DNA of 64,000 bases from Isurus oxyrinchus (lineage: Eukaryota), in assembly GCA_026770705.1 (NCBI GenBank), contig JANJGN010000301.1, positions 124,001 through 188,000 on the forward strand, in the 5' to 3' direction. The notes below the pieces were generated by a model. The model was not told the DNA's origin, did no database searches, and was given only the letters and a program-made list of their open reading frames with translations. Every line of letters begins with the position of its first letter. Position 1 is the stretch's first letter. A program made the position numbers and the translations under genes. Positions 1 through 64,000 of the stretch are shown here, piece by piece.

Positions 1-460
1 AGGCCAGTAAATATAGACCCTTGATGACTAATTGATCTGAGAGATTGCTTGATATCTAATTGACCATCGCCTCAAAAAGTGCACTTGTTCAATGTGGATG
101 AAGATATTCACGCCCCCGTCCAACGAAATAATAGAATTATTTTTCCCCAATAAAAACTAATCAATCCACCCATCCACCAATCCATCCTGGGTCCACCTGA
201 GTTAACGGTTCTGTAAGAGCAACACAGAATTATCAGTTATAGGAACTCCACTTCTGAGAGCTTTCTTTGCCTCTGTTGGCAAATCGATATCCGCGTAATT
301 TGGGAGCTATTTGCCCTATAAAAGGCGGATGAAGATAAGTTTATATATTTCCCAAATCTGCTTCTTTGTGGATTTGGACAAGGACAAACAGAACAATAAA
401 ACAGCGGTAAATAGACCTGTCTGTTTTGCTCCTCTGGAACCCGGGATCAAAAGCCGCTGA

Positions 461-488
461 AGTTGTTTTACAAGATTCTAACTCTGTG
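461..488 (-). other. Atypical RSS, 12-bp spacer
   Basis: CACAGAG + ttagaatcttgt + AAAACAACT. Confidence 0.55.
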
Positions 489-781
489 CCTCACTGCACA
501 GTAATAAACCGCCTCGTCCTCCACACTCAGTTGGCTGATTTTGAGGTAACCGTTCTTTTGAGACTGGTCAGCAGCCGCCAGATATCGTCCTGAAATTTCA
601 TCTTTCTTCAGTGCTATGATATTGGTAATAATCCAGTTTGCAGGCTGTGCCGTCTGCTGCCGATACCATTGCATGTAGTACATATTCCGTTCTCGATATT
701 CATAGTCTAACTGCAAAGAACCCCCTTCTGACACCGTTATTGCAACCGGTGCCTCTGTTACTGGATGTGCGCATAGTCTGC
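489..781 (-). pseudogene. TCR alpha/delta V exon (family F, YYCAVR), leaderless inverted copy, first Cys lost
   Basis: Acceptor ttaaag| at 782-783. Open exon GRLCAHPVTEAP...LQLDY(C>Y)...WYRQQ...EDEAVYYCAVR. Inverted homology to 43550-44640 stops at about 855, so no leader. Confidence 0.85.
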
Positions 782-1551
782 CTTTAAGGTAGAGGAACGA
801 AATATCAAGCGGTTAAACTGTGTTGATCAAAATTTGTTTGTGCTGTGTGAGCCCCGTCCCGCTGAACTGCTGATCCAAACAATGCCAAACAGAGAGCAGC
901 GGCATCAAACTGCTCAGTAACAGGGGAGGCAAGGCGGGTCAGAGCGACGGCAGCAAACGGAATGTGTGGGCGGCGCTAGAGCAGTAAATGTTGTCACACA
1001 TCGGACCCATTTGTAAGGAGCTGAATTCAATAATAATGTCTCCTTCGAAAGTGATATATCTCTGCCTCTCGATAATAACTGCTGTTCTTTCAGATTTATT
1101 CCAAATTGGAGGCGAGCAGGGTGAACACGTGTGTCAGCATTAGTAAATAATTCAATAATAAATTGAGTTTTCATTGGCTAAACCGTTTAAAACTGGGACA
1201 GAGCCTATGGACGGCTGGGTTAGCATAGTTCTGAGTAAATGTTCAACGAAGTATCAAAGGTTTGAAACCTTTAAACCAAAGTCCGATGAAGGAGATGTCT
1301 GAAAATATGGATAACGCGTGGAGACAGGGCGGGAGAAGGATCAAATCGGCAGGAAAGGCATCCAAAGAGAAAGAAGTGACGTAAGGCACCACAAATTGGT
1401 CCGTAATGTTAATGTTATTACATGTGTAATTTGAAATCGCAAATTAATATTACTGTTGAAATTGTCATTTTTTATTCTTGTAGAAGGCTGTGTTTTTTTG
1501 CAACTTTTCTCACTGTGGAGGCGGGATTATTGCTCCTGTTTTTCGGTTTGA

Positions 1552-1570
1552 GAGCGCCCTCTGCTGACCA
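1552..1570 (-). promoter_or_regulatory. CTCF motif adjacent to RSS
   Basis: TGGTCAGCAGAGGGCGCTC, 21 bp past the nonamer. Confidence 0.75.
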
Positions 1571-1591
1571 CTGACTGGAACTCTCAGTGTG

Positions 1592-1631
1592 GGTTTTTGT
1601 ACGGTATCCGCTATATCTCTGCAGCAGTGTG
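1592..1631 (-). other. RSS, 24-bp spacer
   Basis: CACACTG (1631-1625), 24 nt, ACAAAAACC (1600-1592). Confidence 0.9.
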
Positions 1632-1935
1632 GGGTCCATCGCACAGAAATATACCGCGCTGTCAGAGATCAGGATGTTACTGATCATGAGTTCGGTAATC
1701 TTTACAGTTTCATTAAACATTGCTGAAAACCGATCACTGATGTCCTTATTTCTGAATGGTATCCCTCCCAGAATATAAAGCATGTACTGTGGAGGCTGCT
1801 CGGGGCGCTGACTGTACCAGTACACATAACGGTTAGAAGTGCTTGTTTTCAATGTGCAAGCTACTGTAATATTACTTTTCTCGTCAAACGTTATTGCAGC
1901 AACCGGCAGTTCCACAATGTCTTGGTGGCTCCAGT
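1632..1935 (-). CDS. TRAV/DV: TCR alpha/delta V exon (family C), intact frame, leader not found
   Basis: Acceptor tgttag|. Reads DWSHQDIVELP...VACTL...VYWYSQRPEQPPQYML...DSAVYFCAMDP. Confidence 0.85.
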
Positions 1936-2059
1936 CTAACATAAAACAATAGCAATAACAACAATCAGTATCAGCCTCATATTGATCAACATAATCATCA
2001 CCATCACCATCAATATTGCTTTGTCAAGAACAACATCTGTGTTACAGTAATTAGAAGAA

Positions 2060-2310
2060 ACGGATTATTCATGGGGAAGGAAATATTTACTGAGAAGTGA
2101 CATAATGACGAGGAAAAAGCGAAACGGTCCCCATGACAGTTCCTGAGTCTGCAACTCTGCAGTGCGAGGAGGCTTTTGTCGGAGCAGAAATACAAATCCC
2201 CACCCCACTGCACTACTGATCCAACCAATGACAGGAGTGGACCAGCGGCAGCAATTTCTCCAATAACAAACTCGAGTCAGAGCGAGAGCAGCAAACGGAA
2301 ACTGTGGGAG
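2060..2310 (+). pseudogene. Highly decayed V relic and 3' flank
   Basis: aaatatttactgagaag and gaaacggtccccatg resemble family D (KYLL, KTVP). The flank resembles the post-RSS sequence at 57865-57940. Confidence 0.4.
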
Positions 2311-3183
2311 GGGATACCGTAGACTCAATATTGTGAAGTGTGCGGTGACTCTCATCTGCACTCGGAACTGATGGAGCGGAAATAGTGACTGTTGAACCTT
2401 CAAGGTCAATGACTATCCCGCACCTGCTGACTGTTCAAGTGACTGACAACAAGTAAAGTGGGAGGGACATGAAGGAACTAGAATCATCGAATCTTAGAGC
2501 AAGAAATTGAGGCAATTCGGCCTATCATGTCTATGCCTCATGGGAAGAATTATCAATTCATCTTTCAACCCCACATTTTCCACGAAGGTCGGCAGTTTTT
2601 TTCTTCTTTGAAGTTGCGTATAATTTTCTTCTAACCTACATATACTTTTCTTCTCTAAGTTTCTAATGAATATTTTGCCATCCCTTTAGACAGTACAATT
2701 CAGATTTGAACACATGGTAGTGTGATACGTGAATATAAACTTTCCCTGTCTCTTTTCTCTTAAACTTGGGTACTTGGATTATCGAATTTTCTCCCAGTGG
2801 AAACAACAGTACACGATCTGGTTCATCAAACCTCTCATAATTTTGAGTGCTTCAATTAAGTACTTCCTTTAATTCTTTGACATAGGAATAGTACTACCAA
2901 TTTCCTTCGTCCATTATTGGAGGCCGTCATTTCTGGTACCGTTCTGGTGTATTACCTCCAATATCTTGACATTCAATGTAAATGGTGGTTCCCTGATCCC
3001 TAAACAGCGAGTTATAAACGTTTAATATTATTTAAATATTGCATAAACACCAACGAAAAAAAGATTGATTCTGATCAGCTCCCATTTAGACTTCTGGGAA
3101 AAAAATGACATTCGTATTTTGATATGTAAATCAATAAACCCCAAATCCAATCAATGGTCCCCTTAACCGCATGAAAACAGAAT

Positions 3184-3202
3184 CCACCAGCAGAGGGCGC
3201 CA
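3184..3202 (+). promoter_or_regulatory. CTCF motif in V promoter (E-box GTCACGTG at 3226-3233)
   Basis: CCACCAGCAGAGGGCGCCA. Decayed in the pseudogene paralogue at about 43156. Confidence 0.75.
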
Positions 3203-3270
3203 AGACCAAGCGTGCTAATTAGAAAGTCACGTGTGGCCAACGTCAAGACCAATAGAGATGGTTTCCTGAG

Positions 3271-3362
3271 TGAGATCACAACGGGCCTGGCCCCCTGCAG
3301 TGTGTGGGTGGAACAATGAGATCACAACGGGCCTGGCCCCCTGCAGTGTGTGGGTGGAACAA
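3271..3362 (+). repeat. Perfect 46-bp tandem duplication in V promoter/5'UTR
   Basis: tgagatcacaacgggcctggccccctgcagtgtgtgggtggaacaa x2. Confidence 0.95.
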
Positions 3363-3448
3363 TGAGCGGAACAAAGCCGGTGTTCCCTCTCTCCTCTTCA
3401 ATCTCTGGCTCATTCCATTCACATTCTCTGAAAGAGATTCGGACAGAC

Positions 3449-3968
3449 ATGTTTCTGATTATACTGGCGGCTGTCTGGGGCAGTAAGTACTGGATTATGT
3501 TAATCAAAACACATTAGCAGATTGAGGCAAAGGGTTTGCACTAGGAATTAATAGGATTAACGATCAGATGTCTTCATTTTATGAACAGCTTTGTTCATGG
3601 GAATTTGCGCAGTTATTTAGATGTTTAGATGGATCCTCTTTAACCGTATACTCTTCTGTTTCTCTATTTTCACAGGCGGACTGTGTGCCGATCCAGTAAC
3701 TCAGACCCCAGTGATGCTAACCGTGTCAGAAGGGGGTTCGGTGCAGTTAGATTGCGAATATACAGACCAGGCTATCGACGTTATGCAATGGTATCGGCAT
3801 AAATCGGCACAGCCTCCAAGCTGGATAATTACCAAAGTAGTAGGACTGAGAAAAGATGAAATCTCAGGACGATATCTGGCGGCTGCTGACAAGTCTAAAC
3901 AGTCCGGTTATCTCAATATAAGCGGCCTGAGTGTGGAAGACGAGGCCTCCTATTACTGTGCAGTGAGG
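3449..3968 (+). CDS. TRAV/DV: Functional-looking TCR alpha/delta V gene (family F): leader 3449-3482, V exon 3676-3968
   Basis: Leader MFLIILAAVWG|gtaagt. Exon cacag|SGLCADPVTQ...LDC...WYRHK...YYCAVR. RSS follows. Confidence 0.92.
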
Positions 3969-4006
3969 CACAGCCTCGCGTAAAGCCAGGAGCCCGTACG
4001 AAAACC
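3969..4006 (+). other. RSS, 22-bp spacer
   Basis: CACAGCC, 22 nt, ACGAAAACC. Confidence 0.85.
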
Positions 4007-4202
4007 TCAGCGAGTTAGGCTAAGTGTTCTTGGTGGCTCAAACTGAGACTATAGTTTGTTTCCGGGTTTGTAGAGAACAAAAACTGATAGCTTTACGTGT
4101 GAAACACTAGAATTGCTGAATTCAGCTATGGCCAAATCAGCAGAGATCTGGTCTGACAAATATTGAGGCTTACCTCCATGCCACGAGCAATAGTGCCTCA
4201 AT

Positions 4203-4488
4203 AACTATCTCGGAGCTTCCCCGGAATATTGATCTACCAACAAAGGTAGAGAAAGCTCACAGATATGGAGCAACCGTAGCTGATCATTACGGTCTGTTCT
4301 TCCAGATAGTAAACTCAGAGAGATCCAGGGGCAGTGAGTCTGCGCCACTGCACCACTCGTTGCTGTAACAAACACAGAATGTGTCAAAGTCTGGGATTAA
4401 CTTTAACACATGAAATAGACAATGGCCCTTTAAACATCGGCTCACCGCACAGCACGGCCATTATCAGAAAAGGCAATGGGGAAAACAT
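4203..4488 (-). pseudogene. Truncated V (family D): intact leader plus decayed 5' half
   Basis: Leader MFSPLPFLIMAVLC|gtgag (4488-4446). Exon from 4362 ends near QYSGEAP. Confidence 0.65.
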
Positions 4489-4690
4489 AGTGTCTGGTTA
4501 AGGCTTCGACAGAAAATAACTGAATTTTAAACGGATGTTGAACATTCTCGTCTAAAATTAAACAAGAAACTCCGATTAGGGAAATCTTTACTTGTTGGGC
4601 GATTGACAGACGTTTGCTTACTAGAAACCTATGAAGCTCCCAGATCTCTGATGCCTGCACCGACTACAAACCGTGAGGGTCACCCTGGCA

Positions 4691-4729
4691 GATTTTTGTA
4701 CGGTCCCTCCTGATCTTTGCTGCACTGTG
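4691..4729 (-). other. 23-RSS
   Basis: CACAGTG, 23 nt, ACAAAAATC. Confidence 0.95.
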
Positions 4730-5257
4730 CCTCAACCGCGCAGAAATAGGTGGCAGTGTCTATCACACGAGCGTCACTAACATTAAGAGCACTGCCCCTC
4801 TCTGCTGAAATGAACCGAGCCGTGATCCTGTCCCGATCACTGGTACCTGTCGCCAGGTGCTGCACGGTGCGGTCCGGTTATTGTCTATACCACTGTAGGA
4901 TCTGTCCTGCTGCTGTAGTGGAACAGATCAACGATGCAGTGTCTCCCTCGGTAACACCCAGTGACTCAGGAGACTGTGATACTTCTTCACTGCCAGCTGC
5001 ATCTGAAAATAATATGTAGATATAGAGTAATATCATAAAAGCAATATTAACTAGTACAATAAAATATAGCAGAGCACAGTAGAGCACAACATAACATACT
5101 ACATGATATGCAATAAAGCAAAGTACAAAGTAACACAGCATAACAAATGTGTAAAATTATGTGTAAATTATTCCTCTCTGAAATAGCAATCGTACTCACA
5201 CGGGGGGAAGAGTAAGAAATCCAGGCAGATAATCACTGAAGTGAAGCTCAGCTTCAT
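4730..5257 (-). pseudogene. V pseudogene with a single nonsense codon: leader 5257-5200, exon 5002-4730
   Basis: Leader MKLSFTSVIICLDFLLFPP|gtgagt. Exon EEVSQSPESL...LIC...WYRQ*PD...TATYFCAVE. Confidence 0.9.
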
Positions 5258-5527
5258 GTCGGATCCTATCGACTTGCGTAGAGTAAATCTAAACAGATTC
5301 AGGCCAAGGAAGGCTGTCGGAGGAGCCAGCCCTGTGGCAAATCAAACTGAGCCCAACACCAGTTACACTGTGTCCGCCAGACCCGGGTCTCTGGGACTTG
5401 ATGGGATGTCGGGGGCGGGGTGGGGATGGAGGGGGGTTGGGGGGCGGGTGTGGAATGCGCATACGTCAGGGCATCCGCCTGTTTGACCTCGCCCTGTAAT
5501 ATTTGTGACGCCACCCTGCAGTCTGTG

Positions 5528-5535
5528 TGACGTCA
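5528..5535. promoter_or_regulatory. CRE (TGACGTCA) in V promoter
   Basis: Perfect palindrome about 270 bp upstream of the ATG at 5257, with half-sites near 5462 and 5507. CRE-type elements are typical of TCR V promoters. Confidence 0.6.
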
Positions 5536-5884
5536 GCCAGTCAGATTTGAGGACCAGAAACATCCTTCCCGGAGTTGATCTGAATATCGAGCCCGGGGTT
5601 TAAGGGAATTAACAGCTGATCAGAAACAGGAAGAAAGGTTTAACCTGTAGATTGATTTGACAATGGATATGTTCGGTAGAGTCAGATTCTGCAGTTTGTT
5701 TCCCTCGGCCGCCGCTGGAAACAGATGGGTGATAGTTTGATCCGAGGTGAATGTGGTTTCCTCTCTGTTTGTGTTTGAGCGGCTGACAGCGCCGGTGAAG
5801 ATTGTGGCTGCACCTGCCCGAGATCCGATACAAACTCAACAGACAGGAGCTCCCAGCCGTAGCTCAAAGTACGGGGGGGTGACA

Positions 5885-6350
5885 CTGCTTCCCATCATTA
5901 ACTCCGGCTGAGATCTCTGCTTCTAATCAACTCTTCAGAGTTCACTTTCTCCTCTCAGAGAGAGAGGTTTGACTCCCTGAACGGTGCATTTGTTATTGTC
6001 TGTCTCACCGACTGCCTGCAGACATGAATAAGACTGTCCCTGCAAATACAGCCCAATCGGGACCAGCCTGGACCAGAATAAAACAGTCACTCTATGTGAT
6101 ATCATAGGTGAAATTTAATGCAGCTACTTCTCCTTCTGTCTAAACAGTTGAGGACAGTATCTGAGTGACAGGGCCTTCATGACTCAGATCTGAAACACAT
6201 AGTCAAACAGGAAATACTCATACCGGAGAGTGTTTAAAATTCAGATTGAAACCATCTTTTGAAAATGAGATGAAATGTGTTAATTTCACAATTCCCTGTC
6301 AGAAATATACCGGCCACGCCCCGTACAACCCAGTTGCTGCCTGACGGCAT
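5885..6350 (-). pseudogene. Family A V relic (leader + 5' half; 3' half missing)
   Basis: Homologous to 11820-12200 and to the leader at 54644. Splice donor mutated. Confidence 0.65.
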
Positions 6351-6399
6351 TGTCGCTGTCGGCTCTATAAAAGGGAAATTGAGATTGGAAGAAACTCAT

Positions 6400-6540
6400 T
6401 CTAGTCGTTATGGTACTGGGTTTGTAACCCCAAGATCACGAGTTCAAATCTCACAATGGCTAACTATGAAACAATGTAACTTCATCTGAAACAGATGGAA
6501 ACGGGTTTGTGCTCGAAAGAGTATCAATAATCAGTTGTCA
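6400..6540 (+). mobile_element. tRNA-derived SINE fragment
   Basis: A-box-like tagtcgttatgg and B-box gagttcaaatc. Confidence 0.45.
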
Positions 6541-7198
6541 TTCTCATGATCCTCTCATCTCACTTCCTGGTGCCTCATTTGACGCTTTAAGACCTGTAAG
6601 TGGGGGAGTGGCTGTCAGTGAATGGAAACAGTCTGAGCGGGTCTATAGTCAGTATCCGTATAAAATAGATGGTTACATTGTTAGGGACAGGGGTGGGGAT
6701 GGTTCTCCTTGTCTGGTTATTAAAGAACAGAAACACTGGGTTGTGAATTATGTCAGAAAACTTTAAACAGGCACTCGAAAGGGCAATGAACATTGAGGGA
6801 ATCCTGTACTTGGGGCTTGTTGAAAAGAGCGCAATCATTACCTTGTGAAATGTATTCATTTTCCATATACCTTCCTGAACCAGAAAGGCACTCTGATAAA
6901 GTAGAGAGCATGTGCCGGCTTTGACCAAACATACCTCGAAAAGGACAGTGGGGATGGAGAAACGGCTGAACAATAATTCAGGCAGGCAAGGAACGATCAT
7001 CAATATGGAAAATATGACTTCAAGCATCACAAATTAATTTGTGAAATTCATTTTTAGTATAGATACATGGCAAGAACCCAACTTATAGAATTGCTCAATT
7101 GCTACTCACCTGTTCCTGTTCAGTGTTATGTTTGGGTTTGATATTGTATTAATGACTCTGACACTCACAGGCTGAATTGTTTCTTTTTATCGGTGTAA

Positions 7199-7277
7199 GA
7201 CCGCCCTCTGCTGAGCGCTGACTGGAACTCCCAGTGGGATTTTTGTACGGGATCCGCTATATCTCTGCAGCAGTGTG
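7199..7277 (-). other. 24-spacer RSS (7277-7238) plus CTCF motif (7217-7199)
   Basis: CACACTG, 24 nt, ACAAAAATC; then CGCTCAGCAGAGGGCGGTC. Confidence 0.8.
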
Positions 7278-7713
7278 GGGTTCATGGCACAGAAATACAC
7301 GGCGCTGTCGGAGAGAACAGACCCGGCGATATTCAAATGAACCGTTTTGTTTTCTTTGTGCAAAACACCGGAGAACCTGTCTGGGAAATCTGGAGACTTA
7401 TCTGCAGTCCCTGAGCTGTTTATCTTCATTAAATATATCGGAGCTTCCCCGGAGTATTGAGTGTACCAGAACAGAGTTGTTGAGAACAGCTGTCGAGTAA
7501 TTACAGTCCAGTTTTATGCTCTGTCCTTCCAGAACCGTTAATTCAGGGGGAGCCTGGGACACTGAATCTTTGCCATTTGTTCCTATAAGAAAATACATCA
7601 TGTATCAAATATCTGGAATTGAAGATAGCAGATCGAACAGACATTGACCATTTAAACATTGACTCACGGGGCAGCAAGACTATTATTATACTGAAGGAAC
7701 ACAGGGACTACAT
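7278..7713 (-). pseudogene. Family D V pseudogene: leader 7713-7668, exon 7582-7278
   Basis: Leader begins ATG TAG. KDSVSQAPPEL...LDC, then a frameshift near 7475, then ...DSAVYFCAMNP. Confidence 0.9.
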
Positions 7714-7979
7714 GGTGTCACGATTAGCAGTCGGAAGAAATGAGATAGCATTTCAAATACGTTGACACTCTGTTCTGATTTCATGAGGAAATTCGGATCA
7801 GGGGCAGGCTTCACTTATTGAGAAACTGAGGGCCGTTTCCCAGCCCTGTGATTGGTTGGTCTCTCAGAACTGAGAGTTCGACACCCATTAGTTCTGGACC
7901 GATTATTTCCCCTGACTTTCTCTTTCTCCCTGTCTTTCTCGGTATCTCAGGTGTTCTCTTCATCTAAGGATCCGTCTTT

Positions 7980-8205
7980 CTCGCACTGTTGTTGATGTAA
8001 TTAGTAACGGGCTGAATTGCCCCAGCGGTAGCCAAGCTGGGCGTCAGTGAGCAGCTTATTGTTAAGCAAGTGCTGCTTGGTAGCACTGTTGATGATCCTT
8101 TCCATCACTTCACTGATTATCGAGAGTACTCTGATCGGGCAGTTGGATTTGTCCTGTTTCTTGTGTACAGGACATACCTGGGCAATTTCCCACATTGCTG
8201 GGCAT
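7980..8205 (-). mobile_element. LINE RT fragment (second LINE family)
   Basis: WEIAQVCPVHKKQDKSNCPIRVLSIISEVMERII...Q.G.R. Confidence 0.75.
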
Positions 8206-9479
8206 TCCCCGGTGTCTCTCAGATAGTATCCCTGAGAGATGTACCTGCACACTCGTACTTATCGGTCTCTCCTGGTGGATATTTATTTAGAATGACTGGC
8301 GTCCGTCATTCTTCCTCGCCCAATAATCTACTTACACATTCCCGATATCTGCTCAAACATCCCTCGCTCGCCAACAACCACCTCCTCTGCCCCAGTGCAC
8401 ATTTTACTCTCTGATGCCCATTCCCTATTCTTCCAACCCTGCTGTCTAATCCCCCATTCTTTCTCTCTAATGTCCTATTTCCCCTCCTCATCCCCCATCG
8501 CCACTGACAAATTTCTGATTCCCACTCGTTACGCTCCAAATCCCATTCTTTTTCCCACCACTTCAGATCTCTACCGACCCATCCCCGTTCTTTATCCTTG
8601 ATCGCTGCATTTTCTGCGCCGAATCTAGCCCTTTGCATTCAACTGCTGAAAGTGCTGCTCACTTTATACTCTCTCCCAATTTCTATGTTTTGGACTGAAG
8701 TCATTGTAAAAAAAATCCAGTATCAGTGAATGTCGACCTGGACTCACAACATCATGTGTTATTATTTTTGAGAGTCGGTTTTAGTAGCAGAGCAAGATAA
8801 AAGTGACAGGTTTTCAGACAACCCTTTATCCAACTTCCAACAGACACAAGCAGCTGGGAGGATTGGCAGCTTTTTAGATTTCCCAGGCAGCAGTTGATCT
8901 AATAACTCCACTCGCCTATGTCATAGGAAACTCATGCTCCTCCCACCTATGCTTCTTGGATTGGAATCCTCATGCGTGACTCGTTGTAATGTCAAAATTA
9001 GTGAGAATCGTGGTATATTCCCCACTAATTTCTGTGACTTGGGGTTGAATTAAGACCCAGACAGAGAAGATGCAGATCGATCTCACCTCAGGAACAGATT
9101 TGAGCATCAGATCAGGCAATGACATTGCAACTCTGGGGATCCAGTGTTAACTACAGCCCAGTCAGTTGGGATGAATGTCTCTACTGTCTCCTCGGGGACT
9201 GATTCTGGCAGCGCAACAGACATGGACGTTTGCTCCCAGTCCTGGAGCAATCTCAGAACAAGAGGTGAAATGTTCTCTCTGCAATGGTTAAATTGGTTGT
9301 TTAGTATGATGAAACGATTATATATGTTCTGTCTCTGTTTATAGTGAATTCTCCATCCTCAGACCACCAAGCCCCCGGTATATTCGTACACACACTGCTA
9401 TCCAGGCCACATCCATAATAGATCAGATGGCAATGCACACTGTGATTTTGGCTGCAGACCCCCACCCCATTAATATTAG

Positions 9480-9690
9480 CTATCTCTCTATCCATCCATG
9501 CATCCATCCACCCACACATCCATCTATCCACCCATCTATCTACCCGTCTATAAATCTACCCATCTATCCATCTACCTACCCATCTATCTATCTATCTACC
9601 TATCTTTCTATCTATTTAGCTAGCTACGTACCTATCTCTCTTCACTCTCTCTCTCTTTCCCCTACCCCTACTCTCTCTCTCTCTCTCTCT
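9480..9690. repeat. (TATC/CATC)n and (CT)n microsatellites
   Basis: Direct reading. Confidence 0.9.
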
Positions 9691-10400
9691 AGTAAATGCT
9701 TCAGGAAGGTTTGATGTGTCGTATTTCGAACTCCAATGGTCATCGCTACTGAGAATCATAGAAGTTAACAGTTTTGCTTACTAGTTCCTTATTCATTGTC
9801 TCGGGACTCCTAAATTCTTTTGCTCCTTTATCTTGAAATGCATATTTGCTTCATATTTCCTTTCCTTACTCATCTAGTTTATATTTACCATGCCACCCAT
9901 ATGGTCTCTGGTCACTATGGTTTCATTGAAAGAGACAAACAGAAACGACATTGTTTGATTGACTTTAAGTCTGATATCACAATTATATCTGATATCCAAA
10001 TTAACGTTCACGCCTCCTGGTGGTGTTTTAGTGAATTTGTCAAACTCTGCATTTATTCCCTGAATTATTTATTTTCACCTCCATTCATTTTTACAGAAGC
10101 GAGGAAATTCATTTCTATGAGAGATTGCCTCACCAGGGAGACAGAGATCGTAGCAAACAGACCGAGACTCCGAGAACATCGGAGAAAGATAAAGAACCAG
10201 TCAGAGCAACTCTGGTTGGCAGCTCTCATTGATTGTAGCGCAACTGTAATCAGTTGTGACAGCCAACGTTGTCCCTGGAAAACGCTCCTCAGTGTCTCAA
10301 TAAGTGAAATCTGATTGTGATCTGGGTTATATTTTAATATCATACCAGGAGTGTTTAGAATATTATGTTACTTTCTGTCAAATTCTAAACCGAACACTAT

Positions 10401-10820
10401 ATGTTCCCCATGTTCCTAATTGATAATAATGGTCTTGCTACCTAGTGAGTCTATGTTCAAACAGTCAGTGTGTCGCCAGGAGTTATATTAAGTTCCTGAC
10501 TTTTTAAAATGTATGCGTTTGTGGTACAGGACTGAATGACGAGGTTTCAGTGTCTCACGGTCCGTCTGAATTAGCGGTTCGGGAAAGTCAGAATATTATT
10601 CTGTACTGCCGTTACTCGGCATCCTACCCTGCCACCAACTTTCTTCCAGTATCCCAGGGAAGTTCCGAGAAATTTACTGAAGGTGTATAGCTTGGGAAAT
10701 GAAGAAAGGTCTTCAGGTTTACCAGGTAGATCCTCTGCTGAGGAAACAAAACTCTCCATTCAAATATCGCCTGGGATTTTCTCTCAAACACCACCGTGTA
10801 TTTCTGTGCCATGAAGCGCC
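10401..10820 (+). pseudogene. Family D V pseudogene
   Basis: Leader relic ending cta|gtgagt. Exon from 10530, multiple frameshifts, ends VYFCAMK. Confidence 0.8.
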
Positions 10821-10899
10821 CACACTGCTGCAGAGAGATAGCGGATGCCAGACAAAAACCCCACTGGGCGTTCCTGTTAATCCCCAGCAGAGGGCGCTC
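10821..10899 (+). other. 24-spacer RSS (10821-10860) plus CTCF motif (10881-10899)
   Basis: CACACTG, 24 nt, ACAAAAACC; then TCCCCAGCAGAGGGCGCTC. Confidence 0.85.
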
Positions 10900-11844
10900 T
10901 CACAAAGATTAACAGACACAACAATCCCGCCTCCACAGCGAGAGTCACAGCGACCTTCCAAAAAAAATCATAACAAATAACAAAACTCAACATTAAGAGG
11001 TGAAAAACACTTGTCAAATTGTATTAATTAATTTCAAGTCGAAATTGTACGATAACCGACTGTCATAAAGCTATTTGATCACTTTAATTTCCTTTTTGCC
11101 TTTTAATGCATTTTCAGTGCCTGTCTGTAATAGTGAGTTCCCCTTTCCCCAGCTCCCCTGTCAGGTTCCTGGAGCCTTTGGTCGCGGCCTGTTCACAGGA
11201 TTTATTTGAACAGAGTGTGTTGCTGGGCCAGAGACAGTTTGTACACAATGAGCGGAGTTCACCAGATCTTTAACGCAAAACTCAGGTAAAGAGTCCCCAT
11301 CGAGTTTGAGAATGTTTCCTTAATGCTGAGATGTTTTCTGTCACCATTATTAATCCCGAGTTTACTGGTGATAATTAACAGACCAGGGTTTCACTCCCCC
11401 TACTCCCGTCTCTAAAAGTGCAGCCATTCCTCCAACAGGCCATTGACTGTAGTCCAGTTGAATGCCAGAAAGCTCACCACCAACGGATCTCACAAAACCA
11501 GAGAGGGACAAGGATGTCAGGTGGGAACATTCCTAGACATGACAGCAAATGATTGAGCCTGGGGATTAGAACTGATACCTTCAAACCTGACTCTGTGATG
11601 GCCTTTTGGTGGGATCGGATTCTGCAGTTTGTTTTCTTGGCCGCTCCTGGAAACATTTGGTGACAGTTTGATCCAAGGTGAATGGGTTTTCCTCTCGATG
11701 TGTGTTTGAGGGGCTGACAGCGCCTCTGTAGATTGGCGCTGCATCTTCCCGAGATTCGATACAAATTCCATCACACAGGAGCTCCTATCCACAGTCCAAA
11801 GGCCGTTTTTTTTTACTGGGGTCAGACCGCTTCCCAGCATTGTG

Positions 11845-12151
11845 AGTCTGAGAGCACAGTAATACACGTTAGCGTCAGTCAACTGCAGACCCGCGATGGA
11901 TAAACTGGTGAATTTATTCGAGGTCTGGAGCTCGACTGAGAAACGATTTTTAGCAAAACCTCCTTTAACTTCACTACTGCTCCAATGTTTCCATAATATA
12001 AACTCAGGCTGTGTACCTGGGTGTTGCCGGTACCAGTATAAATGACAGCTCCTCCGTGTAGTTTCATGGGTACAGTTTAAAGTCACCACTTCTCCTTCTG
12101 TCTTAACATGTGAGGACAGTGGTTGAGTGCTAGATTCTCCATCAACTGCAT
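11845..12151 (-). CDS. TRAV/DV: Family A (V-delta-like, YYCALR) V exon, open frame, no leader found, weak nonamer
   Basis: DAVDGESSTQP...TLNC...SCHLYWYRQHPGTQPEFILW...YYCALR. RSS CACAATG, 23 nt, AAAAAAAAA (11844-11806). Confidence 0.85.
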
Positions 12152-12201
12152 CTGAAAAACTTGTTCAAACAGAAAAAACATCAGAGCGACGACTGTTCAA
12201 A

Positions 12202-12304
12202 GTTAGAACAAAAACAAAAATACCTGGAAAAACACAGCAGGTTTGACAGCATCTGCGGAAAGGGATACAGTTGATGTTTCGAGTCTGAATAACTCTTCAT
12301 CAGA
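12202..12304 (-). mobile_element. Short Penelope-type element with minimal hammerhead ribozyme, 10-bp TSD
   Basis: TSD actgttcaaa at 12192-12201 and 12305-12314. Contains CTGATGA...GAAAC core. Partial second copy at about 12597-12646. Confidence 0.7.
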
Positions 12305-12864
12305 ACTGTTCAAAATTTACGTTTCTGTTAAATATTCAGGAGATACAGGATGTATACTAGGCCAGCATTTATTGCCCATCCCAGTTGCCCTTGGTGGTGA
12401 TAACTGAGGCTTGCCGGGTCATTGCAGAGGGCATTTTTTGAAAGAGGCAACAACATTGTTGTGGGCCTGGAGTCATGCAGAGAGAAACATCATGAGCTGA
12501 GATTCAGTCAGTGGCTTCATCAGGCGATTGTTTCAGTTTTGCACAAAAGATGGTGGTAATTAAATCCATGTCTGGATATTGAATCTGTCAAACACAGTTA
12601 GAACAAAAACAAAAATACCTGGAAAAACACAGCAGGTTTGACAGCCTTGTTTGACAGGTTTGACAGGATTGTTTCTGGGTATGGTTTGTTCTCCATAATT
12701 ATTTTCGCTTCACTATCAGGACACGAGCAACAATGAGATTTCCCTCGTAAACCACTTAACGAGTAATCTGACTGATTTTATATCTTGTAGGACTGATTTA
12801 TGGACTTAGCATATTAGAGCACCGATATCTGTTGTTACTGCACAAACAAATGAACAGACTTAGG

Positions 12865-13080
12865 CGATGGCAGACTGGTATTGTCAGTGCAGTAGTAACC
12901 CAGAGACCCAGGGAAATGCCCTGGGGACCACGGATTGCTACGGCAGATGGTGGAATTTGAATTAAATAAAAATCTGGAATTAAAAGTCTTACTGTCGATT
13001 GTTGTAAAAATCCATCTGGTTCACTAATGTCCTTTAAGGAAGTAAACCTGCTGTCCTTACCTGATCTGGTCTCTCTGACA
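12865..13080 (+). mobile_element. tRNA-derived SINE
   Basis: Body ctggttcactaatgtcctttaaggaag. Inverted copies at about 44190-44445 and 53630-53800. Confidence 0.6.
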
Positions 13081-13221
13081 TGGCCTATAAGGCCACTTGG
13101 TTGTATCAAAATGCTACAAAATCTCAAAAAGGAACGGGCGGACCATATGGTATCGACCAAGACATCAGAAACGACAATGGCAAACTTAACCCTGTCGGCC
13201 CTGCAAACTCCTCCTTACTCG

Positions 13222-13742
13222 CATAGACTTACAGGCGTTTACAGCACAGAAGGCGGCCACTCGGCCCAGCTTGTCCGCGCCAGTCAACAAAGATCTGACA
13301 ACATTAATCATGTTTTCCAGTGTTGTCCCATAGCCCTGGAGGCTATGCCAATGCACGTGAATATCTGAATACTTCTGAAATGTTACAAGAGTTTCTGACT
13401 CACTACTCATTTAGGCAGCGAGTTTCAGACTCCCACTACCCTCTGACTGAAAGAAAAGCCTCCTCAACACCTCTCTTAGCTTTCTACCCCCTACCTTAAA
13501 TCTATGCCCTCCCCCCACCTCGCGCCACCCCCCCCCCCCCCCCCCCCCCTCGGTTATTGATCCCTCTACTAACGGGAAAAGTGCCTTCCTACCCACTAAA
13601 TCTATGCCTCTCATAACCTTATGCACCTCTACTAGGTCCCCTCTCAACCTTCGCTACTCCAAGGAAAACAATCCCAGCCTATTAAATCCTTCCTCGTAGC
13701 TTAGACCCTCCATCCCAGGCAGCATCCTGGTAAATCTCCTTA
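13222..13742 (-). mobile_element. CR1 LINE 3' fragment
   Basis: RGDLVEVHKVMRGID...LFPLV...GHRFKV plus 3'UTR. Confidence 0.85.
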
Positions 13743-13752
13743 CAACAGTGTA

Positions 13753-14533
13753 GGGAATCATGGCACAGCAACACACTGGCATCGGAGATCAAGGCTTTAC
13801 TAATCATTAACTCGGTGATCTTAGTAGTTTTACCAAACCTAGGTGAAAATCGGGCTGCAAAGTAGAATTTCCAGTTTTCTATCCATCCATGGAGAGGGTG
13901 GACAGCGGAGGATGCCTGGAGTGTTGACTACTCCACAGTACATAGGGCGTAAAATTGCTTGGTTTGAAGGTGAAGTTCAGGGTGATATTTCTTCTCTCAT
14001 CTGTTGTCATTTCAGCAGCCGACTATTCTACTGTGTGTTGATGGCTCAATTCTGATATAAATGCTGGGAATAGTCACCATCTCATCATCAGCAACATCAT
14101 TACCGGTGCAACATTTTACTCATTTACATGATGTGGGCTTTGCTGGCCGGGCCAGCATTTATTGCCCATCGTTAATTGCCATTGAGAAGGTGGTGGCGAG
14201 TTGCCTTCTTGAACCGCTTCAGTGCATGTCGTGCATGTAAATAAACACAGGGAATCGCCGGATTTAAAATGAAGTTGGAATTAGCTCCCATGTATCTACT
14301 CGTCTGCATTACAATATATTACATAGTAATAATATGAACAGGAATAATACAACACAATCATGCAACAACATCCTTCAATAATTTGAGAATCCGATGATTT
14401 TTCCAGGTAGTGCCCATTTACCCCAGGTCGCCACCAGATGGAGCTCCTACGATGTGTTTGTTTGTTTACTGCCGCAGGTAGGGGCACAATAACATGACGG
14501 TTATGATCTTGATTTAGTAATCAAGGAGGCCAT
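13753..14533 (-). pseudogene. Family C V pseudogene (exon about 14051-13753, leader relic about 14533-14470), RSS truncated by LINE
   Basis: Colinear with 1632-1935 (KITELMIS..., CAM). Heptamer TACACTG is followed directly by CR1. Confidence 0.7.
14428..14446 (+). promoter_or_regulatory. CTCF motif
   Basis: TCGCCACCAGATGGAGCTC. Confidence 0.65.
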
Positions 14534-14639
14534 GTAGTTCTCGGAAGTCAGCCTTTCCATATCATATGCTGCATAATGTTATTTTCCCTTCCCTCCTGGA
14601 ATTCCTGCTTCTAATTAGGGCACGTCTTTTCTCACAATA

Positions 14640-15330
14640 ACACAGTTTCTCTCACTATGTATACCTCTGTTTACCTTGCTGTCTGCTCATTTGTCTCTCT
14701 TCGTCTATAATGCCTTCTTATTTCTACATCTTTTACCCTTCCCCGTATCTTCATCCATTTCCCATCTTATCTCCGTCTCTCTATCATTCTCTCACTCTCT
14801 CCTACTGTTTATCTCCCAGTGTCTCCTTCATTTCTATCATTCCCGTCCCTTCTAGTTATCTCCCTGTATCACCATCTGTTTCTCTCCCTCTCTCTCTGCC
14901 TCTATATTTATCACAGTCTCTCCCTCTGATTCACTCACTGTCATTTGTTTCTTTCCGTTTCGTGGTTTAATGTGCCCGTACTGCAACATCTGTTTCTCCT
15001 TCTGTATTTGCATCTAAATCCTACCCTCTCTCTCTATCTCTCTCTGTGTCTCTCTCCCTCTCTCTCTCCCTCTCTTTCTTTCTCATTTCTACCCTTTACC
15101 CCTCTCTCATTTCTCTCATTGCTTCTCTCTCTGTTTATCTCCATGTCTCTCCTTCATTTTCCAGCATTGCCTTCCCTCCTGCTTATCGCCCTGTATCTCC
15201 ATCTGTGTTTTGCTCACTGCCTGTCACTCAGACTTTCTCTCAATTTCTCAATCCGTGTTTCTACCTTTGTCACTCCCTGATTATTTTCTGTCTGCCAGTC
15301 GATATTATTCTCCCCCCAGACTCTCCCTCA
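14640..15330. repeat. CT-rich low-complexity tract
   Basis: Degenerate (CT)n. Confidence 0.85.
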
Positions 15331-15711
15331 TAATCAGGTTTTAAAAAATCCAAGTATTTAGATGAATGGTGGTGTGCTAGTCCACCTTAAGTTCTCATTG
15401 CATTGAAAATATCCAAGTGTTCCTTGTACATTCCTTTCCCTGGAGATTCATCAGCGTTAGATGCCACTTCCTGTTGTAGAAGGCGAGGTTAGTCAATAAT
15501 GTGCAGCCACGGGAGATAATACAATTCATGTGTATCCGGGCCTGGGCACAACAACAGGCCTCAAATGTTCGTTCATTAAAGGCATTCGTTTCCAAAACCA
15601 ACTGCAGTCATCCATCATTTTTGAGCTCTAATTAAATGCAGGAGAAATTGCAGCATTAAAACAACTGACGCGTTCAGTCTGCATCAGACACAATAGATGT
15701 GTACCCCTAGA

Positions 15712-15852
15712 TGAAAGCAAAATAATACGGGTGCTGGAGATTTGAAATGAAAGCAGAAAATGCTGGAAAGGTACAGCAGGCCTGGCAACACCTGTGAAGA
15801 GAGAAGCAGATTGAACGTTTTGGATCCAATATTACTCTCCTTCCGAATTCTG
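15712..15852 (-). mobile_element. Decayed Penelope-type/hammerhead repeat
   Basis: Similar to 12202-12304; core decayed (cggaagga...caaaacgttc). Confidence 0.55.
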
Positions 15853-15944
15853 GGCTGGCCCAACAGTACTTCCTGAGCCAAAGGAGATAGTTGTGGCTTT
15901 TATTGAAAAGGATAAATGAGAAATCTGGCTTCAGAGGGAATATC

Positions 15945-16935
15945 AGCAAAAGCAGCACATCAGTGAGAGCATTGCATTAGCGAAAACAGCGCATCATCTA
16001 GAGCATCACATTGGCGAGAGCAGCGCTTCAGCGGGTGCATCACATCAGTGAGAGCAGTGCTTCAGTGACAGCAATGCATCAGCAACAGCAGTGCATCAGC
16101 GAGAACAGCACATCAGTGAGAGCAGCACTTCAGCGACAGCAGCGCATCAGCGAGAACAGTGCTTCAGCGACAGCAGCACATCAGCGAGAACAGCGCTTCA
16201 GCGACAACAGTGCATCAGCGAGAACGGTGCTTCAGTGAGAGCAGCGCTTCAGCGACAGCAATGCATCAGCGAGAGCAGTGCTTCAGTGAGAGCAGCGCAT
16301 CAGCGACAGCTGCGCAGCACCGAGAACAGCGCTTCAGCGACAGCAATGCATCAGCGAGAGCAGCGCTTCAGCGAGAGCAGCACATCAGCGAGAACTGCGC
16401 TTCAGCAAGAGCATCGCATCAGCGAGAGCAGCGCATCAGTGACAGCAGCACATCAGGAAGAGCAGCGCATCAGCGAGAGCAGCGCATCAGCGACAGCAGC
16501 ACATCAGCAAGAGCAGCGCATCAGCGAGAGCAGCGCATCAGTGACAGCAGCACATCAGCGACAGCAGCGCATCAGCAAGAGCAGCGCATCAGCGACAGCA
16601 GCGCATCAGCGAGAACAGTGCTTCAGCAAGAGCATTGCATCAGCGAAAGCAGCGCATCAGCGAAAGCAGCGTATCAGCAAGAGCAGTGCATCAGCGACAG
16701 CAGCGCATCAGCGACAGCAGCGCATCAGCAAGTGCAGCGCATCAGCGACAGCAGCGCATCAGCAAGAGCAGCGCATCAGCGAGAACAGCGCTTCAGCAAG
16801 AGCAGCGCATCAGCGAGAGCAGCGCATCAGCAAAAGCAGCGCTTCAGCAAGAGCAGTGCATCTGTGACAGCAGCGCATCAGCGAAAGCAGCGCATCAGCG
16901 AGAGCAGCGCATCAGCGTCAGCAGCGCATCAGCGT
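15945..16935. repeat. 17-bp minisatellite, about 58 copies
   Basis: Consensus AGCAGCGCATCAGCGA(G/C). Confidence 0.95.
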
Positions 16936-18119
16936 TGGATTGAACACTTGCCCTCCATGATGATATGAAAGATATTTACCGCAAAGGTAATATTCTTGAT
17001 TGTAAATCCCAATAATTCCCAATTAAATCAAAACTCCAGTAATATTCCTGATCCACCGAGTGCGGAAACCAGGAAACACAATGAATGGAAATGCAGCTTC
17101 ATCCTTTTGATCTTTAGCGAGGACTGATAACCTCCACACCCAACGCTGTTCTCCTCAATACGGTTGACTCATTTGTGAACTACAGGTCCACAGACACCCT
17201 CCATTCAGCAGGGAAAGGTTTAACAGGGTCGGCTGAAGCCTGTTACCGTTTTGCTGCTATCATTTTCTCATATTGCTAACCTTCAGCTCTTGACTGTTGG
17301 GCAGGTCTGTGGCGGAAACAGTGTTTAGTTCAGTCAGGCGCAGATCAATACACCATACAGCAGAGGAGGAGTCCATTCGGCCCATTGTGCTCGTGCCAGC
17401 TCTTCGCATGACCAATACAATTAATCCCACATCTCCACTCTTTCCCCAAACCCAAGACAATTCTTCAATAACATGTTTGTAACATTATTCAATAAATTCA
17501 TTTTAAAAAAGAAGTAACGAAAAATATTTGGGAATAGAGATTATCATTTCAAATGAAAAGTCTGTTTCATTTTAAAACTTATGATGAACGTTTAAGATAT
17601 TAAGAATGTAAAGATGTTGTAAATATAGTTCACCGAGTAGATTTTATCTGATCTCACCTGCTGCTTACCTCTCCCATTCTGTTCAACCCTGTCAGTCAAT
17701 CCACATTTCATTCATGTAATAGGTGGAATCGGTCCATTTGACCGTGTCGCTTTATTCAAAGCTTTCAGAGCACCCTGGTCCTCTATAACCGCTTTTCTAT
17801 TAGCTGTGGATTGCCCTAATCATCAGACAGCAGTTCTTTTAACGTGAGCTTCCGACACTAATAACAGCAAAATATGATCCCTTTCCATTCATTCCACACA
17901 CCTCGCAGCCTCAAACAGTTTAAGGGATAACATTGTGTTTAATTCCTGTCCTACTCTCTGTTCCATTCACTATTGCCCGATCTGATGTCACGAATTGGAG
18001 AGTAAAGGAACTCTCAGCTGATTGGATGAAAAACAGAATAAAGAAACTGATTGGATGCCACGTGCTGATTCTGTGAGGAATGAATCAATAGGCAGAGACG
18101 CTGGATGTTGCGCAATATT

Positions 18120-18573
18120 AACCGGACTCTTCACGAAAACCATTTCAGGTACACGCCCTCTGCCCTGAAAACATCCCCAGCAGAAGGGGTGGAGATAATG
18201 AGTGTGGGAGCCTGGTCCCGGTGCTGACGGTGCAGTCGTATGAAATAGAAACCAGCAGTGGTCGCATAACTGAAATTAATGTTCATCGAGTCTCGTTCAA
18301 ACTGTTGCACTCTCTCCGGCTCCTGTGAGACAATGTATGCAGCATGGACACCTGCATAAATTTAGAAATACAGAACTTAAACTTTTTATGAGACTTTTAT
18401 TTTAACCAATTGTTACCGAGTTAAAGGAATATATGCAAACACAGATAAAAGGCAGTTAAAGGGAAGATTACTATCTCAGTGTTACCATCAAGATGAAAAT
18501 TGCGTAACTTGTTAATCTTACCTGTTAAGAGAGCTGCAGATGCGCGGAGTGATTAAAAAGTAACACCCAGCAT
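18120..18573 (-). pseudogene. Decayed V (leader 18573-18522, 5' part of exon from 18322)
   Basis: ATG...acag|gtaag donor, ctcacag| acceptor, SMNINFSY...LHRQHRDQAPTLII. Confidence 0.6.
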
Positions 18574-20059
18574 GTTCGCGGAGCTGATGGTAGATTTGAA
18601 CACAATGAGTTTCACCAGAATTTTTTTAGTTGTTGAGTATCAGCCGGACCTCGCAGCCGATTGGTTCATCCCTGAAAGAGTTAACAGGTGAAAGTGTACA
18701 GAATGTGTCAAAATCTGAGAGTAAATATAACCCATGAAACAAACACTGAGGATTTTAGCTCAAACTCTCCGTGCAGTACGACCATTATTATTACTAAAGC
18801 ACACAAGGAACACGTGGTTCCTGATTCGATAGTAAACAGCACACTGTTTAAGATATGTTGACGCTTAGAGTCTTATGCCAAAGGCAGTTTTGTCATCAGG
18901 GAACTTCTAAACCCTACGATTGGCTGGTCTATCAGATATGAAGTCAGCTCTGCACCAATCACTGTTGGTTCAGGGTAATGTACAGCTGACACTGACCAAA
19001 CACATTCCACCCCGGCTGTGTCTGCCTGTCTTTCTCGCTCCCTTGCTCTGTCTCACATAATCAATTATTCTGTCTCTTCCTCGCTTTAACTAGCTTTCTT
19101 TATAATTCAATGTCTCTATCTTTAGATAGATAGATCTTTCTCTCTCATTAGTTTAAGTCTCTGTTTATATCACACAGTTTCCTAAATCAGTTAAAGCTGC
19201 AATGGCCCCTGTATCTGTTATTATAACACTAGTCCCTGCCTCTGTTATTACTGCACTAGCCCATTTCTCCACTTATATTATACTACACCCAGTCTCAGTT
19301 ATTACTGTATTGGTCTATGACCCTGTGAAATGGACAGATAATATTATAAGTAAAGATGTTGTGCTCGTAATTTGCCTGTGGCTGTGGCCTAAAACGGGGC
19401 GATACTGAAGTGGCCGTCCGTTCTGCGCAGCGCCTGATATTCAGTTTCAGTGCATCAATGGAATTACATTTCAGATACCGCCTGTTCTGTGTTTGTATAA
19501 AAGCAACTCATTTTTCATGCTTCCACTGTCATTCCACAGGGATATAATATTTCTCTTCACCAGAATGTTTCAGCGTTTTATTTTCTCTTCTTCAAACTGT
19601 AACTGCTGATCTTGTAATACCGAAAAGTTTTATTGATATCATTTTCTGTTATGCATTCTTGTTTAGCAATTCGTGTCATAATGGCCATTCCGTTGCTGAG
19701 GCGGTCATGTCTGTCAGAAAAATCGTTCAATCTCCCTCTTCTTTCTGTCTGAGAAAGCGGATAATTCACTGAGCCGCTCTGTTCTCTCTATCTCTCTCTT
19801 TCCTTCTCTCTCTCTCAATGCTCTCTTCCTCTTCCCATTTCTCTATCTCTGAGACATTTCCCTTTTTATTTTAAATCTCTTATTTAAATCTCCTTAGGGA
19901 AACTATTTTTTTAACAATTATACTTCATTTCTCTCAATGATAGCCTTCAGCCCATCCCGCCTTCTCTGAATGTGTTAAAACACAAACAGTTCATGTATTT
20001 TAATTGTAGATTGTTTAATACTGTAATAATTTGTTGATAACCATTCTATTGTGTGCTCT

Positions 20060-23000
20060 AGCTCTTGAACTTTCCCAGCAGGTACGAGGTAATTGCTCCC
20101 TATGTGGATGAGAAACAGGTTTGTAGGGAGGATGAGCCAGCTGACCACGGCACCGTGGCACAGGAGTCAATTCAAGAGGGGGGAGCAAAAAGACAAGTGG
20201 TATTTGTAAGGGATTCTATCATTAGGGGAATTGATACCATCCTTTGTAAGCAGGATCGAGAATCCTGCATGGTATGTTCCAGCCAGGGTGAGGGACATCT
20301 CTGACCAGCTTGAAAGGATATTGCAGAGTAAGGGGGAGGATCCATTTGTTGTGGTCCACGTCGGGACAAATAACATAGGTAAGAGTAGGAAAGAGGACCT
20401 GTTTGGGGATTATCAGGAACTAGGAACAAAATTAAAGAACAGGTCCACAACAGTTATGATCTCCGGATAACTACACCAGCCACGTGCAAATTGGCATAGG
20501 GACGCGAGAATAAGGGAAGTAAACACGTGGCTAAGGGAGTGGTGTGGGAAAGAGGGGTTCTATTTCGTGGGGCACTGGCATCAATATTGGAACAGGAGGG
20601 ATCTGTACCGTTGGGAAGGTTTCCAGCTGAACCGATCTGGGACCAATGTTCAAGCGAAAAGGGTAAATTGGGTTGTCAACAGGACTTTAAACTAGAAAGT
20701 CGAGGGGAAGGGAAGAGTAAAACTCCAAGAAGTATGACTAATGGGAAACAAAGCAGCAGGTTAGCGTGTCGGGGGTGGATTCAACTTCATGGAAAATTAT
20801 GAAAAAACTGAAAAGAAAGGAGAGCCCAGGAGAGGCCATTAAATTCTGCACACCACAAAATAGGACAGAATATTTGGAAAGGGCTAGGAATCTAACTTCA
20901 AGCACATCAGATAAAGGGGCGACAATGAAAAAGGGGACGGGAAATACAGGACTGAAGGTGTTGTATCTGTATGCACGCAGATACGAAATGAGGTAAATGA
21001 GCTTGTGGCACAAATGGAAATTGGCAGGTATGATGTGGTGGGCATCACGGAGACTTGGCTGCAAGGGAATCAGGACTGGGAGATAAATATCCAAGGATAT
21101 ACATCCTATCGAAAAGATAGGTAGGTTAGCAGAGGTGGTGGGGTTGCTTTGTTAGTAAGAAATGAATTTAAATCGATAGTAAGAAACAACGTAGGGTCAG
21201 ATGATGCAGAATATGTGTGGGTAGAATTGAGGAATTGCAATGGTAAAAAAGAAACATAATGGGAGTTATGTACAGGCCTCCGAACAGTAGTCAGAATGTG
21301 GAGCACAAGATACACCAGGAGATAGAAAAGGCATGTAAGAAAGGCAAGGTTACAGTGCCCATGGGGTATTTCAATATCCAGGTAGACTGGGAAAATCAGG
21401 TTGGTAGTGGATACCAAGAAAAGGAACTTGTGGACTGTCTACGAGATGGCTGTTTTGAGCAGTTTGTGGTGGAGGCCACTAGGGAACAGGCAATTCTACA
21501 TTTAGTGATGTGTAATGAGGCAGATTTGATAAGGGAGCTTAAGGTGAAGGAACCCTTAGGAGGAAGTGACCATAATATGATAGAATTTACCCTGCAATTT
21601 GAGAGGAAAAAGCTGGAATCAGATGTAACAGTATTACAGTTGAGTAAAGGCAACTACAGCGGCATGAGGGAGGAGCTGGCCAGAATTGACCAGGAAAGAC
21701 AGTGGAACAGCAATGGCAGGAGATTATGTGAGTAATTTTGGAGACACAGCAAAAATTCATCCCTAGGAAGAAGAAGTATGCCAAAGGGAGGACGAGGCAA
21801 CCATGGCTGAAAAGGGAAGTCAGAGACAGCATAGAAGCTAAAGAGAAAGGACACAACACAGCGAAGTGCACTGGGAAGCCAGGGGATTGGAAGCCTACAA
21901 AGACCAACAGACAGCTAAAAATGACATAAGGAGGGAGAAGAATAAATATGAGGGTAAACTAGCCAGTAATATAAAATAAGATTGCAAGAGGATTTCTTTT
22001 AGATTTATGAAAGGTAAGAGAGAGGCAAAAGTGGAGATTGGGCCACTGGAAAACGACGTTGGAGAAGTAGTAGTGGGGAACAATGAAATAGCGGAGGAAC
22101 TGAATAGATACTTTGCATCATTCTTCACGGTGTAACATTCCCAAAGTTCAAGAGAGTCGGGAGGGGGGCAGAGTTGAGTATGGTGGCCATTACTAAGGAG
22201 AAGGTGCCAGGAAAGCTGAAAAGTCTGAATGTGGATAAATCAACTCCACCAGATGGATTACGCCCCAAAGTTCTGATGGAGATAGCTGAAGAGATAGTGG
22301 AAGCGTTAGTGCTGATCTTTCAGGAATCACTCGACTCAGGGAGGGTCCCAAGGACTGCAAAATTACTAATGTAACCCCCCTGTTTAAGAAGGGAGTAAGG
22401 CAAAAAAGGGGAAATTACAGGCCGATTAGCCTGACCTCGGTCGTTGATAAGATTTTAGAGTCCATTATTAAGGATGAGATTTCAGAATACTTGGCAGTGC
22501 ATGGTAAAATAGGGCAAAGTCAGCATGGTTTCATCAAAGGGAAGTCATGCCAGACAAATCTGTTAGAAATCTTTGAGGAGGTAACAAGTAGGTTAGACAA
22601 AGGAGAGCCAGTGGATGTTATCTACTTGGACTTCCAGAAGGCCTTTCACAAGGTGCCGCACAGGAGGCTGCTCAGTAACATAAGAGCCCATGGTGTTCGA
22701 GGCAAGGTAATAGCATGGATAGAACATTGACTGTCTGGCAGGAGACAGAGAGTGGTGATAAGGGGGTCCTTCTCAGGATGTCGGCCGGTGACTAGTGGAG
22801 TTCAGCAGAGGTCAGTGTTGGGACCTCTTTTTACTTTATACATTCATGATCTAGATGCAGAAACTGAGGGCATTCTGGCTAAGTTTGTAGATGACACAAA
22901 GCTAGTTGGAGGGACAGTTAGCATTGAGGAGGCGGGGAGGCTGCAGAAGGGTTTGGACAGGTTAACAGAATGGGCAAAGAAGTGGCAGATGGAATACAAC

Positions 23001-23801
23001 GTGAGAAAGTGTGGTGTCATGAACTTTGGTAGGAAGAATAGAGGCTTGGACAATTTTCTAACTGGGGAGAGAATTCAGAAATCTGGAGTGCAAATGGACT
23101 TGGGAGTCCTAGTTCAAGATGCTCTTAAAGTCAACTTGCAGGTTAAGTCGGTAGTTAGGAAGGCAAATCAATATTGGCATTTATTTCGAGAGGGCTAAAA
23201 TATTAAAGCAGTGATGTGCTGCTGAGGCTTTATAAGGCTTTGGTCAGACCACATTTAGCAATTTTGGTCCTCATATCTCATGAAGGATGTGCTGGCCCTG
23301 GAGAGGGTGCAGAGGAGGTTCACGAGAATGATCCCAGGAATAAAAACATATGAAGAACGTTTGAGGACTCTGGGTCTATACTCAATGGAGTTTAGAAGGA
23401 TGAGGGGGGATCTGACTGAAACTTACAGAATACTGAAATGCCTGGATAGAGTGGACGTCGGGAAGATATTTCCATTAGTAGGAGAGACTAGGACCCGAGG
23501 GCACAGCCTCAGAGTAAAGGGGTGACCTTTTAGAACAGAGATGAGGAGAAACTTCTTTAGCCAGAGAGTGGTGAATCTATGGAATTCATTGCCACAGTAG
23601 GCTGTGGAGGTCAGGTCATTGAGTGTATTTAAGACCGAGATAGATAGGTTCTTGATTGGTAAGGGGATCAAAGGTTACAGGGAGAAGGCGGGCGAATGGG
23701 GTTGAGAAACTTATCAGTCACGATTGGATGGCGGGGCAGACTCTATGGACCGAATGGTCTCATGTCTGCTCCTTTGTCTTGCGATCATACGGTCTTATGG
23801 T
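20060..23801 (+). mobile_element. Near full-length degenerate CR1 LINE (ORF1 SGNH esterase; ORF2 endonuclease + RT)
   Basis: DSIIRG, VHVGTNN, GVMYRPPN, GSDHNMI, YLDFQKAF, KFVDDTK; ggtcttat tail; many stops and frameshifts. Confidence 0.95.
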
Positions 23802-23987
23802 ATTGCCGCAAGTAAAGAAACGAAATGTAGCTCTTGCGGAGGTGTACTTAGGGAAAGCAGATTCCATCCAAAATGCCAAGAGAAAACATAGAAAGAAGAA
23901 AAAACTGTTGTAGGAAAATTGTTAAATGCAATCTTGAATGCGGAAGGCTAACAAGTGCTGGAAAGCTGCACCTTATAGTTCCAGTCA

Positions 23988-24006
23988 CCGCCACCAGAGG
24001 GCAGTG
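23988..24006 (+). promoter_or_regulatory. CTCF motif
   Basis: CCGCCACCAGAGGGCAGTG with upstream tagttcc module. Confidence 0.75.
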
Positions 24007-24779
24007 GGAGACTGTTGTGATCAGTGTTGGGGCGAATTCCAGGCTGAGAACAATGTTTGGTCACTTTATTGAAGAAAATGTCATCAAAGGAACACACGTG
24101 GAAACAAAAATATTTCAATATTCACAGCATATTTTATATTGTTTAACGTAATTCATTATAATGAGCTGTCAATGTTGCTATTACTGTTGGCATGCTGTTA
24201 ATATTTGAAAAAAAAACGCTCGCACTGCATCCAAGTGGGGAAGCACACGGGTTCACAATATGAAAAGAGACTTTCGGGCAAACCTTCCTGTTGTTACACT
24301 GAGAGTTATCGCAATGTGGACTAAAGCTTCAGCCAGAATTCGAGTGAAGAATGCACGGGAATCGTTGGATGCTACAGATGTAGGGTCTCCCCCGATAAGA
24401 GACCTAAAGTAGGAACGAGGGAATAGCTCTTCTAATTTGTCTATCTAACTATTTTGTGTTCTATAGCTTGGCGGGAATTCACGCACTTACTGGTACATGC
24501 CATGAGAGAGCGATCTGAACCAATGAGAAAATTGAATGTGGGCGGACGGGTGCGAGCTCACAGACAGGGTGAGCTGGTGTCACTGTGACACGCTGAGTAT
24601 GGGCGTGTAAGCCCCAAGACTGAGCTTCTTGTGTTCAATCGACAATAAGGTACCTCTGAGTTGGAACTGAAGCCCGTGTTTAGCTTCTTGTTAATTATGG
24701 TCCATATAACATCCATCTCCTTCTTCTAACCTGACCTCCCGAGACAATTGTTACAGCCGGTATTTCATGTGATTTGATA

Positions 24780-25112
24780 ATGCTTAGAATTTACGGAATC
24801 TGTTTGCAGTTTTTCACTCTGACATACACGGAGGTGGCCGGTAAGGATGAGGTGGTGCAGCTCCCTGGGCAGGTGGTCGTTAGGGAAGCAGGAAACGTAG
24901 CCATGAACTGCACCCACACCACAGCATTTAACCTCGTGTCTTGGTACAGACAGCTCCCGAATCAGCCATCCCAGTATCTGGTAATGGCCACAAGAGGAAC
25001 CAGTCAACAAGGGAGGATCACGGCTTCAATCAGTGAAGGCAGCAAACTCAGTATCCTGACTGTGAGCGATGCCCAAGCTACAGACACTGCCACCTATCTC
25101 TGCGCCGTGAGC
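24780..25112 (+). CDS. TRAV/DV: Functional-looking TCR alpha V (family E), signal peptide contiguous with V exon
   Basis: MLRIYGICLQFFTLTYTEVAG-KDEVVQLP...MNC...WYRQLP...TATYLCAVS. Confidence 0.85.
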
Positions 25113-25151
25113 CACAGTGTAGCAAACATATGGGGAGCTCGTACAGAAACC
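25113..25151 (+). other. 23-RSS
   Basis: CACAGTG, 23 nt, ACAGAAACC. Confidence 0.95.
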
Positions 25152-26278
25152 TACACCGAGTGGGACAGCAGCTCTACTGTTTTTGGACAATCAGCATTGT
25201 GAGTGGTGCGGTTATAAAATGATCGGAAGGTAGGAGATACGAGTGCCAAAAGAAATAAAACATAGGATAAATATTTAAAGAGAATTCGAAGTAAAGAGAG
25301 CTGGAAACATAGACGGTGGAAAAGGAAGAGTGAAGACGTAAGACAGAACATGCAGCGAAAAAGAGCCTGAGAAAAGCTGCAGTAATAATATTTGAACAGG
25401 ACAGATATTTAGGAAATTATTGAAACAGACAGTAAAAAAGATAGAAAGAAAAGAGAGAGAAAGGAGGAGAAGAAAACGGAGTTCGCCATTGAGGACACAT
25501 AGGCACTGAGCTGATCCACCGAGGCAACCCTCACTCAGGGGCATTGACAAGATCTTCTTTTCAATCAATCAGTTGCATTGTTCTATTGAATACATTTTAC
25601 AAAGTTATCCGTTTTATTATCTCTGGTTTCTCTGTTTTTACTTCTAATTAATCCCTTCTGTTCAGTTTCCCTTTGTTCGCTTCCCTCTAGCTCCGCGATT
25701 CACTTTGCGATCGGTAGATTATCGCATTGTCGTGACCCCAGTCTCAGGCTCTGTAAGATGCTGTCGCCCAGGTTTAATGGAGGTTGGGTTTCAGCAGCCT
25801 CTTCCTAGGAGATTATCTAAACATAGATCTCTGATTTTATTGACAGAACTAGTTGATTAGAAACAGGAAGGAGAGTTTAACTGGCAGAATGATCAATGGT
25901 GTCGCTCCGATTGGATTCTGAAGTTTGTTCTCTTGGCCGCTCCTGGAAACTTTTGATAACAGCTTTATCCTCGCTTTATTTGGTTTCCTCTCGCATCTTG
26001 TTTGAAATGCTTCATTGGTGCGATTGCGCACACCCGCCAACAGGTGGGAGCTCAGACACACAGCTCAAAGCAATTTTTTTTTTGTGGAGGTGTGGAACTG
26101 CTTTCCACAACTCTGTGTTGAAGGGAGAGCAGTCATGCACCGCAGGCATCATTACTGAAGGGTAAATCTGGACTAACTAAGTTTTACTTTACATCTAATT
26201 TCCCAAGTATGGATTTCAATTGAATTTTAAACAACCGTGAGTCGATATTCTTTTCCTGTTGGGCCCTGTTTTTCAAAT

Positions 26279-26548
26279 ATAATTCATGGGGATTATATTA
26301 GTCAGTCGCTCTCCGCTGCTGTATATATGATACTACATCGAACAGATATAATTTATACCGTTACCAGCAATACTCAGACACGCAGCCCGAGTTTCTACTG
26401 TGGAAATATTCTCTTGGTAATTTGGATGACGCAGATTTTGCCAAAGTCCGTTTTTCTCCAGATCTCCTGAACCTCGACTAAATTCATCAGTTGAAATATT
26501 TCAAGGCTTCTGCTGCCTAACGCAGCCCAGAGCTGAGTCGCCACATTG
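26279..26548 (+). pseudogene. Family A V relic
   Basis: YQQYSDTQPEFLLWK...FAKVRFS, with deletions; heptamer CACATTG. Confidence 0.7.
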
Positions 26549-28056
26549 TCACTGTCCGCTCTGTAAAAGAGGTGTTAGATATTTGAAGGCCGCCTTTTTC
26601 ATCCTCGCTCTCAATGACCTATTGCCGTGTCTCAGGATGCTCTCAACAAACTTTCCTCTATCTTCAGTGGTACCGTGAGTCAGGACCGTGGTGAGCTGGT
26701 TGTCAGTAAGTGCAAACACCTCGAATTGGGCTACAGCCAGTGTTCTCATAGGCGTAATGGTTTCGTTCTTAGAAACTTTGGGGTCATGTGCGTCAGGGTG
26801 AGGTGGGGGTGCGGGGTGGTGGGAGGGGACAGAATTCATTGATTGGTTATTGTAATTGGAAACATGAGATTATGACTGCCTTTGACTTATTCTAGTGTTA
26901 ACTCTCCCTCTTACATTCTAGCAGTTTCACCAGTATGATGCTGCTAACTGCTAACTCCACTCATATTTTCCTGACAGATCAGTGAACGAATTGTTGAAGT
27001 ATGATTCCATAATTCTTCGGAGATATTTATGGGCTCTTCATATTAGAACAATGATATATGTTGTTCCTGAACAAACAATTTGACAGACCGAAATAATGAG
27101 CTCTCGCTTCAATTTAATTTTCACCAAAGCTCCACGATGAAACCATCTTCTTGGCAATTGCTTAACTGAAATATTCAGGACATTTTACCCAAGTTTGCCT
27201 TCTAGTGCAAACAGAAGTACAATCTACAACTTCCCAAAAACAACACGTGCTGCTGTGGTTTTCCAAATGCAGATTCAAACAAACTTTTTCACAGGACCAA
27301 TATTCTCCTGGCCGAAAACTGAGTTACTTTCTTCAATTAAAAACCTTTCACAGCTAAGAAAAAAAATCTCTCCTTCAGTGAGACATCCCACCCGCCCCCC
27401 ACCTCCCCCCCCCCCAACCCCTCGCGCCGCCACTCCGCCTCTCTCAGCACAGCGGGTCCACATCAGTTCCTGCATCAGACAAAGAGTCCGGTTTCAATCA
27501 GCCACCTGTGGCCATTGGCGCTGTTAGCGTGAATCATCACTAGCTGTGGCCCAGGAAGCAGTCTCTTGTGCAGTTTTGCTTTGACCCTGATACCTCAGCC
27601 AAAGACCTAGAGAATGTGTGAGGATCCTGTCTTATCCTCACTGGCCACAGCACACACACACACTCACACACACGCATGCGCACACACACAAGCACAGACA
27701 ATGTCATGGGCACAACTCAGATTGCTTGTCTTCAGAAGTAAATCCTTAGCTTAAAACCTATTCCCAAAAGGATTCCAACCTAATCGTGTTTTGAAAATTA
27801 TGCTCATTTAGCAAAGTTTTCTACCCTTTGCCCTCACTCATTTTTCTTTTATGTTTGCTTTTCAGTTGTCCCTGTCTGTGTTTCCAATTCTCTTTATTTC
27901 ACACTTTTTGAACTCTGTAGCTTCACTATTTTCTATTTTATGCTCATTCGCTATAGCTTTCCATTATTATTACCGGATACCCCGAAACACAGCAGAGCAG
28001 CTCCCACACTGGATGTAGGTTTCCGTACAGACTCTCCGTCTGTTTGTTACATTTTG

Positions 28057-28385
28057 GCATCACGGCGCAGAGATAGGTGGCTCTGTCTGTCACTCAGGCG
28101 GCTCTCATTGTCATGTTACTGAATTTAGTGCCTCCCCAGATTGCAGCAGTCATCCTTCCTTGTTGATCAGTCCCACTTGTAGCCATGACCAGATGCTGGA
28201 GAGGCTGATTCGGGCGATCGCTGTCCCAGAGCAGGATGGTGAACGCAGTGGGACCTGAGCAGCTCATGGATATGATTCCAGCTTCACTGAGAACCAGCCA
28301 CCCAGGGAGCTGCATCACGTCATTTTCACTTGTCCGTTCAGGGAAGTGTGTAAACCAGCACGATAATTCAGTAAATCTGCAACAT
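28057..28385 (-). pseudogene. Family E V pseudogene
   Basis: MLQIY*..., QLPGWLVLSEAG...PNQPLQHLVMATSG; RSS CAAAATG, 23 nt, ACGGAAACC. Confidence 0.85.
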
Positions 28386-28599
28386 TATTTGACCAGGTGA
28401 AATGCTGGTAGAAAGAATTCTCCACAGAGGCCGGGTTAGATCCAGGATAGGGGTATTAATTCAAGAGGATTAACAAACAGCCAAACAACTGCTTCAGGTC
28501 CAACTCAGATGTATTTTCGAGGAGAAAAACTGAAGAACTTTTCTTAGAGTGTACATGCTCCCGGGCCACTATCCTGCCACACCGTCCCCCTCCCTCGCA

Positions 28600-28890
28600 C
28601 ACTGCCTCTGAACACACACACGGTAACCCACCCGCAGTCTTTCTGCAGGACACCAGCTCACACTTTCTGAGCTCACACCCGGCCGCCCACACTCAGTGTT
28701 TCTCATTGAGGCCAATTCAACTCTCTGAGCTCACACCGGGCCACCCACACTCAATGTTTCTCAATGAGGCTAGTTCACACTCTCTGAACTCACACGGGCC
28801 GCGCTTACTGTGTTTCTCACTGAGACCAGCTCACAGTCTCTGAGCACACGCTGAGCCAGCCGCACTCAGTGTTTGTCAGAGAGGCCAACT
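28600..28890. repeat. About 58-bp tandem repeat (about 5 copies) in family E promoter
   Basis: tgagctcacac-type motif at 28668, 28726, 28785, 28841. Confidence 0.85.
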
Positions 28891-30200
28891 ATCTTCGCTC
28901 AATGATCACCAGTATTTCTCACAGTTTCACATCCCCTCCTTGTGGCTCCTACTACCAATTGCGTGGTGCTTCTTTGACGCCAAATTCCCATAGGTTGCAG
29001 CTTCCATGACTGTTGCAATTAAGAAAAGCTATTCCCTCTTGTTGTGGTTCACTGCTCCCGAGACATCCAAATCCCCACCTTCCATTGTGGCATCCAACAA
29101 TTTCAGTGTTTCTTTTTTCTCCCGCTCTCTAATTGAAACCAAATCCTACACTGAGTACCCTCTATTTGTGTAATTGGAATTTGACTATTCCAAACCTAAT
29201 ATTTTATTTTGTACTTTGAGCTCCTGGTCTATCCCGGATGGGTGCAATGTTTTGTGTTGATGTTTTCAATCTGTCAACCTTAATAACCACATGGATAAAC
29301 GTTAATCAAAACAACAAATAAGGAAAGGTTTTCATTTATTTAGCACGTTCCATGATTACTGGACGCCTCAAAGCACTTAACAGCAGTGAAGGATTTTTGA
29401 AAGCGGGGTCACTGTTGTAATGTAAGAACTTCAACAGCCAATTTCCAATTGGCAATCTCCCACATACAGAAATATAGTCATGACGAGATAACCTGGAGGA
29501 TAAACAATGGATAATTCCAGCGCTATTCTTGGAAATTGTGCCATGAGGTACTTAACAATCACCGGAGCAGGAAGATGCCGTCTCGTTTTCATGTTTCACC
29601 TGAAAGATGTCACCTCCCTCAGAAATGCACCTGACTGTCAGCCTTGAATTTTTAGCTAAGTCCTGGAGTGAGATTGAACCCGGGCACATTGTCATTCCGA
29701 TGAGAGTGCAGCACCAACTGAACCAGGGCTGACAATGATATAAGAACATATAAAAAACACTGGCAGCAATTTCAAAACAATGCCTTTATAGTAAATCTTT
29801 CCGTAATCCATTTGTTCAACAAAGTTACTGGACGTTGTTCACGTCCCGACACTGAAGCCAAAACAGTGAAAACATCATCCCCTGCTTCCTGTAGCTTAAC
29901 TTTCAATTTTAGACGTTGCCCTTCTCTCCTTTTCCTGGTCCAGTGTGCTAACAATGCTTTTCCTGTGTCTCTTACTCACTCCTGCTTGTTTAGCTCTCAT
30001 TTTACTCTGTCTATATTTGCATCTCTTTACTGAGGCTTTAGTTAAACGTTTCTCCTGCATATACATTTTTTAATTGAGCTCAATGGCCGGCCCTCGGATT
30101 TTTATAATCGTAACAGTCACAATACCGATCCCAAAAGACAGTGGAGAGGAACCGATGTTGCAGGTTTTTGTTTGGGCTCGACGTCTTTTGTTGCACTCTG

Positions 30201-30531
30201 CATCATGGTGCAGAGATAGGTGGCAGTGTCAGGGAGCCAAGTGCCCCTCACAGTCGGGGTGCTGAGTTGTTAACTCCACCGACTGTTCAGTGATTCTCTC
30301 GTGCTGATTGGATCCTCTTGTGGCCATAACCAGATACTAGGGTGGCTGATCCGGGAGCTGCCTGTACCAGTACACGGCACTGAACACATTGGTTATGGTG
30401 CAGTTCATGGCTGCGATTCCCACTTCACTAGCAACCATCAGCCGAGGGAGCTGCGTTACCTCATCTTCTTCGGTCACCTCTGTGTAGATCAGAGTGAAAA
30501 ACAGCAAAAGGACTTTGTGAATTCTCAGCAT
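30201..30531 (-). pseudogene. Family E V pseudogene
   Basis: MLRIHKVLLLFFTLIYTEV...WYRQLPDQPP*; RSS CAGAGTG, 22 nt, ACAAAAACC. Confidence 0.9.
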
Positions 30532-30700
30532 TATCAGATCCGATAAAATGGCGTTGAATCAATTGTCCAAAGATGTCGGGTTAGAAGCGGGAGATGGATA
30601 TTATTTCAGAAGATTCAACAAGGAGCTTCAGGTTCAACTCAGAGGCGCCTTCCTGTTGAACTAACGAAAGAAGCCGAGTCTTGGGATTTATCGCTCGAGG

Positions 30701-30943
30701 TTTCTCACTGATACCGGCTCACCCTATCTCGGAACTCAGGCTGGACAGCCCACATTCAATATTTCTCACTGACGCCAGCTCACCTAATCTCTGAGCTCAC
30801 ATCGGTCCACTCACATTCAATATTTCAAACTGACACCGGCTCACCGTGTCCCTGAGCTCACACCAGGCCCCCCACATTCAATAGTTCACACTGACACCGG
30901 CTCACCGTGTCTCTGATCTCACATCGGGTCGCCCACGTTCAAT
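30701..30943. repeat. 61-bp tandem repeat x4 in family E promoter
   Basis: Units start at 30701, 30762, 30823, 30884. Confidence 0.9.
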
Positions 30944-31112
30944 CTAGCTCACCAACTTTCTGCTCTCAAAACCTGTTGGTCTCGCCGCACCACAGGGGAC
31001 AGAGGAATTGAGGTGCAATCATCCTGAGACACGACAACAGATTGTTGAGGGCGGGCATTCGATAGGGTGTCTTCAAATATTGAGCAGCCCTTTGACATGG
31101 TGGACTGCGACA

Positions 31113-31287
31113 ATGAGGCGAGTCAGCATTAAGGATACTGCTAACAATGAACATAAAGCAGAATTTGTGAGAAGTCATTTCTCTGTAGTGCTCCAGATCG
31201 CCACGACATTCACCAGTTCGGGTCTGCAGCTGACTGACGGTGCTGTCTCACAGTGATGAAAATCAGTCCCACCCCTGTACAAAAACT
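31113..31287 (+). pseudogene. Internally deleted family A mini-V with consensus 23-RSS (31249-31287)
   Basis: Leader start fused to CDR2/FR3; CACAGTG, 23 nt, ACAAAAACT. Confidence 0.85.
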
Positions 31288-31639
31288 GCCTTTGCATTGT
31301 TAGTGGGAGCTCCTGTCTGTTGGGGTTTGTGTAGAACCGCGGATGGATGAAGCTATAATGCGCAGCGGCGCTGCCAGCCGCTCCGAAAGACACTGCGAGA
31401 GAAAACCAAATTAACCTCGGTTCAAACTCAACTGTTCTCAGGAGCGGCCGGGAAATTCAAACAAACTGCAGATTCCGATCGGCCAGATAGACATGGAGGG
31501 GAACCATGTGTGAAGACACCCTGACCAATCCTCACTAGTTGTTCAACATCATCAAGGTTAATGGAGAACAGATACATTCTAGAATGAGGGAGACATCTGC
31601 AAACAGAATAGACACTGAGGGCGCTCAATGCTTGGTTTA

Positions 31640-32047
31640 ATCATCACAAGGCTGGACAGGACTAGCCATATAAATACCGTGGCAATAAGAGCCCGTCAGA
31701 GGCTAGGGATTCTGTAGCCAGCAACTCACTCCCCACTCCCCTAAGCCAGTCCACCATCTACAAGGCAAAAGTCAGGAGTGTGATGTGATACTCCCCAATT
31801 ACCTGTTTGAGTGAATCTCCCACAACACTCAATAAGCTTGAAACCATCCAGGAAAAAGCAAGCTGCGTGATTGGCACCACATTCACAAACATTCACTCCC
31901 TCCACCACCGACGCACAGTAATAGCAGTGTGTACCATGTACAAGTTGCACTGCAGGAATTCACCAAGGCTCCTTAGACACCTCCTTCCAAACCCACGACC
32001 TCTACCACCTAGAAGCACAAGGGCAGCAGATAGATGGGAACACCAGC
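31640..32047 (+). mobile_element. LINE 3' fragment (second family)
   Basis: KLETIQEKASCVIG...IHSLHHRR; homologous to 47560-47940. Confidence 0.8.
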
Positions 32048-32351
32048 AAAAATAGGACATCAAAAGATGATAAAAAGAAATAGAAGCATTTATGAAATTC
32101 GACTTTGGTTTACATTATGAGTCGAAATAAACTACTATGAATCCAGAATTCATTGTCACCTGCATTCAAACGGGGAAATATGCATAAAGGAGAGAAGGCT
32201 GTGTTCAAGAGAAGGCATTCCAAGATCTGTCAAGTGAAACAAACCTTCAGCATCGCACAACTCAGTTTTGTGCTGTTTTCTAATAAATCAAGCAGGTCTC
32301 TTTGAAACTCAATGTGGAGTCTGAATTCTCCCTCCTCCTCATTGGTGTGAG

Positions 32352-32370
32352 CGAGCCCTCTAGTGGGCAC
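32352..32370 (-). promoter_or_regulatory. CTCF motif
   Basis: GTGCCCACTAGAGGGCTCG. Confidence 0.6.
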
Positions 32371-34249
32371 TGACTGGGGCTCTCGGTGTCTGGTTTTCTA
32401 CAGGCTCCTGGAAGACCTATTCACTATTTTTTGTTATTCATTCATGGGATGTGGGCTTCTTTGGCTGGGCCAGCATGTATTGTCCATGCCTAATTGCCCC
32501 TTTAGAGCTTGGTGCTGGGCTATATTCTTGAGCCGCTGTGGTCCATGTGGTGCAGGTTCAGCCACAGAGCTGTTAGTTAGGGAGTTCCAGGATTTTGACC
32601 CAGCGACAGAGATGGAACTGCATGCAGTGACTACTACATGTCTCACAATTGCATTGAAGTACATTAAAGTGCAACAGTTATGCAGATACCTGAAATATAA
32701 TTGCCTTGTCTGACTGTGAGGAAAAACTAGGTTGGACTGCCTGTAAAGACCAGGTTGGAATGTATGCAATGTTAATTGATTGTATTGAAGCACCTCATGA
32801 TCTATGTGGAAAACCGAAATATGATTGCACTTTTTGTGATGGCCATTTTGAAACGCTTTGTAATGTTCTTTCAGATATTTCATGAATAAAGTATATTTTT
32901 TCCGAAAATGAATTGAATTACAGGAGTAGGACTCACTAATGGCAATGGTATAATTACATGATTGCTTGAGTAAATTAGTTCATTTATTACCATCACCTTT
33001 GTTCGGTGTGAAGAAGACAATGATCGATACAATAGAAAAAAGCTTTAAAATCGTAGAAAATAATATCTGAAATGAGTAGCGGCAAGGATTGAACTCTGCC
33101 CTCAGTGGGAGAGGGCACTGTCCCTGATACTGTATCTATTGTTTCAGCTGGGAATCTGAACTGTTCACTGCACTTTGCCATGTACTACATGCGACTGCTA
33201 AATTGCCAACATAGCCGATTCGGGGAAGTTGCCGCCTAAGCGGCATTGAAGAGTAACTCTCGAACGCTGAATGGAAGGAGAAATTGCTGGCGTGAAATTT
33301 TTATTTCCTCCAACAGGTGGCAGACGAAGCCCAGAAATCGCCTAGCTCCTTTCCTGGAGCCTTAGAATTATCCATCATCCAATCTGTGCTTACAAATCCC
33401 ATTTCGCTCCTGGAATCCACTCATACTCAATGGTTTAAATTCACCCGTCTGCAGGGAAACCATAGCCGCTGTCCCACTCGCCGGTACCTCGGAAAAGATG
33501 TGGAGAGTTCAGTCACTTTTATGATCTCACATCCACGCTGTCAATGCTTCCACAATCCGCTGAAAGGGGGATTAATGGGAGAGTAATTAATACTGCGGAA
33601 CCTGCACAACCTCCACCACACCTCTGCCTCAATCCCCTCCGCGCCTACCATCCCTTCTGAAGCAAATGTGGCGCTTTCTCATTTTGTGAGCTCTTAAATG
33701 GAGAGGAATTGCAATGTGAACCCATCTGATCTGCTCCTGCTCCATCTCAGAAGATGGATCTCGCTTCTTCAGATTCCTGGGTTTCAAGGCCAACGTCACA
33801 GGGTGAAAGGTCAGCCTCTGCCGCAATGGCCAAATGAATGCCTCGTCAGAGACAGGAGGCCCTCTTCGAACTCAGTTGAGGCAGAACGGACTCCGGCTCC
33901 GTGAGGATCCCAGAACAAGCATCTGACTCACCCACATCACAGTTCTGTGCAATACCGCAAAAAGCATGACAGCATTGAGCCCTGAAATAAGACAAAATGC
34001 CGCGAGAGTGTGTGTCAGCGCCAATTAGACTTCAGCATGGCAGTGTGACCTGAATCTCCGGGAAAATGTTAGTCTTTTGCATTCAGACCTGGCAGAAAAT
34101 GCCGTCATCGATTGCAATCGGGATTACCCAAACTGATTGAAACTCAATGCAGTGTAAACACCATCGGCGCCGAGGCTAAACACTGGCGCAGCCAAATACA
34201 AAACCCTGGCCTGGAATTCATCCTATCTGCGACCGCAACACTGACGGGG

Positions 34250-34540
34250 CTGTACAGATTCTATCCTCACCGAAGGAGAAGTTATGACATTATCTTTATT
34301 GAGAGCATCACTGCATCAGACATTGGAATATGTGGTGTTCAGTTTGAGATGGTGGGGCCGAGACCGAGTAGGCCCACACAATACCTGCTGCGTGTTTCCT
34401 TCGGGCAGGCCGTATACAGGTACCATTATGGGGGACATTTCCACAGGCTTCACCCATCCTATAAGGAAAAGGTAACCAGACTCTCCTGAGTGTGCTGACT
34501 CTCTTGACAGTTAGAATAGCATCGAGGATCACCCATCGAC
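34250..34540 (+). pseudogene. Ancient family C-like V ghost (paralogue at about 50830-51130)
   Basis: LTEGEVMTL and PSRPTQYLL fragments in different frames. Confidence 0.45.
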
Positions 34541-35066
34541 CCGGGAAAGGGGTTCATAGACCATGGTGAGCGTGCTAATTTATTTGTGAGGCACAAGCCC
34601 ACAGGCGCCACACATTCTGCAAGGAAATAGCTCCTTACGCTGTTCTGATGGTGTTAACTGTTTACTTAGGTGCTGTTCCTCGAGAGCTCACTCATCCTGT
34701 AAGGGACGTTTTCAACTGGATTTGAACACCCAGTTTCAGGATGGTCGCTTACAAGAGTGTCTCTCATAAAGAGATGTGCTTCCTCACTTGCCTCCACTCG
34801 GAGCAGAAGAAGCTGCTGCTCTTCTAACAAACTGATCAGTTCAGAAGTAAACCGCGGGAGATCAGCGGACCAACAAACCACCTCCTTCTTTCCGGTGAAC
34901 AGTATCAATTTCCAGCCAATGAGGAGACGGAAAAATAAACACGCGACCGAGACATTGAGTATCCAACATTGACTTCAATCAGCCAACATTTTAATCTCTT
35001 CACCAGATTCGCTTTCTTCTGTTGTGAGCGGTGACCCGTTTTTCAATTGACATTCTCATAGCAAAC

Positions 35067-35497
35067 ATGTATTGCACAGTTAAAGCTATTATCCGTCATC
35101 CTGGCGATGCGAACAGGTAGGTACAGGACAGGGACCCAATGACCCAGATTGAGTTTTCATTATTAATCTCCCTGTTCCAGTGTTTAATACCATAAATGCT
35201 TTTCCAGGTCGATGTCTCTCGGACCGTGTGCTTCAATCTCCCGCATCGAAAACAGTCCAGAGCGGGGATTCGGTACAAATGGACTGCAGCTATGAGGTGT
35301 CTAGCTTTTACGCGATGCTTTGGTACAGAGAGAAACCTGGTCAAGGACTGGAGTGGATTATAGGGCAAAGATCGACTGGCAAAGAGAGAAGCGCGCGATT
35401 TAAACTGAAGATCTCCGAGTCGGAGAAACGCGGCCAACTGCTCATTGAAGGCACTGAGGGCGCGGATGCCGCGGTTTATTACTGTGCAGCTGAGATT
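35067..35497 (+). pseudogene. Family B V: intact exon 35208-35497, leader frameshifted by a 5-bp deletion
   Basis: Leader is 50 nt vs 55 nt in the paralogue at 51630. Exon DRVLQSP...MDC...WYREKPGQGLEWI...YYCAAE. Confidence 0.8.
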
Positions 35498-35536
35498 CAC
35501 ACTGAGACAAAATGCGGCAGTCACTGTACAAAAACC
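35498..35536 (+). other. 23-RSS
   Basis: CACACTG, 23 nt, ACAAAAACC. Confidence 0.95.
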
Positions 35537-35706
35537 TCGCTCCTGGTTACAGGTCCGGAAGAGCGGCAGCAATCTCTCTGATAGCACAAGGCGGGCCAGC
35601 CGGCTCGGAGCATCAATGGCTAAAGGGAGAAACAGGCAAGGCTGCCGCGGGTTGTCCTGTAAATCCGTTTAGAGAGGATCTTTCAACAGAGATACTGATG
35701 GTCACA

Positions 35707-37660
35707 ACATAAGACCATAAGACCATAGGTGCAGAAATTAGGCCATTCGGCCCATCGAGTCTGCACCGCCATTCAATCATGGCGGATAACTTTCTCCACC
35801 CCATTTTCCCGCCTTCTCCCCGTAACCTTTGATCCCCTGACCAACCAAGAACCTATCTATCTCGGTCTTAAATACACTCAAAGGCCTGGCCTCCACAGCC
35901 GTCTGTGGCAATGAACTCCATAGATTCACCATTCTCTGGCTAAAGAAGTTTCTCCTCAACTCTGTTCTAAAAGGTCTTCCCTTTACTCTGAGTCTGTGCC
36001 CTCGGGTCCTAGACTCTGCTACCAATGGAAACATCTTCCCAATGTCCAATCTATCTAGGTCTTTCAGTATTCTGTAAGTTTCACTCAGAGCCCCGTCATC
36101 CTTCTAAACTCCATCGAATAAAGACACAGAGTCCTCAAACTTTCCTCAAATGTTAAGCCTTCCATTCCTGGGATCATTGTCATGAACATCCTCTGGACCC
36201 TCTCCAGGGCCAGAACATCCTTCCTGAGATACGGGGCCCAAAATTGCTCACAATATCCTAAATGTGGTCTGACCAGAGTCTTATAAAGCCTCAGCAGCAC
36301 ATCCCTGCTTTTATATTCTAGTCTTCTGGAAATAAATGCCAACATTGCATTTGCCTTCCTAACTACCCACTCAACCTGAAAATTAACCTTAAGGGAATCC
36401 TGGACTCGAACTCCCAAGTCCCTTTGCACTCAAGAATTCTGAATTCTCTCCCCATCTAGAAAATGGTCTATGCCTCTATTCTTCCTACCAAAGTGCATAA
36501 CCTCACATTTCCCCACGTTGTATTCCATCTGCCACTTCTTTGCCCATTCTCCTAACCTTTCTAAATACTTCCACAGACTCCCTGCCTCCTCAGTACTACC
36601 TGTCTCTCCACCTATCTTTGCATCATCTGCAAACTTAGTCAGGATGCCTTCAGTTCCTTCATCTAGATCATTAATGTATAAAGTGAAAACGTCTGGTTCC
36701 AACACTGACCCCTGCGGAACTCCACTAGACACCGGCCGCCATACTGAGAAGGATCCCCTTATCCCCACTCTCTGCCTCCTGCCAGACAGCCAATCTTCTA
36801 TCCATGTTAGTACCTTGCATCTAACACCATGGGTTCTTATCCTACTGAGCAGCCTCCTGTGTGGCGCCTTATCAAAGGCTTTCTGGAAGTCCAAGTAGAT
36901 AACATCCATTGGCTCTCCTTTGTCTAACCTACTCGTTATCTCCTCAAATAATTCTAACAGATTTGTCAGGCATGACCTCCCCTTGATGAAACAATGCTGA
37001 CTTTGCCCTATTTTACCATGCACTTCCAAGTATTCTGAAATCTCATCCTTAATAATGGACTCTAAAATCTTAACAACGACCGAGGTCAGGCTAAATGGCC
37101 TGTAATTTCCCTTCTTTTTCCTCACTCCCTTCTTAAACAGGGGGGTCACCTTAGCGATATTCCAGGTCTCTGGGACCCTCCCTGACTCCAGTGATTCCTG
37201 AAAGATCACCACTAAAGCTTCAACTATCTCTTCAGATATCTCCTTCAGATCTCTGGGGTGTAATCCATCTGGTAAAGGCGATTTATCTACCTTCAGACCT
37301 TTCAGTTTTCCTAGCACCTTCTCCTTGGTAATGGTTAGCATACTCACCTCTGCCCACCTGGCTCTCTTGAACTTTGGGGATATTACTCGTGTCTTCCACT
37401 GTGAAGACTAACGCAAAGCACCTATTCAGTTCATCTGCTATTTCTTTGGTCCCCACTCCTTATTCTCCAGCGTCATATTCCCGCGGCCCAATGACCTATT
37501 TGCCTCTCTATTCCCCTTTATATATCTAAAAAGAAACTCTTGCAATCTTCTTTTATCTTACTGGCTAGTTTACCCTCATATTTAATCTTCTCCCTCCTTA
37601 TTCCTTTTTTAGTTGTCCTCTGTTGGTGTTTGTAGGCTTCCCAATCCCTTGGTTTCCTAC
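35707..37660 (-). mobile_element. 5'-truncated CR1 LINE (RT domain), same family as 20060-23801
   Basis: ORF 36430-37347 with YLDFQKAFD, GVPQGSVL, KFADD; (ataagacc)n tail. Confidence 0.95.
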
Positions 37661-38169
37661 AGCTCACAATGCAACATCGAGATATGTTTCAGGAGTAATG
37701 AATAACTGCTAATTACATTCTGAGTGACTGAGGGAGGAATATCACATGGACAATTTTAAGCGAACTCTTGTGGAAGAAGAGGGAGAGGGAACCACGGAGA
37801 ATTGACTTCAAATGTGGAACACAAAAATGTAATATATTTCATTATTTCAAAAAAATAGGAGCAGTCCTTCATTTTCCCTATTCTTCTTGGCGAGGAGAAA
37901 CACTTTACTTTGGAAATATCTTCCTGTCATCCGCCCCAAACCCTTTGCAGCCTCTTGATAGTATAAAGTACAACATAACACTGCATTATGGGAAAGCTTG
38001 GAAACATTATACCTTCTCCTTGATAATGTCTGTTTGGGCCCTAGTGGTTAGAGAGGGTTCCTGTCCCGACCCTGATCTGTAACTCCGGAACCATTCCCGC
38101 TACAAGGATACTGAGTGCAACCCAGGTCAGGGCGCTCGGGTTACTCTCTGCTCTCTCAGCACCTGCCGG

Positions 38170-38260
38170 TCTCGCCACACCACAGGGGACACAGGAAGTG
38201 AGGAGTAAACATCCTGTGACAAGACAACACGTTACTGAGGGCGGGGATTAGAAAGAGTGT
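38170..38260 (+). promoter_or_regulatory. Family A V promoter (RUNX-like ACCACA, ETS CAGGAAGT, GC box, TATA-like)
   Basis: Conserved at about 30980 and 54510. Confidence 0.55.
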
Positions 38261-38302
38261 CTTCAGATATCGAGCAGCCCTTTGACAGGGCGGACAGCGA
38301 CA

Positions 38303-38783
38303 ATGGGGCTACTCAGAATTTGGGTTGTGTGAACAGCAATTCTGACAGGTAATCGTGAAGGGAACATATTTCGTCTTTTCTGTCATTTCCCAGGCATGGC
38401 TTCAATCAGATTTCAATCACCTGTCGGTCTTAACATTTCTGTTTTACTTTTTTTCCAGACGGGACTCATGGACTCTGATCAGATGTTAGGAGAGAAGGAG
38501 AAGAGCTGACTTTAAACTGAAACTATGAATCTACAAGGAGCGCCTATAGGTTTTACTGGTACCCAAAACATGCAGCTACACAGCCCCAGTTTGTAATGAT
38601 CAAACATACTAATAACAATGAAGAAAAGACATAATTTGCGAAAAGTCGTTTCTCTGTGGAGCTCCAGATCTCCACTAAATTCACCAGTTTAATGATCTCG
38701 CGTCTGCAGCTGACAGACGCTGCCCTCTATTACTGCGCTCTCAAGACTCACATGAAAACCAATCTCGCCCCTGTACAAAAACT
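38303..38783 (+). pseudogene. Family A V pseudogene with damaged RSS
   Basis: Stop in leader; stops and frameshifts in exon 38459-38748; heptamer deletion. Confidence 0.9.
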
Positions 38784-40682
38784 GAATTTGCACTGTTAGT
38801 GGGAGCTCCTGTTTGTTGGGGTTTGTGCAGAGTAGCGGGTAGATGCAGCTACAATGCACAGCGGCGCTGTCAGCCGCACAGATACACACAGCGATAGGAA
38901 AGCGCCTTCTCCTCGGGTCAACTGTCACCCAACTGTTGCTAGGAGGGGCCAGGAAGATCAAACAAACTGCAGAATCCAATCGGCCAGACAGACATGGAAG
39001 GGAACCAAATGTGAAGGCACGCGGTCTAATCCTCACTGGTTGTTCCATATCACCAGTTTTGTTCAGCGACAAGCTTGATACCGAGATCAAGGCAGACAAA
39101 AACTGGCACGTCTATTTATCCCGCAGTTACATTACTGCCGCTGCCTTTGTCCAAATTAACAGGCGAGCGGCTTTGGAAATGTTTGGATTTATCTGCATTC
39201 CGCATTTTTATGCTTAATATAAACCTGGAATATTCATGTGCCGGCAGAGGTGATTAAAGCTCAGGATTGGAATTACTATAGCTGAAAAATTACCGGGAAA
39301 GAGACCCGCACCGAGAATTCCATTTAGCGCTCACAGGGGTAAAGACAAACAGTACAAGTGATTCAACTTCCAGAGTCAGAGTAACAGGGTCCTTGTTCAC
39401 GAGACAACAGAACAAAGTTCTCAACGTAAATACACGAGGTGCATCAGCACAAATATATTACCTGACATTTTCCACTTCCGTGTCTAGTGCAAATCAACTT
39501 CACAAATTCATCTGTGGCATCTGAGCTCATCTAATCTCCGTGGATACCCGTTGCATGCTTGATGGTCTCATTTTCTCCCCCGAACCCACACTTTATACAC
39601 AATCCTAAACACCACTTATTCTAGTCCTTAATGTGGCTATGCAAACTCTTTCTTTCTGATCTGATTATCAGTCAACAGAGCTTCCTTAAAGAGAAACTGC
39701 AGACAGGCGATTGAACACTCACATAATTTCTCACACCCTGCCCACCTCAACTAATCATTCCGCAGAACAGGCAGCCGATATGAATTTTCCTTCAATGGAT
39801 CAGAACCTGGACTATAAATAAAATGTTATTTCTCCGGCAATTGTCAACGAATTGAGGGCACATACCACAAATACATCGGAAAACAGTCATCACTCGGATG
39901 CCTTCATCATACCGAAGGCATTCCATCCAATATTAGGCAATGGTCAGGGCAGCTGAACTCCGGGTCGGGAAGATAGAGAAAAATATAAATGATCTGAACA
40001 GCAGACACACACTGATATCTGATATCACAGAATAACAGAAATGTTATGGTGTACAAGGAGGCCATTCGTCCTATCGTGTCTGCACCCGCTCGCTGAGCAT
40101 TTTAGCTTCGTGCCAATCTGCTGCCTTTTCCCCGTAACCTTGCAAATTGCTTGTATTTAAAATCATCCAAGGCCCTCTTGAATGCCTCAATTGAATCTGC
40201 CTCCACCGCACTTCCAGGCAGTGCATTCCAAACCCCAACTGCTAGCTCTGTGAAAAAGTGATTTTCTCACCTCGCATCAGCTACGTCTTTGCTGGAAGCC
40301 AAAGTTAAAAAAGGAAAAAATATAAACTGACACCGTCCTGCATTTGGTTTCTTTTCATGAATCGCAATCCTTTGCTAATTAATGTAAAAGCTGTGAGGGC
40401 CGACTTTCATGCCCAGATTTCGCTCCGTTCCTATTATCTAGAACCCGCCCTATCCCTCGCCAAGGGGGTTTTGAACCAGCTCCACGGGCAATGCTCCCAG
40501 GAGCTCTACACAGAGGTATGATGAATAACCGAAAAGCGCCAATGCGGTTCCCCTTCGGTTCTGTCCCAATCCAGATTTAGAAATCGTCCAACTATGTGAG
40601 CTTGAATGTGCAACTCCAGCAGGAGAACTGCTAAGATAGGATTTTAACAACCGGCTTTATTCATTCCTTAAGGCAACCTTTG

Positions 40683-40710
40683 CACAGAGTTTCAAATGTT
40701 TACAAAGATC
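40683..40710 (+). other. 12-spacer RSS-like signal after a V ghost
   Basis: CACAGAG, 12 nt, ACAAAGATC. Confidence 0.5.
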
Positions 40711-41040
40711 CGGAGCCCAAGTTTTTGCCTTTGGAGAATCAGTGCCGCAAAGTTATTGTGTTCTGCTCACTTCCCACCACAAGGAGTGAAGGAAATTCCT
40801 GGCGTTTTTACAAATGACATGATACGATGGGAACCGATGGAGAAAGGAGCACGGGTCAAAAATGACATCCTTATGTCACGAGAACAAAGTATTTCCAACC
40901 AATCCAAGAGTAACAAAACCACGTGACAGAAACATGATCTCTGGTTGTTACATTAACCGACTATTGACTTCGTTCAGACGCTCCGTGCTCTGCTGATGTG
41001 AGCTCTGCTTCCTTTTCTTACTGATACTTTAATTGCAAGG

Positions 41041-41510
41041 ATGCATTTCGCGGTACAAATGAATCTACTCCCCATCATTCTGGTGTTACTACCTTGTAAT
41101 TGTAAGTCTACAGTAACCTGTAGAGAGTGTCTATTTATACACACGTTGCTTCAATATTTCGTTGTCTGAATATTTTTACAGGTCGATGTTGCTCGGAACA
41201 GGTGTCCCAGTTTCCCACTGCGAAAACAGTCCAGAGCGGGGATTCGGTGCTGATAAACTGCACTGATGACATGTCCAGCTTCAACGGAATGCACTGGTAC
41301 AAACAGAAATCCGGTCAGGGTCTGGGAAGGATAACAGGCAGATTCTTGGCTGGCAAAGTGATGAAGGGCCGATTCGATTTGGAACTTTCCCCTGAGGACA
41401 AACGGGGCCAATTGGTTATTGAGAAGACGGAGAGCGCGGATAGCGCTGTGTATTACTATCCCATAAAACCCCAAGCTGAGAGGAAAGGCTGCAGTCACTG
41501 TACAAAAACC
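41041..41510 (+). pseudogene. Family B V (open frame; second Cys>Tyr; heptamer CAAGCTG)
   Basis: Leader 41041-41095 MHFAVQMNLLPIILVLLP. Exon 41182-41471 ends AVYYYPIK. 23-nt spacer, ACAAAAACC. Confidence 0.88.
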
Positions 41511-43373
41511 TCCCTCCTGTTTACAGCCCCGGGACTGCTGCAGCGACCTCTCTAATAGCGCAAGACGGATATAAAGGCATGACGGGTCAGAACGAGCGCA
41601 GCATACGGGGGCTGTGAGCGGGGTGCCGCTAGCTTTATAAAACCCTTCAGGTAGCGACTTTGATCAGAGGTTGTGACAGTCACAGCATAAAGTATGCGAC
41701 ATGAGAAACAGTCATTCATTGAGCGCGGTCTTCTTTGTGAGTAAATCTTAAGCGTTGATTAATTGTAGGGTTATAATCCGCTGAGTCGATTCGGACATTT
41801 TATTGAATATGTGTGCAAGTGATTCTGCCGTGTGACGGCTCATCGGAAATTTAAACAGTGATAATTCTTGAGTCTGTCAATCTTCAGTGCGGGAAATTAT
41901 CTGCCAGGTCATACAAGCATGCGGACAAGGGGCAGGAGTAGGGAATTCAGCCCCTCGAGCCTGCTCCGCAATTTAATAAATTCTTGGCTGATCCGATTAT
42001 AATCTGAAATAGGCTTCCCAACTACCTCCGATAACCTTTCACCCCCTCCCTTACCAAGAATCTATCCACAACTGCCATAAAAATATACAAAGACTCTGCC
42101 TCCACCGCCTTTTCAGCAAAGAGAGTTCCAAAAACTCATGACCCTCTGAGTGAAAAAAGAACTCGCATCATCTCTGCTTCAAATCAGGTCCCTGGTTCAC
42201 GGTACTGCTGATCTATCCAAATGCAAGAACAGACAAAGGGGAAGCAATACCTCCAAGAGCAAAATCGGGTCAGAGGAGAGGAACAAACGGAAGCTGTGGC
42301 CGGAGGTGCAGCAGATTGAAACCTGCTAAAAGTGCGCGGCGGTGATAAGCTGCAGCCGGAAATGATGGTGCGGAAATAACGACGGTTGAAACTCCAGAAG
42401 CCTGCGAGCATCCTGCATTTGTTCACTTATCAAGTGAATGAGAATAAATCATGCGGGAGCGGCAGTAAGCGAGCAGACTCACAGAAACTTACGAAACTGA
42501 ATGAGGACTCCGCTTACTGTATCTGTGTCTATTTGAAAGACCCACCCCAATCGCCTTTCACACCTCACATTTTCCACCTTGTCTTTTTTTTTCAACTTAT
42601 AACAATTCCGTATTGAAATTTACGATTGAATCTTCTACCCCATCATTTCAAACATGGTGTTTCAGATGGTAACACATACAATGTAATAAATAAAACAGAT
42701 TTTCCCCTCTCTATTGTTTTGGTGGAATCGAAATGATTTGGTGATTGAATCAGCTCATAATGGAAGCAATTGCGACCTAACCTGTCATAATGACATACTT
42801 CAAATCAGTTGAGTGTCTTTTCTACCACCTTTGTTACGAGGGCAAGAATCCAAGTTTCCCTTGCCTGTTCGAGTAAACCTTCCTCATCTCTGGTGCCATT
42901 CTGGTGTACAGCGTCCGCACTTTCTCCAAAATCTTCAGATTACTTCTACTCGTCGCGCCCGGGTTTTGGGCGGAGAAATCCAGCGACGATTTCTACAGAT
43001 TTAACATTGCGCTCCGACATAAACATCAGCAGCAACAAAGGCTGCGTCTAAACAGCTCCAATTTAGGCTTCTGGGGAACATTCGTGTTTTGATGTGCGTT
43101 TCAATAAACCCTGAATCCTCTCAACGGCCGCATCGAACACGAATTTAACCGAATTCACCAGCGGAGGACGCCAAGTTCAAGCATAGGCTTCATTAAGTCA
43201 CGTGGTGGAGACGCCAAAGCCAATAAGGATAGTTTTCTGAGTAAGGTAACAATGGGCCTGGCCCCCTGCAGTATGTGGATGGAACGATGAGCTGAACAGA
43301 GCCCGGGTTTCCTCTCTCCTCTTTAACCTCTGGCACATTCCAATTGCATTCGCTGAGACTGAGTCAGTCAGAC

Positions 43374-43936
43374 ATATTTCTGATAATACTGGCGGCGCTG
43401 TTGAACAGTAAATACTGGATTAAGTTCATCAAAGCAGATCAGTAGAATAAGGTACAGAGGTTGCGATAATATTTGAAAGAATTGAAACAATTCACGATCA
43501 GAAATATCCATATAATGGGCAGCTAGGTAGATAGGTGGCTCCACAAGCTCACACAGGTACAAACAAATTTAGATCAACACTGTTTAAACCGCTTGATATT
43601 ACTTTCTTCTACCTCACAGGTGGACTGTGCGCTTATCCAATAACTCAGTCCCCGGTCGCAATAACGGTGTCAGAAGGGGCTTCAGTGTAGTTAGACAGTG
43701 AATATACAGAGTGGAATATACACTACATGCAATGGTATCGGCAACAAACGGCACAATCACCAAGATTGATTATTGCCAATGTCTTATCACTGAAGAAAGA
43801 TGACATTTCAGGACGATATCTGGCGAATGCTGACAAGTCTGAAAAGAACGGTTACCTCAATATAAGCGAACTGCGTGTGTATTACTGAGCAGTGAGGCAC
43901 AAATTCAGATCACAGCTAGAACGCAGTACAAAAAAG
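43374..43936 (+). pseudogene. Family F V pseudogene with 23-RSS (43898-43936)
   Basis: ATG>ATA, in-frame TAG, C>S, FR3 deletion, YY*. Confidence 0.9.
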
Positions 43937-44729
43937 TCAGCGAGCATTTACAGTTCCAGTAAGCTTAGTTTTGTGCTTTTGTCGGCGGGAACAGCTTGAT
44001 CCCGGGTTCCAGGGAAGCAAAAGAGGCAGGTCTATTTCATGCAGTTTCGTTGCTCTATTCAGCCTTCTCCAAATCCATAAAGAATAAATTGGGATTTATT
44101 TTTATTTATTCGTGGGATGTGGGGTCCAATGGATAGGCCAGTACTGGCTGCCCATCCCTAAATTGCCTTTGTACAGAGGGCATTTAAGTGCTAACCACAT
44201 TGCGGCCACCTGGAGTCACATGCATGCCAGGCCAGGTAAAGACGGCAGATTTCCTTCCCTAAAGGGAATTTGTGAACCAGATGGGTTTTTACGACAATCG
44301 ACAATGACTTCATGGTTATCATTAGACTGCAAATTGAAATTAAATTCCGCCATGTACCGTGGCGGGATTCTAACTCGGGCCCGCACAGAATTAACATGGT
44401 GATCTCCAGATCACTAGTCCAGCGGCAATGCAACCGTCGCCATCCCTTTCAAACAGGTATACTTATCTCCATGCCGCCATTTATAGGGTAAATAGCTGCA
44501 AGTTTATCCGAAATATCGATTTGCCTACAGAGGTAATGAAAACTCTCAGAAGTGGAGTCCCTCTAACTAATAATTATGGGCTTTTCTCAGAGAACCATTA
44601 ACTCAGGTGGGCCCAGGGTGGATTGGCGGATGGGTGGATTCGTCTGTTTATTCTACCTACTTTCACAAGCACTTCATTTAATTTCCCTTGTATATATCAT
44701 TATGTTAATTACATTCTTGTTTTGACAGC

Positions 44730-45046
44730 TACTCCTTGTCATTGGGAGAAAAAAATCAGATATTGATTTATCGGGAACGCAATGACAACCATTTTGCCTC
44801 AACATAACTACTTTTGCTGTAAATGAGCTTACATTCCTGTACCGGCAATTCTCCAATTTAGCTGCCGAGCATCTCGTCCCCATATTCAGTAATGAAAGAG
44901 TTGAGGAAAGAGTTAAATTACCTATGGACCGTGAAAAAGGCTGTACTACTCTCATCGTTCACTCGGTTCAGTTCTCAGATGCTGCGGTGCAGTACAATGC
45001 CGTTAAACACTGGGAGGCAAGGAGGTGAGGAGGCTGTACTGGAACT
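44730..45046 (+). pseudogene. Decayed V with RSS relic
   Basis: FLYRQFSNLAAEHL...DREKGCTTLIVHSVQFSDAAVQYNAVK; CACTGGG, 23 nt, ACTGGAACT. Confidence 0.7.
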
Positions 45047-45204
45047 AATTCGACATGGGGACTGGGAAGACAATTAGCACATTGGCCTTATAAGCGACAG
45101 CGATTCTGCAAAAAAGAAATTGATCATACGAGTAATTAAATGGAATGAAAATATTTTTATTATTTATAATGATATAACATACAGATGAACACTGTACAAA
45201 AAAT

Positions 45205-45560
45205 GATACATGGAAAGGATCTTTCCTCTTGTAGGCGAATCTAGAACTACGGATCACTGTTTCAAAATAAGGGGTCTCCCATATAAGGGGTCTCCCATTT
45301 AAAACAGAGATGAGAAGACATTTTTTTTCTCTCAGAAAGTAGTGAGTCTTTGAATCTCCCTTCCTCAAAGGGCAGGAGAAGCAGAGACTTCGAATGTTTT
45401 CAAGGCAGAGGTAGATCGGCTTTTGATAAACAAGGGAGTAAAACGTAACAGGGGGTAGGTGGGAGTTTACAATCAGATCAGCCTTGACCTTATTTAATGG
45501 CGGAGCAGGCCTCAAGGGCCGACAGGCCGACTGCAGCTCCTATTTCCCATGATCGTATAT
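45205..45560 (+). mobile_element. CR1 3' fragment
   Basis: Homologous to 23450-23790. Confidence 0.8.
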
Positions 45561-45928
45561 ACTTGGCATCCTGAAATTTGATTGACATCGTTATTTGATG
45601 ATTAGGGTGCACTCAAGCCTTACATTCTTCGGAAATGAACAATCAAAACCTCATCGGTTCCGGATTTATGAATTTATGAGCAAGAAAGTAATCTATGCAA
45701 ATGAACACGCCCTTCTTAATGACCTAGGCACGTAGGAAAGCAAGCAAATAATCTAGGAAGGAATATTAATTAGTAAAGGTAGCAGGAGAAAAACAATGAA
45801 AAGAGAGAAATTGCAGTAAGAATAAAACCAAAGCCATAAACAACATAATAATGTGGCAGAATAATGATGCAGCAATATCATGAAGCAATATTCGAGAATA
45901 CATTGAAAGCCGTTGCTTTACAGACAAG

Positions 45929-45947
45929 GTTCCACTAGATGGCGCTC
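45929..45947 (+). promoter_or_regulatory. CTCF motif
   Basis: GTTCCACTAGATGGCGCTC. Confidence 0.75.
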
Positions 45948-47164
45948 CATAACCTTATCTTTGGAGAAAACTTACCAAGTTCACTGCTCTGACGGGTGAC
46001 AGCTGCGGATTACAGGAAATATTCTGGCACCGTGACACGTTACTGTAAACAATAGTGTACATAGGGCAAGAATCTATCGGTGAATTACACAACAGATTTA
46101 GAGACTGAGCCCTATAAATCATTATATTCCATGGTCCAATGTCACTGCGTAGTCCGAAGTAATAGTTTATCACAATGAGAGAGAGAGAGAGAGAGAGAGA
46201 CACTCAGAGAGAGATAGAGAAATAGAGACAGAGGGACAGACAGAGAAAGGCCAATCCAGCTTTTCGTGCCGAAATGTTTTGGTTACTGGTGGACGCAACT
46301 TCAAAGTATCTGGAAAGTACATGGACTCCAAAATTCACAAGGGTCAGAGTGACAATCCTTCCTGACAGAGAATTAAACATTTGTACTGTCACCTGTGTAA
46401 ATAATATTATTAACACCACAACATTGACTACATTGGAAACATGCTCCCTTGGGTTGGACATCTTGAGTCTGTGAAAGGCGATTTCTCTTTCCGAGTGAGA
46501 TTTGATTCCAGGGGTAAAATTTAATGGCCCCCTGTTTCCAGGGGGAGCGGTACTTTTTTCCTTCACTTTTTTTCAATCCTTTTTCCGGGATTGTGTTGAT
46601 CACGCCCTGGGATTACCTGGATTCTGGCTTCAGTCTGTTCACAGATAATGTCCGCTCAACGGGACACCCGTAATCTGTCGGAAACAACAATCTGGGAATT
46701 TACTGAGGAGCCCCTGGCTTCCTGATCAGGGAGGGCCAGTGATCGAGGCTCCGAGAGGCCACTCCGCGCCATATGTCAGTCAACAGCCTGATCACCATTA
46801 TGAAATATTTGTACTCATTTACCTGAGGGTGTATAGTTTTACTATGTAGTCATTTGCAGAATGGTGCACATGCATAATAACACAAAGACCATTCTGCAAA
46901 CACTACTTGTCAGTTATTCGCCCGATCCCCTCTGAAGAAGATGTTTCATGATTCTGCCCCTATCTAGGGTACTGACCCACAGGATCTATACTGATACTTC
47001 AGCTTAGTCCTCAGAGGATGGTGCACCATCAGAGGGGCCCGCTTTCGGTTGAGATGTAAAACCGAGAACACCAGCTACTTGGACACGAGCACCATTTTGA
47101 AGGAGAGAAGGGGAATTGGCCTGGATAATATTTCTCCACCAATCACTGTCACTGAAATGGCTGT

Positions 47165-48170
47165 GGTTGTTTAAGGTCAACTATCTGAGTTCGATGGCAT
47201 CACTGCAGGAGCTCCTCAGCGTAGTGTCCTAGGCTAAAACATCTTCAGTTGTTTCATCAATGACCTTCTTTCCATCATAAGGTCAGAAGTGGAGATATTT
47301 TGCGGATAACTGCACAGTGTTCAGCACCATTTACGAATCCTTAGGTACTGAGGCAGTCCATGTCCAAATGCAGCGAGATCTGGACCACACCTAGGCTTGG
47401 GCTGACAAGTGGCAAATAACATTCACACAACACAAGCACAGGCAATAACCATCTCCAACATAGCCCCTTGATATTCAATGTCATTACCACCACTGAATCC
47501 TCCACTATCAACAATCTTGGGGTGGCCATTGACAAGGAACTGAATTGGTCTAGGCAAATGAATACTGTGGCTACAAGAGCAGGGCACAGGTTAGGAATCC
47601 TCTGCCGAAAGACAAATCTCCTTCCTCCCCCAACCTGTCCACCATCTGCAAGGCACAAGTAAGGAGTTGGATGGAACATTCTCCAGTTGTCTGGATGAGT
47701 ACAGCTCCCACAACACCCAAGAAGCTCGACACCATCCAAGACAAAGCAGCCTACTTGAATGGCACCACATCCACAAACATTCACTCCCTCCACCACCGAC
47801 ACACAGTATCATCAGTGTGTACCATCTACAAGATGCACTGTAGGAATTCACGAAGGCTCCTTAGGGAGTTCCATCCAAACCCTCAGCCACTGCGACCAAG
47901 AAGGGCAAGTGCAACAGACATGAGGGAACACCACCTATAAATTTCCCTTCAAGCCGCTCACCATCCTGACTTTGAAATATATCGCCATCACTTCACTGTC
48001 TCTAGGTCAAAACCCTGGATCGCCCTCCTTAACAACACAGGGTATACCTACAAAACATGGACTGCAGCGGTTCAAGGAGGGGAATCACCATCACCATCTC
48101 AAAGGCAATAAGGAATGGACAATACAAACTCCTGAGCAAGCAGTGCCCATATCCCATGAATGAATTAAAA
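47165..48170 (+). mobile_element. LINE RT C-terminus + 3'UTR (second family)
   Basis: GAPQRSVLG, FADNC, INNLGVAIDKELNW, KLDTIQDKA. Confidence 0.85.
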
Positions 48171-48485
48171 CATAACCAGGCAGTCCATTAATTATTACAG
48201 ATTGGAAGATCATGCGGGGGTCAAATTGGCTGCTCCATTTCCTACATTACGTTAGAACAGTGACAGTGAAACACGGTGGACATCATGAAAGACGTTATAG
48301 AAGTATTCTACTTTCATTCGCTAAACTTCCCTCCTACGGATAGTTTAATAATATATTTATTAAGGATAAAGGATGTTAAAATAAATTATATTAAAATTAA
48401 AATTGTGAGATATCACCATTTTCAGTGATGATTCAGACTCATCACTGATCACAATGATTGCTAAGGCGTTGCTATGATGAGCGAC

Positions 48486-48785
48486 AGTTTTTGTAGAGGT
48501 TCGGCCCAGTTTGGTGTTTTTGTGGGCCTCAGTGCGCTGTGATACACCACAGAGTCTCAGTTCTGTTTTAGAAACATTCAGGGGGACGGTGTCCTTCACA
48601 TAATCAGAATCCATTGCAAAACGGTCCCCCGGGAACCGCTCTGTGTTCTCGCTGTATCTATGCCTCCGCTGCAGATACTCCATGGAGCTGCTAGCATGCT
48701 GAGGGTACCAGAATATCTCAGGGTTGCTGCTTGTCGTTGTATAATTACAATCCAACTGTACACTGTCTCCTTCGCTCACGGTGAT
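48486..48785 (-). pseudogene. 5'-truncated family D-like V with 23-RSS (48524-48486)
   Basis: SEGDSVQLDCNYTT...IFWYPQH...DTVPLNV, frameshift before the YYC equivalent; CACAAAA, 23 nt, ACAAAAACT. Confidence 0.85.
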
Positions 48786-48894
48786 GATGTTGCTTCAGAA
48801 GATGAAATGATAGTCATGATAATAATGATAAGTAATCCCGATACAGTCATAGAATCCCAGCGCAGTTACAACACAGAATGAGGCCTTTCACCCC

Positions 48895-49270
48895 TGCATT
48901 TTGATAGGAAAAACATGGAGAGACAATTCAAAATAAAAGTACAAGAGCAAGGAGATTATGCTGAGTTTTAATAAGACACTAATTTGACGTCAGCTGGAAT
49001 ATTGGGCACAGTTCTGGAGGCCACACTATAGGAAGGATGTGAACGTATTGGAGACAGTGCGGAAGAGGTTTAGAAGAATGGTTCCAGGGATGAGAAAAGT
49101 TAACCATGAAGATAGATTGACGAGATTGGGACTGTTCTCATTAGAGAGGAGAAGGCCAAGAGAAGATTTGAAAGAGGTGTTCAAAATGGTGAGGGGACTG
49201 GACATAGTAAATAAGGAGAAATGGTTCCCATTCGTAAATGGATTAAGGGCGAGAGGGCATAGATTTGAAG
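48895..49270 (+). mobile_element. CR1 fragment
   Basis: LETVRKRFRRMVPG...LGLFSLERRR. Confidence 0.85.
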
Positions 49271-49716
49271 TGCGAGTGCTGGAAGACACGGCAGCGTTTG
49301 TCAGTGACAGACTCGTAATGGTTAGGATGGTGGATTCAGCCACTGCCTGAATCTCGGTAGAGAATCGTGTTTTAGCAGGATCTGTTTTGCAATCATGACC
49401 CTATGCAACCGTCCACGGGATGAAGTCAGGCTGCGTGTCTGGCTCATTCAGCTGCCGGAATAATATCCAGACTGTCAATGCAGAGTCCTGGTGCAGTTTA
49501 AAGTTACCCCTTCTCCTCCTGTCTAGATGTGAGCGGCCAGCGGCTGTAGAAGTTGTTAAGACGCGGTAGTAGAGAGCGGCCATTCGGCCCATCAATGAGC
49601 ATTATGACTCAGTGCTATTACCCACGTTCCTACTGTCCCTCTGATTAGAATGTGCTGAATCAGTAAATACCTGTCAGAAATGTTGCCCACACAATCCAGA
49701 TTCTGAGTAACCGCAT
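49270..49716 (-). pseudogene. Family A V pseudogene lacking RSS
   Basis: Leader MRLLRIWIVWATFLT (49716-49671); VTLNC, PDTQPDFI, TILTITSLSLTNAAV. Confidence 0.8.
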
Positions 49717-51629
49717 CCTCTTCGCATCCTCTGGAAAGGGAGTTCGATATTTAAAGTCACCCGATCTAATCCTCACCCACAATCATTTGCTCTCAGTGTC
49801 TCAGGCGCTCCCCCCTCACCTCCTTGCCTCCCCAGTGGTGCTGCGAGACCGTTCGGCCGTGAGATGGCTGCTGGTGCATGGATAGACATATTGACACCTG
49901 GAATCAGCTTGCTGTTCTGTTACAAACTTAACCTCAGTGAATCTCCATTCCAATTAGACCGATGCGTTCACTTAAGATATTCTTGGTGGCAGTATGACTG
50001 TAGCTATTAATGGTGCTCAAAGACGGAGGAATATTCAATCATACCAGGCGTCAGCGTAATTGGAATCGCTTCAATTTTCAGGTTTACCATGGGTCGATCA
50101 AACTGTCCATCAATAGAGAAACTGAGTTTGACAGGACGACAGGAAAGGCAAAAGAAAGGAGGCAGAGAGATGTAGAGCAACAGAGCGGGACAGCGGCAAA
50201 GGAGTAAAACAGTAAAGGAAAGAGTTCACAGCGCGATGGAAGTAATTTCTGTGCCAGTTCCTACACTGTCACTGCATCAAAATCCTGGAACTCCCTTCCT
50301 AACAGCATTGTGGGTGTACCCACACCACATGGACAGCAGTACTTGAAGAAGGCAACTCACCACCGCTTTCTCAAGGGCAATTAGGGACGGGCAATAAATG
50401 CTGGCCCAGCCAGCAAAGCTCACACTCCATGAATGAAGTAAAAAAGTAACAGTGATTGGTGTTCAGTTGACGTCAGTGTCAGGAACAAGTCAATCATGCC
50501 CATGGAAAATTCCTCTCTTCTCTCATGAAGCGAAGCCTGACCCTCGCTGTGTTTACTATTCTATACCTGCCCGGCACGATCAGCATATTGAAATCGCTCT
50601 CTTATGCTGCTATGAAATCTAAAGCAGTCATCATCTGCTCCATGTGTTTAATTCTGATTATAATCACTGTGCTGACCGGTGAACCTATGTTGACGTAAAC
50701 AGTTTGTGTTACATGCATTGCATTTCCTCCTGGGCGTTTGCCACCTCTTTTCTTTACCTTGTAAAATGTACAGACAAGTACAAAACCATGGCCCGGGATT
50801 CATCATATCTGGGAGCGCAGCAATGACGGAGCTGTCCAGGCTCTATCTTCACCGAAGGAAAAGTTATGACATTCTCAGTATTGAGAAGATCGCGGCATCA
50901 GCCATTGGAGTGTTTGGTGTGCAGTGAGACATGGTGAGACAAAGGCTGAGCACGCCCAAAGAATGCCCTCTGCGGGTTCCCATCAGCCAGTCCCTACACA
51001 GATACTATTGTGGAAGTTGCTTTCCAGAGGCTTCACCCATCCTAAAAGAAAATGATAACAATATTCTACTGAATGTGTTGACTCTCTTGGTAGGTAGAGT
51101 ATCTTCGAGCCCACCCACCCTGCCGGGAAAGGTGTGCATAAACCATGGTGAGTGTGTCAAACTTTATGTGGTACAAGAACAGGCTCCACACATTCTGCTA
51201 GGGAATGGCTCTTTGGGCTGCCTTAACGGTGTACTGAGGTACAGTCCCTCGGGAACTCACTAATTCTGTCAGGGCATTTTCCACTGGATTCGAACATCCA
51301 GTGTCAGGTTGGTCGCTTAAGATGGTGAATTTCTTAAAGAAGTATGCTTCCCCTCAATTGCCTCCATCCGCAGCTGGTCTTCAGACAAAGTGATAGGTTC
51401 AGACGTGAACCACTGGAGAAATGAGCAGCGGACCAACAAACCGCCTCCTTATATCCGGGGAACAATATCCACTTCCAGCCAATGAGGAGCGGGAAAAATA
51501 AACACGTGACCTAGACTTTAAATATCCATCATTGACTTTAATCAGCCAACATTTTAATCTCTTCACCTGATTCTTTTCCTTCTGTTGTGAGCTGTGTCCG
51601 GTTTTTCTATTGACATTCTCAGAGCAAAC

Positions 51630-52065
51630 ATGTGTTTTGCTGCACAGTTAAAGCTATTATCCGTCATTCTGGCGATGCAAACAGGTACGTACAGGACAAA
51701 TACCCGATAACCCAGAGTGAGTTTTTCATTATTAATTTCTCTGTTCCAGTGTTTCATACCTTAATATTTTTCCAGATCGATGTCTCTCGGACCGTGTGCT
51801 TCAATCTTCCGCTTCGGAAACAGTCGAGAGCGGGGATTCGGTGCAGATTGTCTGCAGCTACGAGGTGTCTGACTCTTACGCGATGCATTGGTACAGACGG
51901 AAATCCGATCAGGGACTGGAGTGGATTTTCTGGCGAGTATCGGATACCAAATACAGAAACGGTCGATTGGAACTGAATCTTTCCAAGTCGGAGAAACGCG
52001 GCCAATTGCTGATTGCAGACACTGAGGACGCCGATGCCGCGGTTTATTACTGTGCGGCTGAGCTC
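51630..52065 (+). CDS. TRAV/DV: Functional-looking TCR alpha/delta V gene (family B): leader 51630-51684, exon 51776-52065
   Basis: Leader MCFAAQLKLLSVILAMQT|gtacgt. Exon DRVLQSS...IVC...MHWYRRKSDQGLEWI...YYCAAE. Promoter has ETS, CCAAT and E-box (CACGTGAC at 51503). Confidence 0.92.
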
Positions 52066-52104
52066 CACACTGAGACAAAACGCGGCAGTCGCTGTACAAA
52101 AACC
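52066..52104 (+). other. 23-RSS
   Basis: CACACTG, 23 nt, ACAAAAACC. Confidence 0.95.
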
Positions 52105-52407
52105 TCGCTCCTGGTTACAGTTCCGGAAGAGCGGCAGCAAACTCTCTGATAACATAAGGCGGGCCAGGCGGCTCAGAGCATGAGCGTCTAACGGGAGAGA
52201 CGGGCAGGGCTGCCGCGGGATGTCTAGTAAATCCCATTAGAGAGGGGCTTTGATCAGAGATACTGACGGTCACAGCAGATAGTGTCGGACTGAGGAGACA
52301 GTTGGTCAGTGCGGTCTTTGCTTCACTGTCTGATTGGGTCCCAGGGAACCGAGAGAGATCTTGAGTCTTTATCTTATGCTGTTGTGTGATTATTCTTAAA
52401 GAAAATT

Positions 52408-53105
52408 AGAACCATAGAACCATGGAAAACTTACAGCAAAGAAGGAGGCCATTCGGCCCATCTTGTCCATGCCTGCCCGAAGACACCAAGGTGCCCGTTC
52501 TCATCCCACATTCCTGCACCCGGCCCATAGCCCTGCAGCTTACAGCACTTTAGGTGCCGATCCAGGTACTTTATAAAAGGGTTTAAAGTTTCTGTCTGTA
52601 CCACCAAATTGGGCTGCGAATTCCAGACACCCACTACGCTCTGCGTAAACAGTTCCACTTCATGTCCCCCCTACACCTTCTGCCACTTATCTTGAATCTA
52701 TGTTCCCAGGTTCTGGAATTCCCCATCAAGGAAAAAACTTTATCCTGTCCACTTTATCTATTCCTCTCATAATTTTGTACACCTCAATCAAGTCACCTCT
52801 CAGCCTTCTTTGATCTAAGGAAAATAACCCCAACCTATCCAATCTCTCCTCGCAGCTACCCTTTTCTAACTCTGGCAACATTCCTGTGAACCTCCTCTGC
52901 ACTCTCTCCAAAGCTCTTACGCCCTTCTTGTAATGTGGTGCCCAGCACTGCAAACAATACTCCAGTTGTGGCCACACCAGGGATTTATGCAATTCAAACA
53001 ACATATCCTTACTTTTATATTCTATACCTCTGCCAATGGAGGAAAGCGCTCTATATGTCTTCATTACAATCCTGTCCACTTGAACTGCTGCCTTCAGTAC
53101 GCCAA
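52408..53105 (-). mobile_element. CR1 3' fragment
   Basis: RDLGV...LERVQRRFT...RLRGDLIEVYKIM. Confidence 0.88.
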
Positions 53106-53885
53106 GATCTCTCACTTCATTAATATCGTTAAACTGTAAAATCCGTGCTTACACTGAAGTGCCCACAATGTGAGCAAATTTACTCCCGTCCCAAATTGTA
53201 ACGAAATAGTTATCTAAAAGAACACACCTGTGGTTGTCCTGCAGGTGACATTTCCCACTCCTCTCTTTTGGAAAGCTGCAGAAAGGCAACCAAATTCTAC
53301 GCACAAACAGAAAATGCTGGAAATAGAACCAGAAATAGCGTGAAGATTCCAGTTTGTGACATTTCACCAGAAATCTGCAACTTCTCAAACTGAGCTCAGA
53401 TGAAATGTCACGTACATGAAACCATATTTGTGATTCGCACTGCACCGACGCTTCCTGACCTGCCATGTATGGCCATAATTATCTGTCATTGTACCTCAAA
53501 ATTCTTTGGATGGGAGTATAAAAGTTGATAGTTAGACTGGCTGCTGGTTACAGAGAAATATGAAGAGTGAGTGAATGACTATTCTCATCTCTAAGTAGCC
53601 GTGGGTCTAGTGTCACCTGCAGAATATCCATTTATGAACCAGGTGGGTTTTCATAACAATTGACAATGGTTTCCTCCTGCAGATAATTCAAGCAAGTTAT
53701 TGCATACAAATTACATTAATGGCCATGGTGGGATTCGAACCCTGGACATTATACCAGGTTGTTAAATCGCCAGTGTAGTTACAACACCACTATGCCAGCA
53801 CCTCAGTCTTCACCAATAAGGGTTCAGAAATGCGAAGTCGTGTATGTGACTCTGGCAGTGTCTAGCAGAGAGTAGATTACTCAAG

Positions 53886-54112
53886 GTGTGTGTGTGTGTG
53901 TGTTTGCGTGCGTCTGCATGTGTGCGTGTGTCTGTATGTGTGTGTGCGATTATGACAGTGCCCAGCAGAGNNNNNNNNNNNNNNNNNNNNNNNNNNNNNN
54001 NNNNNNNNNNNNNNNNNNNNNNNNNNNNNNNNNNNNNNNNNNNNNNNNNNNNNNNNNNNNNNNNNNNNNNNNNNNNNNNNNNNNNNNNNNNNNNNNNNNN
54101 NNNNNNNNNNNN
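53886..54112. other. (GT)n microsatellite followed by assembly gap (N run 53971-54112)
   Basis: Direct reading. Confidence 0.98.
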
Positions 54113-54643
54113 GCATCGAGAGAGGGTGCCCCGGAAAATTGAGTTAAAACATATTAGAAAAACGTAATATATTCCACCATTTCAAAACAATAAACAGTAA
54201 TTCATTTCCCCCATTCTTCTTGGCAAGGAAAATAACATTTTTTCTTCGAAATATGTTCCTCTTTATCACTTTCTTGCAAAGACAGTTGAACACCCCATAT
54301 ACTTTGCAGCCTAATTATCGCTTACTCTGCAATATAACTCTGCGTCATCGGAAAGCCTGGAACATTTTTCTGTTCCAATAACATCTCGATAACGTCCAGG
54401 TGGACAGCAGCTGCTCAGGAAAACCCGGATCTATTCCCTGTGTAAGGATAGTGCGTGCAGCTCAGGTCAGGGCAATTGCAGTTACTCTGCTCTCTCTTAA
54501 AACCTGCCGGTCTCGCCACACAAGAGGGGACACAGGAAGTGAGGTGTAAACATCCTGAGACACGACAACCGATTGTTGAGGGCGTGGATTATAAAGGGCG
54601 TCTTCAAATATCGAGCAGCTCTTAGACAGGGTGCTCAGCGACA

Positions 54644-55140
54644 ATGCGGCTACTCAGCATCTGGGTTGTATGGGCAGCAATTCTGACAGGTAATCGTGAA
54701 GGGAATACATTTCATCTTTCATCTCATTTCACAGGCATGGCTTCAATCAAATTTCAATCATTTGTCGTTCTTAATTTTTCTGTTTTTTTTTTCCAGACAG
54801 GACTCATGGAGGTTCCGTCACTCAGCCAATCTCATCGAATGTTAAGACAGAAGGATGAGAGGTGTCCTTAAACTAACTATGATACTGCAAGGAGTGGCTA
54901 TACATTATACTGTTATCGACAACACCCAGACACAGAGCCCCAATTTGTAATTTGAAAGACTGCCGGTAACTATGAGGAAAAGGCAGAATTTGCGAGAACT
55001 CGTTTCTCTGTAGAGCTCCAGGTCTCCACTAAATTCACCAGTTTTACCATCTCGGGTCTGCAGCTGACTGACGCTGCCGTTTATTACTGCGCTTTGAGAC
55101 TCACAGTGATGAAAATCAGTCTCACCCCTGTACAAAAACT
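54644..55140 (+). pseudogene. Family A V pseudogene with intact leader and consensus 23-RSS (55102-55140)
   Basis: Leader MRLLSIWVVWAAILT|gtaatc; stops in FR1; YYCALR; CACAGTG, 23 nt, ACAAAAACT. Confidence 0.9.
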
Positions 55141-57013
55141 GCATTTGCACTGTTAGATGGAGCTCCTGTCTGTTGGGGTTTGGGTAGAATCGCAGGTAGA
55201 TGAAGCTAGAATGCGAAGCGGCGCTCTTAGCCGCTCAGATACACACAGCTAGAGGAAACCACATTAACCTCGGATCAAACAGCACCCAACTGTTCCTAGG
55301 AGCGGCCGGGAAAATCAAACAAACTGCAGAATCCGATCGGCCAGACAGACATGGAAAGGAACCATATCCGAAGACAACCTGACCAATCATCACTGTTTTT
55401 TCAATATCACCAGCTTTGTTGAGCGACGGGTTTGATCCCGAGATCACAGCAGACAAAAACTGGCAGGTCTATTTATCTCACACTATTGTCAATGCTGTTG
55501 CCTTTGTCCAAATTAACAGACGGGCAGCTTTTGAAATGTTTGGACTTATCATCATTCAGCCTTTTTATGCTCAATATAAACACGGCAGGTTGATGTGCCG
55601 GCAGAGGTGATTAACGCTCGCAGATTGGATCTACTATAGCTGAAAATTACCGGGAAAGAGACCCACATTGGGAATTCCAATTAGTTCTCACAGCGGTAAA
55701 GAGGAACAGCACAAGTGATTCAACCTGCAGAGTGAGAGTAATCTGGCTCTTGTTAACGGGGTAAAAGAACAAAGCACTCAAGAGAAACACACGAGGTGCA
55801 CTAGCACCAACATATTACATGACATTTTCAACTTCCATTTCAAGTATAAATCAACTTCACAAATTCATCAGTAGCGCCTTCAATCATCTCATCTCCATCG
55901 ATGCTCTTTGCATGCTTGAAGGTCTCATCTTTTCCCCAGACCCCTCACTTTATCTACAATGCTATACATTCCCTCATTTTAATGTCCTTAATTTGACGAT
56001 GCAAACCCTTAATTTCTGACCCGAATATGAGCCATGTGCCGTTCCACCAGAGCTCCCTTAAAGAGAAAGTGCAGACAAGCAATTGAACACAGAGACAATT
56101 TCTCACACCCTGCCCACCAACACCTGATCATTCCTCAGAACAGGCAGCAGAAAGCAACTGAAGTGAATGTTTGTTCTTTGGAACAGGCCCTGGACGATAA
56201 ATTTCAAAAGAATATTTATCTGCCAATTGTCTCTGAATTGAGAACTCATGCCTCAAAGATATCAGACAACAATCGTCACTCGGACGCCTTCATCATATCA
56301 AAGGCATTCCGTCCAATGTCAGGCAATGGGCAGAGCAGTGGAACTCCTGCTCTGGAAGATAGAGAAAACAGTAAAAGTTCTAAACAGCAGATATCTGATA
56401 TCATTGTGTCTACAACGGATCTCTGAGCATTTGAACTTAGTGACAATCTGCTGTCTTTTCCCCGTAAACCTGCACATTGCTTCCCTTTAAATAAACACTC
56501 AATGTCGTCTTCATTGCCCCAATCGAACCTGCCCCCACCGCACTTCCAGGCTGTGAACCCTAAACTTTAACTGCTCGCTGTGTGAAAAAAACTTTTTTTT
56601 TGCCACATCGCATCAGCCCTGTCTTTGCTGGGGATCAAAGTTGAAAGGGAAAATGATAAACTGGCACCGCCCTGCATTTGGTTTCTTTTCCTGCATCACA
56701 TTCTTGGCTAATTTGTGTAAAGGCTGTGAAGGAAGACTTTCATACCCAGCTTTCGGTCCCTTCCTGTTATCTAGAACCCGTCCTATCCCTCGCCCTAAGT
56801 GTGAGGGTATGAACCAGCTCCATAGGCAATGCTCCCAGCAGCTGTACACCGATGTATGAGGAATTACCGAAAAGCACCAATGCGTTTCTCCTTCAATTCT
56901 GTCCCGAACCATTTTCAGAAATCTAACAGCTATGGGAGCCTGGATGTACAATTCCAGCACGAGGACTGACAATTTTAACAACGGGCTGCCTTCATTCATT
57001 ACGACAATCCTTG

Positions 57014-57041
57014 CACAGAGTTTCAAATGGTTACAAAGACC
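57014..57041 (+). other. 12-spacer RSS-like signal after a V ghost
   Basis: CACAGAG, tttcaaatggtt, ACAAAGACC. Confidence 0.55.
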
Positions 57042-57374
57042 CAGGGGCCAAATTTGTCCCTTTAGAGAGTCAGAGCCACAAATTTGTTGTGTTCCACTCA
57101 CTTCTCACCACAAGGAGTGAAGGAAATTCCTGGCGCTTCGACAATTGACATGATCCGTTGTGAACCAATTGCCAAAGGAGCAGGGGATCAAAAACAACAT
57201 CCTTCCGTTAGGAGAACAAAGTCTATTTCCCACCAATCCAAGAGCAGCAAAACCACGTGACTGAAACCTTATCTCTGGCTGTTACATTAACTGACTATTG
57301 GCGTCGTTCAGACGCTCCGTGCTCTGCTGATCTGAGCTGGGCTTCCTTTTCATCCTGACAGTTTAATTGCAAGG

Positions 57375-57846
57375 ATGCATTACGCAGTGCAAATGAATCT
57401 ACTCCCTGTCATTCCAGTGCTGCAAACTTGCAAATATTAGGGGTTTATGCTGTCACCTGCAAAGTGTGTCTATTTATACTCACGTTGCTCCAATGTCTCA
57501 TTGCCTGAATGTCTTTGCAGGTCAGTGTCGCTTGGAACAAGTGTCCCAGTTTCCCACAGCGAAAACAGTCCAGAGGATTTGGTGCAGATAAAAAGCAGCT
57601 ATGACAGGTCCAGCACTGACGGAATGTACTATCACAAAGAGAAATCCTGTAATGGGGCTCGGATGGATAATAAAGCGAATATCGGCTGGCAAAGAGAGCA
57701 ATGGCCGATTCGAATTGGAACTTTCCACTGCGGACAAACGGGGCCAATTGCTTAATACGAAGACAGAGAGCGCGGATACCGCTGTGTATTACTGTGTGAT
57801 AAAGCCTCACACTGAGAGGAAAGGCGGCAGTCACTGTAAAAAAACC
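57375..57846 (+). pseudogene. Family B V pseudogene with 23-RSS (57808-57846)
   Basis: GC donor, frameshifts, ...DTAVYYCVIK; CACACTG, 23 nt, AAAAAAACC. Confidence 0.88.
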
Positions 57847-60834
57847 TCCCTCCTGTTTACAATCCCGGAACAGCAGCAGCGACTACTCCAATAACAAAGC
57901 AAGACGGTTCAGTACGAGAGCAGCAAACGGAGGCTGTTTAGGGTTCACAGCCTGCAAGTGCGGTGGGGGCAGGTTCGATTGGGGCAATGAAGACGACATT
58001 GTGTGTTTATTTAAAGGGAAGCAATGTGCAGGTTTACAGGGAAAAGACAGCGGGGCTACAGCTAGCTTTATAAAACTCTTCAGTTAGCGGCTATGATCAG
58101 AGATTGTGACAGTCACAGCATAAAGTATCCGAGAGGAGAAACAGTCACTCACTGAGTACAGCCTTCGTTGTGAGAACATCTTCAGCATTGCTTAATTGTA
58201 CTATTATAGTCAACTGCGTCGATTCTGACATTTTCCTGAATATGCGTGTATTTGATGCTGCTGTGTGACGGTTGATCGGGAATTTTAACCTAATTCTCCC
58301 ATAAAATTCACGTTTGCTCTGAAATCGAAATACTGCGTTATGGATTTCCTCTTGAACTTAATTCTTACAAGATAGTCAGTTCGTGAGGCTTGGAATTTCA
58401 GAGAAATTTTCCACAGAGGCTGGAGTAATATTTTCCTCTTGTGAATCGCAACATAATGATAATTAACTTCCACCCCGTGTCAATCGCCTCGCTCTGCTAG
58501 TGACAGTGAGTGAAATGAACTGCAAATGTTCAGCTTCATTTTAAATATTTTTTTAACCCATTTGAGATAAGATATTCCCGGCATCATCTCACCGTTGGTA
58601 ATTTCACGGCCTGGTAACTAAGCTCCTCTCCCTTTTGTCTGCTAAAATTTGTAATGTCTGCCTGAAACGATCAGGAAGCGCCATTCGACTCTGCTGAGGA
58701 AAATCACATGGGGAATGAAACCATTGTTAGTAACACGGGAGAAAATGGTCGTCCGATTACAACCGCGTTTCTCCAAGATGTTATGGCTGGGCACTTAGAA
58801 AACTCATCGCAATCAGGCACAGTACACATGGTTTTGTGAAAGGGAAATGAAGTTTGACCAATTTATTGGAGTTTGAGGGGCGAGTGCCTTCCTCCTGCTC
58901 CTCAATTGTACGTTCGCATGGATATGAATTCATTCATGATGCCATATTTCAGAATTTAGGTTCAAAATGTGTCATTAACATGATATTAGAGCATTCAATT
59001 TTAATTGCTTTGGAACCTTCAGTGTAGTAAATTCACTGTTGTCGGGTGCATTTTCACGGCGAATTTCAGCTAAAATAGACAGAGTTCAAAAACACTTTTT
59101 TTTTGGAATCCGACAAACACCAGCTGAGTTCTAAACAGGTTTCATAATCTTTGGCTTTCCACAAGCCTGGAAGAACTTCGCTTGATTCCCGAGGGAGGAG
59201 TGAGGAGCAGGTGACGATGGCGACCTCTGGCGGAGATGATGAGAATTTGCACACCGTGCGGATCCTGGTGAAAACAGACAGTGTATCTATGGGGTTTCTC
59301 AGTTTCCCATTTATACGGTGCATCGTTGTGACGATGCTGATGGTGAATGTTACAGGATATAATCCCATGAAATGGCGATTAGAAATTCGGAGCTTCTGCA
59401 CGGCGATTTGAGCCTTAATGAACTGCGCAACCTACAGCGACAACCCCAGTATTTACAAAAGTACCTTAAGTGTTTCTTCAATTTAACTGATGCCGGATAA
59501 CATGATCGGTGTCTACAGGCTCCACAGGGTCAAGATATCCATTTTGTTTTCACTCCAACGTTTCCAATGATTCATTTCTCTGTGTGGATTAAATTTAAAT
59601 GGCTTTCCGTCCAGAGATGGGACCATGTTGGGTGACATGCCGATTGGCCGAGACAGCAGGTGCCATCCGATCAATTGACCGTTCCATTGTTCCATCATTC
59701 ATCCAATCAGCGCCGAGCCTGGTTGTTCTCCGGTTCATGAGAGCCGTGCAGGGAGCGGGGGGCAGAGCGAAATGCTACTGTTCACAGCTGGGAATGGGAA
59801 CAGCAGTGACGCCAATGTTGACCTTTGAAAAGGGGCAGTCTGAGGTGGGGAAAGCGAAGAGAAGCATTTAATATTATTCCAATCTCAATGCCGGAGATTC
59901 CCATTAAAAAAGCTCTACTCACAGACGATATAACACGCGGAGGGTGTCGCATAAAATTACTCCGAGATAACCGCGTTCTGAGAGATCAGGTCAAAAAATG
60001 TATTTTAAAGCCGCCCACTAGCTGGCAGTGAGAGATCACAGTTTCCCACATTCGCGACCCGCGCATCCACCTCCATAGACTGAAACTTGCTCAGTATCAA
60101 TTATGGCGAAATTGTTTTGAACTCACCACTACGCCCTTACGTTCCTAAATTTGCATAATGTCACATGTGAGCTCTGTGTAAGTAAGCTGTGCAGAGTTTT
60201 TCTAAGACCCAAAGCTGACTTCAACCCTTGTTTTCAACACAACCCATTGATGCAGTTGAATAATATAATAATTCTTAAATTCCTGTCGCTGTCCTGCTTG
60301 CTCCGTCAGGCAGTCAATAGGAAAGTAAAATGACATTTGCAAACATGCCGACTTATACTGTATTCAAAAGATGCATTATTACTGAATTCAGTTCCTTACA
60401 GACTGAGCGTTCATATGCTCACTCTTCCCGCGGTATCCCCGTTGCTTCTCTCCTTCGGGCCAGCATCACTTCCCATTTATTATTTTAGAAATTTCCGCAC
60501 GCCTTCCTTCTTTGGTTCTGTTTTGAGGAGCAGCGTAGTATGGCGGTGATCTGTATTCTTGCTTCCCACAGAGCATTCCCTGTGCCGCTGTCTCTGACTG
60601 CATCATAAGGAACCGTATGGCATCTCTTCTCATCAATATATCATCTCCCAGTAATAAACACTCACTCCCTTCCCAGCAAAAGTGCATTTCCCTCTGCCCA
60701 AATGTCATTACAGGTAAAACGATGATGATGTTGATTCAGGCTATGAGATGATAGTCACGGTATTAATGGTGAGCGATCCCGATACATTCACAGAATCCCA
60801 GTACCGTTGCAACACAGAATGAAGCCATTGGCCC

Positions 60835-61318
60835 CTGCATTTTGTTAACAGAAACATGGAAAGACAATATAAAATAAAGGATACCATTTTAAAGGGCGTG
60901 CAGGAGCAGAGGGACCTGGCTGTAAATGCGCATAGATTATTGAAGGTGGAAGGACAGGTAGAGAGAGCAGTTAACAAAGCAGACAGTATCCTGGACTTTA
61001 TTAATAAGAGCAAGGAGGATTGATGAGCTTATATAAGACATCAGCTGGAGTATTGGGTACAGTTCTGGACACCGCATTATGTGAAGAATGTGATCGCTTT
61101 GGAGACAGTGCAGAACAGGTGTACAAGGATGGTTCCAGTGATGAGCCATAAAGACAGATTGAAGAGATTGGGACAGTTCTCCTTGGAGAGGAGAAGGCTA
61201 AGAGGAGTTTTAACAGAGGTGTTCAAAACGATGAGGGGGCTGGACAGAGTAGATAGAGAGAAACTGTCCCCAATCGTAAAATGGTCAAAGACGAGAGGGC
61301 ACAGATTTAAAGGGTGAG
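60835..61318 (+). mobile_element. CR1 fragment (duplicate of 48895-49270 insertion)
   Basis: ALETVQNRCTRMVP...RRLRGVLTEVFK. Confidence 0.85.
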
Positions 61319-61319
61319 A

Positions 61320-61776
61320 GCTGGAAGACAAGGCAGTGTTAGTCAGCGACAGACTGGCGATGGTTAGGATGGTGGATTCAGCTGCTGCCTGAATCTCGGC
61401 AGAGAAATGCATTAACAGAATCTGTTTGGCAATCGTCACCCTAAGAAACCCTCCACTGGATGAAGTCTGACTGCGTGTCTGGCTCATTCCACTACCGGAA
61501 TAATGTCCAGACTGTCCATGCAGCATCCTGGTACAGTTTAAAGTTACCCCTTCTCCTCCTGTCTAGACACGAACGGGCAGCGGCTGTAGAAGTTGTTAAG
61601 AAGCGGTTGTAGGCAGCGGCTATTCGGCCCATCGTGTCCGCACTGGCTCACACAATGAGCATTATGACTCAGTGCTATTATCCACGTTGCGACTGTCCCT
61701 GTAATTAGAATGTGTTGAGTCAGTAATTACTTGTCAGAAATGTTGCCCACACAACTCAGATGCTGAGTAACCACAT
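61320..61776 (-). pseudogene. Family A V pseudogene lacking RSS (duplicate of 49270-49716)
   Basis: Colinear homology; stop in leader. Confidence 0.8.
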
Positions 61777-62651
61777 CCTCTCCGTTCGCTCTGTAAAAGG
61801 AAGGTCACCCGGTCTAATACTCAACCATCTGCTCTCAGTGTGTCAGGCGCTCCCCCGTCACCTCCTTTCCTCCCCAATGGTGCTGTGAGACCCAAAGAAT
61901 CTGAGGTGGTTGCTGACGCAAGTAAAAACATATTGACACCTGGAATCAGCGCAATGTGTCTTAACCTCAGTGTATCAGTATTCCAGTTAGAAGGAAGCGT
62001 TCACTTATGATATTCTTGGTGGTGTTATGACTGTAACTACTAATGGTGTTCATAGACGGAGAAATTTCTTTCATATCAGATGAGAGACTAAGTGGAATCT
62101 CTTCAATTTTCAGGTTTATCATGGGTCGATCAATCTGTTCATCAATGGAGAAACTGAGTTTGACATGAAGACAAGCATAACAAAAAAAAAAGGAGGCAGG
62201 GTGATATAGAACAAGCGAGCGGGACAGGGGCAGAGGGGGAAAACAGTGCAGGAAAGAGTTCGCAGGGCAACGCAAGTAATTTCTGTGCCAGTTCCTACAC
62301 TATCACTGCTTCAAAACCCTGGCACTACCTTCCTAAAAGCACTGTGGGTGTACGCACACTACATGGACGGCAGCGGTTCAAGAAAGCAGCTCCCAACAAC
62401 CTTCTCAAGGGCAATTATGGATAGGCAATAAATGCTGGCCCAGCCAGCAAAGCTCAAATCCCATGAATTAAGTAAAAAGTAACATGATTTGTGTTCATCT
62501 GAAGTTAGACTCAGGAAAAAGCCAATCATGTCCATGGAAAACGCCTCCCTACCTCTCATGAAGCGAAGCCTGCCTCGGAGCCGTGTTTACTTGCAGGGTC
62601 AGCATGTTGAAATCCTTCTCTTATTCTGTTTGGAAGTTTAAAGCCGTCATC

Positions 62652-63121
62652 ATGTTGTTCCCTTTGTTTAATTCTGATAATAATGACCGCACCTATATTG
62701 AAATAAACAGTTTGTGCTAGATGCATTACATTTACTCCTGGACATTTCTCCCCTCCTGTTTTCTTGTTACAGGGACGAATGGAAAAGATTCGGTTTCCCA
62801 AGGTCACCCTGAGTTACCGGTGCAGCAAGGACAGACACACGATCACAGTAAACTGCAATTTTTCGACACGCGCGGTGTCTCCACTCTCTTCTGGTACATC
62901 CTGCATCCCGGAGTAGCTCCGAAATATTTACTGAAGAGGTATAGCTCGGAATCCGGAGGTCGGTCTCCCGATTTCTCAGATAGGCTTACTGCTGACTTGA
63001 ACCAAGAGGAGAAAACGGTGCCTTTAAAACTCGCTGCGGCTTGGCTTTGTGACTCTGCCGCCGATCACTGGGCGCTGGGCCCCACACTGGTCCGCAAGCA
63101 CAGACAGCCCGTGCAAAAAAC
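62652..63121 (+). pseudogene. Family D V pseudogene with 23-RSS (63083-63121)
   Basis: KDSVSQG...TLFWYILHPGVAPKYLL...DSAADHWAL (both Cys lost in frame); CACACTG, 23 nt, GCAAAAAAC. Confidence 0.85.
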
Positions 63122-63460
63122 CAGCAACGGACTCTCACTTCCTCTTGCTGAATCTCATCTGTGATGTGTTCATAGAGCGGAAAACAACCAGAAGGATATG
63201 CAGGTGGTCGAACAAATGCACGGCGTGATATTTAAATAAATAGTCTCGGGAAAAAAATGGATTTTTTGCATCTCTTCATTTCATCCCTCCTTTCCCAAAA
63301 CTCTCCAAGCCGTGCTTGCAGAGCTCAGGCTCTGTGAGCTCCGTCTGTCCGCGAGAAATGCGCTGCGGCTCTCGGCTCAGGAACGTGTTTGGTTATTGTT
63401 CGTTTGGGAGCGGAATGATTCGTTCTGTGGACGCGCGAGCGCTATTGTAGTTACACGGAG

Positions 63461-63479
63461 CCGCCACCAGAGGGCAGGC
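63461..63479 (+). promoter_or_regulatory. CTCF motif
   Basis: CCGCCACCAGAGGGCAGGC with upstream tgtagttac module. Confidence 0.75.
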
Positions 63480-64000
63480 AGAGGCTTTATTCACTCGTTA
63501 TGAAGGTGTCAGCCGAGTTGTAGATTGACAAGATAATTTAGTGAATGTCCCATTTTAGTCCTGGAAGAATGGCAATAAATCAACAATTTCGAAACCAGAG
63601 GCATTCATTTGAAGCCGTGCTATATTTTACCATATCAAAGCACGACTAATGTCAATGCCTCGTCAATATTTAATAAGCCTCTCATCCAAGAATAGTTGAG
63701 GCCATCTGCTGAGCGCACCCTTTCATTCTTCTCAAGCCTTCCAGTCAGTTCCCATTGATTTCCTCCAAATGGAAGATTTCGACATGTTGACAGCAAACTG
63801 TGTTAAAGTCCACCAAGATCCGCTTCACCTACATAACCCTCTTTGATTTCGCCTGAGGCTCAGTCCCTTGTAACATCACTGATAGAAGAATTAGTTGAAT
63901 CATCAAAGGGGAGGGTGAATTTGTCAAATCACTGAGTACAGCCAATCCTAATTCTTTCCCGGAAAATTTTATCTGGGCCCCACTAAGCTAACGTCAAATG

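What the first reader, a model, noticed from the sequence alone, without database searches (positions are those of the whole stretch)
1552..1660. RSS-coupled CTCF sites: a mammalian-Igh-style RAG-scanning element in a probable shark TCR locus
Seen: three V segments (RSS at 1592-1631 -, 7238-7277 -, 10821-10860 +) each carry a near-consensus CTCF core (CAGCAGAGGGCG) 20-21 bp past the nonamer. In each case it is co-oriented with the V and preceded by a GTTCC upstream module. The motif survives even where the V coding sequence has decayed. Established: mouse D-proximal VH genes have CTCF elements just downstream of the RSS that promote their use during cohesin loop extrusion/RAG scanning, whereas mammalian Tcra/d CTCF sites are mostly promoter-side. 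Inference: the same RSS-CTCF device is used here, either as an ancient or a convergent arrangement.
Basis: partly seen in the sequence, partly recalled or inferred. Interest (0 to 1): 0.8.

Follow-up and report, generated by a model that had tools for sequence, protein, structure and literature searches.

The report
CTCF-type site behind shark V signals
Three receptor V gene segments in this cartilaginous-fish window carry, just behind their recombination signal, a well-kept match to the binding site of the genome-folding protein CTCF, the layout known from mouse and human antibody heavy-chain genes, but whether CTCF binds it or steers gene choice is untested.

Summary
CAGCAGAGGGCG lies 24-25 nt (the 14-nt CTCF consensus 23-24 nt) after the nonamer of three V segments, on the V strand, with GTTCC 10 nt upstream. 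The three are not independent. They share one inherited module of about 165 nt: FR3 end, 24-nt-spacer RSS, linker, CTCF site. V1's coding exon is unrelated to V2 and V3, so the module crosses V families.

Constraint is likely:
- The 12-mer is invariant while both flanks vary.
- A fourth identical copy with unrelated flanks sits 249 nt upstream of another V's leader.
- Contigs of this species and a close relative show other module classes with unalignable linkers, yet an upstream motif and core in the same register within 1 nt.

Limits: only 3 of 13 RSSs have it, two of the three Vs are pseudogenes, and two lie on the strand opposite to most Vs.

This is the mouse/human IgH "RSS-associated CTCF site" geometry in TCR-type Vs of a cartilaginous fish. 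My searches found no paper on it. CTCF binding and any RAG-scanning role are inferred. This scan noted the same module before on other pieces of this genome.

The parts
1508..1672 (-). Shared module on V1: FR3 end, RSS, linker, CTCF-type site and about 45 nt beyond
   Evidence: Alignment A1 and block identities. Summed contig depth rises about 10-fold between 1504 and 1672 in all 4 runs, and loose ends cluster at 1508-1511 and 1673.
1632..1935 (-). V1 V exon, open frame ending ...DSAVYFCAMD; leader not resolved
   Evidence: 59% identical to Chiloscyllium punctatum protein P0001.
1592..1631 (-). V1 RSS: heptamer CACACTG, 24-nt spacer, nonamer ACAAAAACC
1577..1582 (-). V1 upstream-motif-like AGTTCC, 10 nt before the 12-mer
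   Evidence: Compared with the tested site TGCAGTTCC + 8 nt + CCAGCAGAGGGCA in PMC11194110.
1554..1567 (-). V1 CTCF-type core TCAGCAGAGGGCGC (1 mismatch to CCASYAGRKGGCRS)
7238..7277 (-). V2 RSS (24-nt spacer); the V2 exon at 7278-7585 has a frameshift
7201..7229 (-). V2 two-part site: AGTTCC (7224-7229) and core TCAGCAGAGGGCGG (7201-7214)
10821..10860 (+). V3 RSS (24-nt spacer); the V3 exon upstream has stops in all frames
10870..10897 (+). V3 site: GTTCC (10870-10874) and core CCAGCAGAGGGCGC (10884-10897, exact consensus)
3187..3200 (+). Promoter-side CTCF-type core CCAGCAGAGGGCGC. Its flanks are unrelated to the module. It lies 249 nt upstream of the leader ATG (3450) of the V at 3621-3983.
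32353..32400 (-). Relic of the module. A nonamer-like ...GAAAACC is followed by a 25-nt linker (AGCCCCAGTCAGTGC), core CCACTAGAGGGCTC, then GCTCACACC. No V is left, and repeat-like sequence lies upstream.
23977..24004 (+). Solitary two-part site AGTTCCAGTCACCGCCACCAGAGGGCAG, about 770 nt upstream of the V ORF that starts at 24774. No RSS beside it.
63464..63477 (+). CTCF consensus CCACCAGAGGGCAG, 342 nt after the RSS of the pseudogene V at 62721-63121
45932..45945 (+). Intergenic exact CTCF consensus CCACTAGATGGCGC
14431..14444 (+). Intergenic CTCF consensus with 1 mismatch. Others of this kind are at 33310-33323(+) and 60015-60028(+).

Best explanation
The element is a two-part CTCF-binding site: an upstream motif (A/C)GTTCC plus the core CAGCAGAGGGCG. 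It is built into a module of about 165 nt that also holds the last 40 or so nt of FR3 and a 24-nt-spacer RSS.

**Shown**
- The module is inherited as a unit and is shared by V segments of at least two unrelated V families.
- It is present in many copies in this genome and in a close relative.
- The CTCF-type motifs are kept better than the DNA between and around them.

**Inferred**
- Shark CTCF binds the site with its cohesin-blocking side facing away from the V.
- Cohesin reeling chromatin past a recombination centre would stall with the V's RSS held beside it. That would raise the V's chance of cleavage and joining, as shown for D-proximal mouse VH segments.
- This can hold only for module-bearing Vs that lie in the deletional orientation. 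For inverted or dead Vs the site would act only as a general loop anchor or insulator.
For: 1. **Strong consensus matches.** The cores match CCASYAGRKGGCRS with 0-1 mismatch. The 11-nt stretch CAGCAGAGGGC is identical to CTCF sites used in single-molecule binding work, and those sites have TGCAGTTCC upstream (PMC11194110 methods passage).

2. **Two-part composite.** AGTNCC, then 8-10 nt, then the core occurs 3 times in the window against 0.005 expected in 200 shuffles.

3. **Local conservation peak.** Among V1, V2 and V3 the 12-mer is identical in all 12 columns. Pairwise identities by block are:
- linker 0.67-0.83;
- next 25 nt 0.64-0.68;
- further downstream 0.41-0.57;
- V2-V3 exon 0.65.

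4. **Independent fourth copy.** The same 14-mer with unrelated flanks lies upstream of another V.

5. **Footprint across module classes.** Contigs laid numbered 54, 36, 70 and 49 from 4 runs of two organisms. In some, homology to V1 breaks in the linker, yet the unaligned part carries (reverse complement):
- GCAGTACC or GTAGTTCC, then 10 nt, then CATCAGGGGGCG;
- CACTAGAGGGCGC;
- GAGTTCC, then 10 nt, then CACTAGA.
All are in the same register within 1 nt. Differences fall in the spacers and at degenerate consensus positions.

6. **One other source.** ORF P0003 (JGI contig of unknown species) reads ...YFCAMEPTLLQRQANPVQKPQAGVPVGDQQRARPH. It keeps GVPV (GTTCC) and QQRA (the core frame) although the spacer peptide differs at 6 of 9 residues from V2.

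7. **CTCF specificity is shared across vertebrates.** The lamprey protein binds the same two-part motif (PMC5504073). Skate TAD boundaries show the oriented mammalian motif (PMC10115646).

8. **Mouse precedent for function.** Use of VH81X and VHQ52.2.4 depends on their flanking CTCF sites, and repairing the site of a pseudogene VH made it the most used (review PMC7930373, passage).
Against: - No binding or usage data exist for this species in what I could reach.
- The three window copies descend from one module, so the in-window coupling is one event plus maintenance.
- The RSS itself is at least as well kept, so part of the conservation could be gene conversion of the whole module.
- Two of the three Vs are pseudogenes. 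In mouse, non-functional 7183 and Q52 members typically lack the site.
- V1 and V2 are inverted relative to most Vs.
- Only 3 of 13 RSSs have the site.
- One class of contigs (X19, place 1574, agreement 0.57) shows no core after GTTCC.
- P0002 (ENA, unknown species) reads PRRVRAHT where the module frame gives PSRGRSHT. By the fewest base changes, that implies a core with 2 consensus mismatches (inference).
- One search showed only 41 of 170 'other letter' rows. The absence of rows in 1553-1567 is therefore weak evidence.
Confidence: 0.55

Rival explanations
1. Passenger. The CTCF-type motif is real sequence but rides along in a module that is kept or homogenised for the sake of the RSS, by duplication and gene conversion between V 3' ends. 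If CTCF binds, it serves general locus folding or insulation between V units and does not affect which V is chosen.
For: - The whole module from FR3 end to core is shared between unrelated V families. V1-V2 identities are exon 0.44, FR3 end 0.85, spacer 0.96 and core 0.93.
- Perfect motifs sit behind two dead Vs.
- The sites point in opposite directions.
- The window holds 8 further CTCF consensus matches that are not beside an RSS, so CTCF sites are a general feature of the array.
- Depth peaks on the RSS and falls off smoothly on both sides, with no separate peak on the core.
Against: - The linker between nonamer and core, and the 25 nt after the core, are clearly less well kept than the core.
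- Diverged module classes keep the upstream motif and core in register while the spacers between them are unalignable. Conversion alone does not predict that.
Confidence: 0.27
2. Neighbour's element. The site serves the next gene along, as a promoter-side or boundary CTCF site of the mammalian Tcra type. Its closeness to the RSS would be incidental.
For: - The identical core at 3187-3200 is promoter-side, 249 nt before a leader ATG.
- The site at 23977-24004 lies about 770 nt before a V ORF.
- V1's site lies about 820 nt upstream of the V exon at 468-734 on the same strand.
Against: - The distance to the nonamer is fixed at 23-24 nt in three copies, and within 1 nt in other genomic classes. 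The distance to the next gene is not fixed.
- V2 and V3 have no V within 2 kb downstream on the same strand.
- The upstream regions of the two same-family Vs at 468-734 and 3621-3983 share no homology beyond the exon and about 40 nt of intron.
Confidence: 0.08
3. Another factor. GTTCC read on the other strand is GGAAC (ETS-type) and CAGCAG is E-box-like. The block would then be a composite site for lymphoid transcription factors that open the RSS, not a CTCF site.
For:
- GGAA and CAGC half-sites are present.
Against: - The full 14-nt CTCF consensus is matched, not only CAGCAG.
- Variant copies change CAGCAG to CACTAG or CATCAG, which destroys the E-box but stays within the CTCF consensus.
- The GTTCC-to-core distance is within 1 nt of that in tested two-part CTCF sites.
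Confidence: 0.05
4. Chance resemblance.
For: None beyond the shortness of the motif.
Against: - 5 exact consensus matches against 0.05 expected.
- 11 matches at up to 1 mismatch against 0.75 expected.
- No shuffle reached either count.
Confidence: 0.01

Closest known systems
RSS-associated CTCF-binding sites of mouse and human IgH VH segments (Ciccone et al. 2019, PMC6746451; functional work summarised in PMC7930373)
   Same: - A CTCF core lies on the V strand at a short fixed distance after the 23-type RSS nonamer.
- It is kept better than the surrounding DNA.
- It is family-linked: 11 of 16 mouse VH families have it.
- The core variant is CCAGCAG-type (mouse sub-consensus GACCAGCAGGGGGC).
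   Different: - These are TCR-type Vs of a cartilaginous fish, not VH.
- Counted to the equivalent 14-mer start, the distance is 21-22 nt, against 17-19 in mouse.
- The RSS spacer is 24 nt.
- The site has a clear upstream motif.
- The module crosses unrelated V families.
- Copies sit behind pseudogenes and in both orientations, whereas more than 98% of mouse sites share one orientation.
- Binding and function are shown in mouse and untested here.
Promoter-side CTCF sites of mammalian Tcra/Tcrd V segments (PMC5859386, Table 2)
   Same: - The locus type is TCR alpha/delta-like.
- The window also holds promoter-side sites (3187-3200, 23977-24004).
- Most sites share the Vs' orientation: 8 of 11 on the plus strand. 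In mouse, 129 of 144 point to J-C.
   Different: The three sites of the finding are behind the RSS, not before the promoter.
Two-part CTCF sites (core plus upstream motif bound by zinc fingers 9-11)
   Same: (A/C)GTTCC lies upstream of the core. Such sites are reported to be about 15% of all CTCF sites and to be stronger insulators (PMC11417384; PMC11194110).
   Different: GTTCC-to-CCAS spacing is 9 nt in the three RSS-linked copies, against 8 nt in the tested sites and in the solitary site at 23977. That two spacing classes exist in mammals is my recollection and was not checked in a call.

Membership tests
RSS-associated CTCF-binding element (IgH VH type) | Match to the CTCF core consensus | tested here: met
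   0-1 mismatch to CCASYAGRKGGCRS at all three sites. The consensus is as printed in PMC6746451.
RSS-associated CTCF-binding element (IgH VH type) | Fixed short distance downstream of the V RSS nonamer | tested here: met
   24, 23 and 23 nt to the 14-mer. Other genomic classes are in register within 1 nt. Mouse is 17-19 bp and human 19 or 48 bp, so the value differs by 3-4 nt.
RSS-associated CTCF-binding element (IgH VH type) | Motif kept better than flanking DNA | tested here: met
   The 12-mer is invariant in 12 of 12 columns, against flank identities of 0.64-0.83. The footprint recurs across module classes. Only 3 full copies lie in the window.
RSS-associated CTCF-binding element (IgH VH type) | All sites oriented toward the D-J-C end | tested here: inconclusive
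   The sites are co-oriented with their own V, but two are on the minus strand and one on the plus strand. No J or C lies in the window, and a look-up of earlier notes did not place one.
RSS-associated CTCF-binding element (IgH VH type) | Bound by CTCF in vitro and in vivo | not testable with these tools
   No ChIP or ATAC data could be reached. No listed run holding the stretch is on record as RNA.
RSS-associated CTCF-binding element (IgH VH type) | Raises use of the adjacent V in V(D)J recombination | not testable with these tools
   No repertoire data were available. Two of the three Vs are pseudogenes.
Two-part CTCF site | Upstream motif (TGCAGTNCC-like) about 8 nt before the core | tested here: met
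   GAGTTCC, GAGTTCC and GCGTTCC lie 9 nt before the 14-mer. The composite count is 3 against 0.005 expected.
Promoter-side Tcra-type CTCF site | Lies upstream of a V leader or promoter | tested here: not met
   The three sites follow an RSS. The feature is met only by the separate sites at 3187-3200 and 23977-24004.
Transposon-borne CTCF site | Copies share transposon ends, not gene parts | tested here: not met
   The shared block begins inside FR3 coding sequence and contains the RSS. No transposon library was searched.

The most novel reading that the evidence does not exclude
The RSS-plus-CTCF-site module is ancestral to jawed-vertebrate antigen-receptor V genes of the VH/V-delta type. Cohesin- and CTCF-assisted presentation of V signals to RAG would then predate the split of cartilaginous and bony fishes. 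Mouse and human proximal VH sites would be its descendants. In sharks the module would be spread between V families by gene conversion, as a portable 'use-me' tag.
Probability: 0.15. Interest if true: 0.85.

Novelty: new member of a known kind. Interest (0 to 1): 0.58.

Why it matters
RSS-adjacent CTCF sites are the best-studied cis element by which loop extrusion chooses V segments. In the papers I read they are described for mammalian IgH only: human, mouse, chimpanzee and rabbit (PMC6746451).

Finding the same geometry in TCR-type V segments of a cartilaginous fish raises a testable question. Is CTCF/cohesin-guided RAG scanning as old as V(D)J recombination in jawed vertebrates, or did it arise twice? 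The sequence also shows signs of constraint and many genomic copies.

The material offers natural experiments for repertoire and chromatin studies:
- module-bearing and module-free Vs side by side;
- intact and dead Vs;
- both orientations;
- several core variants.

The sharing of one module between unrelated V families also bears on how RSSs and their flanks evolve in concert.

Tried and rejected
**Fetching orthologous DNA**
- A metagenome scan used an RSS-side pattern, chosen so as not to select for the CTCF motif. It gave 14 loci, L001-L014. All are chance matches with no V or RSS, and I did not use them further.

**Reading the module from read-through ORFs of other sources**
- P0003 supports conservation.
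- P0002 suggests a weakened core.
- P0001 (Chiloscyllium punctatum) keeps a CAGTTCC-compatible SVP, but its core cannot be decided from protein alone.
- I treat all three as weak evidence.
- The listing of cluster members gave no species for P0002 or P0003.

**Typing the Vs as TCR or Ig.** The PDB sequence search gave generic V-domain hits: scFv light and heavy chains, TCR alpha, V-delta-1.

**V1's site as a promoter element of the next V.** I aligned the upstream regions of the two same-family Vs. There is no homology beyond the exon and about 40 nt of intron.

**Direction of J-C.** A look-up of earlier notes gave nothing usable.

**Homology of the core to the mouse VH sub-consensus.** Rejected as evidence, because the same CCAGCAGAGGGC variant is a common strong CTCF site.

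**Not done**
- The third word-index protein search and the large HMMER search. The first two searches found only 2 proteins each, and the claim does not rest on absence of relatives.

**Supplements were closed**
- Tables S1-S3 of PMC6746451 list sites, including in TCR loci.
- Table S3 of PMC5859386 was also out of reach.
- These may show RSS-adjacent sites in mammalian TCR loci that I could not see.

**'Not in print'** rests, and on 0 occurrences of 'CTCF' in PMC12227049.

Full report
**What the window is.** The 64-kb window (44.6% G+C, one N gap at 53971-54112) is an array of about 16 immunoglobulin-superfamily V segments on both strands. I found 13 with a recognisable 22- to 24-nt-spacer RSS. 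Retroelement fragments lie between them. The V1 protein is 59% identical to a Chiloscyllium punctatum protein, and a V2 relative is from Callorhinchus milii, so a cartilaginous fish is likely. PDB sequence hits are generic V domains.

**The observation.**
- CAGCAGAGGGCG occurs exactly at 1555-1566(-), 7202-7213(-), 10885-10896(+), and also at 3188-3199(+). That is 4 matches against 0.17 expected.
- The first three follow the RSSs at 1592-1631(-), 7238-7277(-) and 10821-10860(+).
- The 14-nt consensus CCASYAGRKGGCRS, printed in PMC6746451, starts 24, 23 and 23 nt after the nonamer, on the V strand.
- GTTCC lies 10 nt before the 12-mer in all three.
- The V1 exon is open, V2 has a frameshift, and V3 has stops in every frame.
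That figure fits only a longer matrix.

**The three cases are one module.** In alignment A1, V1's exon is unrelated to V2 and V3 (0.44 and 0.35 identity in a gapped alignment), while V2 and V3 are 0.65 identical. From about 35-40 nt before the heptamer all three become alike.

| Block | V1-V2 | V1-V3 | V2-V3 |
|---|---|---|---|
| FR3 end | 0.85 | 0.69 | 0.80 |
| Heptamer | 7/7 | 7/7 | 7/7 |
| Spacer | 0.96 | 0.83 | 0.83 |
| Nonamer | 0.89 | 1.00 | 0.89 |
| Linker | 0.83 | 0.67 | 0.74 |
| Core 14-mer | 0.93 | 0.93 | 0.86 |
| Next 25 nt | 0.64 | 0.64 | 0.68 |
| Next 35 nt | 0.41 | 0.54 | 0.57 |

The 12-mer inside the core is 12 of 12 identical in all three. A module of about 165 nt is thus shared by two unrelated V families. 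This needs either exchange between V 3' ends or very strong constraint. Co-orientation of motif and V follows from this copying and is not separate evidence.

**Is the motif constrained beyond the module?** Four lines say yes.

1. There is a conservation peak on the core between two less conserved flanks. With about 0.55 of flank columns invariant, a run of 12 invariant columns somewhere in 61 columns has a probability of roughly 0.02. This is my own estimate from the counts.

2. The copy at 3187-3200 has the identical 14-mer CCAGCAGAGGGCGC but unrelated flanks. It lies 249 nt before the leader ATG of the V at 3621-3983.

3. I laid Logan contigs of four runs on 1400-1780 at 80% likeness. Two runs are of organism A, which holds 0.64-0.65 of the stretch's words. 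Two are of organism B, a relative holding 0.17-0.18.
   - 54, 36, 70 and 49 contigs were laid.
   - Summed depth rises about tenfold between 1504 and 1672 in all four runs, peaking on the RSS.
   - Loose ends cluster at 1508-1511 and at 1673. These mark the module's borders genome-wide.
   - None of the 41 shown 'other letter' rows falls in 1553-1567. However, 129 rows were not shown, so this is weak.
   - More telling are contigs whose likeness to V1 breaks in the linker. Their unaligned parts read (reverse complement): GCAGTACC-TTCATGTGCT-CATCAGGGGGCG (X1), GTAGTTCC-CTCCTGTGTT-CATCAGGGGGCG (X3), GGTTAGAGT-CACTAGAGGGCGC (X1, X3) and CACTGGGAGTTCC-ATTTGGTGTC-CACTAGA (X19).
   - The upstream motif and the core stay in the same register within 1 nt. 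The 9-10 nt between them is unrelated from class to class, and the core differs only at degenerate consensus positions.
   - The window's own relic at 32353-32400(-) is a further such class: AGCCCC, then AGTCAGTGC, then CCACTAGAGGGCTC, then GCTCACACC. It lies behind repeat-like sequence with no V left.

4. ORF P0003, from a JGI contig of unknown species, keeps GVPV..QQRA although the spacer peptide has changed.

**Evidence against.**
- One contig class (X19, place 1574, agreement 0.57) shows no core.
- P0002 implies a core with two mismatches if the fewest base changes are assumed.
- The P0001 core cannot be read from protein.

**The wider array.**
- The consensus is strongly enriched in the window as a whole: 5 exact matches against 0.05 expected, and 11 at up to 1 mismatch against 0.75 expected.
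- Eight of the 11 are on the plus strand. So are 9 of the 10 Vs beyond 12 kb.
- Of the 11 sites: three are RSS-linked, one is the relic, two are promoter-side (3187; 23977-24004, which also carries AGTTCCAGTCA), one lies 342 nt after an RSS (63464), and four are intergenic.
- Nine of 13 RSSs have no consensus match at up to 2 mismatches within 400 nt.
- RSS coupling is therefore a property of one module, not of the locus.

**Would CTCF bind?**
- The core equals tested CTCF sites over CAGCAGAGGGC, and those sites have TGCAGTTCC 8 nt before CCAG (PMC11194110, methods passage). The shark copies have GTTCC 9 nt before.
- The upstream motif is reported at about 15% of sites and strengthens binding and insulation (PMC11417384, passages).
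- Lamprey CTCF binds the same two-part motif (PMC5504073, abstract and passages).
- Skate TAD boundaries carry the mammalian motif with the expected orientation bias (PMC10115646, passages).
- Binding here is thus a well-founded inference, but it is not shown.

**How it most likely works.**
- In mouse IgH, RSS-associated sites lie 17-19 bp after the RSS, and in human 19 or 48 bp. They occur in 11 of 16 mouse VH families, and more than 98% share one orientation (PMC6746451, abstract and passages).
- Use of VH81X and VHQ52.2.4 depends on their sites, and repair of a dead site made a pseudogene VH the most used (PMC7930373, passage).
- The shark order V, then RSS, then upstream motif, then core is the same. 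By established knowledge of CTCF polarity (recalled, not from a call), it would block cohesin arriving from the side away from the V and so hold the RSS at the stalled loop base.
- That step is inferred. It can apply only to copies in the deletional orientation.
- V1 and V2 are inverted relative to V3 and to most Vs, and V2 and V3 are dead. For these copies an architectural or passenger role is more likely.

**Comparison and novelty.**
- Mammalian TCR alpha/delta sites are mostly before V promoters, and TCR beta has '2 near RSS' (PMC5859386, Table 2).
- PMC6746451 analysed human, mouse, chimpanzee and rabbit and has no occurrence of 'shark'.
- My searches for CTCF with shark, RSS, TCR and loop extrusion found nothing on this.
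- The 2025 paper on elasmobranch Ig/TCR linkage has no occurrence of 'CTCF' (PMC12227049).
- I file the element as a new member of the known kind 'RSS-associated CTCF site', in a new locus type and lineage. Its distinctive features are the module shared between V families and the explicit two-part motif.
- This scan has noted and followed up the same module on other pieces of this genome (s1-866039, s1-871674, s1-868614). Those follow-ups reached similar conclusions. I did not use them as evidence.

**Verdict.** It is best read as a constrained CTCF-type site in an RSS-linked module. A role in RAG scanning is plausible but untested, and it is contradicted as a universal role by orientation and pseudogene status. 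Interest 0.58.

Noticed in passing
window 461-488 (-): The V at 468-734 has heptamer CACAGAG, a 12-nt spacer and AAAACAACT. Its same-family neighbour at 3621-4006 has a 22-nt spacer. Noted before by the scan (s1-869631).
   Followed up: partly
window 1491-1517 (-): A 12-RSS-like CACAGTG, 11 nt, then AAAAAAACA lies about 35 nt after V1's CTCF-type core, inside the block AATCCCGCCTCCACAGTGAG. V3 shares that block but V2 does not.
   Followed up: no
window 3272-3365 (+): A direct tandem duplication of about 47 nt (GAGATCACAACGGGCCTGGCCCCCTGCAGTGTGTGGGTGGAACAATGA, twice) lies between the promoter-side CTCF-type site and the leader of the V at 3621-3983.
   Followed up: no
window 16091-16968 (+): Long ORFs in three frames over a tandem repeat that encodes ...SSASATAAHQREQRISE... 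units. Probably a satellite-like repeat, not a gene.
   Followed up: no
window 21259-23525 (+), 35777-37347 (-), 52726-53115 (-): Reverse-transcriptase-type ORF fragments of LINE-like elements lie between the V segments. One ends about 200 nt before the solitary two-part CTCF-type site at 23977.
   Followed up: no
window 35498-35620, 52066-52190, 57808-57930, 41470-41600 (+): A second V family (YYCAAE, YYCVIK) shares its own conserved post-RSS block, CTCGCTCCTGGTTACAG.TCCGGAAGAGCGGCAGCAA. It holds no CTCF consensus.
   Followed up: no
window 11700-11800 (-), 31290-31400 (+), 55140-55250 (+): A third V family (YYCALRL type) shares a post-RSS block about 100 nt after the nonamer, ending ...GCGCAGCGGCGCTGCCAGCCGCTC. 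Its meaning is unknown.
   Followed up: no
window 32440-32560 (-): Repeat-like sequence (...GGCAATTAGGCATGGACAATACATGCTGGCCCAGCCAAAGAAGCCCACATCCCATGAATGAATAA) abuts the relic module where a V and RSS would be expected.
   Followed up: no
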